This document shows positions 1 through 64,000 of a stretch of 64,000 nucleotides of DNA, in pieces (within the stretch, counting starts at the first letter, position 1; each line of letters starts with the position of its first letter). The position numbers and the translations under genes were made by a program. The notes under the pieces are model-generated. The model worked only from the letters and a program-made list of their open reading frames with translations, had not been told where the DNA came from and searched no databases. This DNA is from an uncultured Acidobacteriota bacterium (GTDB taxonomy: Bacteria > Acidobacteriota > Vicinamibacteria > Vicinamibacterales > UBA2999). The stretch is from NCBI GenBank assembly GCA_963841895.1, contig CAWJEO010000014.1, positions 38,303 through 102,302 of the forward strand, written 5' to 3'.

Positions 1-103
1 CGCCCCACCACTCAATGCGGCCTTGGGGGTCATGTCCTTGACGTGAACCGCCGGCTTTCGCGGTTTTGCCGGTCTCAACTGTTTCGTCGCCATGGCTCTG
101 CTC
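1..103 (-). CDS. hypothetical protein, partial (runs off window start); N-terminus MATKQLRPAKPRKPAVHVKDM
   Basis: ATG at 101-103 on minus strand, open to window edge; basic N-terminus; no family recognised. Confidence 0.3.
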
Positions 104-332
104 CTCGCTGACTCTGCGGGCGTCGTTGCGGTCGTCATGATGTCGCTCGTCGTGGTGGCGGTTGTTCAGACGCCACGTCGTCACCAATTCCAAGAGCGAT
201 GCCAGCCGGCAGATCCGTCGCAAACCGTTGATATGTAAGGGGGAAACGTGGCGAGTGTGGAACCGGGGCTTCGTTTACGCGGAGCCAGCGGCCTCGAAAT
301 ACCGCCGGTGGACTTGTTTTCAGCTATCGCTC

Positions 333-396
333 GAACGAACGAAGAACTAAGAACGTCAGTTCCGTTCTTAGTTCTTCATTCTTCGTTCTTAGTTCT
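333..396. repeat. palindromic tandem-word element (GAACGAAGAACTAAGAACG / CGTTCTTAGTTCTTCG), terminator-like hairpin at 3' end of peptidase gene
   Basis: inverted repeat read directly; same word family recurs at 58256-58298. Confidence 0.6.
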
Positions 397-2002
397 GCTG
401 CTGCGGCTGCTGTGTCCCGGTCCGCACCGTCGGGTACTTGATGCCGAGCTGATCCAGGTAGGTCTTGAACTTCGTGGGATCGTAGTAGTACTTCCGCATC
501 TGCTCGCGATACTTCGCGAGGATCTCGGTGTTCAGGTGCGTGGCCGGCGGCGTGTCCTTCTTGATGAAGGGGATGTACTTCACGTCCTTGGTCTGGACAT
601 TGGTGAAGTAGTCCCACGCCCCCTTCACGACCTCCGGCTTGGACAGGAGGTCGAGGATCGTCATCGCCTGCACCTTTGCCCCGGCGACGACGCCCTTGTG
701 CGCGATCGGCGTGGCGCTGGCAATGGCGCTCGACCAGTTGTGACCGGGCAGCCCGGGAATGTTCGACGGGAAGCGCAGCGTCACCGTCGGCACGTTCCAA
801 GAGACGTCGCCGATGTCGTCGGAGCCGCCGCCGGTGTTGTTCTCGGGGTTGACCGGCTGTCCGAGCTCGCCGAGCTTGACGGCCAGGCCCTCCTGCCGCG
901 GGTTCCCGAGCTCCTTCTGCAGCGCCTTGGCCAGCGTCTGATCCTCTTCGCTCCAGGTCGGTAGGCCCACCGACTTGATGTTTTCGTACATCGTCTCCGC
1001 AATCACTTTGTTCATGTGCTGCGGGTAGGCGGTGCCGACGATGCGCGACGACCACTTCGTGTTCGTCATCAGCGCCGCGCCCTCTGCCATCTTGTCGCCG
1101 ATCTCCCACAGCTCCTTGATGTGCGGCTGATCGATCTCGCGGAAGTAGAACCAGATGCTGGCATTGCGCGGGACCACGTTCGGCTGGTCGCCGCCGTTGG
1201 TGATGACCGAGTGCGACCGATGCGAGAGGCGCAGATGCTCGCGGCGATAGTTCCACCCGACATTCATCAGCTCGACCGCGTCGAGCGCCGAACGTCCACG
1301 CCACGGCGCGCCGGCACTGTGCGCCGTTTCACCCTCGAAGGTGTACTGCACCGAGACCAGCCCGGTGCCGCCGCCGGCGCCCCATGACACGCCGAGATTG
1401 TTGCCCACGTGCGTGAACAGCACGGCGTCGACGTCCTTGAACACGCCGTCGCGAACGTACCACGCCTTGGTGGCGACGAGCTCCTCGGCGACGCCGGGCC
1501 ACAGCATGATCGTGCCCGGCAGCTTGTCGCGCTCCATGATCCTCTTCACCGCGACGGCGGCGAGGATGTTGAGGGGCATGCCGTTGTTGTGCCCTTCGCC
1601 ATGCCCCGGCGCGCCCTCGACGATCGGGTCGTGATACGCGACGCCGGGCTTCTGCGAGGCCTGCGGGATACCGTCGATGTCCGACCCCAGCGCAATCACC
1701 GGCTTGCCCGATCCCCACGTCGCGACCCACGCGGTTGGAATCCCCGCAACCCCTCGCTGCACCTTGAACCCGAACTTCTCCAGCTGCCCGGTCAGGTAGC
1801 GAGAGGTTTCGACCTCCTGAAATCCCAGCTCACCGAAGCTGAACACGGAGTCGACCATCTCCTGCGCCAGCTTCGCCATCTCGTCAACGCCCTTGACGGC
1901 GTCGGCCTTCTGCGCCGCGAGCTTCGCATCGGGTTGCGCCCAGGCCGCCTCCACCGATACCAGCATCGTCAGCGCCGTCATCACGGCAATGCTCCGAACC
2001 AT
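389..2002 (-). CDS. M20-family metallopeptidase/amidohydrolase (AbgB/hippurate hydrolase-like), secreted
   Basis: 551-aa ORF, M20 peptidase-like sequence (family recognised by overall similarity); signal peptide MVRSIAVMTALTMLVSVEAAWA suggests start at 2002 rather than 2044. Confidence 0.8.
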   Translation of the reverse strand: MVRSIAVMTALTMLVSVEAAWAQPDAKLAAQKADAVKGVDEMAKLAQEMVDSVFSFGELGFQEVETSRYLTGQLEKFGFKVQRGVAGIPTAWVATWGSGKPVIALGSDIDGIPQASQKPGVAYHDPIVEGAPGHGEGHNNGMPLNILAAVAVKRIMERDKLPGTIMLWPGVAEELVATKAWYVRDGVFKDVDAVLFTHVGNNLGVSWGAGGGTGLVSVQYTFEGETAHSAGAPWRGRSALDAVELMNVGWNYRREHLRLSHRSHSVITNGGDQPNVVPRNASIWFYFREIDQPHIKELWEIGDKMAEGAALMTNTKWSSRIVGTAYPQHMNKVIAETMYENIKSVGLPTWSEEDQTLAKALQKELGNPRQEGLAVKLGELGQPVNPENNTGGGSDDIGDVSWNVPTVTLRFPSNIPGLPGHNWSSAIASATPIAHKGVVAGAKVQAMTILDLLSKPEVVKGAWDYFTNVQTKDVKYIPFIKKDTPPATHLNTEILAKYREQMRKYYYDPTKFKTYLDQLGIKYPTVRTGTQQPQQQN

Positions 2003-2082
2003 CAGTGCGTCCTCCCGAAGTGATAAATTGTAAGAGTTCGTCAACGGCGATTCGTCGTCTTTCTTTGTATCCGATTCCGCTG

Positions 2083-3057
2083 ATGTTTGTGCCCAAGCCG
2101 TCCTGGGCCGGCGGCCACCGCATGACGTTGTACGCGTGGGCCCGTGCCCGGACGTTCCCCGAGCTCTCCGTCCCCGAAACCCGCTATTTCGACGTCGCGC
2201 CAGAGGCGCGGGTGCTCGCGCACTGTCACTGGCAGCCCGACCGGCGCGAGCACCTGACGATCGTGCTCCTGCACGGCCTCGAAGGCTCGAGCGACGCGCA
2301 CTACATGCGCGGACTGGCCGACAAGGCCTGGCGCCGCGGCTGCAACGTCATCCGGCTCAACCAGCGCAATTGCGGCGGCACCGAACACCTGTCGCGCGGC
2401 CTTTATCACTCCGGGCTGACGGCCGACCCGCGCTTTGTCCTGCACGAGCTGCACGAACGCGACGGCCTGCCTGCTTTCGCCATGGTGGGCTACTCGCTCG
2501 GCGGCAACCTGACGTTGAAGCTCGCCGGCGAGCTTGGCGCCGACGGGTTTCCCGCGCTCAAGGCCGTGGCGGGGGTTTCGCCGGTGATCGAGCTCGAGGC
2601 GTGCATGCGCGCCATCGAGCGCCGGCAGAATCGCATCTACGAGTGGAACTTCTGCCGCAATCTCCAGGGACGCATGCGGCGAAAGGCCCGGACGCTCCCC
2701 GAGCTCTTCGACATCTCAGGGCTGTGGAAGGTCTGGTCGATCCGGCAGTTCGACGATCGCTACACCGCGCCGCACCATGGCTTCGACGGGGCCTCCGACT
2801 ATTACCATCGCGCCAGCGCGATGCGGGTCATCGATCGCGTCGCTCGCCCCGCGCTCATCATCAGCGCTGCCGACGATCCGTTCGTGCCGTCTGAGATCTT
2901 CAGCGCGCCGGCAGTCGCCCAGAACCCGCACATCGTGACCAAGGTGACGTCGCACGGCGGACACTGCGGATTCGTCGCCGACGCAAACGGCTACGACGGT
3001 TACTGGGCGGAACACACCGCCATCGAGTTCCTGGTGAAACACGCCGCGCACATTTGA
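2083..3057 (+). CDS. alpha/beta-hydrolase (YheT/abhydrolase-type)
   Basis: HG..G..Y..L......VGYSLGGN nucleophile elbow; internal Met start chosen inside a longer GC-extended ORF. Confidence 0.7.
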   Translation: MFVPKPSWAGGHRMTLYAWARARTFPELSVPETRYFDVAPEARVLAHCHWQPDRREHLTIVLLHGLEGSSDAHYMRGLADKAWRRGCNVIRLNQRNCGGTEHLSRGLYHSGLTADPRFVLHELHERDGLPAFAMVGYSLGGNLTLKLAGELGADGFPALKAVAGVSPVIELEACMRAIERRQNRIYEWNFCRNLQGRMRRKARTLPELFDISGLWKVWSIRQFDDRYTAPHHGFDGASDYYHRASAMRVIDRVARPALIISAADDPFVPSEIFSAPAVAQNPHIVTKVTSHGGHCGFVADANGYDGYWAEHTAIEFLVKHAAHI

Positions 3058-3083
3058 TCAGCCGGGTTTACCCAATGAATCCA

Positions 3084-3118
3084 CGGCCGGTCTAACCAGC
3101 CCCAAGGAAGACCGGCCG
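3084..3118. terminator. GC-rich hairpin between convergent genes (CGGCCGGTC-loop-GACCGGCCG)
   Basis: 9-bp perfect stem read from sequence between hydrolase stop (3057) and MBL-gene stop (3132). Confidence 0.5.
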
Positions 3119-3131
3119 CTACAGGTACAGT

Positions 3132-4739
3132 TCAGCGGGCAGCCGGGCCCATTGCCTTGAGGAATTCATTCCAGGAGACGGGCTGGCCATGCACAGGTGC
3201 GATGGTCGCCACCTCCAGCTTCATCCGCTGCACCTGATTGAAGAAGCTGCGCATCGCTGGCGTCGGCGATGCGGGCGGCGGTTCGTGGGTGTCGAAGAGA
3301 TCGGCCTGGAACGCGATGCGCTCCGCTGGCAGATAGGCCATCAGCATCCCGGCAACGTGCGCGAGCGGCTGCACGTAGTACACGCGCAGGATGCGGCTGT
3401 TGTCGGTGATGACGAAGTTCTCGTTGATCGCCTCGAAGTTGTAGCCCTCCGAGAGCTCGGTCGGCGGCCACATGGCCACGATGTCGGGGGCGACGGTCCG
3501 CGGACGGTAGTTCAGCACGTCGCGATTCAGGAACTCGATCGCTTTCCGGTGCGCCACGATGGTCGACCCGATGTGGAGATAAGTCCGCAGGCCGCCGATG
3601 TGATCGAAGTGCGGGTGCGAGCTGACCAGCCACCGAATCGGCTTGTTGGGCACGAGCTTGACGACTTCCTCGATGACCGCCAGGCTGCGGGCTTCATTCA
3701 ACGGCGCCTCGAACACGGCGACGAAATCGCGGAACTCGATCAGGTAGCTGTTGTGGGTGGCGCCGCCGAGCCGGTAGACGCCGGCGGCCAGCTTGTCGAG
3801 CGGTCACGGCGGTCGGCCACGTCGCGCGCCGCACGTCGTCTGGCACCGGCACGGGATCGTCACAGACGTTGGGCTGCACCTTGGGGAATTTCCCCCCATA
3901 GGCGTTGTGGCCGGTGCTGGCATTGTCGAACTGCCAGTTGTCGTCCCACCCCTGATGCGAATGCCAGACGATCGGCCACTTGACGTTGCCAAACGTCATC
4001 TGCTCGGTCGATTCGTGCTCGATGTTGAAGTCACCCAACGCCGGCTCGCTGACCGTCGTCTTGATGCGCTGGATCTGATTCTGCGCGTTGATCGTCGCCT
4101 CGACGCGGTACTTCCCGAGCATGGTGATCGAGACCACGTGCATCTTCTCGGGCTTGACGACGTTGCCGTCGCGGCCCATTTCGATCTGTTCCCAGCGCCA
4201 GATCGCCTTGGGGTTGGCGCCTGGAAGACGGGCCGCCTTGAGAAAGCCCGGAGGGTTGAGCCAGAGATCCAGCTGATACCGCTCGGCGTCTTCAGTCGGC
4301 ACCGCGACCGGCGGACCGTCGCCGTCGATGTGCCAGGCGTACGGGCCATTGACGATGTGCGTCTGGCGCGGGTGCTTCTGCAGCGGGGTGCCGCCGCGCC
4401 ATCCCAGTCCGTACTTCCACGACGCGGGGGTCAATCCAGGCTTGCGATCGAAGGTCTCTTTACTGGTGCCCGTTTCCCAGTTGATGGTCCGCGTGTAGTT
4501 GGCCATCGCATCCGGGCGCGGCCAGTCGATGTTGACCGCGTACTCGGCGGTCTGGCCAACGGCGCCGTTGTAGCCGGCGCCGGAGAACGTGATGCAGCGC
4601 AGCCCGGCTTCGCCAATCTCACGCGACGCGGCGGCGAGAAGCGGCTGCGGATCGACGTAGCCTGGCGGGAACGACTGTGCACCAGGCTCGCCGCCAGCGA
4701 TTGCCAACGCCGCGAAACACCGCCACAGCTTCTTCATAG
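3132..4739 (-). CDS. secreted protein with N-terminal domain of unknown function fused to C-terminal MBL-fold metallo-hydrolase; frame break near 3800-3830
   Basis: signal peptide MKKLWRCFAALAIAGG at 4739; MBL motif LDKLAAGVYRLGGATHNSYLIEF...SSHPHFDHIGG continues upstream of the 3132-3716 ORF in its frame until a stop at 3804. Confidence 0.6.
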
Positions 4740-5577
4740 GCACCTGTCGCGGCCGGCCTCTTGAGGGCCGGCCGGCTGCCTGATGCGTGCAGTTTTTCCA
4801 ATAGCAACCGCCCGAAGTACGGTCCTTTGCCTTCGTCCTCGTGTTTGAAATACACGAAAACATCCTTGCACCGCGAGTGCCGAGATCCGCGACGGTGTCT
4901 GCCCAGCGCGCGATGTCGTCCTCGGTATAGCCCTCGTCGCGCAGTCTCAGGTAGGCGTAGTCGGCGGTCGACAGAATCGGGGTCGATCGTTTTTCGCTGT
5001 CGGCAATGCACAACGCCAGATTGCGATCGCGGAGCCGGGCGTAGACCTCTTCGTCGAGCCACGACTCATGACGAAACTCGAAGGCGCCGCAGACGCGCGG
5101 CGGCAGGTCGGCCAGAAACCCGTCGAGCGCGGCGAGGTCTTTCTTGAACGTCGGGGCGAGTTGGAAGAGCAGCGCCGCAAGCTTCGGCCCGAGCTCGGCC
5201 GCCGCCTCGCAGAACGCCGCCACAGGTTGCGCGACGTCACGAAGTTTGCGGTCGTGCGTGATGCGTCGGGGGGCCTTGAGCGTGAAGCGAAAGCCGTCGG
5301 GGACTTGCGCAGCCCAGCCGGCGACGAGCTTTGCCGTGGGCATGCGATAGAAGGTGTAGTTGATCTCGACCGTGGAGAAGCGTTCAGCGTAGAAGGGCAA
5401 CATCTTCGCCGCCGGTAAATCTGACGGATAGAAGTTACCCTTCCATTCCGGATAGTTGTAGCCGGACGTCCCGACGTGGATCACGAAAGGCGCGTCAGTT
5501 GCAGTTTCCAGTGAACAGTTCAAAGCAGCCCTCAGTGCCAATTCCAGCAACCGGCCAGTTTGAATGGCACTGGGCAC
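4619..5577 (-). CDS. DUF72 (YecE-like) family protein, frame-disrupted
   Basis: VIHVGTSGYNYPEWKGNFYPSDLP...RFSTVEINYTFY N-terminal signature; C-terminal KDVFVYFKHEDEGKGP found in a second frame (4619-5062). Confidence 0.6.
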
Positions 5578-5598
5578 TGGAAACTGACGAGCCGAGTG

Positions 5599-5928
5599 TT
5601 ACCAGCGCGGTTCGCGACGGCCGCCACCGCCGCCGTACCCACCTCGGCCGCCACCCCCGCCGCCGAAGTCGCCGCCCGACGGCTTCGGTCGCGCTTCGTT
5701 CACGACCAACGCCCGCCCATCCATCTGATACTGGTGGAACTCGCTGATGGCTTTCTGCGCATCGTCGTCCGACACCATCTCGACGAACGCAAAACCCCTC
5801 GCACGGCCAGTTGCCTGGTCGCGCATCACCCGAACGTTGTCGACTGCCCCAGCCCGACTGAAGAGCGACGTCAATTCTTCATCCGTGACTTTATACGGAA
5901 GGTTGCCCACGTACAATCTGCGGCCCAT
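5599..5928 (-). CDS. RRM-type RNA-binding protein with Gly-rich tail
   Basis: RNP2 LYVGNL and RNP1 RGFAFVEM motifs; GGGGRGGYGGGGGR tail; start at MGRRLYVGNL. Confidence 0.8.
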   Translation of the reverse strand: MGRRLYVGNLPYKVTDEELTSLFSRAGAVDNVRVMRDQATGRARGFAFVEMVSDDDAQKAISEFHQYQMDGRALVVNEARPKPSGGDFGGGGGGRGGYGGGGGRREPRW

Positions 5929-6129
5929 CGCTGCGCGACCCTTTTCGCGCGCTGGTCTCTGCCTTACGGAGCCACGACGGCGCGCGAGCGACGTGACACC
6001 GGGATTGCGCTCGCAACTGTCGGCCTTCGGGGACACATATGGGCACCGAAACGCGCTACAAGGCGGGCGTGTGACCCGGGAGTATATAGCAGAAATGTTG
6101 CCAAAACGGTCAGGACGGTCGAGGCGTCA

Positions 6130-7038
6130 ATGGCCGAGCTGAGCTGCGTGCTACATTCGCCGTATGCTCGCGGGCCGACAGTTCAGCCGGCAGTCAGACT
6201 CGTCGTGGCGGCCCTTTGCACAGCTTTTTCCAGCTGCGCCGGCCAGGCGCCGCGCCAGTACGAATTGCGTGGCCAGATCCTCGCGCTTCGCCCGGAAGCC
6301 AACGAAGTCCTCATCAAGCACGGCGACATCCAGAACTTCATGCCGGGCATGACGATGCCGTTCAAGGTCCGGGACGCCAGGCTGCTCGACGGCAAAGCCG
6401 GCGGCGACCTCGTCACCGCGCAGTTGATGGTCGGTGAGAACGAGGCCTGGCTCTCGGCGATCGAGAAGACCGGCTCGGCGCCGCTCGAGACGGTCGCCAC
6501 GATTCCCCCGGCGTCCTTCGTGACGCCGCTCGCACCCGGCGATCCCGCCCCCGACACCGAGCTCGCCAACCAGGACGGCAAGCCGGTCTCGCTCAAGGCG
6601 CTGAGGCCGCGGGCCGTCGCGATCACCTTTATCTATGTCCGCTGCCCGATGCCCGAGTTCTGCCCGCTGATGGATCGGCGCTTCGCCGACGTCCAGCGCC
6701 AGGTCGCGGCCGATGCGTCGCTCGGCGAGAGGGTCCACCTGCTGTCGGTCAGCTTCGATCCCGATCAGGACACGCCGGCCGCGCTGAAAGCGCACGCCGG
6801 CAAGCTCGTCGCCGACCCTGCGCGGTGGACGTTTGCGACGGCACCGCGCGAGACCATCGACCGCTTCGCGGCGGCGTTTGGGGTCAACGTCATCCGCGAG
6901 GCCGACCGTACCATCACCCACAACCTGCGCACGGCCGTCATCGGCCCGGACGGCAAGGTCGTCGCGATCTACAACGGCAGCGACTGGACCGCGGATCAGA
7001 TGGTCGGCGACCTGAAGCGCGCGCTCCAGGCCTCATGA
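6130..7038 (+). CDS. SCO1/SenC-family thioredoxin-fold copper chaperone with N-terminal Met-rich (MPGMTMPF) copper-binding domain; lipoprotein-like signal
   Basis: VRCPMPEFCP Cys motif in thioredoxin fold, ...SVSFDPDQDTP..., Met-rich N-domain; signal LVVAALCTAFSSC. Confidence 0.7.
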   Translation: MAELSCVLHSPYARGPTVQPAVRLVVAALCTAFSSCAGQAPRQYELRGQILALRPEANEVLIKHGDIQNFMPGMTMPFKVRDARLLDGKAGGDLVTAQLMVGENEAWLSAIEKTGSAPLETVATIPPASFVTPLAPGDPAPDTELANQDGKPVSLKALRPRAVAITFIYVRCPMPEFCPLMDRRFADVQRQVAADASLGERVHLLSVSFDPDQDTPAALKAHAGKLVADPARWTFATAPRETIDRFAAAFGVNVIREADRTITHNLRTAVIGPDGKVVAIYNGSDWTADQMVGDLKRALQAS

Positions 7039-7697
7039 TTCCGGCGCGCGAGGCCTTCACCCCGCGCGAGTGGGCCCTCATCCAGGCGCTCGACACGCCG
7101 CACAAGGTGCAGCGGTGGTTGAATGCGCTGCCCTACAACACCGAACGGACGCGCGAAACCCTCCGCGGATTCCGCGGCGTGATGCGCGCCGGCAAGGCGC
7201 ATTGCCTCGAAGCGGCGCTGACGGCGGCGGTCATTCTCGAGCAGCACGGTTATCCGCCGCTCGTCATGAGCATCGAATCCAAGGACTGGCTCGATCACGT
7301 CGTCTTTCTCTTCAAGGAGAACGGGCGATGGGGATCGATCGCGCGGTCGCGCGATCCGGGCTTGCACGGCCGCAAGCCGCGGTTCATGTCGCCGCGGGCG
7401 GTCGCAATCAGTTACGTCGAAGGCTACGTGGACTATACCGGCCGGGTCCGCGGCTACGGTGTCGCCAACCTCGACGAGGCGCTGCCGGACTACGACTGGC
7501 GCTTCTCGCTGAAGAACGTGTGGAAGGTCGAGCGGCTGCTGATTGACTGGCCGCACCGCAAGATCAAGACGTCAAACGCCCGCTTCCACGCCCTGCACGC
7601 GCGATACGTCGCATACCGCGAGCGCCACGGCCGGAAGCCGTGGCGTTACTACACCGGCCGGGACAAATGGGCGCCGTTGCCTGCGGAGTTCCTCTAG
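7035..7697 (+). CDS. conserved hypothetical protein, translationally coupled (ATGA overlap) to SCO gene
   Basis: ATG at 7035 overlaps SCO stop TGA 7036-7038; 220-aa ORF with coding-like composition; no family assigned. Confidence 0.55.
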   Translation: MIPAREAFTPREWALIQALDTPHKVQRWLNALPYNTERTRETLRGFRGVMRAGKAHCLEAALTAAVILEQHGYPPLVMSIESKDWLDHVVFLFKENGRWGSIARSRDPGLHGRKPRFMSPRAVAISYVEGYVDYTGRVRGYGVANLDEALPDYDWRFSLKNVWKVERLLIDWPHRKIKTSNARFHALHARYVAYRERHGRKPWRYYTGRDKWAPLPAEFL

Positions 7698-7710
7698 GCT
7701 CGCTTCGCTC

Positions 7711-7840
7711 GCTAGCGGAAGGTGCCTACGGTGCCAGGGTGCCTACAGTGCCAGGGTGCTGGTGCGTAGTGCTAGCATGTGCCAAGGTCCACCGGTCGCC
7801 TATCAGGTCACCAGCAGCTCTAGGCACCGTAGGCATCCGT
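7711..7840. repeat. tandem-word array with inverted partner (GGTGCCTACGGTGCCAGGGTGCC ... CTAGGCACCGTAGGCATCCGTAGC) between convergent genes
   Basis: read directly; lies between 7697 stop (+) and 7847 stop (-). Confidence 0.6.
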
Positions 7841-7846
7841 AGCCTG

Positions 7847-8770
7847 CTATTTGAGCTCCGCAAGAATCACTTCGATATTCGTCTTGAGCCGCGCCGCTTG
7901 CGGCGCCGCGTAGCCGGTGTACTTCGCCGGCATCGACCAGCCCGCGGCGATCTCGTCCGCTGACTTGCCCGCTTTCTTCCCGGCCTGCACGGCCGCGAGG
8001 AATTCGCGGTTGAACTCAGCGTACTCCGCGAGATCTTTCAGCGTCATCACCGTGCTGTGGCCGGTGATGATCGACTCGACGTTCTTGGCTGCGGCCGCCG
8101 CTTTCGCGAGGGTGTCGCCGATCGCGACGCCGCTGCCGCCGTTGTTGGCGTCGAGCAGCGGGAGATTCTTGCCGGAGAAAATGTCGCCCGCGTGCATCAC
8201 GCGCAACGCCGGGAACACGACCCACGCATCGCCGTTGGTGTGGCCACGGCCGAAGTAGTGGAGATCGATCTGGTCCGCGCCGCTCCCGATCGTCATCCGA
8301 TCGGTGAACGACCGCTTCGCCAGGCCCTTGCCCTTGCTCTCCTTGAACATGCCCAGGAACGTCTGCTGCTCCGCCGGGACGCCGGTCACGGCCTGCATCG
8401 CTTCCATGTTCGCCTTGGTGTTCTCGTGCACGACGATGTCGACGGTGGCCGGAAAATCAGGGTTGGTGCCGACGTGATCGAAATGCGTGTGGGTGTTGAT
8501 GATGGTCGTGATCGGCTTCGGCGTCAGTTCCTTGATCTTGGCCAGCAAGGTCGGGCCCCAGCCCGGGATCTTGGTGTCCACGACCACCACTCCGGCCGAT
8601 CCGACGAAGACGGCGGTATTGCCACCGCTGCCGGTGCCCCGCAGGACGAACAGGTTGTCCCGCAGTTTCTCGACTTCGAGCACACGGGCCGCGGGCTGCG
8701 GCGCCTGGGCGGCCACCATCGAGAGGGCGCCAACGACGACCAGACCAACGAGCACGACAACTCTTCGCAC
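7847..8770 (-). CDS. secreted MBL-fold metallo-hydrolase (paralog A)
   Basis: THTHFDHVG motif, signal peptide VLVGLVVVGALSMVAAQA; 307-aa intact ORF. Confidence 0.8.
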   Translation of the reverse strand: MRRVVVLVGLVVVGALSMVAAQAPQPAARVLEVEKLRDNLFVLRGTGSGGNTAVFVGSAGVVVVDTKIPGWGPTLLAKIKELTPKPITTIINTHTHFDHVGTNPDFPATVDIVVHENTKANMEAMQAVTGVPAEQQTFLGMFKESKGKGLAKRSFTDRMTIGSGADQIDLHYFGRGHTNGDAWVVFPALRVMHAGDIFSGKNLPLLDANNGGSGVAIGDTLAKAAAAAKNVESIITGHSTVMTLKDLAEYAEFNREFLAAVQAGKKAGKSADEIAAGWSMPAKYTGYAAPQAARLKTNIEVILAELK

Positions 8771-8794
8771 AGGGCAAGCTCCTTTCGAGGAAAA

Positions 8795-8866
8795 GGGATC
8801 AGGGATCGGGGATCGGGGATCAGGGCTGAGAACTCAGGAACTTAGGAACCTCGGAACTCAGGAACC
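8795..8866. repeat. two-part tandem-word element: (GGGATCR)x5 followed by (GGAACTYAGGAAC)-type words
   Basis: GGGATCAGGGATCGGGGATCGGGGATCAGGGCTGAGAACTCAGGAACTTAGGAACCTCGGAACTCAGGAACC; between MBL paralog A start and POP 3' end, and overlaps the last codons of POP (..FLSSEVPKFLSSQP). Confidence 0.7.
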
Positions 8867-10940
8867 ACCACCGGCCCGCCCTCAATTCGTGACGCACGAA
8901 AGCCAGCTGCGCCGCGGCCAGCTCCACGCGCTGTGAGAATGGCAACCCGTTGTTGGTGGCGTGTCCCGCTTTCTCGTGGTACCGAAGAATCACCGGCCGC
9001 CCGGATGTGCTCGCGGCCTGCAGCGCGGCGGTGAACTTGCGCGCCGCCAGCGGCGGCACTCGCGTATCGAGATCGCCCGACCAGATCATGACCGCCGGAT
9101 AGCGACTCGGACGGACGTTCTGGTACGGCGAGTACTTGCGGATTGCCGCAAACTGCTCGGGGACCGCCGCATCACCGTACTCGAGCAGCGCCGGCATGTT
9201 GTTGGCGCGCGTGTATTGATTGAAGCGGAGAATGTCGACGTCAGGGAACCCGCACAGCACCGCGCGATAGAGGTCGGGACGCTGCGTGAGGGCGGCGCCG
9301 ACCAGCAGGCCGCCGTTGCTCGTCCCCATGATGGCCAGCGAATCAGGCTGCGTGACCCGCTGCCGGATCAGGGCTTCGGCAGCGGCGATGAAATCGTCGA
9401 AGACGTTCTGCTTGTTGGTGAGCATTCCGCCGCGATGCCACGCTTCCCCGTATTCGTTGCCGCCTCTCAGGACAGCCATCGCGTAGACGCCGCCGCTTTC
9501 CACCCAGGCGGCAGCCATCGCGCTGAAGCGCGGCTTTTGCGACGCGACAAAGCCGCCGTAGCCGAACAGCAGCGTCGGCTGACGCCCGTCGCGCGGCCGG
9601 TCCTTCCGCCCGAACACGTAAATCGGCACACGCGTGCCGTCTTTCGAGGTGCCGCCGATCCGCTCGACCGCATATCGACTCGCATCCCACGTCAGCCACG
9701 GCGCGTCCTGAAGGGTGCGGCTGCCGGTCGCGAGATCGACGCGGTAGGTCGTCTCTGGCGAGGTGAACGACTCGAGCGACAGGATCGCCGCCTGGTCGCC
9801 GTCGCCGCGGATTGACGCGGTCGTGAACTCCGGCACGTCGATCTCGCCCGTCAGGCTGCCGGTGCGATCGAAGGTGAGGATGACGTTGCGCGTGTCGCGA
9901 AGGTAAGTCCCGTAGATCCGATCGCCGATCACGGTGAAGTCTTCGAGGACGTCGGCGCGCTCCGCGAGGACCGTACGCCATCTCGTGCGATCCGTCGGCG
10001 CCGCGAGGTCAATCGCCACGACGCGCCCCATCGGCGCGTCGTGATTGGTCCGCATCCACACTTCGTTCTTCACGAACCGCGGATAGAAATGCGCCGGCAC
10101 GTCAGTGACGACGGGCTGCGGGCGCCCGGCGCCGTCCTGGACGAAGACCTCGGATCGCGCCCAGCCGTGCTGCACCGTGAACAGGAACTGCTTCTGATCG
10201 TCGGTCGCGGCCATCGAGACAAACGCCGTCGGCGCGTAGCCGTCGCCGAAGATCACGTGGTCCTTCACCAGGGGCGCGCCCCAGTCGTGCGAGCGTACTC
10301 GCGCCCCGGTCTCCCGCGATCGCCGGACGTAATAGAAGCCTTTCCCGTCCACCCGAAGCGTCACGCTGTCGTAGAGCGCCGACGGGAACCGCTCCACATC
10401 CTTCATCGACTTCAGATCGCGGACGACGATCTCGCGTTCGTCCTGGCCGCCGTCGCGGATGCCGTAGATCAGGCGATCGCCCGGCGGCGTGACCGCGATG
10501 ACGTCCAGGCTCGAGGTCAACCCCGGACTGAGCGGCCGCGGATCGATCACCAGTTGGTACCGGCCTTCCGGATCGATGCGCTCGCCGGGCGTTGCCGGAA
10601 CGGGGCGCCGATAGATGGCGGCCTGCTCGTCGCCGCGCCGGCGGTGCGTGAAGTACTCGTAGCCGCCACCGCGGCGGCCCGGTCCGACGTCGGGACGATC
10701 CATCAGCCGTCGCAGCGTGGCCTCGAGCGCCGGCCGCTCCGGACTGCGGCTCAGCATCCGCTCGGCGTAGCCGTTCTGCGCCTCGATCCAGCGGCGCACG
10801 TCAGGCGACGACTGTTCCTCGAGCCAGCGATAGGGATCGACGAACGTCACGCCGTGAATCACGTCGGTCACCGGTCGGACGTCGGTCCGGGGCGGGGCGT
10901 CCGCGCGCGACAGAGTGAAACCGCGGCAAGCGGCGCCGCG
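8820..10940 (-). CDS. prolyl oligopeptidase family (S9A) serine peptidase, secreted; 1-nt frame break between signal peptide and mature domain
   Basis: POP N-terminal beta-propeller start VIHGVTFVDPYRWLEE and C-terminal catalytic-domain conservation; signal peptide [18 protein letters not shown] is in the +1 frame at 10940. Confidence 0.8.
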   Translation of the reverse strand, partial: RGAACRGFTLSRADAPPRTDVRPVTDVIHGVTFVDPYRWLEEQSSPDVRRWIEAQNGYAERMLSRSPERPALEATLRRLMDRPDVGPGRRGGGYEYFTHRRRGDEQAAIYRRPVPATPGERIDPEGRYQLVIDPRPLSPGLTSSLDVIAVTPPGDRLIYGIRDGGQDEREIVVRDLKSMKDVERFPSALYDSVTLRVDGKGFYYVRRSRETGARVRSHDWGAPLVKDHVIFGDGYAPTAFVSMAATDDQKQFLFTVQHGWARSEVFVQDGAGRPQPVVTDVPAHFYPRFVKNEVWMRTNHDAPMGRVVAIDLAAPTDRTRWRTVLAERADVLEDFTVIGDRIYGTYLRDTRNVILTFDRTGSLTGEIDVPEFTTASIRGDGDQAAILSLESFTSPETTYRVDLATGSRTLQDAPWLTWDASRYAVERIGGTSKDGTRVPIYVFGRKDRPRDGRQPTLLFGYGGFVASQKPRFSAMAAAWVESGGVYAMAVLRGGNEYGEAWHRGGMLTNKQNVFDDFIAAAEALIRQRVTQPDSLAIMGTSNGGLLVGAALTQRPDLYRAVLCGFPDVDILRFNQYTRANNMPALLEYGDAAVPEQFAAIRKYSPYQNVRPSRYPAVMIWSGDLDTRVPPLAARKFTAALQAASTSGRPVILRYHEKAGHATNNGLPFSQRVELAAAQLAFVRHELRAGRWWFLSSEVPKFLSSQP

Positions 10941-10962
10941 AGGAGGGCGATCGCACGACGGC

Positions 10963-11755
10963 TCATGGCGTCTCCTCATTGACACGACGCTCGAGGTCGC
11001 GCTGCAGCCGGCGCATTCCGCGCAGCCATCGGTCGTAGTCGGAGGCCTTGCGGCGGACGTACTCCGCGACGTCGGGGTGCGGAAGGATCAGAAATCGTTC
11101 GTCGGCCAACCCGGCGATGACCGCGTCAGCAACCGCGTCGGTCGAGATGGCGCTGTCGCCGAGCAGTTCGCGGATGGCGCCAGGGGCAGCATCGAGCATC
11201 GGCGTGCGCACGCCTTGCGGGCACAGACACGACACCGTGATTCCGCGATCGCCGTAGGTGATCGCGAGCCATTCGGCCAGCGCGACCGCCGCGTGTTTGG
11301 TGACCGAATACGGCGCCGAGCCGACCTGCGTGAGCAGCCCGGCGGCTGACGCGGTCTGCAAGAGGTAGCCGCGGCCGTTGCGCGAGCATCGACGGCAGCA
11401 CCGCCCGCGCGGCGTAGATGTGCGCCATCACGTTGACGTGCCAGATGCGTTGCCAGTCGGCATCGCTGGTGTCGAGGCTGCCGCTGCCGCCGCCGATGCC
11501 GGCGTTCGAACAGAACAGGTCGATGCGGCCGTACCGCTCGAGCGCGGACCGGACGACACCGACGACTTCGGCTTCGTCACCGACATCGGCGACCAGCCCA
11601 AGTCCGCCGACCGCCGCCGCGACCTCATGCGCGCGCGCGTCGCGATCGACCACGACGACGGCCCGCGCTCCTTCACGCGCGAACCGCTCCACCAGCGCCC
11701 GCCCGATCCCGCTCGCGCCGCCGGTGACGACGATGACGGCGTCATGGACGTTCAT
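10963..11755 (-). CDS. SDR-family short-chain dehydrogenase/reductase, one frame break near 11360-11400
   Basis: [15 protein letters not shown] Rossmann motif in 11126-11755 frame; catalytic YSVTK in 10963-11361 frame. Confidence 0.7.
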
Positions 11756-11789
11756 TCACGTCCGTTCCTCGTGCCGTGTTCACCGGACT

Positions 11790-11912
11790 CGCTACTCTGG
11801 TGCGCGTGCACCGCACCCGTGCACCCGTGCACCTGGCGCACTCCCGTGACCTAGTGCACCTGTGCCCCGCACCGCACCCAGTGCACCTGTCGCACCGGCG
11901 CACCCAGCGCAC
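11790..11912. repeat. tandem GTGCACC-word array (GTGCACCGCACCCGTGCACCCGTGCACCTGGCGCAC...)
   Basis: read directly between MBL paralog B stop (11916) and SDR start (11755). Confidence 0.6.
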
Positions 11913-11915
11913 CTG

Positions 11916-12828
11916 TTACTTGATCGCGTCGTAGATCGACTCGACGTTCGCCAGCAGCCGCGCCTCCGCCGGCGCCGCGTAGCCTGTGTACCTGGCCGGA
12001 ATCGCCCACGCCGCGACAATCTGACCGGGCGACTGCCCCGCCTTCTTGCCGCTCTGCACGAACGCCAGGAAGTCCTTGTTGAAGTCCGAATACTCCTTCA
12101 GATCCGCCATCGTCATCTGAACGCTGTGACCGGTGACGATCGTGTCGACGTTCTTCGACGCCGGCGTGCGCCTTGGCCAGCGTGTCGCCGATCTCGAGAC
12201 CGGTGCCGCCGTTGTTGCCGTCGAGGAGCGGCAAGTTCTTGCCGGAGAAGATGTCGCCGGCGTGCATGATCCGCAGCGCCGGGAACACGACCCACGTGTC
12301 ACCGTCGGTGTGACCGCGGCCGAAGTAATAGAGGTCGATCTGATCCGGGCCGCTCATCAGCGTGAGCTTGTCCTTGTAGGTGCGCTTCGGCAGCCCACGA
12401 CCCTGGTTGTTGTCGAAGATGTTGCCGTTGGTGCCCTTCATCCGCTTCATGCTCGCCGCCGCGTTCTCGTGCGCGACAACGTCAACCGTCGTCGGGAACT
12501 CCACGTTCCCGCTCACGTGATCGCCGTGGGTATGGGTGTTGATGATCATCGTCACCGGCTTGTCGGTCAGCTCTTTGATCTTGTCGAGGATCGGCTGCCC
12601 CCATCCCGGGTTCTTCGTATCGACGACCACGACGCCCTTGCTGGCCACGAAGACCGCGGTGTTGCCGCCACCGCCAGCGCCGCGCAGGACGAAGAAGTTG
12701 TCTTTCAACTTCTCGACTTCGACGACCTTTGGCTTGTCCGCCTGCGCCGCCGGCTGCTGACCACCAGCGACGACCGCCGTCGCCAGACCCACAAACACCA
12801 ACGCGCCCAATACTGTTGCTCGCTTCAC
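11916..12828 (-). CDS. secreted MBL-fold metallo-hydrolase (paralog B), one frame break near 12160-12180
   Basis: N-terminal 240 aa near-identical architecture to 7847-8770 (THTHGDHVSG); C-terminal KNVDTIVTGHS...YTGYAAPAEARL in second frame 11916-12302. Confidence 0.7.
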
Positions 12829-12848
12829 GACGTGACTCCTCGCTGTTC

Positions 12849-12916
12849 AAAGTTCCGAAGTTCCGGGTTCCTATGTTCCTAAGTTCCTGACACCTGACCC
12901 CTGATCCCTCGATCCC
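12849..12916. repeat. two-part tandem-word element (AAGTTCCGAAGTTCCGGGTTCCTATGTTCCTAAGTTCC + TGACACCTGACCCCTGATCCCTCGATCCC), same family as 8795-8866 in opposite orientation
   Basis: read directly; between beta-lactamase-family stop (12920) and MBL paralog B start (12828). Confidence 0.7.
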
Positions 12917-12919
12917 TTC

Positions 12920-14224
12920 TTAGTTCAGAACCGCTTGATACACCAGATTCCGCGACAGGCCCTGAATCTCGCCGGTCGTGCGGCCGTTCCAATGCTGGAT
13001 CATGCCGACGAACGTCACGTCCATCACCGGGTCGATCCAGAACCAGGTGCCGCCGATGCCGAACCAGTCGAACGATCCGTCCGAGACCGACTCGCCGGCG
13101 GCCGCGGCATCGATCACGACGCGCGGCCGAGGCCCCAGCCGGTGCCCGCCCGGACGGTCTTGAGCGCGTCGGCCTGGAGATGATTCGTGCGCAGCATCTG
13201 GACCGTGCGCGGCGAGAGGTACTGTTTGCCGCCGAACTCGCCGCCGTTGAGGAGCATCTGCGCGAACCGCAGATAGTCGTCCGGCGTCGAATAGAGTCCG
13301 CCGCCGCCGGACGGCCCGAGCGGAACCACCGTCGACTCGTCGGGATTGCCTCGGGCGGCGTCGACTTGCCGTCCGGCCCGTCGCGATGCAGGCGCGCGAG
13401 ACGGCCGAGCTTCTCCTTCGGCACGTAGAACGCCGTGTCCTTCATGCCGAGCGGATCGAACAGGCGCGTCTTGAGGAAATCGGCGAACGGCTGGCCCGAC
13501 ATCTTCTCGACGAGGTAGCCCTGCACGTCGACGCCGATGCTGTACTACCAACGCGTGCCCGGCTGCGCCAGCAGCGGCGTCTTCGCCAGCTTGTCGATCA
13601 TCGTCTGCAGCGGCGCGGCCGGGTTGAGCGTCTGCTTCCTTGATGATCTGCCGATCGACGGCATTGGCTGGATTGAGCACGTAGCCGAGGCCCGCCGAGT
13701 GCGTCAGCAGCTCGCGCATCGTCATGCTGCGGCGCGCGTCCTCGAGCTTCATCGTGCCGTCGGCGTTGTCGCCGGTGTGGACCTGCAGCTTGGCAAACTC
13801 CGGGATGTAGCGCGAGACGGGATCGTCGAGCCGCCACTTGCCTTCCTCGAACAGCATCATCATCGCGACGCCGGTGATCGGCTTGCTCATCGAGTAGATG
13901 CGGAAGATCGTGTCGCGCTGCAGCGGCTCCGGGGCGGCAGGTTCTTCGGCCGAAGGCGTTGGCGTTGACAATTTTGCCGTGCCGGGCGAGGAGCGACGTC
14001 ACGCCCGCAACGCGCCCTTCGTCGACGAAGCGCTTCAGGCCGGCATCGAGACGGCGCAGCCGTTCGGTCGAGACGCCGACCGACTCGGGCGTGGCCTTCG
14101 CGAGATCGCGAGCCGAGTCCGCGGTCCGAACGGCCGCGCCCGACGCCCGCGTCGCGGCGGTCTGTCCGTGCGGAGCGGCAACGAGCGTGAGTGCGACGAG
14201 CAGCGGCAGACACAAACGAATCAC
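12920..14224 (-). CDS. beta-lactamase-family serine hydrolase (class C/esterase-like), secreted; at least four frame breaks
   Basis: signal MIRLCLPLLVALTLVAAPHG; SxxK motif FRIYSMSKPITG; C-terminal GGGGLYSTPDDYLRFAQMLLNGG and FDWFGIGGTWFWIDP spread over four frames. Confidence 0.6.
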
Positions 14225-14276
14225 CGGCGTCCTCCTGAAGGGTCGTGCAGGTTGACGGCCCGGATTATACGCGGCG

Positions 14277-15929
14277 TCAGTCGTTGGTGGCCTTCAGCGC
14301 CCGCTGCGCCTCGACCACCGCCGGCGATCCCGGCGCGGCGCCTGGCATCGCGGCGAGCTCCTGAAACCGTGTCCGCGCCATCGCGGTGTCGCCCGCGGCC
14401 TGCGCGGCCCGCGCCAGGCCGAGCAGCGAGGGCGTCCGTTTCGGCGTGCGCAGCAACGATTGCTGGAACGCCTGCACCGCCTCTTTCGCTCTGCCGGCTT
14501 CGAGCAGCATCTCGCCGTACAACTCGAAGGCGGGCTTGATCGGATCGGGCGGGCCGGACGGCGCGTTGAGCGTCCGGCTTCGACGTCGGCAGCTTCCGGG
14601 CGAGTTGCAGCGCTTCGTCCTTTTGCCCCTTCGCCCAACGAATGACGGCGCCGAGCTCTTTCTCGCGGATGACGTGCGGCTTGGCGGCGTACGACGTCGG
14701 ACCCTCTGCGATTCGACCGGTCGCCGCTTTCAGTGCCGCCTCGGCCGCCTCGGCCGTCGCCAGGTCGCCCAGTTTTCGCGGCGCTGACGCCGACGATGTA
14801 GGCCCAGGTCGCGGAGCCGTCGTAGTCCGCCATGCCGCGGCATACCGGGCATGTTCGGCGTGGTCGCCGCCTGCCGCTGGCGCCGCCGGGGTCGCGAGCG
14901 AAAGCTTCTCCCACTGCGCGGTGTCGGAAATGTAGCCGCGCGCGCATGCCCAGGTAGCCGTCGCGCACGCCGCGGTTCTGCGGATTGCGATCCGCCGCCT
15001 GCTTCGCGAGTTCGATGTTCTTCTTCGCGTCGTCGAACTTGCCGAGCATGCGTTGGCGTAGGCGAGCCACGAGAGCGTGTGGAAGTCTTCGCGGCCTTCG
15101 GCGCAGCTTCATGCGCGTGTTGAGGTCGACGGCGGCCTTGTGCGACTGATGTTCGGACCGCTCGGCGTCCTGCCACATGCCGAGCTGAACGAAGATGTGC
15201 GACGGCATATGCGAGCGCATGCGCCGCCGACGGCGCAATCTTCGCGTAGGCTCGTGCCGCCGTCAGGCCGAGCGGCGCATGATCGGGATCATCGAAGGCG
15301 TGAATGACGAAGTGCGCCGCGCCAGGATGCTTCGGATTTTTCTGGAACACCGCTTGCGGCGATCGACGCGGCGAGCGCCTGGCGGCGGAATCCGGTGTCG
15401 CCGGGCCGTCACGCGTCCCGAGCAGCGACAGCGCATAGAACATCGCGATTTCGTGATCGTCAGGCCACTGCGCCGTACATCCGCGCCAGCGCGTCCGAGT
15501 ACGCCTGGTCGCGCGCGAGCTTGTCGCCCGGCGGCGAAGTACAGACTGATGAGCGCCTCGAAGTAACGCCTTCTCCTTGGGCAGCTTCGCTTTGCTCGAC
15601 TCGACCGGCGGGCGGTGGCGTCGAGCCGATCGAGCGCTTTCTTCGCCGCCTCGAGATCCTGCTGCGCCCACAGCGGATGGTTGTGGCTCATCGCCTCGCC
15701 CCAGTAGGCCATGGCAAACGGTGTTGTCGGCCTTCTGCGATTGCTGGAACGCTTCCGCGGCTTCGTCGAACTGGAAGTTGTGCAGCGCCTTGACGCCGAT
15801 GAGAAACGCGTCTTGCGCCGCGCCGGTCGCGGAGGTCGGAAAGGTGATGGTGCCGAACTCCTGCGAAGCGCGGGAGTCGCTCAGGAATAGCGCGATGCAC
15901 AAAGCCGCGAGTGCGGAGTGGCGGATCAT
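14277..15929 (-). CDS. TPR-repeat protein, secreted; multiple frame breaks
   Basis: signal MIRHSALAALCIALFLSDSRA; conserved blocks MAYWGEAMSHNHPLW, HMPSHIFVQLGMWQD, TPR-like C-terminus across four frames. Confidence 0.5.
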
Positions 15930-16009
15930 GGTTGGAGCCCCCTGCGTGGCGTGTTCCGTCCCGCGAGCATACATCGCCCGACACTTCGGCTGGCGCGATC
16001 CCAGGCAGC

Positions 16010-18684
16010 TCAGCGATCGAGCGCCGTTTGCCAGTTGAGAACGACCGAGATGGGATCAGGGACAGCCGCCGCAACCGGGAGCAACACCAGGAACCGTTGA
16101 CCGTCCGACATGACGTCCCAATTCGTCACGGTCAGCGGCAGCGCAAACAGTTGCCGTGGCAGTGCCGTTCGGACGACGTCGCCGTCAACGGACACGTCAG
16201 CGGCCATCATTGCTCCGTCCGGACTACGGTAGAAGAGCTCCTTGCCATCTCCTCTCCATCGCGGGCCGATGCCGCCGGCGTTCGACACCTGCCACTTGGC
16301 GCCGAGTGACGTCGTGCCGTCAGCCCGCACGAGAAACGGCCTGAGATAGACCTCTTGCTGACCGGATTCGTTCGACACGTAGGCGACGAAGCGTCCGTCA
16401 GGCGAGAACTTGCCGGATCCTTCATTGAAGGGCGTTTCGAGCAGCGTCACCTCCCCGCCGGTCGAATCGAGGCGAAGCGCCGCGATGTCCTGGCCGTTCT
16501 GGACGCTGCTGCGGACGAACAGCAGGAATCGTGCGTCGCGCGACCAGTCGGTCGGCGTCTCCGGAATCGGCGTGCGAAGCAGCGTCTTCTCCTCGGTCGC
16601 GCCGCTGGCGTCCTTCACGTACATGTCGCCGTTGCTGTCACGGTTCGAGCGAAATGCGATGCGTGCACCGTCCGGCGACCAGATGGGATTGGCATCCGGG
16701 GCCTGGTGAAACGTGAACCGCGTGAAGATGGCGCGAGAAAACTCGACCGACCACAAATCTGGTGCGGGTAGCGGCGCGATACCAAACATTGCGCGCGAGC
16801 CGTCCGGCGAAATCGCGAGCATCCCCGCTCCTGTGGCGTACGGACGGGCGTCACCAATCGTTCCGGTCGTCTGACCTTTCCGGTCTATCCATGTCAGCTG
16901 TTGGAGGTTGGTCGACGTGGCGGCGCCGCCGCGGTAGACGAGCAGGTCGGCACCTGCCGCTCCGAAATACGCAAACGACCCAACGCTGCCCACCCCCTCG
17001 GCAAGCCGCTGCGCCTCGCCCGACACCGTGAGGCGATCGAAATCAAACGGCTGGGCGACCAGCGTGGCATCTCGCATGTAGAGGAGGCGGCCGCCCGCGG
17101 GCGTCGCTCACCGCCGGCACGGGTCCGAGCGGCGCGTGAACGATGCGCGTACTCGACTGGTCAGCAGGCGGCACATCGATGGACCCGGCGTAGATCCCCT
17201 GCTGCGCCGCGTCGGCCGATTGCCGGACGTAGAGGAATCGTCGGCCATCGGGCAGGAACGTCGGAAACGAATGGAACCCGGATCGGGGATCGTAGGCGGT
17301 CACCGCAGCCGGGTCACCGCCGGCAGCGGAGACGCGCCAAATGGAGCCGGCGCCGCGCGTCCCATAGAGGATCGTGCCTTCCTGATTCCAGGTGCCGATG
17401 CCCACGAGGGCCGGCGATTGGCACACGGTCTGCGGCAGGCCGCCCGCCGGATCGATCTTCTTGAGCAGCCGCTCGTCGGCAAATGCGATCAGCCGGCTGT
17501 CCGGCGACCAGAACGGACTCCAGGCGCCCTCCGTTCCGGGTAGGACGCGGGCGTCGAGCGAATCGAGATCCCGTACCCAGAGACGCACGATGCCTTTGTT
17601 GTCTCGCGCAGTAAAAGCGAGACGCCGCCCGTTGGGCGCGACCGCTACGTAAATGTCGAACGTCTGGTCCGCCGGCGGCTGAAGCTGAAAGCGCGCCATC
17701 TCGCGCGGCAGCGCTGGCTCCGTGAAATGCACGAAGGCCAGAACGGCAGTCGTCAGCGCCAGCGCCGCAGCCGCGATCCACCCCATCCACCAACGCTGTC
17801 GGTGGACCACCGTTGCGGCCGGCGCAGTGTCGATCAGATCCCACGCATCGGCGATATCGTGCAGCCGCCTGCGGGGATCGCGCTCGAGGCATTTCTTCAG
17901 CAGCCGCTCGATCGACGCCGGCACGACGCTCCACTCGACCTCGGCCCTGAGCACCGAGGCGAGCGTGTCCGACACGTCATCTCCCTGGAACGCCCGACGG
18001 CCGCTCACCATTTCGTAGAGCACGCACCCGAACGCCCAGATATCGGCCCGCTTGTCGACGGGTTTACCCTTTGCCTGTTCGGGCGCCATGTAAGCGGCCG
18101 TGCCGAGGATCATCCCGTGCATGGTCATCGCCGGCGTCGTAATCGTGGGCGAGTTGAGCACCGCGTCGGCCTGCGAGCCGCTTCCGCCGGTCGAACCGGT
18201 GGACTCCAATGCCTTTGCGAGACCAAAGTCGAGCACCTTCACGGTGCCATCGTCGCGGACCTTGATGTTCGCGGGCTTGAGATCGCGGTGCACGATGCCC
18301 TGCTCGTGCGCGGCCGCGAGCGCATCGGCAATCTGGCGCGCGATCGCCAGCGCATCGTCCAGCGGAATCGGTCCGCGCTTGAGGCGCTTCGCAAGGTCCT
18401 CGCCCTCGACGAGCTCCATCACGAGCGCCCGCACTGGCACCCGAGTCCTCGACGCCGAGCAGCTGGGCGATGTGCGGATGGTTGAGCGCGGCAAGCGTCC
18501 GGGCCTCGCGGTCGAACCGCGCGAGGCGCTCGGCGTCGGCCACGAACTCCGCCGGCAGGATCTTCAGTGCGACGTCGCGCCCGAGCCGCATATCGCGCGC
18601 ACGATAGACCTCGCCCATGCCGCCGGCTCCGAGCGAGCCGGTCACTTCGAACGGGCCGATGCGCGAACCTGGCGAAAGCGTCAC
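16010..18684 (-). CDS. Hanks-type Ser/Thr protein kinase with transmembrane segment and C-terminal TolB/PD40-like beta-propeller; at least two frame breaks
   Basis: [31 protein letters not shown] motifs; TM WWMGWIAAAALALTTAVLAFV; PD40-like repeats (SPDGSRAMF, SPDGRFVAY). Confidence 0.75.
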
Positions 18685-18779
18685 GAGGGCTGGGCGGATT
18701 ATGGCCGAGATAAGTGGGCCAGGAGAAGAATGTCGCGCCCATTGCAGCCGTCCGGCGCATGCGGGAGACTACGCGCATC

Positions 18780-20659
18780 ATGGCGACCCGATCTCTCGCG
18801 CTGCTCGTCGTTCTGACTCTCGCCACCACCGTCTCCCCTGTCTCGACGCAGCAAGGCCCGCGGGGCGAGGGCGGGGAGCGGCGCGCGCCGGTGCTGAGGC
18901 CGGCGGTGATGGGCCCGACGGGCGGCGTCTCGACCGGGCATCCGCTGACGACCGCGGCCGCGTTCGAGATCCTCCTCAAGGGCGGCAACGCCTTCGACGC
19001 CGGGGTCACGTCGCTCATCGTCGGCGGCGTGCTCGAACAGGATCTCTATAGCCTCGGCGGCGAAGCGCTCGTCCTCGTCTATCCGAAGAAAGAGGGCAAG
19101 GTCACCTCGATCGTCGGCCAGGGCTGGGCGCCGAAGGCGGTTGACGTCGACTGGTATGTCTCGCGCAACAAGACGCTGGACGGCGCCGGGCTCGACCCGG
19201 CGGTCGTGCCCGGCGCGCTGCACGCCGCGCTGACCGTGCTCGAGAAGTGGGGGACGATGAGCTTCGCCGAGGTGTCGGCGCGCGCGATTCAATACGCCGA
19301 GCACGGCTTCCCGATTCGCCACAGCACGGCGCGCGGCGTCGAGCAGCAGCTCGACTTCTTCAAGGCGTGGCCCGACAACCAGAAGTACTGGCTGAAGCCG
19401 GACGGCACGACCTACAAGCCCGGCGAGACGATCAAGCTGCCGACGCTCGCGCGCACGCTGAAGCGCATGGTCGAAGCCGAACGCGGCGCTCGACGGCAAA
19501 GGACGGAACGCCGGGCATCGCCGCCGCCCGCGATCGCTTCTACAAGGGCGACGATCGCCAAGGAGATGGTGGCGTTCCTGCAGAAGCACGGCGCGCCATT
19601 CGATCTCAGCGACTTCGCCGACTACATCGCGCGGATCGAGGAGCCGGCGCAGACGACCTATCGCGGCTACACCGTCTACAAGCACTCGTTCACGAGCCAG
19701 GGACCGGTGCTGCTGCAGGCGCTGAACATCCTGGAGAATTTCGATCTCCGCGGCATGCGCCACGACAGCGCCGACTACATCCACACCGTCATCGAAGCGC
19801 TCAAGCTCGCCTACGCCGACCGCGACACCTATTACGCGGACACCGCGTTCGTCGCAGGTGCCCGGCGAGGGGCTGCTCTCGAAGGCGTACGCCAAGGAGC
19901 GCGCCGCGCTGATCGATCCGAAGACGGCGTCGAAGGCGTTCATCGCCGGCGATCCGCTCAAGTTCGATTCAAAGGTGAAGACGTGGCCGTTCTCCCGCTA
20001 CAACATCCCCGACGGCACGCGGCTGCCGACCACCTCCGGCGTGCCTCGACCCGCTCGGGCAAGCGATTCCGCCGGCGTCGTCAAGGACACGACGCACATG
20101 GCGGTCATCGACAAGGACGGCAACATCTTCGACGTGACGCCGAGCGGCGGCTGGATTCCGGGCGCGGTGATCCTCGGCGACACCGGCATCGGCATGAGCG
20201 TTCGCGGCGAGCAGTTCTGGCTCGACAAGACGATGGCCAACCAGATCCGCCCGCGCGCCCGCCCACGCTATACGCTGACGCCGAGCATGGTCTTCAAAGG
20301 CGACACGCCGCTCATGGCGCTCGGCACGCCCGGCGGCGACAACCAGGATCAGACCATCATCCAGGCGTTCCTCAACATCGTCGAATTCTGGGACGACTGG
20401 TATCCCAACCTTCATTCGGCGCTCGAGTGGCCGCGCTTCCAGACGCTGCACTTCCACGGGTCGTTCTGGCCGCACTCGGCGGGCTTCAACAAACTGAATC
20501 TCGAGGCCGACATTCCCGATGCGGTGTTCAACGAGCTGAAGGCCCGCGGTCACGACGTCAGCCGGATCCGCTCGTATCGGAATGTCCGGCTGCGCGACGA
20601 CGGTGATGATCGATCCGGCGACGCAGAACCGGTTCGCCGCCGGCGATCCGCGGCGCGAC
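18780..20659 (+). CDS. ggt: gamma-glutamyltransferase, secreted; at least four frame breaks
   Basis: GGT N-terminal region and the catalytic-subunit block TTHMAVIDKDGNIFDVTPSGGW, C-terminal SGCATTVMIDPATQNRFAAGDPRRDCYALAH found in three frames. Confidence 0.8.
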
Positions 20660-20663
20660 TGCT

Positions 20664-20768
20664 ATGCGTTGGCGCACTGAGGCAGGGATCAGGGATCAGG
20701 GATCAGGGATCAGGGACGGTCGAGACGTTACGGCGAACTCAGGAACTTAGGAACTCAGGAACCTCGAC
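20664..20768. repeat. two-part tandem-word element: (GGGATCA)x5 + spacer + CAGGAACTTAGGAACTCAGGAACC
   Basis: read directly between convergent ggt (stop 20659) and psuG; psuG reads into it (C-terminal ..SSRFLSS, stop at 20747-20749). Confidence 0.7.
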
Positions 20769-21681
20769 GAGAGCGCAACCGCCAACTGCGCCCCGACGCG
20801 AGCATTATTCTTCAAGAGCGCGACGTTCGCGCGCACGCTGGCGCCGCCGGTGAGTGCGCGCATGCGGTCGAGGAGAAACGGCGTCACCTCGCGCCCGATG
20901 AGGCGCTGGCTGTTCGGCTTCGGCTAGCGCCGTCGTCAGCGACGCGCTCGTAGAGGTCGCGATCGAGCTCGTTCTCGGCTTCAATCGGGTTCGCGACGAG
21001 CACGCCGGACCCCCACCCCAATGCCCCGTGTGCCTCGATCGCCGCTGCGAGCTCGCCGATCGACTCACAGCGCGCGTCGACCCGCAAGCCGCTCGATCGC
21101 CGATAGAACGCCGGGAACTCGTCGGTCTGATAGCCGAGGATTGGCACGCCCAGCGTTTCGAGCATTTCGATTGTCCGCGGCAGGTCGAGAATCGCCTTGG
21201 CTCCGGCCGAGACGACGGCCACGGGCACGCGCGACAGCGTGAGCAGGTCGCTCGACACGTCGCCGGTTTCGGTCACACCACGATGCACGCCGCCGATCCC
21301 GCCGGTGACGAACACTCGAATCCCGTTGGCGTGCGCCGCAATCATCGTCGCCGCGACGGTTGTCGATCCGGCTCGTCGCGACGCCAGCACCGCGCCGAAG
21401 TTGCTGATGTTCGTCTTGACGACGTCAGGGGCCGTGGCCAACCGGTCGAGCTCGCTCTCGCCGAGCCCGACGATCACGGCGCCATCGAGAATGCCGATCG
21501 TCGCTGGGATGGCGCCGTGTTGACGCACTTCGGCTTCGAGCGCGCGCGCGACCTGCAGTCCCTCCGGGTACGGCAGCCCGTGCGTGACGACCGTCGTCTC
21601 CAGCGCGACGACCGGCCGGCCGGCGGCGAGCGCCTCGGCGACCTCAGGGCGGCAGATGTAGGGCGCGCTCACGACGGCGAG
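20747..21681 (-). CDS. psuG: pseudouridine-5'-phosphate glycosidase (IndA/PsuG family); two frame breaks near 20890-20960; same ORF as upstream BtpA gene
   Basis: PVVALETTVVTHGLPYP, NISNFGA, FVTGGIGGVHRG, VSAGAKAILD, TDEFPAFY, ..VTPFLLDRMRALTGGASVRANVALLKNNA. Confidence 0.7.
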
Positions 21682-21687
21682 TCGAAT

Positions 21688-22443
21688 CGGCCCGAGACGC
21701 GCAAACGCCGAGGCGACGGCCTCCACGTTCGCGCGGTCGAGCGGCTGATCCCAGCGGCCACCCTGCTTCACCGACGAACCGACGATGTAGCCAGCGGCGG
21801 CGGCAAACTGCGGGAGGTTGCGGGCCGTGAGCCCCGAGCCGACCAGCACCGGGACATGCACTTGTCGGGCGACGGCGTCAACCTCCTCCGGCGAGGCCGG
21901 CACACCCGTCGACGCGCCGGTGACGATGACGCCGTCCGCCTGGAAGAACGCGGCGGCCTCGGCCGTCTCGACAATCGACACGTCGGCGGTGATCGCGTGC
22001 GCGCTGTGCTTCTTCTTGATGTCGGCAAAGACGAGCACGCGATCCGCGCCGATCTGCCGGCGATAGCGCAGCAGATCGCCGGCACAGGACTGGATCACGC
22101 CCTCGTCGGCGACGTGCGCAAAGACGAAGCCCTCGACGCGGACGAAGTCAGCGCCGCTCGCATGGGCGACCGCGATCGCCTCGCGGTTGGCGCCGGCCAG
22201 GACCTGCACGCCAAGCGGCAGATCGACGTCACGCTTGATCGCGCAGGCAACCGCGGTCATCGCCGCGACGATCTCCGGACCGACGCCGCCGCGCAGATAC
22301 GGCCGATCGTGCATGTTCTCGATCGCCAGGGCCGTGAACCCGCCGTCACGATAGACCGCCGCCTCGGTCACGGCCTGCTCGAGAATCTGATCGATCGAGC
22401 GGACCGCCGACGGCGTGCCCGGCAACGCGCCGACATGAATCAC
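21688..22443 (-). CDS. BtpA/SgcQ-family TIM-barrel protein (no stop before psuG: fusion or lost stop)
   Basis: MIHVGALPGTP start, ..FADIKKKHSAHAIT..VTGASTG..PVLVGSGLTARNL..GYIVGSSVK typical of PF03437. Confidence 0.65.
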
Positions 22444-22496
22444 GCCGATCAGTGCCCGCGGCGAGCCAAGGCGCTTCTGAAACGTCGAGCGGGGCG

Positions 22497-24096
22497 TCAG
22501 AACAACCTCCTGTAGTCCTCATAGCAAACCGGGACGCCGACGACAAGGCTGCGGCGGCTGGCGATCGCCCGGCTCACGGCCTCGGCCAGCTCACCCGGAT
22601 CCGCCGTGCGCAGCCCCTCGACGCCGCACGCCTCCGCGATGCGCACCGAATCGATCGGCCCGAAGTCCATGCGATACGGCGGCAGCTTGCGCCCCTCCTG
22701 TGCGAGTTTGATCAGCGAATAGCTGCCATCCTCGAGGACGATCGTGACAAAGGGCGCGCCGACCCGCTCGGCCGTTTCGAGCTCCTGCGCATTCATCGAG
22801 AAGCCTCCGTCGCCGACCGCAGCAATCACCGGCGCGTCGGGACGCGCCAGCTTCGCACCGATGGCCGCACTCAGGCCGTAGGCCATCGCCGACAGGCCGT
22901 TCGACATCCAGAAGGTCGACGGCTGACGGCTCGGCCAGAACTGCCCGAACAGATACTTGTGCGAGCCGACGTCGGTCGTGACAATCGTCTCGGGCGGCGC
23001 GACCGACGCCAGCGCGCGAATGATATCGCCGGGCCACATCGTGTCAGCGGCACCGGCGTCTCCGTGCAACAGATCGCGCCGCTTCTCCTGGAAGTCCGCG
23101 AACGGCGCATGCCCACGACGCCGGCGGCGGTGTCGCCGCGAGGGCCTCGAGCAGTGCGGCGTGGTTCACGAGGCTCGTGCCGGCCGGCACGACGCCGCAC
23201 GACATTCGGCGATTCCAGCACCCACGTGATCGGCAGCTCGGCGTGCCAGGTCTTGTCGATCTCGACGGGATCCAATCCGAAGCCGATGCGCGCATCCGAC
23301 GCCGCCAGCGCATCGCACATCAGCCCGTCCGCGGCCATGCCGCCGACGACGCCGACAAAGCGGTCGCTGGTCTCGTCAACGATGCCTTTGACCTTCGGGG
23401 TCACGGCAAACGGCAGATTCCAGGCGTCCAGCCAACGGCGAAGCGGCGCGGCGATCGCATCGTCAGCACCGAGACCGATCAGCACGAGGGGACGCGTCGC
23501 GGTCTTCAGCGTCATCGTCAGATCGCGGGCAACGGCGGCTGCGGTCGCGGGCTCCGATGGCGTGCGACGGGACGCGGCGCGACCGGCGCTCGGCCGCGCC
23601 GGCTTCAACGCCTCACGCGCCGACAATGGTGAGATACGACACTCCGAGCGGACGCTCCATCGCCGCCGCGATCGCGCGCGGGACGGCGTCATGGACGGTC
23701 TCCGTCGTGATCGCCGCAACGTACCTGGCCATCGGGCGATAGACGTCGTGGAGCGGGAGCAGCTGATGGGTGTGGCTCGCCGGGAACTCGGATCGGAATC
23801 TGCGCTGAGATCGCGACCAGCGGCTCCTGATCGAGATAGGCGTTGGCGATCGGCAGCATCAGATTTGCGGCGCCGGGCCCGAGCGTCGCGAGCACGACGC
23901 CGGGTTGCCGGCGGAGCTTGCCGTAGACCGCGGCCGCGATGCCGGCGTTCGCCTCGTGCCTCATCAGAACGAAATCCACGCCTGCCTGGCGCAGCTCGTC
24001 GATCAGCACCAGCACTTCACCGCCAGGGAGCCCGAAGACGCGCTCGATCCCTGCGTCGGCGATCAGTCGGGCCGTAGCGGCCGCCGTCGTCGTCAT
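22497..24096 (-). CDS. thiamine-pyrophosphate-dependent enzyme (acetolactate-synthase large-subunit-like); at least two frame breaks
   Basis: N-terminal TPP domain (FGLPGGEVL..), central domain, C-terminal TPP-binding GDGGFSMN..LEDGSYSLI across three frames. Confidence 0.7.
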
Positions 24097-24171
24097 GCCG
24101 AATCCCCTCTCGCCCGCTGGCTTCCGGTCCTGCCCGCGGGCCGCGCGTCATAGTATGTCGGCACGCCGGAC

Positions 24172-25470
24172 GTGGGGCGGCCATCCATCATGTCGAACGA
24201 CCACGCTCGGCCGGTCCCGCCGCCCGTCTCGAGTGTCTTCACCCAGATCGGCCCCGGGTTGCTCGTGGCCGCTGCCGGGATTGGCGCCGGCGACATCGTG
24301 TCAGCGACGATGGCAGCAGCGAATCATGGCCTCGCGCTGTTGTGGGTCGTCGCGCTCGCGGCGTTTCTCAAAGGCGTGCTCAACGAGGGCATCGTGCGGT
24401 GGCAGCTCGGGACCAGGACCACCGCCATCGAGGGCTGGTGCCTGCACCTTCCGTCGTGGGTGCGGTGGTACTTCGCGTTGTATCTCGTGCTGTGGACCGT
24501 GTCGGTGAGCGCGGCGCTGACCAGCGCGTGCGGGCTCGGGCTCGCCACGATCACCGGCGGTCTCGTGCCGCGACCGTGGGGCGCCGTCGCCCACGGCCTG
24601 CTCGGCGGCACGCTCGTCGCAATCGGCGGCTTCGCGGGCTTCGAGCGGATTATGAAAGTGCTGATCGGCACGATGTTCTTTGCGATTCTCGCCTGTGCCG
24701 CGTTGACGTTGCCGGCGCCGGCGGATGCCGCACGCGGGTTGCTGGTCCCGGCGATCCCGGGCGGCGGGGTCACATCGTTTCTGTCAGTGCTCGGCGGCAT
24801 TGGCGGCTCAATCGCGATGCTCGCCTACAACTACTGGTTGCGCGAAGAGCGGAAGGTCGGGCCCGAATGGCTCACGTTCGTCCGCGGCGATATCGTGGTG
24901 GCGTACGTGTTCACCGCGATCTTCGGCATGGCGATCATGATCGTGGCGACGCAGGCCTTCCATGTCCCGGGCATCGCCATCAGCAACGCGCAAGCGGTGA
25001 CGCGCATGGCCGAGACGCTCGGCGCGACGATTGGGCCGGTGGGCTTCTACGCGTATGCCGTCGGATTCTGGGCCGCGGTCTTCGCCTCACTGCTGGGCGT
25101 CTGGCAGAGCCTGCCGTATCTCTTTGCGGATTACTACGGATTGCTGCGCGGTCTCCCGCATGACGTTCGCGCACGGCTGACCAGCGTGACGAGCCGTCCC
25201 TATCGGCTCGCGCTCCTGTTCATCACCCTCGTGCCGATTCCGTTCGCCTTCGTCGACCAGCCGCTGTTCATGATCCGCGCCTTCACGATCGTGGGCAGCC
25301 TGTTCATCCCGTTCCTCGCCGCGACGCTGCTCTATCTGAACAATGCCGTCCTTCCCGTGGAGAGCGGCGTGCCGCGCAACTCGTGGGCGACGAACCTGGT
25401 GCTCGTGCTGGCGATGCTGGTCTTTGCGGCCGTGGGCGCCTCAGAGGCGGGACTGCTGCGGTTCTCGTGA
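24172..25470 (+). CDS. mntH: Nramp-family divalent metal (Mn2+/Fe2+) transporter
   Basis: GPGLLVAAAGIGAGDIVSATMAAANHG Nramp signature; roughly 11 TM helices; intact 432-aa ORF. Confidence 0.85.
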   Translation: MGRPSIMSNDHARPVPPPVSSVFTQIGPGLLVAAAGIGAGDIVSATMAAANHGLALLWVVALAAFLKGVLNEGIVRWQLGTRTTAIEGWCLHLPSWVRWYFALYLVLWTVSVSAALTSACGLGLATITGGLVPRPWGAVAHGLLGGTLVAIGGFAGFERIMKVLIGTMFFAILACAALTLPAPADAARGLLVPAIPGGGVTSFLSVLGGIGGSIAMLAYNYWLREERKVGPEWLTFVRGDIVVAYVFTAIFGMAIMIVATQAFHVPGIAISNAQAVTRMAETLGATIGPVGFYAYAVGFWAAVFASLLGVWQSLPYLFADYYGLLRGLPHDVRARLTSVTSRPYRLALLFITLVPIPFAFVDQPLFMIRAFTIVGSLFIPFLAATLLYLNNAVLPVESGVPRNSWATNLVLVLAMLVFAAVGASEAGLLRFS

Positions 25471-25493
25471 CGCGTGCCAGCCCGGCGAGTTTT

Positions 25494-25594
25494 GGGGATA
25501 GGGGTGGGGGGCAAGGGTCAGGTCGTGAATCGTGAACGGAGGCCGGCGCTCCGTTCACGATTCACGACCTGACCCTTACCCCTCCCCCCTATCG
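25494..25594. terminator. roughly 100-nt near-perfect palindrome between convergent mntH and amidinotransferase-like gene (bidirectional terminator / repeat element)
   Basis: GGGGATAGGGGTGGGGGGCAAGGGTCAGGTCGTGAATCGTGAACGGAG / CTCCGTTCACGATTCACGACCTGACCCTTACCCCTCCCCCCTATC; shares exact 21-mer CAGGTCGTGAATCGTGAACGG with 33590-33610. Confidence 0.65.
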
Positions 25595-26360
25595 CGGCAA
25601 GCCCAGCCGCTCGAGCGGGCGCGTCAGGCAGGTCGGACCGCCTCCGCCCTTGACGCTGATCTCCGACCCGTCGTAGGTCAGACCTCGGCGCCCGCCGCTT
25701 CGAGCCGCGCGCGGGTGACCGGGTTCCCTTCGAGCATCAGCGCACGGCGCGGAGCCGACCGCCAGGACGTTCGCGCCCATCGACTCGAACTCTTCGTCTG
25801 GCACTTCGACGAGCGCGATTCCCCGCTCGAGCAGCCAGCAGCGGAACGGCACCGGCATCAGCGGCGAATACACCACCGCCAGGTCGCGATCGATCGGGCT
25901 CAGGATCGACATCAGGTGAAAGACGTCGGACGGGCCGCGGTAGTGCGGCAGCGCCGACGACTTCGACGTGCACGTCGTCGCCCGAGCGCATCGCCGGAGC
26001 TGAGCGATCCCCGCGTCATTGGTTCGATAGCCACGGCCGACCGCGACCGTGCGCTCGTCGAACCAGACGACGATCGCCGCCTTCGAGCTGGCCGGGCGCT
26101 TCGATCGCGCCGAGCACCGGGACGCCCACGCGTCGAACGCCCGCTGCTGCGCCGCGGGCTCGGTCTGCCGCGAGCCGGCTTGCCCATCCGCGCCAGGACG
26201 ACGCCGCGCGGCGTCACGATCGACGCGTCGCGCACGTAGATGGCGTCGAGGGTCACGTCGGGAGCGGCGGGACACTCGTCGATCCGCGCGCCCGCAGCGG
26301 CGAGCAGCGCCGCGAACGCGTCGTACTCGGTCGACGGCGCGCCCGCGATCGGGCGGCGCG
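25589..26360 (-). CDS. amidinotransferase-superfamily protein (arginine deiminase / DDAH-like); frame-disrupted
   Basis: C-terminal block HLMSILSPIDRDLAVV..LLERGIALVEVPDEEFESMGANVLAV..EISVKGGGGPTCLTRPL (GGGGxxCxT active-site Cys region). Confidence 0.5.
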
Positions 26361-26367
26361 GTGAAGT

Positions 26368-27799
26368 TCAGCGCGCTGCCACTCGCGTGCGATCCGTTCG
26401 TCGCTGCCGAACGCGGCGCGCGCGTGCAGGAGCGATCACGCGCGACAACGGGCCGTATTCGTTCGTGCAGGTCATTCGCCGCCTCGCGCGCCGCATCCAG
26501 ACATAGACCGGCAGCCCGCCAAGCAGCAGCAGGAAGCCATAGAAGACGGTCTCCGCGCCGGCGCCGTAGATCGCGAACATCGCGTAGACGAATGCCAGCA
26601 CGCTGACGACCGCCGCCGCTCCACCGGGCGCGGCTGCTGTGGCATCAGCCAGACCGCGAGCGCAGCAGAACACGTACGGCACCAGCGTGCTCAGCGTGCA
26701 CAGCAGGATGATGAACGTGAAGAGCGCGACCAGGCCGCGCGAGTAGTTCATCGCCACCAGCACCGAGCGCCAGCACGCCGGCGATGATCATCCCGCGCGC
26801 CGGCGTGCCACGACGCGAGAGCTGGCGCGAAGACGCGCGGAAAGAGTCCGTCGGACGCCGCGGCCATCGGCAGTTGCCCGGCGATCAGGACCCACCCGTT
26901 GAGCGCGCCCGCACACGACACGGCCGCGCCAAGGGCGACGAGCTGCGCCGCACGCGTCGCCGATCAGCTGGCGCGCGCCGTCGGCAAACGGCGCCGTCGA
27001 CGAGGCCAGCGCGTCAGGCGCGACGAGGCTCATGACGCCGATCGTCGAGACGATGTAGATGGCCGCGGTCAGCGTCGTGCCGACGATCGTCGCCAGCGGA
27101 ATCGTCCGCGTCGGGATTGCGCACGCTCCCGGCCGGAATCGTCGCGCACTCGAGGCCGAGAAACGCCCATAGCGTCAGCGTGACGACCGTCACGATCTGC
27201 GCCGCCGCCGGGGTCTGGTCCGTCGGCGGCATGGCAAACGCGTCGGGCCGGAAGAAGAACACGCCGCCGATCGCCGACGACGACGAGCGGGATGCAGCTT
27301 GAGTGCGGTCGTCACGATCTGGACGCGTCCGGCGAGCCCGACGCCGGCGACGTTGATGCCGACGAAGATCCAGATGACGACGATCGCCAGCGCCGCCGCG
27401 GAACCCGGCGCGCGCACGATCCCGGGAATGAACGGATCGAGGTAGCCCACCAACGCCACCGCCAGCGCGCCCAGCGTGCCGACCGTCGACAGCCAGTAGC
27501 CCCACGCGACGAGGAAGCCGGCGAGATCGCCAAAGGCCGCGCGCGTGTAGGCGTACATCCCGCCGGTCGCCGGCAGTTGCCGCGCCAGCCGCGCGAACAC
27601 GAGCGCCAGCATCACCGAGCCGCCGGCCGAGACACCAGCCAGCCCACCAGGCTCAGCCCTCGATAGGCCGCCAGCGACGCCGGCAGCAGAAACACGCCGG
27701 AGCCGATCATGTTGCCCATGACGATCGGCGACGGCGGCCCAGAAGCCGAGCACGCGAGGCGGTGGGGCGTTGGCGGGCTGGCGAACGCGACTCGTCCAT
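26368..27799 (-). CDS. APC-superfamily amino-acid permease; at least three frame breaks
   Basis: IVMGNMIGSGVFLLPASLAAY, LPATGGMYAYTRAAFG, WGYWLS N-terminal signatures; hydrophobic C-terminus 26368-26763. Confidence 0.65.
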
Positions 27800-27896
27800 A
27801 GTGCCGCGATTATATGGGCGCCAGGACCGGCCTGCCGCGGGCACGCCGCGGCTGAACCGGATCGCCTCATCTACAATCAGAGGGAGTGACGGACAT

Positions 27897-30171
27897 AGCC
27901 ACGTGCGACACATCGGCCGCTATCAGGTGACCAAGCTGCTCGGCCAGGGCGGCATGGGCGTCGTCTATGCCGCACACGACGATCGGCTCGATCGCCCGGT
28001 CGCCATCAAGGTCGATCCGCGCCGAAGCGCTCGCCGATCGAAGCGCGCGCGAGCGGTTTCGACGCGAGGCGCGTGCCGCCGCGCGCGTCAGCCATCCGCA
28101 CATCTGTCCGCTGTACGAGTTCGACGAGGCCGACGGACAGCCCTTTCTCGTCATGGAGCTGCTCGACGGCGAACCGCTGTCGGCTCGGCTTGACGCGCGG
28201 GGCGATTCCGGCCGCCGAGGCGCTACCTCATGGCCGACGCGATGCTCGACGCGCTGGCGGCGCTCCATCGTCGCGGCGTCGTCCATCGCGATCTCAAGCC
28301 GGCCAACGTCTTCCTCACGCCGCACGGCGTCAAGCTGCTCGACTTCGGTCTGGCGCAGCCGCTCTCCGGCGACGAGCACACGCGCGAGCGGCTCACCGGG
28401 CCGGGCCTGATCGCCGGCACGCCGCAGTACATGGCGCCCGAGCAGCTGCTCGAAGGGCGGACCGACGAGCGCGCCGACGTGTTCGCGGCCGGCGGCCGTG
28501 ATCTACGAGATGCTGGCCGGCCGGCCGGCGTTCTCCGGCGCCACGCTGGCGGCGATCATCGAGCTGTCGGCTACACGGAGCCGGCGCCGCTCGTCGAGCC
28601 GCCGGACGTGCGGCGTGTGCCGACGCCGTTCTGCGCGAGGCGCTGGCCAAGGACCCGGCCGCGCGGATCGCGCGGGCCGACGTGCTCGCCGCGCGCGCTG
28701 CGCGAGGCCCGGCGCAACGCCGTCGTCGCAGGCGGTTCCGATCCGCCGGGAGCGCGCAAGGTGCACGCGGTTCGTCGCGCTGCCGCTTCGCGTGCTGCGG
28801 CCGGATCCGGACACCGACTTCCTCGCGTTCAGCGTGCCCGACGCGGTGTCGATCGCGCTCGCCGGCGCTGGAGTCGGTCATCGTGCGCTCGGCGCAGCGC
28901 GGGCCGGCCGCCGTGAGCCGACGTCCGGGCGATCGGGCGCGATCTCGGCGTCGACGTGGTGCTGACCGGAACGATCCTGCGCGCCGGGCAGCATGTGCGC
29001 GTCAGCGCGCAGCTGGCCGATGCCGACGCCGGCACGCTGATCTGGTCGGACGTCGCGCAGGCGCCGATCGCCGATCTGTTTCAGCTGCAGGACACGCTGA
29101 CCTCGCACATCGTGTCGTCGCTGTCGCTGCCGCTGAGCGCCGCCGATCGGCATTCGCTCGATCGGCAGGCGCCGGCCAACGCCGAGGCCTACGAGCTGTA
29201 TCTGCGCGGCAACGAGCTGCTGACCACGCCGACGCGGTGGAGCGAGGCGCGCGATCTGTACGAACGGGCGCTCGCGCGATCGATCCCAAGTACGCGCCGG
29301 CGTGGGCGCGCCTCGGTCGCACGCGGCGGCTGCTCGCCAAATGGGGCGGCCACGGCGGTGCCGGGCTTCTGCCGCAGGCCGAAGCGGCGTTCCGGCGCGC
29401 GCTCGAGCTCGATCCCGATCTGTCGATCGCGCACGATCTCGCCGCGTACGTCGACGCCGAGCTCGGCCGCGCGCCGGAAGCGATGGAGCGGCTGCTGCAT
29501 CCGCGCCAGCCGGCGGCCGATCCGATCCGGGCCTGCTTGCCGGACTGGTCACGACGTGCCGGTATGCGGGCCTGCTCGACGCGTCGCGCGCGGCGCATCG
29601 CCGCGCCGTCGCGCATCGATCCGAAGCAGGTCACCAGCATCGCGCTGGACGCACTTCATGCATGGGCGAGTACGCGATGGCCATCGAGGCCGACAAGGGG
29701 ACGCCGGCCTACTGCGCGCTGCTGTCGCGGCTGCTCATCGGCGAGCTCGATCCGGACGGCATGCGCCGCGGCGAGGAGCGAGACGCCGCATGCCGCGGCG
29801 ACGGATGGCGATCGGGGCCTACCGTCTCGCGTTCGAAGGCAAGGTCGCGGAGACGCTGGCGCAGCTGGAGGCGTTGCGCGCCACGGGCTTCGACGATCCC
29901 GAAGGCTGGTATCTGTAGGCGTTCTGCCTGGCGCGACAGTCCGACGCCGGAGAGCGCGCTCGATGCTGCTGACGCGGGCAGTTGACGGCGGCTACGCGTG
30001 CCACGAGGCGCTGACGACGCGACCCGAGTGGCTGGCCTTCCGCGGCCGGCCGCGTTCGATGAGCTCGTCGATCGCACCGCGCTCATGATCGCGCGAGCCC
30101 GAGAACGCTTCGCCGCCCACGACGGCAGCAGCATCCTCGCGCCGATCGCCCCGCCCTCGTCGCGAGGCTGA
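27897..30171 (+). CDS. Hanks-type Ser/Thr protein kinase with C-terminal TolB-N/CadC-like sensor domain and TPR repeats; at least six frame breaks
   Basis: [42 protein letters not shown]; sensor block [40 protein letters not shown]; TPR; pieces in three frames. Confidence 0.55.
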
Positions 30172-30180
30172 ACGCGCGTA

Positions 30181-30280
30181 TCTGGTGATGCTGATGATCT
30201 GGCGATCTGGTGATCTGACCCGCTGATCCGATCGCTCAGTTCACGAGATCACCAGATCAGCAGATCAGCGATCTCTGCGA
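30181..30280. repeat. palindromic tandem-word element (GGTGATCTG family): TCTGGTGATGCTGATGATCTGGCGATCTGGTGATCTG ... GAGATCACCAGATCAGCAGATCAGCGATC
   Basis: read directly between convergent kinase (stop 30171) and zinc-ribbon gene (stop 30281). Confidence 0.7.
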
Positions 30281-30583
30281 TCAGTCGAGATCAAAGCCGC
30301 GCAGCGGCTTCGTGACCGGTTCCTTCTTCGCTTCTCGAAGCGCTTCCTCGAACCGCTTCGACAACGCGTCGCCGCGCGTCTTCTCGTCCTGGACCGACTG
30401 CTCGAAGAGCGCTTCGCGCCGCGCCGCCTGCTCGGCGAGGATGCGCTGCGCTTCGGACAGCTCCGGCCGATTCGGGTTGGGCGGCTCGCGATGCTCGATC
30501 ACGCGGCCGAGGTTGGTGTCGACGACCAGTACCGCCTGACAGCACGGGCACGTCAGTTCGAGTTCGCTCTTCAACCGTGCCAT
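30281..30583 (-). CDS. small zinc-ribbon-like protein (CPCC...), hypothetical
   Basis: [22 protein letters not shown] then charged helical tail; roughly 100 aa. Confidence 0.5.
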
Positions 30584-30611
30584 AACGCGGATGGGTACAC
30601 TGACTCCGGCA

Positions 30612-31358
30612 ATGGCGCAGGGCGAGGAGTCACTCAAGCGGAAGCTGAGGGTCGTCACCTACAACATCCACCGCTGCCGCGGGCTCGACGGCCGGACGCG
30701 GCCCGAGCGCATCGCCGCCGTGCTGGCGTCGATCGACGCCGACATCATCGCGCTCCAGGAAGTCATCGGCGCCAGCCCGCTCAAGCCCGGACAAGCGGCC
30801 GAGATTGGCGCCGCGCTCGGCATGGGCTGGGTGATGGCGCCGACGCGGCATCTGCGCAACGCGCTCTTCGGCAACGTCGTCCTCAGCCACTTTCCGGTCA
30901 AGCACCATCAGCAGTACGACCTGAGCTGGAAGACCTGCGAGCCGCGCCTGGCGCAGCGCGTCGATCTGCACATCGGCGAGGAAGACGTCCTGCACTTCTA
31001 CAACGTCCACCTCGGCACCGCGCTCCTCGAGCGGCGCGAGCAGGCGAAGCGGCTCGCCAGCATCGTGCACGACCGCCGCGTGGCCGGCCCGAAGATCGTG
31101 CTGGGCGACTTCAACGAGTGGGCGCGCGGGCTGGCCAGCGACGTCCTGGCCGAGAAGCTCCACAGCATCGATCTCACGCAAGCACCTCAGCCGCCGGCGC
31201 ACCTACCCGGGTTCTTTCCGCTGGTCCACCTCGATCACATCTATTACGAGGGCGCCCGGGTCGAAGTCGACAGGGTCTGGCTGCCCAAGGACCGGCTCGC
31301 GCTGATGGCCTCGGATCACCTGCCGCTGGTTGCCGACCTCGCTCCGATTCGCGCCTGA
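30612..31358 (+). CDS. endonuclease/exonuclease/phosphatase (EEP) family protein
   Basis: [34 protein letters not shown] catalytic motifs; intact. Confidence 0.75.
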
Positions 31359-31435
31359 CCGAACCACGGCCGCCTCGCTTGACACGTAGATACCATAGTG
31401 ATATCACTTCGGTATCATCAAGGAGGATGTCGTCC

Positions 31436-32313
31436 ATGGTCCGCGAACGCGAATACAACGGCCTGCCCGGGCATTCCGATTCTGGTCGTCGCTGTTGTCG
31501 GTCGATCGCCGGGCTGATCTGGGCGCTGGCCATGACGATCCAGGGCCGGAACCCGGTCGCGCATCGTCGCTGCGTCACGGTCGCGCTCGCGTTCGTCGCC
31601 TTCCTGATGTTCGGGCTGTTCATGGTCAACCCGAATCAGGGCAAGGTGCTGCAGCTCTTCGGCGAGTATCGCGGGACGGCGAAGCTGCAGGGACTGCGCT
31701 GGGCGAATCCGCTCCTGATGAAGAAGCGCGTGTCGCTGCGCGTCCGCAACTTCGAGAGCTCGCGCCTCAAGGTCAACGACAACGAAGGCAACCCGATCGA
31801 GATCGCCGCGGTCGTCGTGTGGAAGGTCGTGGAAACCGCGGAGGCGATCTTCGAGGTGGACGACTACGAGAACTACGTGCACGTCCAGAGCGAATCAGCG
31901 CTGCGCAATCTGGCGACGAGCTATCCCTACGACGCGCACGACGAGCAGATGATCTCGCTGCGCGGCCACACGTCGGCGGTCGCCGATCATCTGCAAGCGC
32001 GAGATTCAGGAGCGGCTGGCGAAGGCCGGCGTGGAAGTCATCGAGGCGCGCATCAGCCACCTCGCCTACGCTCCGGAGATTGCCGCCGCGATGCTGCAGC
32101 GCCAGCAGGCCGGCGCGATCATCGCCGCCCGCCAGCGCATCGTCGAAGGCGCCGTGGGCATGGTCGAGATGGCGCTCGGCATGCTGTCGCAGAAGTCGAT
32201 CGTCGAGCTCGACGAAGAGCGCAAGGCGTCGATGGTCAGCAACCTGCTCGTGGTGCTCTGCGGCGAGCGCGGCGCGCAGCCGATCATCAACACGGGCACG
32301 ATTTATCAGTAGT
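31436..32313 (+). CDS. SPFH/band-7 domain membrane protein; one frame break near 31990-32030
   Basis: TM segment [23 protein letters not shown] core [22 protein letters not shown]..; C-terminal part in 32031-32312 frame. Confidence 0.7.
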
Positions 32314-32388
32314 GACAGGTATCCGAGTTCACGTTCAGCAGCGCGGTGACGCTCGCCGAAACTGTCGAACTGGAATCCTGTTGAATTC

Positions 32389-32566
32389 GATGACTCAGCG
32401 CAAGGCATTTCTCCTCCGCATCGACCCGAAGCTGCTCGAAGCGGTGCAGCGCTGGGCGGACGACGACCTGCGCAGCCTCAACGCGCAGATCGAATTCCTG
32501 CTGCGCCGCACGCTTCGGGAGGCGGGCCGGCTGAAGGAGCCTGGAGCGCCCAAGAAGCAGGAGTGA
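32389..32566 (+). CDS. small hypothetical protein (58 aa), possibly ribbon-helix-helix-like
   Basis: ATG at 32389, charged helical composition; weak. Confidence 0.3.
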
Positions 32567-32890
32567 CCGCGTCTCCGGCGCCCGTACGTGACGAAGGCCG
32601 GCGCTGAGCCGGCCTTCTGGTCTTGCTGATCCTGAGTTCCTGATCTAGCCTTCTTCTTCGAACTCGCCGTCGATCATCGGCCCGAGCCGCGTCGACGGAC
32701 GAAGCGCTTCGCGGTAGTCGTAGAGCGGCAGATCGTGACGTGCAGCGGATTGATGCATCCGGGCGCGTGCTGTCGACGACGACGGTGACAGGGCTGCCGT
32801 GCGTGGTGCCCTCACGAAACGCGAGACGGCAACCGCAGGCGAGACGCGCGTGTTCGAAAGCCTTTCAGCATGGGCTGAAAGGATCATACT

Positions 32891-33530
32891 ACAGCAGCGC
32901 CTTGATCTCCCTTTCGAAGACGGCCTTTGGCGCGATGCCCAGGTGCTTCTTGCAGACCTTGCCGTCGCGGCTGATGATGAACGACGCCGGGATGCCCCAG
33001 ATCGGTCCATACGCGTCCTGCACATCTTCGCGCCCTTCGCCGAGCAGAATCGGATAGTTCATCTTGTACTCGGTCGGCGAACGCCTCGCGCCTTCGGCGC
33101 TTCGTCATCGACCGAGTAGCCGACGACGACGAGGTCGTTCTTGTACTTGCTCTGCAGTTCGACGAAGCCCGGAATCTCCGCCTTGCACGGACCGCACCAC
33201 GTCGCCCAGAAATTGAGCAGGATGACCTTGCCCTTGTACGACGTCAGCGACACGTCCTTGCCGTCGAGATCCTTGATGGTGAAGTCGAGCTTCGCGGGCT
33301 TCGCGTTGGCCATGCACGCGCCGCTCGCTGTTCCTGCTCGCTCGTCGAGCACGCCGGCGCCGCGTCGGGCGCATGCGACGCGACCGGCGCCATCATCCCG
33401 ACCGAGCCGGCTCGGCTTCGAGATCGTGCTGCCACACGAACGGCACGCTGATCGCGAGCAGCGCGATGAAGGTGGCGATCATGGCCGCCAGGCGCAGTTT
33501 CGTGCTTGGCTGGTCCATAGGGGTATTGTG
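32891..33530 (-). CDS. TlpA/ResA-family membrane-anchored thiol:disulfide oxidoreductase; at least three frame breaks
   Basis: N-terminal anchor MDQPSTKLRLAAMIATFIALLAISV; WATWCGPC active site; C-terminal YKMNYPILLGEG..GIPASFIISRDGKVCKKHLG in other frame. Confidence 0.7.
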
Positions 33531-33588
33531 CCTCATCCTCGTTCCCGTAGGGAGAGCTACGGCGGGGACGGCCGCGGTAGGTCGGTGT

Positions 33589-33635
33589 ACAGGTCGTGAA
33601 TCGTGAACGGCGGTCCGTCGCGATCACGACCTGAC
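33589..33635. repeat. hairpin AGGTCGTGAATCGTGAACGG...TCACGACCT sharing a 21-mer with the 25494-25594 palindrome
   Basis: read directly; located between anti-sigma gene 3' end and tlpA start. Confidence 0.55.
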
Positions 33636-34430
33636 CATCACGGCGCCATCCGTACGCGTCGGCGCGCCGATGCCGTCGCCCGCTCGAAATAGGCGGCGAT
33701 GCGTATCGAGCTCGGCAGCCGAGAACGCCGCGGGCGACGAGCGCATAGGCATTGCCGTCGGCGGACCAGATGCGCTCGACGTGACCGAGCACGCGCAGCT
33801 GCTCGGCGCGGACGCGCTTCGCCGGGCGTCACGTAGAGCGACATGTCGTGGCCGCCGCTGCGATACGCAGGTGCGCGTGATCGCCGAGCCAGAACGGGCA
33901 GCGCCGCGCGCCGACCAGCGTGAGATCCGATGTCGGCGCTGGAGTCGGGCACCGGCACCCTCCAGCCGTAGCGTTCGCGCGATACTCCTGCTGACATCGC
34001 CGCGGCGTCGGCGCCGTCGAGCGTGCCCAACGCGAGCACGAAACAGCGCACGTGATCGATCGCGAGCTGCGCCGCGAACAGGACGTCGAGCGCGGCGACA
34101 CGAACTCGAGCGCGGTGACGAGCGCGACCAGGAGCACCGCCGCGGCGCCGAAGCGGTGAGGCGGCCGCCCCACCCGAGCGACGGTACCGGCGTCGGCGCG
34201 GAGGCGGCGCCGCGATGCGGGTCGCGCAGTCCGGGCGGCGCCGGCGTCCGGTCAGCTCGCGCCGCCCGCGCGCGCAGGACCGTTCGCAGCCGTCCGCTGC
34301 GCCTGCGACCGGCGCGCGCAGGCGTCGCACGATGGCGAGGTGGGCCTCGACCTGGGCGGCGGCGCTCGGCGAGCGCCTCGCCGTCCACGTACGGTGGCAG
34401 CAGCGACTCGATCTGGCGACACTCGGTCAT
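33624..34430 (-). CDS. anti-sigma factor (zinc-finger type), frame-disrupted, 3' end uncertain
   Basis: N-terminal MTECRQIESLLPPYVDGEA anti-sigma zinc-finger motif directly after ECF sigma gene; remainder is GC-biased/garbled. Confidence 0.45.
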   Translation of the reverse strand: MTECRQIESLLPPYVDGEALAERRRPGRGPPRHRATPARAGRRRSGRLRTVLRARAARADRTPAPPGLRDPHRGAASAPTPVPSLGWGGRLTASAPRRCSWSRSSPRSSSCRRARRPVRGAARDRSRALFRARVGHARRRRRRGDVSRSIARTLRLEGAGARLQRRHRISRWSARGAARSGSAITRTCVSQRRPRHVALRDARRSASAPSSCACSVTSSASGPPTAMPMRSSPAAFSAAELDTHRRLFRAGDGIGAPTRTDGAVMVRS

Positions 34431-34459
34431 TCGATGCGTCTCGGCGGGTCACCTGGCAG

Positions 34460-35082
34460 TTACGTCAGCTTGCGACGCTGTCCGATCATCTCGAACGCGC
34501 TGCACGCTCGTCGTCGGGTCCCTGCACGCAGCAGGTCGTGCAGCTGCCGTCGGCCTCGCGAAATGCGCGACATCACCGTGCCGATCGGAATCGCCAGGGC
34601 CTCGGCGATCTCCTGGTACGAGAGACTCTTCGACGTCGCGCAGCCAGACCGCGTCGCGGAACTCTTCGGGCAGCGCATCCAGCGCCGCCTGCAGTTCCGC
34701 GCCGAAGCTGGCCCGCAGCAGCAGGGCTTCCGGGCTCTGCGGGCTGACGCCGCTGTCCAGCGCGGCGCGCTCATCGGCGTCGCTCGACCGCGTCGGAGTC
34801 GAACTCCACCCGGGAGCGAGCCTGATCGCGGCGCCGGTTGCGCCAGGTGTTATGCAGGATCGTGAACAGCCAGGCCTTCAGGTTGGTCCCGGCGGCAAAG
34901 CGGTCGCGCGCCCGAAAGGCCTTCAAGTACGTGTCCTGCACCAGGTCCTGGGCCCGGTCGGCATCACGCGTAAGCCTCAGGGCGGTCCCATACAAACTGT
35001 CGAGCAGCGCCAGCGCCTCCGACGTGAACGCGTCGCGTTCGTGCTCCGAAGCGGGATCCGGGCGGCGTCGGCCAAAAAACAT
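34460..35082 (-). CDS. ECF (sigma-70 family) RNA polymerase sigma factor; about two frame breaks
   Basis: region 2 DLVQDTYLKAFRARDRF..AWLFTILHNTWRNRRR and region 4 LSYQEIAEALAIPIGTVMSRISRGRRQL in two frames. Confidence 0.7.
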
Positions 35083-35454
35083 CGCGGTGCGGCGCCGTCC
35101 TTCTTCACAAACCCCGGCGGGCGCCAATATTCCAGGATCGGTTGCCGAGGTGCCAGGGCCGGTGGAGAGCTGAGGTCCGCCTGCCCGCCCCCGGCAGTCC
35201 GTCCTCGCCGTCCAGAGTATAGGACAAAGCGGGGTCTGAAATTTGCTGGCCGATGTCGGACAGGGCCCTCGACTACCCCGGCTTCGACCTGCACCTGCAC
35301 CGCTGCATGGCCGAGACTGGGTCTCCGTGCGCCTGGTGGCGGCGGGGGCGTCAGCGCAGCGGTTCGCCGGCGACGTTGGTGCGGAGGGGTGCCGGACCCG
35401 AAGTAAGATGCCAGCCAGGCCCTCGACTGAGCTCAGGGCAAGGGGAGTAGGTCC

Positions 35455-38400
35455 ATGAACAATTGCACGCCGGGCCGGTCGGTTCTGCCGCGGCCGCTGA
35501 TCGTCCTCGTCGCGGCGCTCGCCGTGCTGGGCGGCGCGCGAGAGGCGACGGCGCAGACCGAGTTCGTGCCGTACTTCGGCAAGAACCAGATCCGCTACGA
35601 CAACTTCAAGTGGCAGATCTACACGACCGACCACTTCGAGATCTACTACTACCCGGAGATCGAGCCGCACCTCGAGAAGATCGCCGGCTACGCCGAGAGC
35701 GCGTATCAGCACGTGAGCTCCGAGCTGAAACACGACCTCGCCTTCAAGGTTCCGCTGATCCTCTTCTCGACGAGCAGCGAGTTCTGGCAGCAGAACGTCA
35801 TCCCGGGCGCGGCCCAGGAAGGCGTCGGCGCGTTCGCCGAGCCGAGCCGGTATCGCATCGTCATGCCGATGGACGAGCCGTCCGACCTGCTCTACCGGCT
35901 CACCGTCCACGAGCTCACCCACCAGTTCCAGTACGACATCATCCCGACCTCGCTGGTCCGCCAGAACATGCCGCTGTGGGTGTTCGAGGGCATGTCGGAC
36001 TACATGACCGGCATCTGGCGCTCGATCGACCTGATGTACGTGCGCGACGCCGCAGTCGCCGACATCATCCCGAAGATGTCGGAGCTCCAGGGCTACGGCA
36101 GCTTCACCAACGCCCGCGTCGATCTACAACCTCGGGCACGCCGCCTTCGAGTTCATCGAAGCGCGCTGGGGCAAGGAGGGCGTCCGCCAGTTCGTGTTCT
36201 CGCTGCGCAAGAGCGTCATCGGCGGCGGCGACAACGCGTTCAAGGAAGCGTTCGACATGGACGCCGACGAATGGGATCAGCAGTTCGATCGCTACCTCAA
36301 GGAGCGCTTCAAGCCGTTCCGCGACAAGGAACGGCCGGCCGACTACGGCCGCGACCTCGCGCCGAACCCGGAGAAGACCCGCTACAGCAACGTGCTGTCG
36401 GTCGAGCCGTCGCCCTCGGGCGATCTGATCGCGGCGATGAGCGGCAACAGCCGCGACCGCGAGCTCGACATCGTCCTGCTCTCGGCCAAGGACGGCTAGG
36501 TCGTTCGCAACCTGACCAGCGGCTTCGATCAGAACCTCGGCTTCGAATCGATTCCGGTTCCCGGCATGCGCTGGTCAACCGTGCCGTGGATGTCGTGGTC
36601 GCCGCAGGGCGATCGGCTCGCCTACTTCGTCCGCACCGAAAAGGATCGCTCGCTCCTCCTCCAGAACGTCATCTCGCGCAAGGTCGAAGTGCGGATCCCG
36701 ATGATCACGGTCGACTCGCCGGAGTCGCCGGACATCTCGCCTGACGGCAAGCTGGTGGCGTTCTCGGCCGCGCAGGGCATCATCAACGACATCTACACCG
36801 TCAATCTCGACACCAAGGAAATCGTCAACCTCACGAAGGACGAGTTCGCCGACTACGCGCCGACCTGGGCGCCGGACGGCAAGTCGATCGTCTATCTCAA
36901 GCGGGTGAGCGGCAACGAGAAGCTGTTCCGGCTCGATCTCGCGTCGGGCAAGTCGACGCAGCTCACCTTCGGCACGCACGACGAAGGCGGCGCGCAGTTC
37001 CTCGACGCCAACACGCTGGTCTTCACGTCGACGGCGACCGATCCGGCGAAGCCGATCGATCCCGACGTCGCGAAGAACGGCGCCATTCACAACGTCTGGA
37101 CGCTCGACCTGCGGAACGGCGAGCTGCAGCAGTTCACCGACGCGCTCGCCGGCAACTTCAACCCGGTCGTCCTCCACGGCGGACGCGGCGACCGCCGCGG
37201 GTCGGCGTTCGTCACCTACTACAAGGGCGAGTACGGCCTGCACACGCTCGACAAGCAAGGAACCGGTCGCCAAGGCCGCCACCGCCGACTTCGGCGCGCC
37301 CGGGCCCGGTCATCGACTTCCAGGCGCCGATGACCCACACCGCTCGTCGCCGAGAACAAGAAGAAGAAGGGCAAGTTCGAGAAGATGTTCCTCGACGGCC
37401 GCCCGCCGGTGGCCCTCGGCGTGACGAGCGGCGGCGACTTCTTCGGCGGCACGCAGATCTCGTTCACCGACGTGCTCGGCGATCAGCAGTTCAACCTGTT
37501 CGCCGCGTCGGTCTCGCAGTACCGCACGATGTCGCTCAGCTATCTGAACCTCGAGCGGCGGCATGCAGTGGGCGCTGCAGGGCTACTCGCAGACGCAGTT
37601 CTTCTACGGCCAGCTCGAAGGCCTCTTCTACGACCCGGCGTTCAGCGGCCTGATCGATCGCGATCTCGCCGTGGCGACGCGCACGATGCCGCGGCGGCAC
37701 GGCGTTCGCCATCTACCCGTTCAACCGCTACCGCCGCGTCGAGATGTACGGCGGCGTGGTCGACTATCGCGAGCAGTTCGACGACCCGGGCCTCGAGGCC
37801 TACTCGCAGCAGTATCAGCAGGAGAAGTTCGGGCAGGTGCTCTTCAACAACGGCACGATGGTGCCGCTCGGCGTCACGTTCATCCAGGAGACGACGGTCT
37901 TCCGCGAGTTCGGACCGCTCGCCGGCAGCACGATGCGCGTCAACTACGAGAACGCGCCGAAGATCGGCGGCACGCTCTCGCGCCAGACCATCGACGTCGA
38001 CGCGCGCAAGTACTTCCGGCTCGGCGGCAGCGGCCTGTTCGCGGTGCGCGCGCGAAGGCTTCAAGAGCTGGGGCACCAACCCGGGCTTCCTCTACTTCGG
38101 CGGCAACTCGGAGATGCGCGGCTACGACTACCTGTCGTTCGTCGGACAGGACGCGTTCTACCTGAACGCCGAGCTCCGCTTCCCGCTCATCGACGCGATG
38201 GCGACGCCGATCGGCATTCTCGGCGGCATCCGCGGCACCTTGTTCGCCAACATCGGCGGCGCGCAACTTCGACGACGAGTCGTTCAAGGTCTGGACGAAC
38301 AACACGACGGTCGAGACGCCGATCATCGGCTACCGTCAGGTAGGCCAGGAGCTCGTGCCGATCTACGGCGCCGCCGCGTGTCGATCGACGGCTTCCGGCT

Positions 38401-38589
38401 GCGTCGACGCCCGCGCCTCATACGGCGTCAGCCTCCAGACCTTCGCGCTCGGCTTCCCGGTCCACTTCGACTGGTCGTGGAAGACGCTCTTCAACAAGCG
38501 ACTGGGAAGACGTCGTCTTCGCGCAGGCCGGCGGCAGCTCGGAGTTCCGCAAGGCGAAGTTCACGATGTGGATCGGCTACGACTTTTAG
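35455..38589 (+). CDS. large outer-membrane multidomain protein: N-terminal HExxH peptidase-like domain + TolB/PD40 beta-propeller + C-terminal Omp85/D15-like beta-barrel; at least eight frame breaks
   Basis: signal LIVLVAALAVLGGAREATAQ; TVHELTHQF; PD40 repeats (SPDGKLVAFSA, APTWAPDGKSIVY); C-terminal barrel GYDYLSFVGQDAFYLNAELRFPL..KFTMWIGYDF-stop (terminal aromatic). Confidence 0.55.
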
Positions 38590-38620
38590 GCGCTCGACGC
38601 TTCGCTGACTCGCGCCTCAC

Positions 38621-38692
38621 GAAGGGCACGAAGAAGAACGAAGACACGAAGAAGACGGATCAGGGATCAGCGACTCGAAAGGTCGCTGGTCT
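38621..38692. terminator. tandem-word tract (CGAAGAAGAACGAAGACACGAAGAAGAC, GGATCAGGGATCAG) plus 7-bp stem-loop CAGCGAC-TCGAAAG-GTCGCTG downstream of the large OMP gene
   Basis: read directly. Confidence 0.5.
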
Positions 38693-38773
38693 CTGATTCA
38701 CGTACGGCGCTAATCGGCGGGTGACTCAGCACTCCAAGCGTGGCATGACTCTGCAACAGAAACCGCGCAGGTC

Positions 38774-39198
38774 GTGCTGCCGAACGACTCCAATCCGCTC
38801 GGCTACATCCTCGGCGGCACGGTGATGCACATGATCGACATCACCGGCGCGATCGCCTGCCATCGCCATACCAACGCGCTCGCGTTGACGGCTGGCGTCG
38901 ACAGCCTCGAGTTCCTGCACCCGATCAAGGTCGGCGACATCATCATCCTGAAGTCGCGCGTGACCTGCACGTTCCAGACGTCGCTGGAAGTGGAAGTCGA
39001 AGTCTATTCAGAGGGATCGACGACGGGAGAGCGCCGGCTGACGAGTCACGCCTATCTGACTTCGTGTCGCTCGACGCAGCACGGCCAGCCGAAGCGGTCC
39101 CTCCGCTGGCGATCGGAGAGGACCGGAGGACGAAGAGCGATGCCGTGAGGCGCAAGCAGCGCCGGGCCGAGCGGCCTCGCCGCAAGACGCGCACGTAA
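38774..39198 (+). CDS. hotdog-fold acyl-CoA thioesterase; one frame break near 39060
   Basis: VLPNDSNPLGYILGGTVMHMID...EVEVEVYSE; C-terminal in +1 frame ending TAA 39196-39198; GTG start. Confidence 0.65.
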
Positions 39199-39211
39199 CC
39201 CGGCACCGCAC

Positions 39212-39240
39212 GGGAACCTGGAACGTAGGAACCTGGAACG
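39212..39240. repeat. GGAAC-word element (GGGAACCTGGAACGTAGGAACCTGGAACG) between convergent genes
   Basis: read directly. Confidence 0.55.
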
Positions 39241-39244
39241 GCGC

Positions 39245-40790
39245 TAGTTCCCCGCCTTCACCATCCGCATCTCGCTGCGCTCGCAGATCCACCGACACGC
39301 GGTACGGGCTCAGGAACTTGTGTCCGACGATGCCGCCGACCTCGAAGCCGAGGAGCACGCTCGGCGCACGAAGGTTGAGCACGACAACCGAGAAGTTGTT
39401 GTAGGCGATGTCGTTGAACTTCAGGTTGATGCCCGGCAGCAGGAACGCCTCGCGATCCCAGCCCGACGTGCCGTAGACCTTCAGCGCAATCTTGCGCGTC
39501 GGCGTCGCATTGAGCGCCTGCGCGGTGGCCGTGCTGATCGAGATGACCTCGCCGCCGGTGTCGACGACGAAGTAGGCCGGGTGGTTGCCGTTGATGAGGC
39601 CGCGCACCATCGACAGGCGGTGATGCCGCATCGCCCAGGCGGAACTCGCTGCGTCTCTTCGGGCAGCGAGCTTGCCGATGGTGAGCTTGTTCGCGCGTAG
39701 TCGATGGTCATCGACAAGCCGAGCGCCATCGGCGAGAAGCTCTCGGTTTCCTTCTTCGGCAGGCCGCGCAGGGGCGGCGCCTTGATCAGCACCGGCACGT
39801 TGTCGAGCCTGAGCGTGCCGATCTCGAACGAGTCGAGCCGCCCGAGCTGCAGTCCGCGCAGGCCCACTTCGCCGACGCCGGCGCTGAGCGTGTAGGTGAT
39901 CGGGCGAACGTTGGCGTTCGAGGCCGTCGAGCGCGAGATGGTCGTCTGCTCGGAGCCCGGTGTCGAGGACGAAGTCCTGCAGCCGGCCGCCGTTGACCTT
40001 GACCTGGACGATCACCTTGTCGTCCACGAGGCGGAAGTCCACGGTGTGCAGGCGCGTCGGCGCTCACGTCGTCGATGGAGATCGGCTCGCGCTCGCCGAA
40101 CGACTTGCAGGAAGCGCACCTGCGACCGCGACCACGCCGCCTTGTCGCTGCGATCCTTGTTCGGCAGCAGGTTGATGTAGTTCGTGTAGGCCGCGGCCGC
40201 CTGTTCGTAGCGGTGCATGCCGCTCGTAGATCGAGCCGACGGTGTGATGCAGCTCGCCGTCGCGCGGCGAGAGCTTGAGCGCGGCCTGCGCTTCGTTCGA
40301 GCGCGTCGTCGAGCTTCGACTGCGAGGCGAGCGCCCGCGCCAGCCCGTGACGGGCGCGCGACGATTCCGGCGCGAGGGCCAGCGCGTCGCGCCAGCTGCC
40401 TTCGGCCTCGTCGAAGAGTCCGGCCGACCAGATGCGCGTCGGCGTAGGCCGACAGCGCCTCGGGGTTCCGCGGCGCCAGGTCTTCAGCGAAGCGGCTTCG
40501 CGCTGCGCTTCCTGGAACTGTCCGATCCGCAGGGCGGTGCGAACGAAGCCGATGCGCGCGCGCACGCGACATGCCGCTGTCGTTCGGCGTCGTCGCCTTG
40601 CGATAGGCCTCGAGCGCCTCGGCGTACCGCGTCTCGTCGAAGAGCAGTTCGGCGAGCTGGAGCTGCACTTGCGCGTCGTCGACGTCAGACGCCGCTCGTG
40701 GGGCTGCGAGCGCGGCAGCTGCGACGAAGAGCCGCCGCGGTGCACAGGCGCCGGAAGGTAAGCATAGGGACCTCTCTCTACCACCGAAGG
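39245..40790 (-). CDS. secreted TPR-repeat protein with two tandem retropepsin-like (clan AA) aspartic protease domains; frame breaks at N-terminus and elsewhere
   Basis: two D-T-G active-site contexts (RLQDFVLDTGL; AYFVVDTGGEVISIS); TPR-like N-half; signal-like LCTAAALFVAAAALAAPRAAS. Confidence 0.55.
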
Positions 40791-40946
40791 CAGGGGCGCA
40801 GCCTGCCGGAGCAAGAAGGCAAATGTGCCGGCAGCCGCCCCGCAAGGTAGCTGCCGTGTCCCGGATTCTACCCCCACAGTTCACCCAGGTGGACGATCGA
40901 TATGCTCGCGACCCCCGAGGACCCGGTGCAGAGAGCCGCGAGGTCG

Positions 40947-41207
<261 letters not shown>

Positions 41208-41255
41208 TAAAATCGCTCCAGAAAGCCCCGCGCGAGCCGGGCAAGAACACTGCCA

Positions 41256-41309
41256 CTAGCGAAGCGGAGCCGACGGCTCTTATTCCGGACGGTTCCGCAG
41301 CTTCGCTAG
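41256..41309. terminator. hairpin CTAGCGAAGC ... GCTTCGCTAG at IclR 3' end
   Basis: 10-bp perfect stem read directly, overlaps IclR stop. Confidence 0.45.
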
Positions 41310-42038
41310 TCAACTTGCGGTTTCCAGGGTCGCTGGCGGGACATGCCCCAGCCGGATCGAAATGCGGCGCGCCATGTCCCACGCGCCCTTTGTGGTGCTC
41401 CGTCACAATCGGGCCGATCGTCGGCGCCGTGGCCGAAGACGCCGACCCGCGCCACCTCGCGACCGGTGTAGTCGTGGACCGGCGCGCAGGTGCAGAACAG
41501 CCGCTGCATGGCGTCGGGCTCGACCGGCGGCGGCCCGAGCCGCACCATCGTCGCTTCCGCGTTCGCGACATGCTCGCGGGTGACCAGCCGCAGGCAGCTC
41601 AGTCGCCGCGTCGCCTGTCGCGGCGAGAAATACAGCGCGCAGTGTCCCGGCATGTCCTTGCCGTAGACCGTGTGCATCGCGACCTCGTCGGGGCCCGCGC
41701 TCCAGAGGTACGTCACCTCGCCCGCCGACAGGAATGGCGATGAACCCGCGATGCGGCGGTGCGCAGCACGTAACCGCGCATGACCGGATAGGCATGGAGG
41801 CGAACTTCCGACCGACCGAGCGAGCGGAAGCTCAGATCGAGCATCTTGAGCGTCAGCGCCGTAGCGCTGCGTCTCGTCGTCCTGACGGACGTAGCCGCGG
41901 CGCTTCAGCAGCGCCAGCAGCCGGTGCATGGTCGGCGGCGGCTGGCGCAGCGTTCGCGCGAGCTCCGACAACGCTCATCCCGCGCGGACTGCCGCTCAGG
42001 ACCTCGCAGACCTCGAGCGCCTTGTCGACCGAGGTCAT
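41306..42038 (-). CDS. IclR-family transcriptional regulator; at least three frame breaks
   Basis: HTH block SELARTLRQPPPTMHRLLALLKRRGYVRQDDETQRYG; N-terminal MTSVDKALEVCEVLSGSPRGMSV in other frame. Confidence 0.65.
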
Positions 42039-42236
42039 GGCTCGAGCTTCCGACGAGTCGGTTTGAGCATACTTTCGTTCCACAGATATGGAATATAGTT
42101 TCGAGATTCTGACTGTATCGACCGGTCGCCGGCCCTGTCAAGGCAACCAGCCGGGTTGACTCAGCTCGAGACGAACCGTAGGATCGGCGCTCACCCCCGT
42201 CGGTCGAACAACGCTCCGCTTTCGTAACGGACGATC

Positions 42237-44395
<2,159 letters not shown>

Positions 44396-44401
<6 letters not shown>

Positions 44402-44493
44402 TCTGGCGATGTCGTGATCTGGCGATCTGATGATCTAAAGCCCTGATCCGATCTCCTGGCTCCTCAGATCACCAGATCACCACATCACCACAT
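44396..44493. repeat. palindromic tandem-word element (GGTGATCTG family): GATCTGGCGATGTCGTGATCTGGCGATCTGATGATC ... CAGATCACCAGATCACCACATCACCACATC
   Basis: read directly between convergent kinase and DUF4097 gene. Confidence 0.7.
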
Positions 44494-44503
44494 CGCAAGA
44501 TTC

Positions 44504-45246
44504 TTATTTGCTTCTAATCTCGATCTTCCCTGTGACGACGTCGATCGAGATCACGGGTTCGCCCTTGCCGAGCGTCGCTTCGCTCCAGCGCGGGCCCCAT
44601 GACTCCTTACGGTTCAGCGGAATATCCGAGGCGATCGTGCCGTTGAGCGCGAGCGCCAGGATGCGCGCGTCGGTCGGGCGCGCCGCGAGCGTCAAGAGCA
44701 CATCGCCGTTGAACGCGCGCAAGCGCAGGAGCCCGCCGGCCGTCAGCCGCGTGCGATCGCCGTGACGTTGCCGATACCGGTCTCGAGGCGGACCGTCCCG
44801 CCGACATCGACCGCGTCGATCGGCCCTCGGCGGACGTCGGCCGTCACCGAACCATTCAACGCCTGACAGCGTCAGCTTCCCCTCGACGATCCGGATCGCG
44901 TTGAGGACGCGCAGCCTGCGGGACTCTCAGGGTGACGTCGGTGCGCAGGTTCGCGTCGGTGCCGCCCTCAGGCTGGACGCCTCGAATGCGAATCTGCTTC
45001 TCTTCCTCGACAATGTCGATCGGGATCCGCGCCAGCGCCTCGGCGGTCGGCGCCTGGCGCACGACCTCGATGACGGCATCGCTGCGATCGGAGCCTTCGA
45101 TGCGGACGTGGCCGATCGTGATCTCGAGCACTGAGGACGCGGTCGGCGGGAAGCGGGACGGTACGCGACTGCGTGTCGGTCGCCGCGCGCTGCGGCGGCG
45201 CCAGTGCGAGCAACGCCAGCGCACCAAGCACGAGGTGGAGCAGCAC
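44504..45246 (-). CDS. DUF4097-family beta-strand-repeat protein (putative adhesin/LiaG-like), secreted; frame-disrupted
   Basis: signal MLLHLVLGALALLALAPPQRA; repeated V.I.G.V.I blocks (LEITIGHVRIEGSDRSDAVIEVV; LLTLAARPTDARILALALNGTIASD). Confidence 0.55.
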
Positions 45247-45337
45247 GGTCAGGAAGTCCGAGCATATACTTTCTGGACACAGGCGTCATGGCTCGAGTCC
45301 TCGTGTCCGGTGTGATCCTCAACGCGGGATCGTCCCC

Positions 45338-46565
45338 GCGTTGCGGCGTCGTGCGCGCTGGCGCGGGCTGCTGCTGATACTGTCGCTCGTGGCCAGTCCG
45401 GCTCTCGCCGTCGCGCAGATGCCGACCGAGCCAGTCAGCCTGGGCGACGGCCGCGTCGTCCTTGGCGCGGACGTGACCGTCACCTTCGCCAGCGACGATC
45501 CCGGCTTCTTCAACTACACCGACTACGAATACAGCGCGCTGCGCAACTTCCGCGTCGGCCTCACTGCCGAGTTCCGCGCCAGCTGCGCGGCTGCAGTTCC
45601 TCGGCGAGCTGCGCATGGATCACGGCGATCGGCTGCAGCCGTTCGCGTTGTTTGCCCGGATCCGGCCGTGGCCGGCGCGCCGCTTCGACATCCAGGTCGG
45701 ACGCATCCCGCCCACCTTCGGCGCCTTCGGCCGCAGCGCCTACGGGACGGCGAACATGCTGATCGGGACGCCGCTCGCGTATCAGTACCTCACCTCGCTC
45801 CGGCCTGACGCGCTGCCGGCGCACGACCGACGATCTCATCCGGATGCGCGGGCGCGGGTGGCTGGCGATCTACCCGATTGGCAATCAGACGCCAGGACCG
45901 CGGGTTGCCGTTCGTGAACAGCGTGCGCTGGGACACCGGCGTGCAGGTGCACGGCGTCAACGGCATGATCGAATGGACCGGCGCGGTCACGACCGGATCG
46001 CTGTCGAATCCGCGTGTCGGCGACGACAACGATGGCCGCCAGGTCGCCGGCCGGGTCGTGCTCCGGCCCGCGCCGGCAATTGCGCTGGGCGCGTCGGCGG
46101 CCCGCGGCGCGTATCTGAGCAAGAGTCTCGAATCGGCGCTCGGCGAAGGCCGCAGCGTCGAGGACGGCGTGCAGCAGGCCTTCGGCGTTGACGCGGAGTA
46201 TGCCATCGGCCGCTTTCTCGCGCGCGGCGGAAGTGATCTGGTCGCGTGGACGCTGCCGGTCGGATTGACGCTCGGCCGAGAATGAACGGCTCGATGCGAC
46301 GTCGGTGCTGGTCGAAGGCCGCTATCGCATCCTGCCCGGACTGCAGCTCGCGGCGCGCGTCGAGCGGCTGGGGTTCGCCGAGTTGCCGACGGCGGCTGGC
46401 CCGATGACATGGGATGCGCCGGTGCGCCGGCTCGAGATCGGCGATCGGCTACTCCATCATCCGCAACGTCACGCTCAAGGCGTCCTGGCAGCGCAACCTG
46501 CGCGACGGCGGCCGCGTGCGCCGAGACTCGCTGTGGGCGCGGCCAGGTCGTGTACTGGTTCTGAG
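45338..46565 (+). CDS. putative outer-membrane beta-barrel protein (C-terminal ..VVYWF-stop), frame-disrupted
   Basis: signal RRRARWRGLLLILSLVASPALAVAQ (TTG start); alternating beta-strand pattern; terminal aromatic; pieces in four frames. Confidence 0.5.
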
Positions 46566-46599
46566 TGTGCAGGCTGCTGGCTGCAGGGCCTGGCGCGGT

Positions 46600-47261
46600 A
46601 TGGTCGCGGTCGCTCTGTTGACCGCGTCGACCACCGGGTCGGTCTGCGGCCGACGCTCGGCGCAGACGCTCGGCGCGATTCGCGGCCGTCTCGACATTCG
46701 CCGCATGGCCCGGCCGACCGAGCGGCGGCCTGAAGTGGCGGAGCCCGGCAGCGCCGGGTCGCGCGACTGCCACGACCTGCGCCGCGGCGTCGTCTATCTC
46801 GAGACCGCGCCGCGCGGCGCGTTCGAGGAGCGCGAAGCCGGGCGCGCCGTCATGGACCAGCGCAACGAGACGTTCGTGCCGCACGTCCTGGCGGTCACGG
46901 TCGGCACCGTCGTCGACTTCCCCAACAGCGACAAGACGTTTCACAACGTCTTCTCGCTCTCCAAGGCCGAAGCGCTTCGACCTCGGCCGCTACGCGGTCG
47001 GGCGGTCGAAGTCGGTGCGATTCGATCGGCCGGGCGTCGTGCGCGTGTTCTGCGACATCCACTCGCACATGAACGCGTTCATCCTGGTCTTCAGCCATCC
47101 GTTCTTCGACGTCACGGACCCGGACGGCCGCTTCCGTCTCGACAACGTTCCGCCCGGCACCTACACCGTCGTCGGCTGGTACGAGGGCGAGGCGCGCACG
47201 TCGCGGGCCGTGACCGTGCACGGCGGGCGGCGTCGTCGATCTCGAGCTCGTGGTTCCAGTA
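46600..47261 (+). CDS. cupredoxin-like domain protein (type-1-copper-like C-x2-H-x2-M: FCDIHSHM) with C-terminal CarboxypepD_reg-like segment; start uncertain
   Basis: TFHNVFS...VRVFCDIHSHMNAF ligand spacing like amicyanin; DPDGRFRLDNVPPGTYTVVGWYEG; stop TAA overlaps ATG of kinase (TAATG). Confidence 0.55.
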
Positions 47262-49058
47262 ATGGCGATGCTGTCGTCGCTGACCAATCGGATCTTCCTC
47301 GCGAGCACGCTCCTGGCCACCGTGTCGATCGGCTTTGCGGTGTACTTCGTCAGCAGCCAGCTGCGCAGCGAGGCCGAGGCCGAACTGCAGCGCGACCTCC
47401 GCGAAGCGGTGACGCTGGTCGAACAGCAGCGGACGAGCCTGTTCGAGACCTTCACGCGAACCGCGCGCCTGATCGCCGACCTGCCCAAGTTCAAGGCCGC
47501 GGTCGAGACGCGCGACGCGCCGACGGTCGAGCCGATCGCGCGCGACTATCAGCAGCAGGCGGGGTCGGATCTGTTTCTGGTCACGGATCCCGACGGCCAC
47601 GTGCTGGCCGCGCTCGGCGGCCTGCCGGTCGCGGTCAGCCGGGCTCTCGACGCGCCGGGCATCGCGCGGGCGCGCGGCGGCACGCCGGCGACGCGTTCTG
47701 GCCGCACCCGAACGGCGTGCTGCAGGTCGTCAGCGTGCCGGTGACGATCGGCCTCGAGCGGCCTGAACTGCTCGGCACGCTCACGATCGGCTACCTGCTC
47801 GACAACGACCGCGCCGCGTCGTTCAAGGCGCTGACCGGCGCCGACGTCGCGTTCGCCATCGACGGCCAGGTGCGCGCGTCGACGCTCGGCCCGGACGCGC
47901 ACGCGCGGCTGGCCGGCGCTGCTCGGCTCCGAGCTGGTCCCGCGCACGATGATCGGCGGCAGCGAGTACGCCGCGCTCGTTCGCGCCCTGCACGCGCCGC
48001 ACGACGAGGCCTCGACCGGCGCCGACCGTGCCGATCGCCATCGTCCTGCGATCGCGCACCGAGCGGATGCGCACGCTCTCGGCGATTCAGACCGGGCTCG
48101 GCCTGGTCGACGCTCGCGACGATCGCTGCTGGCCGCCGCCATCAGCTACGGCGTGGCGCGCACGGTGACGCGGCCGCTCGCGACGATCACCAATCACATG
48201 CGGGACATCGCCTCGACCGGCGACCTGACGCGCAAGCTGCGGCTGAGCGATTCCGTCGAGCTGGCACGACGAAGATACGCGGCTGCTCGCCACGACCTTC
48301 AACACGCTCACCGACTCGGTCGCGCGGTTCCAGCGCGAGGCCGCGCAGCGCGAGCGGCTGTCGTCGCTCGGCCGGATGTCGACGATCGTCGCGCACGAGA
48401 TTCGCAATCCGCTGATGATCGTCAAGGGCGCGCTGCGGCAGCTCACGCGCGACGGCGCGACCGCCGACGACATCCGCGAAGCGGCGGCCGACATCGACGG
48501 CGAGACCGATCGCCTCAATCGCGTGGTCAACGAAGTGCTCGACTTCGCCCGGCCGATTCGCTTCGAGCGCTCGCCGACCGACATCAACGCGCTGTGCCGG
48601 GATGCGGTCAGCGCCGTCGCGGCGGCCGCCGGATCCGACCCGCCGGTCAGCGACCGAGCTCGACCCGACCGTCCCTCCGCTCGAAACCGACAGCGAGAAG
48701 CTGCGCACGGCGCTGGTCAACCTGCTCACCAACGCGCGCCAGGCGGTCGCTGGCGCGAACGTCTGCCGACGGCGCGGAACCGGACGCGCCGGTCACGCTT
48801 GACGACCGGCCGGCTGACCGATCGACCGGGTGGCGATCTCGATCCGCGATCGCGGCGTCGGCATCGGCGCCGACGATCTGCCGCGCATCTTCGATCCATA
48901 CTTCACGACCCGGCGCGCCGGCACCGGCCTCGGCCTGCCGATCGCCAAGAACATCATCGATGCGCTCGGCGGCACTCTCACCGTCGCCAGCACGCCCAGG
49001 CGCCGGCACCCGGATCCGGATCGAGCTGGGCGACGCGCCGGCGGGACGAGCCTCATGA
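47262..49058 (+). CDS. sensor histidine kinase (periplasmic sensor, HAMP, HisKA, HATPase_c); several frame breaks
   Basis: TM1 IFLASTLLATVSIGFAVYFV, H-box MSTIVAHEIRNPL, N-box LVNLLTNARQA, G-boxes IRDRGVGIGADDLPRIFDPYFTT..GTGLGL; stop TGA 49056-49058. Confidence 0.75.
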
Positions 49059-50427
49059 CACCAGGCGGCAGCATTCTTCTCGCCGACGACGAAGAGAAGA
49101 TTCTCAAGACGCTGAGCCGTGCCCTGCGCGAGGACGGGCACGAAGTCGTCACCACGCCGAGCGCGCTGCAGGCGCAGAAGCTGCTCGTCGATCGGTCCTT
49201 CGACCTGCTCGTCATCGATTACCTCATGCCCGAGCGCACCGGGCTCGAAGTGATCCGCGAGCTTGCCGCCACCACGCCGGAAGGCGAGCGGCCGGCGATC
49301 GTCATGATGACGGCGCACGGCACCGTCGAGAGCGCGGTCGAGGCGATGAAGCTCGGCGCCCGCGACTACCTGCAGAAGCCGTTCGAGGTCGAAGAGCTCC
49401 TGGTCACGGTACGGCGGCTGCTCGAAGAGCAGCGGACGCGAACCGGGCTTCGCTATCTGCTCAGCGAGCGCGACGCCGAGTTCAATCACTACGGCCTGGT
49501 CGGGCCGAAGCCGCGCGGTCATGGACGTGATCAAGCGCGCCGAGCTGGTCGCCGAGTCGCGCAGCACGGTCCTGGTGACCGGGCGAAACCGGCACGGGAA
49601 AGGAGCTCGTCGCGCGCGCGATTCACGCCCGCAGCGCGCAGCGCGACATGCCGCTCATCAAGGTGAACTGCGCGGCGATTCCGGAGACGCTGCTCGAGTC
49701 CGAGCTGTTCGGCCACGTGCGCGGCGCCTTCACCGGCGCGTCGTTCACCAAGAAGGGGCGCTTCGCGCTGGCCGACGGCGGGACGATCTTCCTCGACGAA
49801 ATCGGCACCGTCAGCATCACCGTCCAGGCCAAGCTGCTGCGCGTCCTGCAGGATCGCGAGTTCGAGCCGCTCGGCGTCGGAGCGCACGCAGAAGGTGGAC
49901 GTCCGCGTCATCGCCGCGACCAATCGCGATCTGCGGGCCGATGGTGAGCTGCGAGCAAGTTTCAGGAGGATCTCTACTACCGCCTCAACGTCATTCCGAT
50001 CGCCATTCCCCCGCTTCGCGAGCGGCGCGAGGACATTCCGATGCTGGTCGAGCATTTCCTCCGCCGCTTCGCGCGCGACAGCGGCAAGCGAATCGACAGC
50101 GTCGAGCAAGGCGTGATGGAGGAGCTCTCCCGCTACGACTGGCCCGGCAACGTCCGCGAGCTCGAGAACACGATCGAGCGCGCCGTCGTCCTCGCCACCG
50201 ATGCGCGCCTCACCCGCGAGACGGTCTGGCTGATGGGCGCGGTCTCGCCGCCGGTGTCGGGACTGCCGTCGCAGCGGCTGCACGCGAACCTCGAGTGGGC
50301 GGAGCGCGAGACGATTCGCCGCGCGCTCGAACAATCGGGCGGGGTCAAGAAGGACGCCGCCGAGTTGATGGGCATCAGTCAGCGTGCCCTGAGCCACTAC
50401 CTGCAGAAGTACCGGATCGACAACTGA
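49054..50427 (+). CDS. sigma-54-dependent Fis-family response regulator (NtrC-type: REC + AAA+ sigma-54 activator + HTH); one frame break near 49880-49960
   Basis: REC (LLADDE..D; DYLMPE), Walker [15 protein letters not shown] sigma-54 contact motif, ESELFGH, C-terminal [20 protein letters not shown]; ATG overlaps kinase stop (ATGA). Confidence 0.85.
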
Positions 50428-50515
50428 CCATCTGCGAATGCATCGCGTGAATCGCGCCACGTGGTGGATACGACGCCGGCCTCAACGGCGTCGCCGCGAC
50501 CATCGCGCCCGCGAC

Positions 50516-50549
50516 TTACGGCTGCCGTAAACGATTACAGCAGCCGTAA
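50516..50549. promoter_or_regulatory. two tandem 15-bp palindromes TTACGGCTGCCGTAA and TTACAGCAGCCGTAA (candidate enhancer/UAS for the sigma-54 activator)
   Basis: read directly; 65-100 nt upstream of the candidate -24/-12 element. Confidence 0.5.
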
Positions 50550-50614
50550 CCTCGAGTGGACAGCGTGCGGACGCACGATCGTGGTTTTCGCGGGGCATCC
50601 GCGTTTTCGCCTCG

Positions 50615-50630
50615 CGGCATCAGCCTTGCT
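50615..50630 (+). promoter_or_regulatory. candidate sigma-54 (-24/-12) promoter CGGCATCAGCCTTGCT
   Basis: GG and GC dinucleotides with canonical 10-nt spacing (GG-N10-GC); about 28 nt upstream of the CuA-cupredoxin ATG (50658). Confidence 0.5.
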
Positions 50631-50657
50631 CCATGAGCGGCAACGCCGAAGGTGTGT

Positions 50658-51056
50658 ATGAAACGAAACGTGTGTGAAGCGGTAGCCGTGGTGGGGACGG
50701 CGCTCCTGCTGGGGAGCATCGTCGTGGCTGCCCGGCAGGACCCCGCCACGGCCTCCGCGCCTCGTGAGATCGAAGTGGTCGCCAAGCGGTTCGCGTTCGA
50801 GCCGGCGCGCATCGAGGTGACCGAAGGCGAACGGATTCGACTGCTCGTTCGCTCGGCTGATGGTGTGCACGGGTTCGAGATCAAGCGCCACAGAGTGAAC
50901 AAGGTGATTCCGCGTGGCGCGAAACCGGTGGTGATTGACTTCGTTGCCGCCGCCCCGGGCAGCTACGAGATTCTCTGCTCCGAAGAATGCGGTGATGGCC
51001 ACGAGACGATGAAAGGGACACTCGTCGTGCAGGCCAGGCCGAAAACGCCACAATGA
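50658..51056 (+). CDS. CuA-type cupredoxin domain protein (C-x3-C-x3-H-x2-M), secreted
   Basis: YEILCSEECGDGHETMKG matches the binuclear CuA motif of COX2/N2OR; signal VAVVGTALLLGSIVVAA. Confidence 0.7.
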   Translation: MKRNVCEAVAVVGTALLLGSIVVAARQDPATASAPREIEVVAKRFAFEPARIEVTEGERIRLLVRSADGVHGFEIKRHRVNKVIPRGAKPVVIDFVAAAPGSYEILCSEECGDGHETMKGTLVVQARPKTPQ

Positions 51057-51107
51057 GCGCCGACTGTCGTTGGTCGTCGCCCTTCTTCCTCTTCAGGACA
51101 TGCGCCA

Positions 51108-51553
51108 ATGAGACGTGCAGGTTATGGGTTCGCGGCAGTCATGATGCTGGTCATGACGCTTGGCTGCGATGAATCGCTCAGGGAGTTCGCTGGTCCTACC
51201 CCCGACCTCGAGCCGACGTTTTCCGCCATTCAACGCGACATCTTCAACGCTCCCGACTCGGCGGGCCGGCTGGCGTGCACGGGCTGTCACAATCCGACCG
51301 GCGCGCGCGTCAACGGCATGAACCTGACCGGCGCCACGGCGTACGCGACGACTCGTCAACGCCGCCAGCGTGGGCAAGCCGGGGGCTATCCGGGTGGTGC
51401 CGGGCGATCCCGACGCAAGCTATCTGGTGCAGAAGATCGAAGGCGCGCCGGGCATCGTCGGCGATGCGGATGCCGCTGACGCCGCCTTACCTGACGCCCG
51501 GACAGATCGCGGTGATTCGGCGCTGGATCGAGCTTGGCGCGGCCAATAATTGA
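51108..51553 (+). CDS. cytochrome-c-like domain lipoprotein (CxxCH); one frame break near 51350
   Basis: lipobox MMLVMTLGC; haem motif ACTGCHNP; C-terminal VVPGDPDASYLVQKIEG..RMPLTPPYLTPGQIAVIRRWIELGAANN in +1 frame. Confidence 0.6.
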
Positions 51554-51575
51554 AGTGCCTTTCAAAGGATTCGTT

Positions 51576-52460
51576 GTGACCTCGAGATCACCGCTGCTCG
51601 TTGCGCTTCTGCTCGCCGCCCTCGTTCTTCCCGGCATCCGCGCTCGCGCCAGACACCGGCCGGCGATCCGGCCGGCGCCGCCGCCGGCGGCCCAGCCCGA
51701 GGACGATCCGGATCGCGACATCAACTTCGCACAGCCCGACTTCACCCTGGCGGCGCTCCCGACGACGCTGCGCGTGCCGCCGCTACAAGAGCGCGTTTCG
51801 CGTGACGCACCGGTTCGGCCGCCCGCTCGGCTCCGGCGACTTCGGCGATCTTGCTCGAGGATCTGTTCGGCCTCGACTGCGGCGCCGTCATCGGCCTCGA
51901 GTACCGCTTCGGACTCTTCCGCGGCGCCCAGATCGGAATCCACCGCACATCGATCGACAAGACGATCCAGTTCTTCGGACAGTACAACGTCAAGCAGCAG
52001 CGCGACGGCTTCCCGATTCGGCGTGGCCGTGATGGGCAAGCATCGAAGGCACGAACAACTTCACGAGGACAGCTACTCGCCCGGGCATCGGCGTCGCTGC
52101 TGTCGCGCGAGATTGGCCAGCACGGCGGCGGTCTACATCGAGCCGTTCTGGGTCAACAACACGAACCCGCTGCCCGAGGAGCTCGTCGACGACAACGACA
52201 CGGTCATCATCGGCGCTCGGCGCGCGCCTGCGGGTCCGGCCGACCGTGTACTGCGTCTTCGAAGCCGCGCCGCGGGTCGGCGGCTACGATCCCGGCGTCG
52301 ACGCATGTCAGTTTCGGTATCGAGAAGCGCGCCGGCGGCCACCTGTTCCAGCTCAACTTCTCGAACGGCTTCGGCACGACGCTCGCCCAGATCGCGCGCG
52401 GCGGCTTCAACAACGACGACTGGTATCTCGGCTTCAACATCTCGAGGAAGTTTTTCTGAT
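51576..52460 (+). CDS. putative beta-barrel outer-membrane protein (C-terminal ..LGFNISRKFF-stop); at least three frame breaks
   Basis: signal SPLLVALLLAALVLPGIRARA; alternating strand pattern; terminal Phe. Confidence 0.45.
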
Positions 52461-52495
52461 CACCACGAGGACCGGGCCGACGAGGCAGGGCGCGA

Positions 52496-52922
52496 TTGGC
52501 AGTGGGGCTCCTGCTGCTGGCGGCGGCCGGCCGGCTGCAGCGGCGGCGTCGCCGACGTCGGCCACGCCGCCGGCGCCGACTCCGCCACCACGTCTCGCCC
52601 ACGCCGCCCGCGGGCCCGGCGCCGCCCGGGCTGACGCGCGACGATCACGATTACCGCGAACAATACGTTCGTGCCGTCAGAAGTGACGATCGCGGTCGGC
52701 GGCCGGGTGACGTTCATCAACCAGAACAATCGCGCGCACGACATCACGTCGGATCCGCTGCACCTGCACACCGACTGTCCGCCGGTGATCGAGGTCGGCT
52801 TCATCCAGCCCGGTCAGACCAAGCAGACCGGGCGCGCTGACCGTCGCGCGCGACGTGCGGCTTTCACGATCACATGCAGGAAACACAATCCGGACCTGCA
52901 CGGCCGCATCATCGTCCAGTGA
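52496..52922 (+). CDS. small cupredoxin-like lipoprotein, copy 1 (C-x2-H-x2-M: TCGFHDHM); frame breaks near C-terminus; start uncertain
   Basis: VTIAVGGRVTFINQNNRAHDITSDPLHLHTDCPPV..GFIQPGQTKQTG ... NPDLHGRIIVQ; paralog of 52937-53345. Confidence 0.5.
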
Positions 52923-52936
52923 AGGCGAGGCATCTC

Positions 52937-53345
52937 ATGAAGGTTCGCTACGGCATTCTTCTTTCGCTCCTGCTGGCCGCGGCCTGCGGCGGGCAGCAAC
53001 GACAGCAGCGGCGGCGGCACCCCGACGACGCCCCGACGCCGCCGACCACGCCGCCGGTCGCAGACGACGACGATCACCATCACGGCGGCGGGCATCAATC
53101 CGCAGCGCATCACCGTGTCGCCGGGCACGCGGGTCACCTTCGTCAACAACGACACTCGCACCCACGAGATGAACTCGGATCCGCATCCGACCCACGGCGA
53201 CTGCCCGCCGATCGACGATGTCGGATTCCTCTCGCCGGGACAGTCGAAGCAGACCGGCAACCTCACGACCGCGCGGACGTGCGGCTTTCACGATCACAAC
53301 CAGCCGGATACCGCGTCGCTGCGGGGACAGATCATCGTGCAGTAA
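52937..53345 (+). CDS. small cupredoxin-like lipoprotein, copy 2 (TCGFHDHNQ); one frame break after lipobox
   Basis: MKVRYGILLSLLLAAACGG lipobox; ITVSPGTRVTFVNNDTRTHEMNSDPHPTHGDCPPIDDVGFLSPGQSKQTG..TCGFHDHNQPDTASLRGQIIVQ. Confidence 0.55.
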
Positions 53346-53465
53346 GGCCGCGGCCGGTGCGGCCGTCGGGAGCGGCGCGGCAGGCTCCAGCGAGGCCGAC
53401 TCAGTCCGCCGTAGCCTGGGCGGAGGCGGACGGCCAAGCGGCGCCCGGGCGATGAGCGCCGGCCT

Positions 53466-54268
53466 TCAGGCGCCGCGGAAGACGGGTTTCCGCTTCTCGA
53501 GATTGGCGGCGATGCCTTCGCGCGCGTCGTCGCTCTCGAACAGCCGCTGCTGCAGCTCGCGCTCGAGTGCCAGGCCTTCCGAAAAGCCCATTTCCAGTCC
53601 TGACTGCACGGCCCGCTTGATGTGGCCGACGGCCTTGCTGGCGCGGTGCGGCGGCGTGAACTGCGCGGCGTAGTCGAGCACGGCGTCGCGGAACGACTTG
53701 CCCCTTCAGCTCGTCCTCGCCCCACACGTGGGTCACCAGGCCGAGTCCCTTCGCGTCTTCGAAAGACAGCAGCGCGCCGAGCGTCATCAGCTCGATCGCC
53801 TTGGCCTTGCCGACGATCCGGGCCAGCCGCTGGGTGCCGCCGGTGCCGGGCAGCACGCCCAGAGCGACCTCGGGGAGGCCGATCTTGCCGCCGCCCTGTC
53901 GCGCGATCCGGAGATCCGCGGCCATCGCCACCTCGAGCCCGCCGCCGACGGTGTGCCCGTTGAGGGCCGGCGATCACGAGCTTCGGCGTCTGCTCGAGAC
54001 GGTTCATCGTCTCGTTGGCGTGCAGGCAGAAGTAGTACTTGAACGACGGATCGGCGTCCTTGAGCATGCCGATGTTGGCGCCGGCGCAGAAGAACTTCTC
54101 GCCCGCTCCGGTGATGACGATGACGTGCACGGCTGCGTCCATCCGCGCCTCGAGCACGGCACGGTCGATCTCCTGCATCATCTCGTAGGAGTAGGTATTG
54201 GCCGGCGGATCGTTCAGCTCGATGAGGGCAATGCCGTTGCTGGCGGTGTAGGTGATGCGTGTAGGCAT
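53466..54268 (-). CDS. enoyl-CoA hydratase/isomerase (crotonase) family protein; at least two frame breaks
   Basis: IVITGAGEKFFCAGANI oxyanion-hole region; GGGLEVAMAADLRIA; C-terminal ..LEKRKPVFRGA. Confidence 0.7.
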
Positions 54269-54403
54269 ATCGCGATTCTTGGAGTGCGCGGATTCGTGAT
54301 CTGCGAACGCGACGACGCGCATCGTGCACGTCACAACGAGCGGAACGCTCTGCGACGAATCGGCGCAATCCGAGATCTGCGTATCTGCGGTATCTCTGCG
54401 TAC

Positions 54404-55828
54404 TCACGCGTCCGTCCGCACGTACTCGAAGTCGATCGGCAACCGATTGATCCCACGCGGCGGCGGCGCGATGTAGTTGGCGAACTGGCCCGGCTTGTAG
54501 ACCGGGATCGACTGGATGCTGCGCAGGTAGTCCTTGTCCGCCGTCGTCGGCAGCCATTCGCTCTTCCGGCGCTCCCATTCGTCCGCGCTCATTGGCTGTC
54601 CCGCCGGATCGAAGTGGCGGCCGGCGAACACGCCGATCTGGCGATTGAACTTGCGCGACGGCAGGTAGATCCGATCGGTCATGCCGTTCGCTTCGAGCAC
54701 GCGCTTGTTCCAGCGATCGACGCCGGCCTGGCAGTCGCCGACATACCAGTCGCGCAGCACCTCGTTGAGGGCGTTGCGCATCGGGATCTCCTGACGATCC
54801 GGCGCGCCCTGCTCGGTCATGAGGTCGAGCAGATACACGCTGTCCTCGAGCACGTGGTCGTCGTCGTACTTGTCTTCCTCGGCGCGGCCCTTGAGACCGT
54901 TGGAGAAGTAGTTGGCGGCGTTGCTCGACACTTCGCTGCCGTGCAGGTCGAGGCTCTGGCTGAACCAGAAGTTGACGAACTTCTGGATGAGCGGGATGTC
55001 GATACCGCCGACCTTGCGGACGTCCTCGGAGAAGCCGGCTTCCTTCATCAACTGGCAGGTGCGCTCGAGGATGCGGGCGATGCCGCTCTCGCCGACGAAC
55101 ATGTGGTGCGCCTCTTCGGTCAGCATGAAGCGGGTCGTCCGCGACAGCGGATCGAGCGAGCTCTCCGACAACGAGAGGAGCTGCGACTTGCCGTCGCGAT
55201 CGGTGAACATCGTGAAGGCGAAGAAGTCGAGCCAGGTGTCGATCGGCTCGTTGAACGCCTCGAGCATGCGCGGCGAATCGGTGCCGCTGCGGCGCTCGAG
55301 CAGCGCCTCCGCTTCTTCGCGGCCATCACGCCCGAAGTACGAGTGCAGCAGGTAGACCATCGCCCAGAGGTGGCGGCCTTCCTCGACGTTGACCTGGAAG
55401 AGGTTGCGCAGGTCGTACAGGCTCGGGCAATGCGCGCCGAGCATGCGCTGCTGCTCGACGCTCGCGGGTTCGGTGTCGCCCTGGAGGACGATCAGCCGGC
55501 GAAGGGGATTGCGGAATTCGCCGGGCACTTCCTGCCACACCGGCTGGCCCTTGAAGTCGCCAAAGCCGATGCGTCGATCGGCGGTCGGCTCGGCCAGGAA
55601 AATGCCCCAGCGATAGTCGGGCAGCTTGACGTAGTCGAAGTGCGCCCAGCCCGCCGAATCGACGCTCACCGCCGTCCGCAGGTAAACCTGATGCTGATCC
55701 TGGAACCCCTGCGGTCCCATGTCGCGCCACCAGTCGAGATAGGCCGGCTGCCAGTGCTCGAGCGCGCGCAGAAGGCGCTTGTTCCCCGAGAGGCCGACGT
55801 TGTTGGGAATGCGTTCGTTGAGCTGCAT
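54404..55828 (-). CDS. boxB: benzoyl-CoA 2,3-epoxidase (benzoyl-CoA oxygenase) component B, di-iron
   Basis: 474-aa intact ORF with BoxB-characteristic N-terminus MQLNERIPNNVGLSGNKRLLRALEHWQPAYLDWW and di-iron EExH contexts. Confidence 0.85.
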   Translation of the reverse strand: MQLNERIPNNVGLSGNKRLLRALEHWQPAYLDWWRDMGPQGFQDQHQVYLRTAVSVDSAGWAHFDYVKLPDYRWGIFLAEPTADRRIGFGDFKGQPVWQEVPGEFRNPLRRLIVLQGDTEPASVEQQRMLGAHCPSLYDLRNLFQVNVEEGRHLWAMVYLLHSYFGRDGREEAEALLERRSGTDSPRMLEAFNEPIDTWLDFFAFTMFTDRDGKSQLLSLSESSLDPLSRTTRFMLTEEAHHMFVGESGIARILERTCQLMKEAGFSEDVRKVGGIDIPLIQKFVNFWFSQSLDLHGSEVSSNAANYFSNGLKGRAEEDKYDDDHVLEDSVYLLDLMTEQGAPDRQEIPMRNALNEVLRDWYVGDCQAGVDRWNKRVLEANGMTDRIYLPSRKFNRQIGVFAGRHFDPAGQPMSADEWERRKSEWLPTTADKDYLRSIQSIPVYKPGQFANYIAPPPRGINRLPIDFEYVRTDA

Positions 55829-55843
55829 GAGGCTGAATCCTTG

Positions 55844-55940
55844 TCAGTTACAAGTTGCAAGTTCACAAGTTCAAAGTTAGAGTTCGGCGGACAGCGTTCG
55901 ACCGCTCCAACTTTGAACTTGGAACTTGGAACTTGTAACT
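55844..55940. repeat. roughly 36-bp-stem hairpin built from CAAGTTC words (GTCAGTTACAAGTTGCAAGTTCACAAGTTCAAAGTT ... AACTTTGAACTTGGAACTTGGAACTTGTAACTGTC) between boxC stop and boxB RBS
   Basis: read directly; boxB SD AAGGA lies just downstream. Confidence 0.65.
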
Positions 55941-55942
55941 GT

Positions 55943-57609
55943 CTAGGTTCTTTTCCAGTCGAACGTCGGCCTTCCCTCACGGCCGTAGACCGTGAGCGCG
56001 CCGCGCTCGCCGACGGCGTTGGGACGCTGGAAGATCCAGTTCTGCCACGCGGTGAGGCGGCCGAAGATCTTCGTCTCCATCGTCTCGGGGCCGGCGAAGC
56101 GGAGGTTGGCTTCCATTCCGGTCAACGCGTCGGGCGAGAATGCCGTGCGCTCTTCGATGGCGAGGCGGACTTCGTCCTCCCAGTCGATGTCGTCCGGCGC
56201 GAACGACACGAGGCCGGCGGCGAGCGCTTCCTCCGCGTCGAACGGCCCGTCGTGCGCGAGGACCTCGTCGACGTGACCTGGCTCTCCGAGGAAGCGCGTC
56301 TGCAGCCGGGTGAGGCCGGTGCTCATCGGGTACGACCCGCCGTTCATCACCGACAACTGGATCGTATTCGCTTCGTCCGGGTGCGCGAGCATGTACGAGC
56401 GATCCGCGGCGAGCGCGAGCTCGAACAGCGTCCCGGCGAAGGCGTTGCCGGGCTCGATCAGCGCGAAGAGGCTGCGGGCGGTGAGGTCGAGCCGCTTCAG
56501 CGTCCGCCGGATGTGGCCGATGATCTCGCGCACCAGCCAGTGATCGCGATGCGCGTCGAGCGTTCGATCGACATCGAGGACGGCCTGCGGATCGCCGGTT
56601 GCGCGCAGCAGAATCGTGCCGATCTCGGGCTCGTTCAGCCGCAACCGGAGGAGCGCATCGTCGAACTCGCGAAACGCCCGCAGGGCCCACGACTGATCGC
56701 CGGCCTGCTGGAACGCGTCCGGCGAGTCGGGCTGCGGACTGTCGGGGGCGCTGATCGTGAGCTCGCAGACCCGCTTCGCGCGATCGATCGAGCCGCGCAC
56801 GTATCGATACTGAATGGTGTCGCCGTCAATGGCCGGATTGAGCGGTGCCAGCGAAATCCCGGGACCGGTTGCGGGCCGATCGGATTCGGCCGCCATCGCA
56901 GTGCGCGCGTTCGGTCACGGCGCTCCTGAAACTGACGGCTCGGCACGACTTTGTCGACAAGCCGCCATTCGACGGCTCGCTTGCCCCGCACGCCTTCAGT
57001 CAGCGTGCTGAACGCATCGGCGAGATCGCGGCGCACCTTGCGCTTGTCGACGACGCGCGTGAGACCGCCGGTTCCCGGCAGCACGCCGAGGAGCGGCGTT
57101 TCCGGCAGTGCCACCGAGGCATTGCCATCGTCCACCAGGTAGATCTCATCGCAGGCGAGCGCGAGCTCGTAGCCACCGCCGGCGCAGATGCCGTTGAGCG
57201 CGGCCAGGAACTTGACGCCGCTCGATCGGCTCATGTCTTCCATCCCGATCCGCGTCTCGTTGGTGAACTTGCAGAAGTTCACCTTGAAGCCGTGGCTGGA
57301 CGAGCCGAGCATGAAGATGTTGGCGCCGGCGCAGAAGATGCGCGGCTTCAAGCTGGTGACGACGACGGCGTGGACCTCGGGATGCTCGAAGCGCAGCCGC
57401 TGCAGCGCGTCGGCAAGCTCGATGTCGACGCCGAGATCGTACGAGTTGAGCTTCAGCTTGTAGTCGGCGGGACGGAGGCCGGCATCCTCCTTGACGTCCA
57501 TGGCCAGCGTCGCCACCGCGCCGTCCACCGAGAGTTTCCAGTGCTTGTAGCGATCCGGCGAGGTTTCGAAGGACAACGAGGGCGCGGGCGTCTGGAGAGT
57601 GTGCTCCAC
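55943..57609 (-). CDS. boxC: benzoyl-CoA-dihydrodiol lyase (2,3-epoxybenzoyl-CoA dihydrolase); one frame break near 56890-56920
   Basis: N-terminal crotonase-like domain (VTSLKPRIFCAGANIFML; LNGICAGGGYELALACD) in 56635-57609 frame; C-terminal BoxC domain in 55943-56896 frame. Confidence 0.8.
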
Positions 57610-57626
57610 GCCGCGAGTCTACACCA

Positions 57627-57645
57627 GTTTAAACGAGCGTTCAAA
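57627..57645. promoter_or_regulatory. candidate TetR operator: inverted repeat TTTAAACG-AG-CGTTCAAA in the boxC/tetR divergent intergenic region
   Basis: 8-bp arms with one mismatch; TATAAA box at 57653-57658. Confidence 0.45.
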
Positions 57646-57666
57646 TCCGTGGTATAAACGCACGAG

Positions 57667-58278
57667 GTGGCAAAACCCGCAAACGGCGCCGATCGCCGCA
57701 TCGAGATTCTCAAGAGCGCTGCCGCCGCGTTCCGCCGCCGCGGCTATCACGGCGCGAGCGTCGACGAGATCGCCTCGGCGCTCGAGATGACGAAGGGGAA
57801 TCTCTATTACTACTTCGAGAACAAGGAAGAGATCCTCTACGCCTGCCACGATTACTCGCTCGACGTGCTGCTGGCGCTGATGGCGGAAGTGCAATCCGAA
57901 CCCTCGACGCCGCCGGACGAGAAGCTGCGCAAGCTGATTCTTGCGTTCATCCACACGATGCTGGACGAACTGCAGGGCACCGCGCTGACGCTCGACCTGC
58001 AGGCGCTGTCGCCGGCGCTCCTCAAGCGGATCATCGCCAAGCGCGATCGCTTCGACCGCGGCCTGCGCGAGATCATCCAGCAGGGCATCGATCAACAGCT
58101 GTTCCGCGCCGGCGACCCCAAGATGATTGGCTTTGCGATGATGGGCGCGGTCAACTGGATCACGAAGTGGTTCGATCCCGCTGGACCGATGTCGTCAGAA
58201 CAGATTGGCCAGCGGTTCGCCGATTACCTCGTCGGAGGACTGTTGAAGAGTTCTGCAGAACTAAGAACGAAGAACTAA
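57667..58278 (+). CDS. TetR/AcrR-family transcriptional regulator
   Basis: HTH GYHGASVDEIASALEMTKGNLYYYFENKEEIL; 203 aa intact; divergent from boxC. Confidence 0.85.
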   Translation: MAKPANGADRRIEILKSAAAAFRRRGYHGASVDEIASALEMTKGNLYYYFENKEEILYACHDYSLDVLLALMAEVQSEPSTPPDEKLRKLILAFIHTMLDELQGTALTLDLQALSPALLKRIIAKRDRFDRGLREIIQQGIDQQLFRAGDPKMIGFAMMGAVNWITKWFDPAGPMSSEQIGQRFADYLVGGLLKSSAELRTKN

Positions 58279-58298
58279 GGTCTTAGTTCTTGTTCGTC
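58256..58298. terminator. hairpin GAACTAAGAACGAAGAACTAAG-G-TCTTAGTTCTTGTTCG (same word family as 333-396), bidirectional between tetR and MBL hydrolase
   Basis: read directly; encodes the last codons of TetR (..AELRTKN-stop). Confidence 0.6.
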
Positions 58299-58305
58299 GC
58301 GATCG

Positions 58306-58997
58306 TCACTCCGCCGTCTCCCCGGGTTTCAGCTCCAGCACCTGAATGCCACTACCGTCGAGCGCGGACTTCAGCGCCTCGGGGGTGCCCGTCAGCAGCG
58401 GGAACGTGCCCCAGTGCATCGGCACGACCTGCTTGACGCCGAGCCAGCGCGCGGCCATCGCCGCCGTGTCTGGGCCCATCGTGAAACGATCGCCGATCGG
58501 CAGGAACGCGATGTCGGGCTTGTAGATCTCGCCCAGCAGCTTCATGTCGCCGAAGAGCGACGTGTCGCCCGCGAAGTACAGCGTCTGGCCGTTCTCGAGG
58601 CGGACGATGAAGCCCGCCGGCTCGCCCAGATAGACGATGCCGTTGTCGTCGAAGCTGCTGCTGTGGCAGGCGTCGGTCATCGTGATGCGCAGCCCCTTGG
58701 CGTCGATCGTCCCGCCTTTGTTCATCGGCTCGACATGCTGCACGCCCTTGGTGCCGAGCCACGACGTCACTTCCCAGATGCCGACGACGGTGGCATTGGT
58801 GGCCTTGGCCATCGCCGCGGCGTCGGTGATGTGGTCGCTGTGACCGTGCGAGACGAGGATCAGATCGGCGCGCGTCGGTCGTTTCGCCTCGGGAAAACTC
58901 GGATTTCCCGTGTACCACGGATCGAACAGGATCACCTTCCCGCCGGGGGTCACGAGGAAAAGGAAGAGTGGCCGAGCCAGGTAATCGAGAGAGACAT
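58306..58997 (-). CDS. MBL-fold metal-dependent hydrolase (UPF0173-like); one frame break near 58960
   Basis: LVSHGHSDHI motif; FDPWYTGNP; C-terminal GDRFTMGP; N-terminal MSLSITWLGHSSF in other frame. Confidence 0.7.
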
Positions 58998-59026
58998 TGG
59001 GGCAGTATAGCGACGGCGGACGGAGG

Positions 59027-59083
59027 AATCTGGTGATCGTGGCTGAGTCTGGTGATCTGGTGATCTGGTGATCGAGTGACGTC
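59027..59083. repeat. GGTGATCTG-family tandem-word array (AATCTGGTGATCGTGGCTGAGTCTGGTGATCTGGTGATCTGGTGATCGAG)
   Basis: read directly; left boundary of a 530-nt apparently non-coding region. Confidence 0.6.
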
Positions 59084-59610
59084 GTTGCCGTTCGTCTTCG
59101 CGGTGCTGTCGCCTGCGCGGCGGTGCGGTACGCACGCGGCAAAGATGCGCGGAGCTGCTGGGCTTCGTCGTAAAGACGCAGCCGACTGCGGCGACTGTCA
59201 CAGGCCGGCGCCGCGGATGTGCTCGAACCAGAAGACGGTCTCGTCTGCTTCCTCGTTGACCACGCCGATCTTGGCGAGCGAACTCTTCGAGTGAGCGGCC
59301 TCGCGCCGAGGCCCGATAGTTTGCCGCCGCCGCACTCGAAGATCGCTGTAGTTGATCGGCCGCCTTGCGCCGCCTGGTTTCCGCCGCAGGACACGCACAA
59401 TCGGAAGGCCTCGCTCGCAAAGCGCGCGGTGCGCTGCTCCAATTCGGGTCGATTCACAACCGGCATGGAGTGCACGTCTCGGATCCAGCGCAAAACCATC
59501 CGAGTTTCGACCGGAGCCGCCGCCAGGTACGCAATTGTCACGACTTGTCGCCGCAACGCGGTCCGCAGTTTTTGCGGCCTAGAGGGGAACATCCCGGCGA
59601 TCAGACTCGC

Positions 59611-59676
59611 GAGATCACCAGCATCGCCAGAACCAACATCACCACATCGCAACATCTCCACATCGCGACATCTCAG
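59611..59676. repeat. inverted partner array (GAGATCACCAGCATCGCCAGAACCAACATCACCACATCGCAACATCTCCACATCGCGACATC)
   Basis: read directly; right boundary of the non-coding region, just upstream of lipA. Confidence 0.55.
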
Positions 59677-59693
59677 GGTAGACTGCAAAGAGA

Positions 59694-60597
59694 GTGATCG
59701 AATCGCCTTTGACGTTCGTGCGGCCCCGGGAGCCGAAGCCCGAGTGGCTGAAGGTCCGCGCGCCGGGATCCGAGAACTATCTCCGGCTCCGCGGCATCAT
59801 GCGCGGGCTGAAGCTGAACACGGTCTGCGAGGACGCGCACTGCCCCAACATCGGCGAGTGCTGGCATCACGGGACCGCGACGTTCATGATCCTCGGCGAC
59901 ATCTGCACGCGCGCCTGCTCCTACTGCGCAGTCGCGCACGGACGGCCGACCGAGCTCGATCTCGACGAGCCGCGGCGCGTCGCCGAAGCGGTCAAGGCCA
60001 TGGGCCTGAAGTACGCCGTCGTCACATCGGTCGATCGCGACGATCAGGCCGACGGCGGCGCCGGAATCTTCGCCCAGACGATTCACGAGATTCGCGCGGT
60101 CATGCCGGACACGCGCGTCGAGGTGCTGATCCCCGATTTCAAGGGCGAGGCCGGGCCGCTGCAGACGGTCCTCGACGCGCGGCCGGATGTGCTCAACCAC
60201 AACACCGAGACGGTGCCGCGGCTGTATCGGATGGCGCGATCGGGCGGCAAGTACGCGCGGACGCTCGAACTGCTCGATCGGGCCAGGACCTACGCGCCGG
60301 CGATTCCGACCAAGACCGGCCTGATGGTCGGCCTCGGCGAGGAGCACGACGAGCTCGTGCAGGTGTTCCGCGATCTCCGCGGCGTTGGCGTCTCGATCCT
60401 GACCATCGGCCAGTACCTGCGCCCGTCGCCGGATCACGCGCCGATGACCCGCTATTACCACCCCGACGAGTTCGCGCGCGCTCAAGCGCGCGGCGATGGA
60501 CCTGGGCTTCGTGCACGTCGAGGCCGGCCCGCTCGTCCGCAGCTCCTACCACGCGCACGAACAGGCTGACGCCTACGACCTCGCACACGGCCGGTGA
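59694..60597 (+). CDS. lipA: lipoyl synthase; one frame break near 60480
   Basis: CEDAHCPNIGEC and CTRACSYCAV cluster motifs; C-terminal DLGFVHVEAGPLVRSSYHA in +1 frame, stop 60595-60597. Confidence 0.85.
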
Positions 60598-60648
60598 GAC
60601 GCGGTAGCGCCTCATCAGCCGCGGAGCGACCAATCGTCCTGGACACCC

Positions 60649-61975
<1,327 letters not shown>

Positions 61976-61992
<17 letters not shown>

Positions 61993-62437
61993 ACGTTCGT
62001 GCTATCGACGGCGGATTCAGTATCGCGACACCGATGCGTCGGGCATCGCGCACTTCACCATCTTCTTCCTGCTGTGCCGAGGAAGCCGAGCACGCGATGT
62101 GGCGCGAGCACGGTCTGAGCGTCGAGCCGCGCGAGACCGACATCGGCTGGCCGCGGCGTGTCGGCGTCGTTCGAGTTCCTGCGCCCGCTCAGGTTCGAAG
62201 ACGAAGTCGAGGTGCAGTTGCGCCTGATCGGGCGAACGTCCAAAACCCTGCCGCTATCAGGCCGTCATCGTCCACGACGGCAAAGTCGCGGCCGCAGGGA
62301 CGATGACAACGATCTGCGTCGAGAAGCGTCCGGGCCGGCCGCTCCGCGCGATTGCCATCCCGGCAGAAATCGCCGGACCGCTTCACAGTCGTCGCGCCGA
62401 TCGAGGTTCCCGGCCTCAGAGGGTCTCGATCCCCTGA
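61976..62437 (+). CDS. 4HBT/YbgC-type hotdog acyl-CoA thioesterase; heavily frame-disrupted
   Basis: RIQYRDTDASGIAHFTIFF ... SFEFLRPLRFEDEVEVQLRLIGRT ... AVIVHDGKVAAAGTMTTICV in three frames. Confidence 0.5.
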
Positions 62438-62466
62438 CCCCCGATCCCTGATCCCTGACCCCTACG
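62427..62466. repeat. GATCCC-word element (GATCCCCTGACCCCCGATCCCTGATCCCTGACCCC) between convergent genes
   Basis: read directly. Confidence 0.55.
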
Positions 62467-63778
62467 TGTAACGCAGGTTCGTGTGCGCGGGGAGGAAGAA
62501 GCGCGGGAGCAGCGAGTCGACCCGCAGCAGGCCCTCGCGGCTGAGCGACACCAGCTCGCGCGTCGCGGTCAGCAGGCGCTCGGCGGTCAGGCTGTCGAGC
62601 GGCGCGCGGAAGCGATCGAGCACGTCGACGCCGTACTTCTGCTCGAAATACTGCGGCCGGATCGCCCCGAGCTTCAACTGCAGGACGAACTCGCGGATCA
62701 GCCGCTCCTCGCTGGTCGGCTTGAGTCCCCGCGCCAGCGGCAGCACGCCCCGTGAAATGCTCTCGAGGTAGGGCCCGAACTGATCGAGGTTCTGCATGTG
62801 CACGCCGCTCATATGGCCGAACGACGCGACGCCGAGGCCGACCATGTCGGCGCCCTGCCACAGCCGATCGCGATAGACGAACTTCGTGCTCGGGTTCTTG
62901 ACGACAGCATACGCAGAGGCAACGGTGTAGCCGGCGCGCTCGAACGCCGCGAACGCCTCGTCGACCCAGCGGCGCTTGGTCGTCCAGTTCGCGACGTCGC
63001 CGCCCGAGACGGCTTCGCCCGATCGGAGCGACTTGCTGATCGTCGTGTTGAACGGCAGCTCCATCTGGTAGATGGTCACGCTGTCGGGCGCGAGCGCAAT
63101 CGTCTTCTCGACGGCCATCCGCCAGTTGTCGTCGGTCTCGCCCAGCATGCCGGCGATCAGGTCGATGTTGATCTGCGGGAAATTCAGCGACTCGGCAAAC
63201 GCGTAGGCGCGGCCGATTTCGGCCGAGCGATGGGCGCGGCCGTTGATCTCGAGAATGCGATCGTCGAAGTGCTCGACGCCAAGACTGAGGCGGGTGACGC
63301 CGATCTCACGGATCGCCGTCAGCTTCGCTTCGGTGAGCGTACCGGGCTCGCATTCGAACGTAATCTCCTCGGCATGCCGCCACGGGCTGACCGCATCCAT
63401 GCGCGACACGAGGCTTTGCAGCTGCCGCGTCGAGAGAAACGATGGCGTGCCGCCGCCGAAGTAGACGAAGTTGAGCGGCCGCCCGGCAACGGCCCGCTGC
63501 TCGTTGTACAGCTCCCACTCGCGTGCGAGCGTGTCGAGATACCCCTGCACCTCGGCCGCGTTCTTGTCGGTATAGACGCGGAAATAACAGAAGTGACACC
63601 GCTTCCGGCAGAACGGAATGTGCAGGTACAGGCCGAGCGGCACATCGGTCGGCGGCGCCGCCAATGCCGGCCGGACGTCGCGGTCCACGGCTTCCTGCGT
63701 CCACGTCGAGAACGGCGGATAGTTGGCGATGAAGTAGCTGCCGACCTCGGTGCGATCGTCGGCGGCACGAACTGGCAT
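62462..63778 (-). CDS. HemN/HemW-family radical-SAM protein (oxygen-independent coproporphyrinogen-III oxidase-like)
   Basis: CRKRCHFCYF radical-SAM CxxxCxxC; GGGTPS; 438 aa intact. Confidence 0.85.
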   Translation of the reverse strand: MPVRAADDRTEVGSYFIANYPPFSTWTQEAVDRDVRPALAAPPTDVPLGLYLHIPFCRKRCHFCYFRVYTDKNAAEVQGYLDTLAREWELYNEQRAVAGRPLNFVYFGGGTPSFLSTRQLQSLVSRMDAVSPWRHAEEITFECEPGTLTEAKLTAIREIGVTRLSLGVEHFDDRILEINGRAHRSAEIGRAYAFAESLNFPQINIDLIAGMLGETDDNWRMAVEKTIALAPDSVTIYQMELPFNTTISKSLRSGEAVSGGDVANWTTKRRWVDEAFAAFERAGYTVASAYAVVKNPSTKFVYRDRLWQGADMVGLGVASFGHMSGVHMQNLDQFGPYLESISRGVLPLARGLKPTSEERLIREFVLQLKLGAIRPQYFEQKYGVDVLDRFRAPLDSLTAERLLTATRELVSLSREGLLRVDSLLPRFFLPAHTNLRYT

Positions 63779-63804
63779 GCGGTCTGGTCTCCGGCGCTCC
63801 GTGC

Positions 63805-64000
63805 TATCGCGCGTCGGTGCGCGTGGGGTCAGCGAGCAGCCGCTTGATCAGCGGCTCGAGCGCCTCTCTTGTCATCTTACCCGGGTTGTAGAGCCGCACG
63901 CGGCCGGCGCGATCGAGCAGGACGAGGGTCGGCGTCGTGCTCACGCCGTAGCGGACGTGATTGGCCTCGCTGATCGGGATCGGCTGGCCGGCGAACTCCG
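63805..64000 (-). CDS. thioredoxin-fold (redoxin/TlpA-like) protein, C-terminal part only (runs off window end)
   Basis: ..EFAGQPIPISEANHVRYGVSTTPTLVLLDRAGRVRLYNPGKMTREALEPLIKRLL. Confidence 0.4.

Follow-up and report, generated by a model that had tools for sequence, protein, structure and literature searches.

A boxC-boxB operon with no boxA nearby, divergent from a TetR-family gene and sharing with it a conserved putative operator, in an acidobacterium of the order Vicinamibacterales

The box pathway is an oxygen-dependent route for opening the ring of benzoyl-CoA, with boxB and boxC as its two core genes. The known clusters closest to the present one are those of Aromatoleum (Azoarcus) evansii, Azoarcus sp. 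CIB and Paraburkholderia xenovorans, which contain boxABC, boxD and bclA together with the gene for the regulator BoxR, an XRE/shikimate-kinase-like protein (PMC10803450). TetR-family proteins have been described as regulators of related pathways. PaaR (TTHA0973) of Thermus thermophilus represses the phenylacetate genes and responds to phenylacetyl-CoA, and its consensus operator is CNAACGNNCGTTNG (PMC6651687); the title of Sakamoto et al. (2011) gives its effector as the first CoA thioester of its pathway. MbdR of Azoarcus sp. CIB represses a pathway of the benzoyl-CoA type and is induced by 3-methylbenzoyl-CoA, the first aromatic CoA ester. The box pathway and the TetR sensors of CoA thioesters are both of a known kind; what differs in the locus described here is a boxA-less operon under a putative TetR-family repressor.

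The window, by which we mean the whole 64-kb stretch of DNA that was analysed, comes from a soil acidobacterium of the order Vicinamibacterales, a group known mainly from metagenome-assembled genomes. It carries a three-gene operon, boxC-boxB-ech, on the minus strand and a tetR gene on the plus strand, divergent from boxC. The same layout of tetR and boxC-boxB(-ech) was found again by synteny in about 55 Vicinamibacterales metagenome-assembled genomes, and all of the relatives recovered were genomes from uncultured organisms. The features of the locus are as follows.

53466-54268, minus strand: crotonase (enoyl-CoA hydratase), third operon gene; both fragments match Pfam ECH_1
54404-55828, minus strand: boxB, diiron benzoyl-CoA 2,3-epoxidase; TIGR03225 and alignment with 3PER
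55839-55947, minus strand: long hairpin in the boxC-boxB spacer; RNA fold and inverted-repeat arms
55943-57609, minus strand: boxC with two single-base insertions; TIGR03222, on the halves and on the repaired protein
57616-57621, minus strand: TAGACT, -10-like hexamer for boxC; from its position relative to the operator and the GTG start
57628-57645, no strand: predicted 18-bp operator, TTTAAACGAGCGTTCAAA; from its uniqueness and its conservation in relatives
57653-57658, plus strand: TATAAA, -10-like hexamer for tetR; read from the sequence, 8 nt before the GTG start
57667-58278, plus strand: TetR-family regulator of 203 aa, TetR_C_24 type; PF00440 and PF17932
58306-59000 (5' end approximate), minus strand: MBL-fold metal-dependent hydrolase of the PRK00685 family; NF001911, 253 bits

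Our preferred reading, to which we assign a probability of roughly 0.7, is that of a TetR-repressed, benzoyl-CoA-inducible boxCB-ech operon that depends on a reductase encoded away from the locus.

The initial annotation had treated boxB as a box-pathway gene, and this was borne out by the equivalog profile TIGR03225, which the intact gene product matched with 735 bits against a cut-off of 499, and by an alignment with A. evansii BoxB (PDB 3PER; 624 bits) that was full-length and nearly gap-free, with both ExxH stretches aligned. On a codon alignment, boxB gave dN/dS values of 0.07-0.20 against 13 relatives and a median of 0.125 over 91 pairs, and the gene is under purifying selection. No identical copy of this BoxB was present in an assembly index. 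For boxC, described in that annotation as clear, the identity held, with the repaired protein scoring 857 bits against TIGR03222 (cut-off 712.3; model positions 2-547), but two frameshifts had been overlooked; the separate halves cover positions 2-219 and 226-547 of the model, and BoxC counts as a member of the box pathway only if the frameshifts are errors. The crotonase reported after boxB was likewise found there, with two overlooked frameshifts of its own. After repair it is 266 aa long and scores 196 bits against PRK07658, 148 against PaaF and 127 against PaaG. No equivalog cut-off is reached, and the protein is best described as a generic enoyl-CoA hydratase, not assignable to one particular step. 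A crotonase comes after boxB in most of the Vicinamibacterales loci.

The boxC insertions are, by alignment, one T in a TTT run (56929-56931) and a single base somewhere in 56897-56903, and those in the crotonase gene are single bases in CCC (53964-53966) and GGGG (53701-53704); homopolymer runs thus hold three of the four mapped indels, each an insertion of one base. Compared with clean relatives, neighbouring genes are similarly frame-broken, among them those for lipoyl synthase, for a histidine kinase and for a sigma-54 activator. Based on the homopolymer positions and these broken neighbours, lipoyl synthase among them, we concluded that the frame breaks in boxC and ech, seen in one assembly, are most likely homopolymer assembly errors and not gene decay. 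If the operon were instead a decaying remnant, with boxC and ech as genuine pseudogenes and boxA lost through this same process of decay, then two frame breaks in each gene and 64 kb lacking boxA, boxD and a ligase would be expected sights, but we consider this very improbable given that most of the breaks fall in homopolymer runs, that lipoyl synthase and the nearby two-component system genes show the same type of break, that boxC and ech are otherwise undamaged and reach full family scores after repair, that dozens of relatives have intact orthologues, and that boxB is held at the low dN/dS given above. Because GC3-based ORF selection was too noisy in a frameshifted assembly, the flanks were annotated by way of clean relatives instead. 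A 546-aa ORF, considered as a possible CoA ligase, was rejected as it proved to be a sigma-54 response regulator.

The hairpin between boxC and boxB is made of inverted arrays of CAAGTTC-type heptamers, with a predicted fold of -58.8 kcal/mol (z = -9.7), and relatives have other repeat units at the same position. The MBL-fold hydrolase is convergent with tetR and adjoins it in most Vicinamibacterales loci, and in two others (L052 and L055) it is placed between boxB and the crotonase; this gene may be associated with the box cluster.

The BoxA reductase has two [4Fe-4S] clusters and an FNR-like domain. Using the BoxA protein from locus L075 as the query, tblastn gave no match in the 64-kb window (best E = 0.9) and none within ±10 kb of boxB in any of the more than 60 acidobacterial loci recovered, some of which lie on contigs of 0.4-5 Mb. 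BoxA was matched only in L073, L075, L076 and L077, all labelled proteobacterial, and in 4/4 of these boxA is beside boxB. The initial annotation was right that boxA, which it described as usually sitting next to boxB, does not do so here. It had also considered that boxA might lie immediately outside the window, which ends 5.7 kb past tetR; in relatives reaching that far, no boxA was found to about 7.5 kb past tetR. All of the acidobacterial loci recovered share the boxA-less layout; it is not peculiar to this window. Pfam searches of the large ORFs and PROSITE-type motif scans in six frames detected no AMP-dependent ligase, aldehyde dehydrogenase, thiolase or FNR-type reductase in the window, in agreement with the earlier statement that no benzoate-CoA ligase is nearby; beyond boxA and the ligase, the window also lacks boxD (aldehyde dehydrogenase) and the remainder of the lower pathway. 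An aldehyde dehydrogenase and a 3-hydroxyacyl-CoA dehydrogenase are included in three more distant acidobacterial operons (L052, L055 and L060). With no BoxA, BoxD or ligase in the window, the organism may or may not be able to run the complete box pathway.

At the protein level, a word-indexed search with BoxA returned only near relatives of the query, the few named matches being from Casimicrobiaceae. An exhaustive search of representatives returned full-length BoxA-like proteins of 44-51% identity, none of them carrying a name and none recognised as an acidobacterial BoxA. The four of these whose contigs were inspected (44-50% identity) are encoded beside P450 or Rieske oxygenases and not beside boxB.

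BoxA acts transiently and in small amounts; BoxC, which co-purifies with BoxB, lifts the product inhibition of that enzyme (PMC4498308). This explains why boxC and boxB are kept together while the reductase is free to be unlinked. With no boxA nearby in these genomes, the source of electrons for BoxB becomes a testable question; under the preferred reading, an unlinked boxA would be about as likely a source as some other reductase or a ferredoxin. It is only slightly less than an even bet that the genome has no BoxA orthologue at all and that BoxB of the Vicinamibacterales, or of the wider Acidobacteriota, is reduced by a different electron-transfer system, for example a free ferredoxin with a general ferredoxin-NAD(P)H reductase; this would refine the best explanation without excluding it. 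The contrast between the four proteobacterial carriers and none of the more than 60 acidobacterial loci points this way, as do the oxygenase neighbours of the four inspected BoxA-like proteins and the purifying selection on boxB in these lineages, from which it follows that some electron donor must exist. At least 10 loci have an FdxA-type ferredoxin (40950-41279, minus strand, in the window) at a distance of 3-12 kb downstream of the operon. In L053 and L069 it comes directly after the crotonase, and it may be one candidate donor for BoxB. Against this, an unlinked boxA may be present elsewhere in the genome, the loci having been covered to ±10 kb, and general synteny can explain the linkage of the ferredoxin, as the same TPR/aspartyl-protease gene follows in both arrangements. 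FdxA-type ferredoxins are usually housekeeping proteins. More tentatively, and in our judgement rather less probable than its negation, the Vicinamibacterales and apparently the Acidobacteriota in general could have a BoxA-independent benzoyl-CoA epoxidase with a non-BoxA donor, governed by a PaaR-like, acyl-CoA-sensing TetR in place of BoxR. If that were true, the textbook pairing of BoxA with BoxB would be a proteobacterial special case.

The substrate itself could also be questioned. The BoxB proteins of Acidobacteriota and the proteobacterial ones recovered share only about 62% identity, no benzoate-CoA ligase is linked, and the regulator is of a type unlike that of the model systems, all of which would suit a pathway in which the substrate of BoxB and BoxC is some other aromatic acyl-CoA, for instance a substituted benzoyl-CoA, to which the TetR responds as well. 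We consider this unlikely, since BoxB and repaired BoxC are well above equivalog cut-offs trained on benzoyl-CoA enzymes, the alignment with A. evansii BoxB runs over the full length with hardly a gap, and BoxB is described in a review as highly substrate-specific (PMC4498308).

A palindromic operator had been proposed for the divergent intergenic region. The inverted repeat is present, but the coordinates given for it, 57627-57645, were one base off: the site at 57628-57645 reads TTTAAACGAGCGTTCAAA, or TTTGAACGnnCGTTTAAA in the direction of boxC, with 7 of its 8 half-site positions complementary. A degenerate 18-mer allowing up to two mismatches found it to be unique in the window, where 0.03 chance matches are expected. 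Among relatives the site is nearly invariant, with an information content of 1.70 bits per position, and its flanks have diverged (0.21 and 0.40 bits). A single copy lies between tetR and boxC in 55/55 loci with a divergent TetR, and none is found in the TetR-less loci (about 15-20), apart from two special cases in Blastocatellia, where a 27%-identical TetR_C_24 gene is inside the operon and TTCGAACGAACGTTCGAA is just upstream of boxC. By this comparison over 55 related genomes, the putative site tracks the TetR gene, which strengthens the original operator hypothesis.

Each half-site overlaps a -35-like hexamer, one for each of the two putative divergent promoters. On the boxC side, TAGACT is 17 nt after TTGAAC (57639-57644) and only 6 nt before the GTG start, a spacing that suggests a leaderless boxC message. 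In relatives, a TAnRnT element follows the operator by 4-9 nt in 55/56 sequences, with a GTGGA or ATGGA start 5-9 nt further on in 41/56, and a TGnTAnnn-like element is conserved on the tetR side. A consensus promoter scanner called no sigma-70-type promoter in 53000-58500, the proposed hexamers being below its threshold; that of boxC was not called because it matches only 8/12 consensus positions.

The overlap with -35-like hexamers means that conservation of the palindrome could partly reflect promoter function, and the site might belong to another factor or simply be part of the promoters. We regard this as quite unlikely, because the site follows the TetR gene (55/55 divergent, 2/2 operon-internal and none without TetR) and because dyad symmetry around a free 2-nt spacer, which a -35 box does not require, is what sites for dimeric helix-turn-helix proteins typically show. 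Equally doubtful is a co-repressor mode in which the TetR binds DNA only when liganded. AibR, a close structural relative, needs isovaleryl-CoA for DNA binding, so the regulatory logic here could be inverted, but repression that depends on the ligand is hard to reconcile with a catabolic role of the operon.

The assignment of the regulator to the TetR family, and not to the BoxR/BzdR type, was upheld by its TetR_N (PF00440; 55.5 bits) and TetR_C_24 (PF17932; 106.5 bits) domains; it is the only adjacent regulator, and Pfam and NCBIfam searches found no BoxR/BzdR-type regulator among the neighbouring ORFs of the window or of the clean relative L006. Its best solved relatives are 3VPR (PfmR, E = 8e-30), 3DCF, 5K7F (AibR, 1.5e-22) and KstR2, with weaker matches to MbdR (4UDS, E = 2e-7) and FadR (PMC10636190 for 3VPR as PfmR; PMC10636190, PMC5389471 and PMC4424350 for the identities of these relatives). 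The second-best match, 3DCF, is uncharacterised here, and the other three of the four closest are PfmR, AibR (isovaleryl-CoA) and KstR2. By domain type and these matches, the protein appears to belong with the CoA-thioester-sensing group (TetR_C_24; PfmR, AibR, KstR2, FadR and MbdR), and by analogy the effector releasing the repressor would most likely be an aromatic acyl-CoA, with benzoyl-CoA as the likeliest candidate.

In the model that we favour, that of the TetR-repressed boxCB-ech operon, a TetR dimer would bind the single 18-bp site, whose two halves overlap the -35-like hexamers of two promoters placed back to back, one half on each; both promoters appear to give leaderless or near-leaderless messages. 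The TetR would thereby repress the operon and most likely its own gene, and an aromatic acyl-CoA, most likely benzoyl-CoA, would free the DNA from it. BoxC would then open the ring, and the enoyl-CoA hydratase would probably act on dehydroadipyl-CoA products further down the pathway. Genes elsewhere would supply BoxB with electrons, form benzoyl-CoA, oxidise the aldehyde that ring opening leaves and complete the last steps of β-oxidation.

The role of the Vicinamibacterales in aromatic turnover rests mostly on gene annotation. The present analysis shows that the order as a whole has conserved a compact boxCB module, which is under selection; pathway-calling pipelines that require boxA would overlook such organisms. 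The locus also raises the biochemical question of which reductant serves BoxB when no BoxA is encoded alongside, and it offers a precise, predicted regulator-operator pair, for example for a benzoyl-CoA biosensor.

Compared with the known systems, the TetR is closest among solved structures to PfmR (TTHB023, 3VPR) and AibR (5K7F/5K7H/5K7Z), which it matches across both domains. Both regulate acyl-CoA metabolism and neither is linked to box genes; AibR binds a CoA thioester and recognises an 18-bp near-perfect palindrome, but the operator probe of AibR (GCTACCTACCGGTCGGTAGGT) and the operator of PfmR (TACCGACCGNTNGGTN) differ from the site here. The operators of MbdR resemble it in overlapping -10 and -35 boxes, although MbdR controls an anaerobic pathway, has the unrelated operator ATACN10GTAT and is only a distant homologue. 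The locus shares with the box clusters of A. evansii, Azoarcus sp. CIB and P. xenovorans the BoxB and BoxC orthologues (NCBIfam equivalogs), the order boxC-boxB and the presence of β-oxidation-type genes alongside; unlike them, it has three genes only, with no boxA after boxB and no boxD, bclA or transporter, and a TetR_C_24 regulator where they have BoxR. With PaaR it has in common a TetR-family regulator over a CoA-dependent aromatic epoxidase pathway, the paa pathway in that case and the box pathway in this one. At the level of the sites, the PaaR consensus and the operator here differ in the outer half-site bases (TTTG/TTTA here against CN), with the outermost C and G of the PaaR-type half-sites CNAACG and CGTTNG replaced in the window by T and A, but they share the same core, AACGnnCGTT, with its 2-nt spacer.

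The box genes occupied 53466-58278, with three genes on the minus strand and one on the plus strand.

Box genes and regulator in the window
55943-57609, minus strand, boxC with a GTG start, in two halves in different frames that match TIGR03222 at 2-219 and 226-547
54404-55828, minus strand, boxB, intact, matching TIGR03225
53466-54268, minus strand, enoyl-CoA hydratase (crotonase), in three pieces
57667-58278, plus strand, TetR-family regulator diverging from boxC

Against the NCBIfam equivalog TIGR03225, BoxB scored 735 bits, above the cut-off of 499, and it aligned over its full length, both ExxH diiron stretches included, with Azoarcus evansii BoxB (PDB 3PER; 624 bits). Against 13 relatives, boxB gave dN/dS values of 0.07-0.20 (median 0.125, n=91 pairs). 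The matches to TIGR03225, TIGR03222 and 3PER bore out the initial annotation of boxC and boxB, and the enzymes are members of the known BoxB and BoxC families with the same chemistry.

The frame breaks in boxC and the hydratase gene had gone unmentioned in that annotation. When aligned with its counterparts in five to six close relatives, boxC showed two single-base insertions, one in the TTT run at 56929-56931 and the other about 30 nt downstream within 56897-56903, while the hydratase gene contained extra bases in the CCC run at 53964-53966 and the GGGG run at 53701-53704; three of these four precisely mapped breaks were single-base insertions in homopolymer runs. Without the two extra bases in each gene, boxC encoded a 554-aa protein scoring 857 bits (cut-off 712.3) and the hydratase became an uninterrupted protein of 266 aa. 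Compared with clean relatives, the window matches of three neighbouring genes were also split, over at least four frame segments for a histidine kinase (47265-49037), three for a sigma-54 response regulator (48886-50424), and two for lipoyl synthase (59694-60618). Because homopolymer indels also affected neighbours such as lipoyl synthase, the boxC and hydratase frameshifts are most likely errors of an error-prone assembly and not marks of pseudogenes, and any ORF-based reading of the window needs to allow for pervasive frame breaks. A fusion or, in so error-prone an assembly, the artefactual loss of a stop codon may account for a single ORF at 20887-22518 (minus strand) that carried a BtpA domain and an Indigoidine_A (pseudouridine-5'-phosphate glycosidase-like) domain and adjoined a TPP-enzyme fragment at 22500-23165.

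The boxC-boxB spacer contained a 109-nt hairpin (55839-55947; -58.8 kcal/mol, z = -9.7) built from inverted heptamer arrays, and relatives carried hairpins or arrays of different units at the same place (AAGTTAC, CAGTGGT, GAAGGCA, GCAGATGAC). Similar period-7/8 arrays lay at 332-396, 7721-7842, 8794-8865, 12850-12917, 20683-20762, 30180-30273, 44399-44494, 54375-54395, 59028-59079, 59617-59674, and 62427-62463, many of them hairpins of inverted 7-8 nt tandem repeats. The arrays appear to belong to a rapidly evolving class of short repeats found genome-wide, reminiscent of the cyanobacterial STRR heptamers.

A BoxB scan with one genome per species yielded 80 loci, and the closest BoxB relatives (85-91% amino-acid identity) came from metagenome-assembled genomes of Vicinamibacterales/Acidobacteriota. 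The divergent tetR and boxC-boxB arrangement of the window recurred in about 55 of these genomes, usually with the hydratase next, and some close relatives (L008, L019) added a 3-hydroxyacyl-CoA dehydrogenase after it. Three more distant acidobacterial loci (L052, L055, L060; BoxB identity 76-78%) had neither TetR nor operator and had longer operons, at positions of about 8200-15300, that additionally encoded an aldehyde dehydrogenase and a 3-hydroxyacyl-CoA dehydrogenase. In L052 and L055 the order was boxC-boxB-MBL hydrolase-hydratase-aldehyde dehydrogenase-hydroxyacyl-CoA dehydrogenase, and in L060 the two dehydrogenases directly followed boxB; the aldehyde dehydrogenase fell in the same BLAST cluster as the one adjoining boxC in the proteobacterial locus L077. 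The Blastocatellia loci L070 and L072 had the order boxC-boxB-tetR-ECH-ECH-SDR.

An MBL-fold metal-dependent hydrolase (window 58306-~59000, minus strand; NF001911/PRK00685, 253-280 bits across loci) adjoined tetR in most Vicinamibacterales loci and lay between boxB and the crotonase in L052 (11298-12140) and L055 (11292-12134). These positions, beside tetR or inside the operon, suggest that the hydrolase is functionally tied to the pathway, where it may act as a thioesterase or lactonase.

The reported lack of boxA and of a benzoate-CoA ligase nearby held up. A BoxA query from the locus L075 (11485-12705; labelled beta proteobacterium) found no match in the 64-kb window (best E = 0.9) or within ±10 kb of boxB in any acidobacterial locus, and the four loci with BoxA immediately after boxB (L073, L075, L076, and L077) were all labelled proteobacterial. 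Pfam searches of the larger ORFs and six-frame motif scans of the window revealed no AMP-dependent ligase, aldehyde dehydrogenase, thiolase, or FNR-type reductase, and boxD was missing from the window as well. None of the flanking genes, whose annotation was taken from the clean relative L006, showed an obvious connection with aromatic catabolism. Those downstream of the hydratase encoded cupredoxin-like proteins, a DUF5777 barrel, a sigma-54 two-component pair, a TPR protein, an IclR regulator, and a ferredoxin; those on the tetR side encoded an MBL-fold hydrolase, lipoyl synthase, an FAD-dependent oxidoreductase, and a radical-SAM protein.

Protein searches with BoxA returned either close relatives of the query only or reductases of BoxA architecture that were not beside boxB. 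The latter, with two [4Fe-4S] clusters and an FNR-like domain and 44-50% identical to BoxA, adjoined cytochrome P450 or Rieske oxygenase genes on metagenome contigs (L081-L086), so reductases of this type partner with several kinds of oxygenase. BoxC co-purifies with BoxB and is needed to overcome product inhibition of BoxB (PMC4498308). This fits the genomes, in which boxC and boxB are inseparable but the reductase can be encoded apart from them or be replaced, and makes a boxCB module without boxA plausible. We hold a genuinely BoxA-independent epoxidase system to be possible, though somewhat short of an even chance. In at least 10 loci an FdxA-type ferredoxin (window 40950-41279, minus strand; 68-86% identical among loci) was encoded 3-12 kb downstream of the box operon, and in L053 (13126-14525) and L069 (13334-14691) it directly followed the crotonase, accompanied by a NuoB-like (Oxidored_q6) protein and a 2x[4Fe-4S] protein. 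This ferredoxin is a candidate for the electron donor of BoxB, but ordinary synteny could account for the linkage.

The regulator carried a TetR_N helix-turn-helix and a TetR_C_24 ligand domain, in agreement with the divergent TetR first proposed. Its best solved relatives were PfmR of Thermus thermophilus (3VPR; E = 8e-30), a TetR/AcrR-family regulator (3DCF; 5e-25), the isovaleryl-CoA-binding AibR (5K7F/5K7H/5K7Z; 1.5e-22), KstR2 (4W97; 1.6e-17), the 3-methylbenzoyl-CoA regulator MbdR (4UDS; 2e-7), and FadR (3WHB; 8e-7), several of which control acyl-CoA metabolism or act as CoA-thioester sensors. The palindromic operator proposed for the divergent spacer, an inverted repeat TTTAAACGAGCGTTCAAA, proved unique in the window and conserved with TetR, with its limits at 57628-57645 instead of 57627-57645; it was the sole window match to a degenerate 18-mer at ≤2 mismatches (0.03 expected by chance). 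With the cross-locus pattern TTKRAACGnnCGTTYMAA (≤2 mismatches), all 55 loci with a divergent TetR had exactly one site, always between tetR and boxC, and loci without TetR had none. In the two Blastocatellia loci a perfectly palindromic site, TTCGAACGAACGTTCGAA, lay 31 nt upstream of boxC; the Blastocatellia TetR, inside the operon, was only 27% identical to that of the window. In an anchored alignment (n=56 sequences) the site held 1.70 bits per position compared with 0.21 and 0.40 in the flanks, and its two central spacer bases varied freely, as would be expected for a dimeric helix-turn-helix site. The site shares its core AACGnnCGTT with the published consensus CNAACGNNCGTTNG of PaaR, a phenylacetyl-CoA-responsive TetR repressor of Thermus (PMC6651687).

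Towards boxC, the left half-site contained TTGAAC, with TAGACT 17 nt on and the GTG start of boxC 6 nt further; TAnRnT occupied the TAGACT position in 55 of 56 sequences, and in 41 of 56 a GTGGA/ATGGA start came 5-9 nt after it. Towards tetR, the right half-site provided TTTAAA/TTAAAC, followed by TATAAA 18-19 nt on and the tetR GTG 8 nt beyond. A consensus promoter scanner called neither promoter; from conservation alone, we infer putative boxC and tetR promoters with their -35 regions in the half-sites and messages that would be leaderless or nearly so. As the half-sites lie in both -35 regions, one bound dimer would block both. In the mechanism proposed, an apo-TetR dimer on the single operator would keep boxCB-ech and tetR itself off until accumulating benzoyl-CoA bound the TetR_C_24 domain and released the repressor, for which PaaR with phenylacetyl-CoA and MbdR with 3-methylbenzoyl-CoA are effector precedents. 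AibR, which binds DNA only when its ligand is present, offers a precedent for a minority alternative in which TetR would occupy the site only with ligand. Under the favoured scheme of repressor release, BoxB and BoxC would be produced and the hydratase would act on dehydroadipyl-CoA intermediates, with the ligase, BoxD, thiolase, and electron donor supplied from elsewhere.

Our literature search found no description of a box operon under TetR-family control. In contrast to the model box systems, which have boxA, boxD, bclA, and BoxR (PMC10803450), the window locus is without all four. The minimal boxA-less operon is the usual form in an abundant soil lineage, with a PaaR-like TetR and its predicted operator apparently standing in place of BoxR.

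Follow-up and report, generated by a model that had tools for sequence, protein, structure and literature searches.

A hairpin of heptamer repeats between boxC and boxB belongs to a class of short-period intergenic arrays abundant in Vicinamibacterales

When a very stable hairpin fills the space between two genes of a catabolic operon, is it a regulatory device of that operon or a local representative of a broader class of repeats? This question is raised by the boxC-boxB junction of a Vicinamibacterales-like (Acidobacteriota) genome with a GC content of 67%, which we analyzed within a window of 64 kb, that is, the whole stretch of DNA considered here. The initial annotation of this locus described a hairpin of about 36 bp, made of CAAGTTC words, at 55844-55940 and suggested that it acts as a partial terminator or attenuator, or else as a determinant of RNA processing or stability, and could set the BoxC:BoxB stoichiometry. 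The structural part of this interpretation stands, whereas the functional part, as stated, does not; in our best reading, the element is one of many fast-evolving repeat hairpins of the lineage and not a dedicated regulator of the box genes. Both genes are encoded on the minus strand, and the features of the junction are the following.

54404..55828, minus strand: boxB (benzoyl-CoA 2,3-epoxidase subunit B), full-length match to TIGR03225, ATG at 55826-55828
55838..55842, minus strand: putative boxB Shine-Dalgarno sequence AAGGA, separated by 2 nt from the stem and by 9 nt from the AUG, recognized from the sequence only
55845..55882, minus strand: 3' arm of the hairpin (mRNA sense), units CUCUAACUU UGAACUU GUGAACUU GCAACUU GUAACUG, from the folds
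55883..55904, minus strand: GC-rich apical region, a small inner stem of 4+2 bp plus loop, from the folds
55905..55941, minus strand: 5' arm of the hairpin (mRNA sense), 7-nt tandem units ACAGUUAC AAGUUCC AAGUUCC AAGUUCA AAGUUGG, from the dot-bracket folds
55943..57645, minus strand: boxC (2,3-epoxybenzoyl-CoA dihydrolase), NCBIfam TIGR03222, stop codon TAG at 55943-55945

The two genes are co-directional and presumably co-transcribed, and a spacer of 114 nt separates the boxC stop from the boxB start; a TetR-family gene is located upstream of boxC. The full-length match of BoxB to TIGR03225 scores 735 bits, against a cut-off of 499, and the protein shows 84-91% amino acid identity to proteins from Vicinamibacterales MAGs; no relatives closer than about 91-93% were found in the genome or metagenome collections. 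The 67% GC of the box cluster had pointed to a proteobacterium such as Azoarcus or Burkholderia, but this origin was rejected in view of the Vicinamibacterales MAGs as nearest relatives. The reading frame of boxC switches near 56872-56896, so that the match to TIGR03222 is split over two ORFs (profile positions 2-219 and 226-547), and a tblastn search with the BoxC protein of a relative (L002) recovered amino acids 34-294 in one frame and 283-599 in another. Given that at least five genes of the window contain frame switches relative to their orthologues, assembly indels could account for the bulges of one nucleotide in the stem; that the hairpin as a whole is an artefact is refuted by homologous hairpins in independent assemblies. 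Two ORFs that run across the hairpin, 53801-56929 on the plus strand and 55666-55980 on the minus strand, were dismissed as spurious ORFs of high-GC DNA, since boxB and boxC, both encoded on the minus strand, match their profiles at equivalog level.

The hairpin (55845-55941) fills 97 of the 114 nt of the spacer and consists of CAAGTTC/GGAACTT heptamers. Along the mRNA, the boxC UAG (55943-55945) is followed by 1 nt, the 5' arm, the apical region, the 3' arm, 2 nt, AAGGA, 9 nt and the boxB AUG (55828-55826). The arms form 36 outer base pairs, with two single mismatches or bulges, and the apical region contributes 6 more. The predicted RNA free energy is -63.4 kcal/mol for 136 nt (z -9.9); the 107-nt core reaches -57.3 in the sense and -59.8 in the antisense orientation (z -11), so both strands fold equally well, and -37.8 when folded as DNA, and none of 200 shuffled sequences was as stable. 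Thus, the coordinates, stem length, repeat word and placement inside a co-directional gene pair, just before the Shine-Dalgarno sequence (with a gap of 2 nt to AAGGA), that were initially reported all agree with the sequence and the folds, and the claim of high stability holds as well. Tandem Repeats Finder (TRF) detected period 7 in both arms, with 4.6 copies at 55909-55940 (5' arm) and 4.7 copies at 55846-55879 (3' arm), and the inverted repeats of the hairpin (I1-I7) can pair in several registers. The word CAAGTTCNAAGTT has 7 matches in the 64 kb, compared to 1.2 expected; five of these are in the hairpin, and the two located elsewhere contain 2 mismatches. The spacer has a GC content of 46%, and the stem is AT-rich. 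The last unit of the 3' arm includes the exact heptamer UAACUGA (TCAGTTA on the plus strand, 55844-55850), in forward orientation and 13 nt upstream of the boxB AUG. In an extended fold, the AGG of the Shine-Dalgarno sequence pairs with a CCU immediately before the boxC stop codon; this pairing is weak and specific to the window, the corresponding helix (helix 1 of the alignment described below) being 72% paired and formed by other bases in the relatives.

If the hairpin were a dedicated device of the box operon, one could look for it at the same junction in other genomes. The boxC-boxB spacers of relatives were extracted by a motif-anchored procedure, which yielded 118 related loci with a measurable spacer. 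Its length ranges from -7 to 191 nt, and in 28 of the 118 loci, about a quarter, the two genes either overlap, in TAATG or ATGA junctions, or have no more than 5 nt between them. A homologous hairpin of the CAGTTAC type is present in the five nearest relatives (L001, L002, L005, L006 and L050), with the unit sequence and the copy number varying between the orthologous spacers, and this change is gradual. In the same BoxB clade, two genomes (L081 and L083) retain only remnants of the hairpin, and in five others (L061, L085, L007, L010 and L082) it is absent or replaced, with no hairpin at all in L061 and L085. In other clades, the spacer contains hairpins built from the unrelated units GGTGCCT, GACGAATT, GGTCTCT and GCACAAAAG, whereas in four genomes (L098, L144, L039 and L090) it contains long direct arrays that form no hairpin. 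The independent hairpins start 0-6 nt from the stop codon (21 nt in one case) and end 0-22 nt from the start codon. The UAACUGA heptamer upstream of the boxB AUG is found also in L001 and L050, and in L001 the end of boxC is locally duplicated beside the hairpin. Hence the element is evolutionarily labile.

The two arms change in concert. In the alignment of the six orthologues (A1), 83% of the cells are paired, compared to 20-41% in slid controls, and both sides have changed in 14 of the 32 pairs, a number reached by none of 500 shuffles. The apical region, by contrast, has no conserved columns in this alignment, and only a short GCGGTCGA-like stretch is common to the window and L050. Co-variation of the arms over some 9-10% of BoxB divergence is also the pattern that would be expected of a selected RNA structure. 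A strand-specific RNA signature was found neither in this alignment nor in 22 long hairpins located in co-directional spacers: the alignment contains about 12 G.U and about 11 A.C cells (tallied by hand from the pair list) and the 22 hairpins contain 22 G.U, 28 A.C and 75 transversion mismatches, so that neither set shows an excess of G.U over A.C, by a test that has low power for stems this long.

To what, then, does the element belong? A survey of the window together with 80 related loci (0.99 Mb), in which arrays with at least 2.8 copies were counted, showed that short-period (7-8 nt) intergenic arrays are abundant in Vicinamibacterales and other Acidobacteriota. For period 7, there are 52 noncoding and 7 coding arrays, and for period 8, 42 and 7, respectively, which puts about 88% of the arrays with these two periods in noncoding DNA; only 2 arrays of period 10 were detected. 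The array density is 13.3 per 100 kb in the acidobacterial loci as opposed to 1.0 in non-acidobacterial box loci (p = 6e-5), and the repeat unit families recur across genomes. Of 120 noncoding arrays, 64 are accompanied, within 250 nt, by an inverted array of 2 or more units; for 40 of them, this partner has 3 or more units. After merging, there are 28 hairpin loci, with 17 in co-directional and 9 in convergent spacers, 1 at a contig edge and only 1 in a divergent spacer, a depletion in divergent spacers with p = 0.017. The window itself contains more than 10 other 7-8-nt arrays, and the following hairpins with repeat arms.

332-396: hairpin with arms of AAGAAC units, z -5.9
30180-30273: hairpin with arms of GATCTGGT units, z -3.5
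44399-44494: hairpin with arms of GATCTGGT units, z -9.8
58257-58290: hairpin with repeat arms, in the window

Arrays with GAAC- or GTTC-containing units are found at 332-396, 8830-8865, 12850-12888, 39213-39239 and 58257-58279, and arrays of 4-5 AGGGATC units at 8794, 20683 and 62431. The location of the hairpins between stop and start codons and their rarity in divergent spacers could reflect selection for a role at the RNA level and not just tolerance. A search of the literature on repeats in Acidobacteria or Vicinamibacter returned nothing specific.

Taken together, these observations suggest that the boxC-boxB element is probably a palindromic microsatellite similar to the short tandemly repeated repetitive (STRR) sequences, transcribed within the boxCB mRNA, with an effect that is at most modest and not conserved. 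We infer both the generating mechanism and the consequences for the RNA along the following lines. Two inverted 7-nt arrays of the CAGTTAC/CAAGTTC type flank a variable, GC-rich centre; replication slippage would expand and contract the units in each arm, and either intrastrand template switching (quasi-palindrome correction) or weak selection on the ability to fold could keep the arms complementary. In the boxC-boxB mRNA, the hairpin would loop out about 97 nt and so place the boxC stop codon, 1 nt from its 5' base, beside the boxB ribosome-binding site, 2 nt from its 3' base. A ribosome terminating on boxC would then be expected to unwind the stem at its base, beside the boxB Shine-Dalgarno sequence, and the 36-bp duplex, well above the length of about 20 bp or more that characterizes RNase III substrates, could plausibly be cleaved by this enzyme or serve as a barrier to 3'-exonucleases.

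Perhaps, as in the second option of the initial annotation, the hairpin is an adaptive element of mRNA processing or stability, in which RNase III cleavage, a block to 3'-to-5' exonucleases, or both result in different half-lives of boxC and boxB and a tuned BoxC:BoxB ratio. We regard this as rather improbable, although the duplex exceeds two helical turns and is very stable, its position is intercistronic, its arms co-vary in six genomes, the repeat hairpins of the lineage favour the 3' ends of genes and gene junctions while avoiding divergent spacers, and an equivalent role has been proposed for the STRR hairpins of hupSL (PMC2670836). The hairpin is not conserved among box operons and is lost or reduced even within its clade, direct arrays that do not fold fill the same spacer in other genomes, there is no excess of G.U over A.C on the sense strand in the sets compared above, and the two strands fold equally well. 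Translational coupling, whereby the stem sequesters the boxB Shine-Dalgarno sequence until a ribosome finishing boxC opens its base, so that the strict coupling of the relatives is preserved across 114 nt, appears unlikely. The many relatives with overlapping stop and start codons suggest that coupling is ancestral, and the geometry is suitable in the window, where the base of the stem is flanked by the boxC stop and the Shine-Dalgarno sequence, with the AGG/CCU pairing in the extended fold, as well as in the hairpins of L122, L128, L142 and L054, where the 3' arm lies 0-6 nt from the AUG and the binding site is therefore inside the stem. However, the Shine-Dalgarno pairing is weak and window-specific, and in L001, L002 and L050 a distance of 10-15 nt separates the Shine-Dalgarno sequence from the stem; the spacers of L098, L144 and L039 accommodate long direct arrays without structure, and the fold is therefore not required; and the frame switch in boxC, if real, would abolish coupling altogether.

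That the element works as a partial intrinsic terminator or an attenuator of the operon, as originally proposed, is very unlikely. The stem is indeed very stable and directly follows a stop codon, and since canonical terminators are not detectable above chance in this region, non-canonical hairpins might in principle take over this role in the lineage: a scan of the 50-64 kb region yielded no site at the hairpin and 6 terminator-like sites compared to 7.3 expected, while promoter counts in the same region were at or below chance. Nevertheless, an intrinsic terminator combines a GC-rich stem with a U run within 0-2 nt, whereas this stem is AT-rich and is followed by ACAAGGAUUCAGCC, with no U run; there is neither a leader peptide nor an alternative antiterminator fold; boxB, which encodes the oxygenase of the pathway, comes immediately downstream; and in some relatives boxC and boxB overlap. 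The proposal that partial termination or attenuation sets the BoxC:BoxB stoichiometry is not supported as stated, given the lack of a T/U run, the lack of conservation and the membership of the element in a lineage-wide class of repeats. It is also highly improbable that the hairpin is a mobile or recombinogenic DNA element, REP/BIME-like or MITE-like, or a cruciform or protein-binding array acting at the DNA level, with the neighbouring TetR-family regulator or a nucleoid protein recognizing GTTC/GAAC cores spaced 7 bp apart. The complementarity is strand-symmetric, other arrays of the window also have GAAC/GTTC in their units, the same unit families are seen in different genomes, and the TetR-family gene is upstream of boxC. 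Yet a second copy is lacking in the 64 kb, as are REP heads of the GTAG or CGTC type and terminal inverted repeats accompanied by a target duplication, and the gradual change of units and copy number among orthologues fits in-situ evolution of a microsatellite and not insertion. TetR operators are normally found in the promoter region and not between two structural genes, where this site is. As for individual mobile families, a REP/BIME assignment was rejected for an element of about 97 nt that has no GTAG/CGTC head and no second copy in the window, and the search for MITE features, which covered the window only, showed no direct repeat flanking the single-copy hairpin. No Rfam family matched the window at the gathering thresholds, and near the hairpin, at E <= 10, only a chance-level miRNA match was obtained, scoring 13 bits where the threshold is 70 (E = 9.6).

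The reading of the element as a non-conserved palindromic microsatellite has several implications. Many close relatives can do without the hairpin, so that a role as a regulator of the boxC-boxB junction matters little, and the finding carries little weight for the regulation of benzoyl-CoA degradation. More generally, hairpins of heptamer and octamer repeats, which are known mainly from cyanobacteria, Xanthomonas and Beggiatoaceae and have no proven function, are also abundant in Vicinamibacterales, an abundance for which we found no description in the searchable literature. The Vicinamibacterales are a soil lineage that is uncultured and common worldwide. For tests of the effect of such elements on operon mRNAs, the boxC-boxB junction provides a natural series, from overlapping genes through remnants and direct arrays to five independent kinds of repeat hairpins and a co-varying stem of 36 bp. 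For annotation, there is a warning here that very stable intercistronic hairpins in these genomes should not be taken for gene-specific attenuators.

A bolder and quite doubtful conjecture is that 7-8-nt arrays are a general operon punctuation in Vicinamibacterales, and perhaps in Acidobacteriota more widely, with unit families such as GATCACCA, AGGGATC, AGAAGGC and CAGTTAC/TAACTGA read by a dedicated nucleic-acid-binding factor. If so, inverted arrays would be factor-independent signals for transcript ends, processing or coupling in genomes without canonical terminators; the binding factor would be common to, or convergent on, the one postulated for the cyanobacterial STRR and the TAACTGA repeats of Beggiatoaceae; and the boxC-boxB hairpin would be a working instance, its foldability selected, as the arm co-variation in six genomes might then indicate.

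It remains to compare the element, interpreted as an STRR-like microsatellite, with known systems. An intrinsic terminator likewise places a stable stem-loop right after a stop codon but differs from the AT-rich, 36-bp stem described here, which has no U-tract and is followed, 2 nt on, by the Shine-Dalgarno sequence of a co-directional gene. REP/BIME elements stabilise mRNA inside operons, as in E. coli malE-malF, and the likeness consists in an intercistronic palindrome within a polycistronic mRNA for which differential segment stability is proposed, in essence, the stoichiometry idea of the initial annotation. However, REPs are 20-40 nt long, are present in hundreds of copies and are associated with RAYT transposases, and they possess a conserved head, with GTAG and CGTC defining two large super-families (PMC3733652), whereas the boxC-boxB element spans about 97 nt, is composed of tandem units, is headless and does not recur in the window.

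The closer parallels are heptameric. The quadruplex-forming GGGNATC repeats (Rehm et al. 2015, PMC4692102) are located in intergenic DNA, with a depletion between divergent ORFs; they differ from one close relative to the next, and some copies are inverted. Together with the likewise quadruplex-forming GGGGAYT repeats (Xanthomonas, Nostoc), they share with the acidobacterial arrays the location between aligned ORFs and the variation in length and sequence; their inverted copies may form stem-loops, and the AGGGATC arrays of the window are exactly of this kind. The boxC-boxB unit, in contrast, is not G-rich and forms no quadruplex but a Watson-Crick hairpin. Heptamers are the commonest long simple sequence repeats (SSRs) in bacteria and have been attributed to polymerase slippage (Mrazek 2007, as cited in PMC4679880). 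The boxC-boxB array resembles these SSRs, and the TAACTGA repeats in particular, in the intergenic 7-nt period with 2-6 copies per set, the frequent position right upstream of start codons, the sporadic phylogenetic distribution and slippage as the proposed origin; the 3' base of the hairpin even carries a sequence identical to UAACUGA, a likeness at the level of the motif. The TAACTGA sets of Beggiatoaceae, Cyanobacteria and Bacteroidetes are, however, nearly all direct (169 direct and 1 indirect; MacGregor 2015) and have one fixed heptamer, as opposed to the inverted pair and the variable CAAGTTC and CAGTTAC units seen here.

Among the known systems are also the STRR heptamer hairpins in the hupS-hupL intergenic region of Anabaena, Nostoc and Lyngbya, whose proposed role is in transcript stability or translational coupling (PMC2670836). 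STRR are cyanobacterial, whereas the element described here comes from the box operon of an acidobacterium with 67% GC, in a group where 8-nt units are nearly as common as 7-nt ones; cross-species co-variation of the arms, demonstrated for the boxC-boxB hairpin, was not found among the reports on hupSL. At the same time, the units of the two systems are similar, with ttgtcag and ccactga in Nostoc (PMC2408588) and CAGTTAC and CAGTTGT in the boxC-boxB element. As in heptameric SSR and STRR-like repeats, whose units measure 5-11 nt and typically 7 nt, the units are present in at least three head-to-tail copies, in noncoding DNA, in many arrays, and vary between relatives. Finally, in both cases, inverted 7-nt units fold the spacer between two subunit genes that are, in the box operon presumably, co-transcribed, and further copies are scattered over other spacers.

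The stop codon UAG of boxC and the AUG of boxB are separated by a spacer of 114 nt, read on both strands, which on the mRNA strand runs as 1 nt, 5' arm, apical part, 3' arm, 2 nt, the putative Shine-Dalgarno sequence AAGGA and 9 nt ahead of the AUG. The features are as follows.

55943-56896 and 56635-57609, minus: boxC, two ORFs over which the TIGR03222 match is split; stop UAG at 55943-55945
55941-55905, minus: hairpin 5' arm, ACAGUUAC-AAGUUCC-AAGUUCC-AAGUUCA-AAGUUGG
55904-55883, minus: apical part, GC-rich
55882-55845, minus: hairpin 3' arm, CUCUAACUU-UGAACUU-GUGAACUU-GCAACUU-GUAACUG
54404-55828, minus: boxB, ORF of full-length BoxB (TIGR03225, 735 bits vs a cut-off of 499); AUG at 55826-55828

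Both arms are period-7 arrays of 4.6-4.7 copies (TRF) and, being tandem repeats, pair in several registers. The predicted fold comprises 36 outer pairs with two single-nucleotide irregularities and 6 apical pairs; its free energy, which the initial annotation had proposed as a check, is -63.4 kcal/mol over 136 nt (z = -9.9). For the 107-nt core, the values are -57.3 (sense) and -59.8 (antisense), with z = -11 and none of 200 shuffles folding as well, and folded as DNA the hairpin reaches -37.8 kcal/mol. The word CAAGTTCNAAGTT occurs five times in the hairpin, and its 7 matches in the 64-kb window compare with 1.2 expected, the only two outside the hairpin carrying 2 mismatches each. Sequence, fold and word count thus bear out the position, stem length, CAAGTTC word and relation to the Shine-Dalgarno sequence reported in the initial annotation, and its observation as a whole is confirmed. 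A 1042-codon antisense open frame (53801-56929, plus strand) spans boxB, the hairpin, which is stop-free in that frame, and boxC; we regard it as a spurious high-GC ORF rather than a gene.

The BoxC match falls in two ORFs because of a frame switch near 56872-56896. Compared with the orthologues in L002, one of the related loci around boxB from other genomes (L-numbers throughout), at least five window genes are frame-switched (boxC at 56872-56896; 57464-58248, 49007-50421, 59694-60573 and 51699-52456), so that either the assembly is indel-prone or the genes are decaying as pseudogenes. Given such an assembly, the 1-nt bulges of the stem are uncertain; the existence of the hairpin is unaffected because independent assemblies carry homologous hairpins. 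The closest relatives of the window BoxB are in Vicinamibacterales (Acidobacteriota) MAGs (84-91% identity), and metagenome contigs reach 91-93%, with no identical protein on record. Among the neighbouring genes, the crotonase-like ORF at 53294-54334, which lies downstream of boxB, aligns with Pfam ECH_1 over no more than the first 93 of the 251 profile positions. A divergent gene for a TetR-family regulator (TetR_N and TetR_C_24; 57464-58278, plus strand) lies upstream of boxC, its N-terminal similarity (57464-57646) overlapping the boxC 5' end on the other strand; local synteny is different in L002, where the orthologue occupies the opposite strand ~1.6 kb downstream of boxB, at 3 kb from the start of that gene.

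A canonical terminator is ruled out by the missing T-run 3' of the stem, by the AT-rich spacer (46% GC vs 67% for the genome) and by chance-level matches to consensus terminators, of which 6 were found in the 50-64 kb part of the window vs 7.3 expected, with zero at the hairpin. No Rfam family matched, and no hallmarks of a MITE were seen in the window. REP elements are 20-40 nt long with a GTAG or CGTC head (PMC3733652), whereas the present element has neither head, spans 97 nt and is unrepeated in sequence in the 64-kb window.

Across relatives, the boxC-boxB spacer ranges from -7 to 191 nt, and in 28 of the 118 loci with a measurable spacer, roughly a quarter, the stop and start codons overlap or adjoin (TAATG type). 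In some relatives the spacer is short and unstructured; in others it holds purine-rich direct arrays directly upstream of the AUG, such as GAAGGCA x4-5 (L003, L013, L021, L090), or long direct arrays (L144, L039 and L098, where an 11-mer x11 fills the spacer); the remaining spacers contain repeat-armed hairpins. In the sense orientation, AGAAGGC x4-5 is seen in the spacers of L003, L013, L018, L021, L041, L090 and L091 and also at L056 7428-7462, the arrays lying directly between a stop and the next start codon. In a neighbor-joining tree, the window BoxB belongs to a clade with L001, L002, L081, L050, L061, L006, L082, L005, L085, L007, L083 and L010. Hairpins of the CAGTTAC/CAAGTTC type are present in the window, L001, L002, L005, L006 and L050 (dG -41 to -70, z -4 to -9.5); L081 retains a 46-nt remnant (CCAGTTGACAACTGGCAACTGA) and L083 a miniature form (GTTCAAGGTTCAAGGAACTT), the 150-nt hairpin of L082 (~-97 kcal/mol) is unrelated and not built of repeats, and the hairpin is absent from the spacers of L061, L085, L007 and L010. 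In other clades, the spacer hairpins are built of unrelated units, namely, GGTGCCT (L017, L121, L156), GACGAATT (L054, L122, L132), GGTCTCT/AGAGACC (L128, L142, L147) and, in Blastocatellia, GCACAAAAG (L072). In sixteen measured spacer hairpins, the distance from the stop codon to the 5' base is 0-6 nt, except in L001 with 21 nt, and that from the 3' base to the start codon is 0-22 nt. In L001 (5866-5910), a degenerate copy (AAAAGAACCCTG) of the ~12 nt that end boxC, stop codon included (AAGAGAACCTAG), lies 11 nt further downstream and directly precedes the hairpin, a local duplication adjoining the repeat element.

Alignment of six orthologous spacers yielded a consensus hairpin of 32 pairs in which 83% of the cells are paired, compared with 20-41% in slid controls, and both sides have changed in 14 of the 32 pairs, a count reached by none of 500 column shuffles. 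Arm complementarity has therefore been kept while the arm sequence drifted; the apical part shows no conservation. By our own tally, this alignment holds ~12 G.U vs ~11 A.C cells, stems this long giving the test little power, and an unbiased arm-vs-arm alignment covering 22 long hairpins that lie between co-directional genes gave, also at low power, 22 G.U, 28 A.C and 75 transversion mismatches. Neither set yields a positive RNA-strand signature in this low-power comparison of G.U with A.C, and the sense and antisense strands of the hairpin fold equally well. The G.U/A.C balance and the equal folding argue against a specifically sense-strand RNA constraint, and the pattern is consistent with a process that acts on DNA without regard to strand or with weak selection.

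Most entries in the TRF table for the window are short arrays of period 7 or 8 nt. The arrays fall into three groups: hairpins with tandem-unit arms, composite non-complementary arrays and single arrays.

332-396: hairpin with AAGAAC/GTTCTT units, z -5.9, between two co-directional minus-strand genes
58257-58290: hairpin with AAGAAC/GTTCTT heptamers, where the TetR-family gene and a gene for a metal-dependent hydrolase converge
30180-30273 (z -3.5) and 44399-44494 (z -9.8): hairpins with GATCTGGT/GATCACCA units
7721-7842: hairpin with arms of 17-nt units (GGTGCCTACAGTGCCAG), dG -60, z -2.7
8794-8865 (+), 20683-20762 (+) and 12850-12917 (reverse orientation): composite arrays [AGGGATC]4-5 + [GGAACTNA]4, non-complementary
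62427-62463 and 38650-38670: partial composite arrays
11821-11916: GCACC-rich array, 26-nt period, 3.7 copies
54375-54395: 7-8-nt array downstream of boxB

The first two hairpins have a GAAC/GTTC core in common with the boxC-boxB units. The GATC-containing octamers GATCTGGT/GATCACCA, which form long hairpins with z down to -9.8, also occur in the window as two inverted arrays 540 nt apart (59028-59079 and 59617-59674) and are common to many Vicinamibacterales genomes (L005 2791, L008 947, L021 3576, L026 3596, L030 2902, L040 1364, L056 2916, L058 2774/3624), several at a similar place 2-3 kb upstream of boxB. In the composite arrays, also seen at L013 3499-3625 and L016 3508-3634, a G-rich 7-mer array comes first and an 8-mer array whose units contain GAAC ([GGAACTNA] x4) comes 5-20 nt later; relatives have GTCGGGA or CGGGAGC in the 7-mer part and AGAACCYC x9-11 in the 8-mer part. 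The spacer 3' of boxB likewise carries 7-8-nt arrays in many genomes (~7414-7620 in L008, L013, L023, L031, L033, L040, L051, L054, L056 and L070), often starting at or a few nt from the stop, with inverted pairs in L013 (CGGGAGT/TCCCGAC), L051, L040 and L070. Upstream of boxB, an array of >25 copies of the octamer GTGCCCGA reaches the contig end in L004 (1-223); L032 has GGGATCG x14 (2756-2853).

A census took in the window and 80 related loci, 0.99 Mb in all, and admitted arrays of 2.8 copies or more that scored 36 or higher; its figures are approximate because the gene calls were crude (GC3-based). It counted, noncoding vs coding, 3 and 9 arrays of period 6 nt, 52 and 7 of 7 nt, 42 and 7 of 8 nt, 26 and 13 of 9 nt, and 2 and 0 of 10 nt. 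The acidobacterial loci carry 13.3 arrays per 100 kb vs 1.0 in eight non-acidobacterial box loci (p = 6e-5). An inverted partner lies within 250 nt for 64 of the 120 noncoding 7-9-nt arrays at two or more units and for 40 at three or more. The 28 merged hairpin loci occupy 17 co-directional, 9 convergent and 1 divergent spacer and 1 contig edge, a depletion between divergent genes (1/28 vs 20% of intergenic length, p = 0.017).

Heptamers are the commonest long simple-sequence repeats of bacteria, usually explained by polymerase slippage (Mrazek 2007 as summarised in PMC4679880; also PMC4692102). An evolving microsatellite would produce what is seen here: units differ by degrees from one orthologue to the next, copies within one arm have become uniform (GACGACC x7 in the right arm of L006), some arrays have shrunk to remnants, and other units have arisen independently in the same spacer. 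The hairpin is very probably a member of a class of STRR-like palindromic microsatellites. Intrastrand template switching at quasi-palindromes, a process established in E. coli, could maintain the complementarity of the arms; the alternative is selection for a foldable transcript. The transcribed stem would loop out 97 nt, placing the stop codon of boxC and the ribosome-binding site of boxB on two sides of the helix base, which a ribosome terminating on boxC would open; the 36-bp duplex could also plausibly be cut by RNase III and hold up exonucleases. All these effects are physically reasonable, and chances appear evenly balanced that the hairpin measurably affects boxC or boxB mRNA or translation. 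In the extended fold of the window, AGG of the Shine-Dalgarno sequence pairs with CCU just before UAG, a pairing unconserved among the aligned orthologues. Because this junction tolerates long unstructured arrays and zero-length spacers just as well, any effect would in our view be at most modest and would not account for the existence of the element; maintenance by selection for such an effect seems unlikely. The interpretation in the initial annotation is partly supported: the structure and placement that it described stand, and its box-specific attenuator or device setting the BoxC:BoxB stoichiometry is unsupported.

The element is a heptamer-repeat (STRR-like) hairpin, a known type, in a new phylum and a new operon. 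More useful than the element itself are the repeat system that extends across the lineage and the series of natural alleles at the boxC-boxB junction. The part of the literature that was covered contained no account of such repeats from Acidobacteria or Vicinamibacterales, which is not proof of novelty. The class shares its genomic habits with GGGNATC heptamer arrays, which are intergenic, located between aligned ORFs and rarely between divergent ones, variable among relatives and sometimes inverted (PMC4692102); the AGGGATC x4-5 arrays of the window are of this type, and the G-rich part of the composite arrays is similar to the GGGNATC repeats that form quadruplexes in Xanthomonas and Nostoc and, like them, tends to have about four units (PMC4692102). 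TAACTGA direct repeats precede start codons in Beggiatoaceae, Cyanobacteria and Bacteroidetes (MacGregor, PMC4679880); the 3' base of the boxC-boxB hairpin holds this exact heptamer, which gives the two an apparent resemblance, and the AGAAGGC arrays have the look of a Shine-Dalgarno-like sequence repeated several times over, as described for the Beggiatoaceae repeats. The Nostoc units ttgtcag and ccactga (PMC2408588) appear similar to CAGTTGT and CAGTTAC of the boxC-boxB hairpins. The nearest known counterpart is the STRR hairpin of the hupS-hupL spacer in heterocystous cyanobacteria, in which 7-bp repeats are likewise intercistronic and a role in stability or translational coupling has been proposed (PMC2670836).
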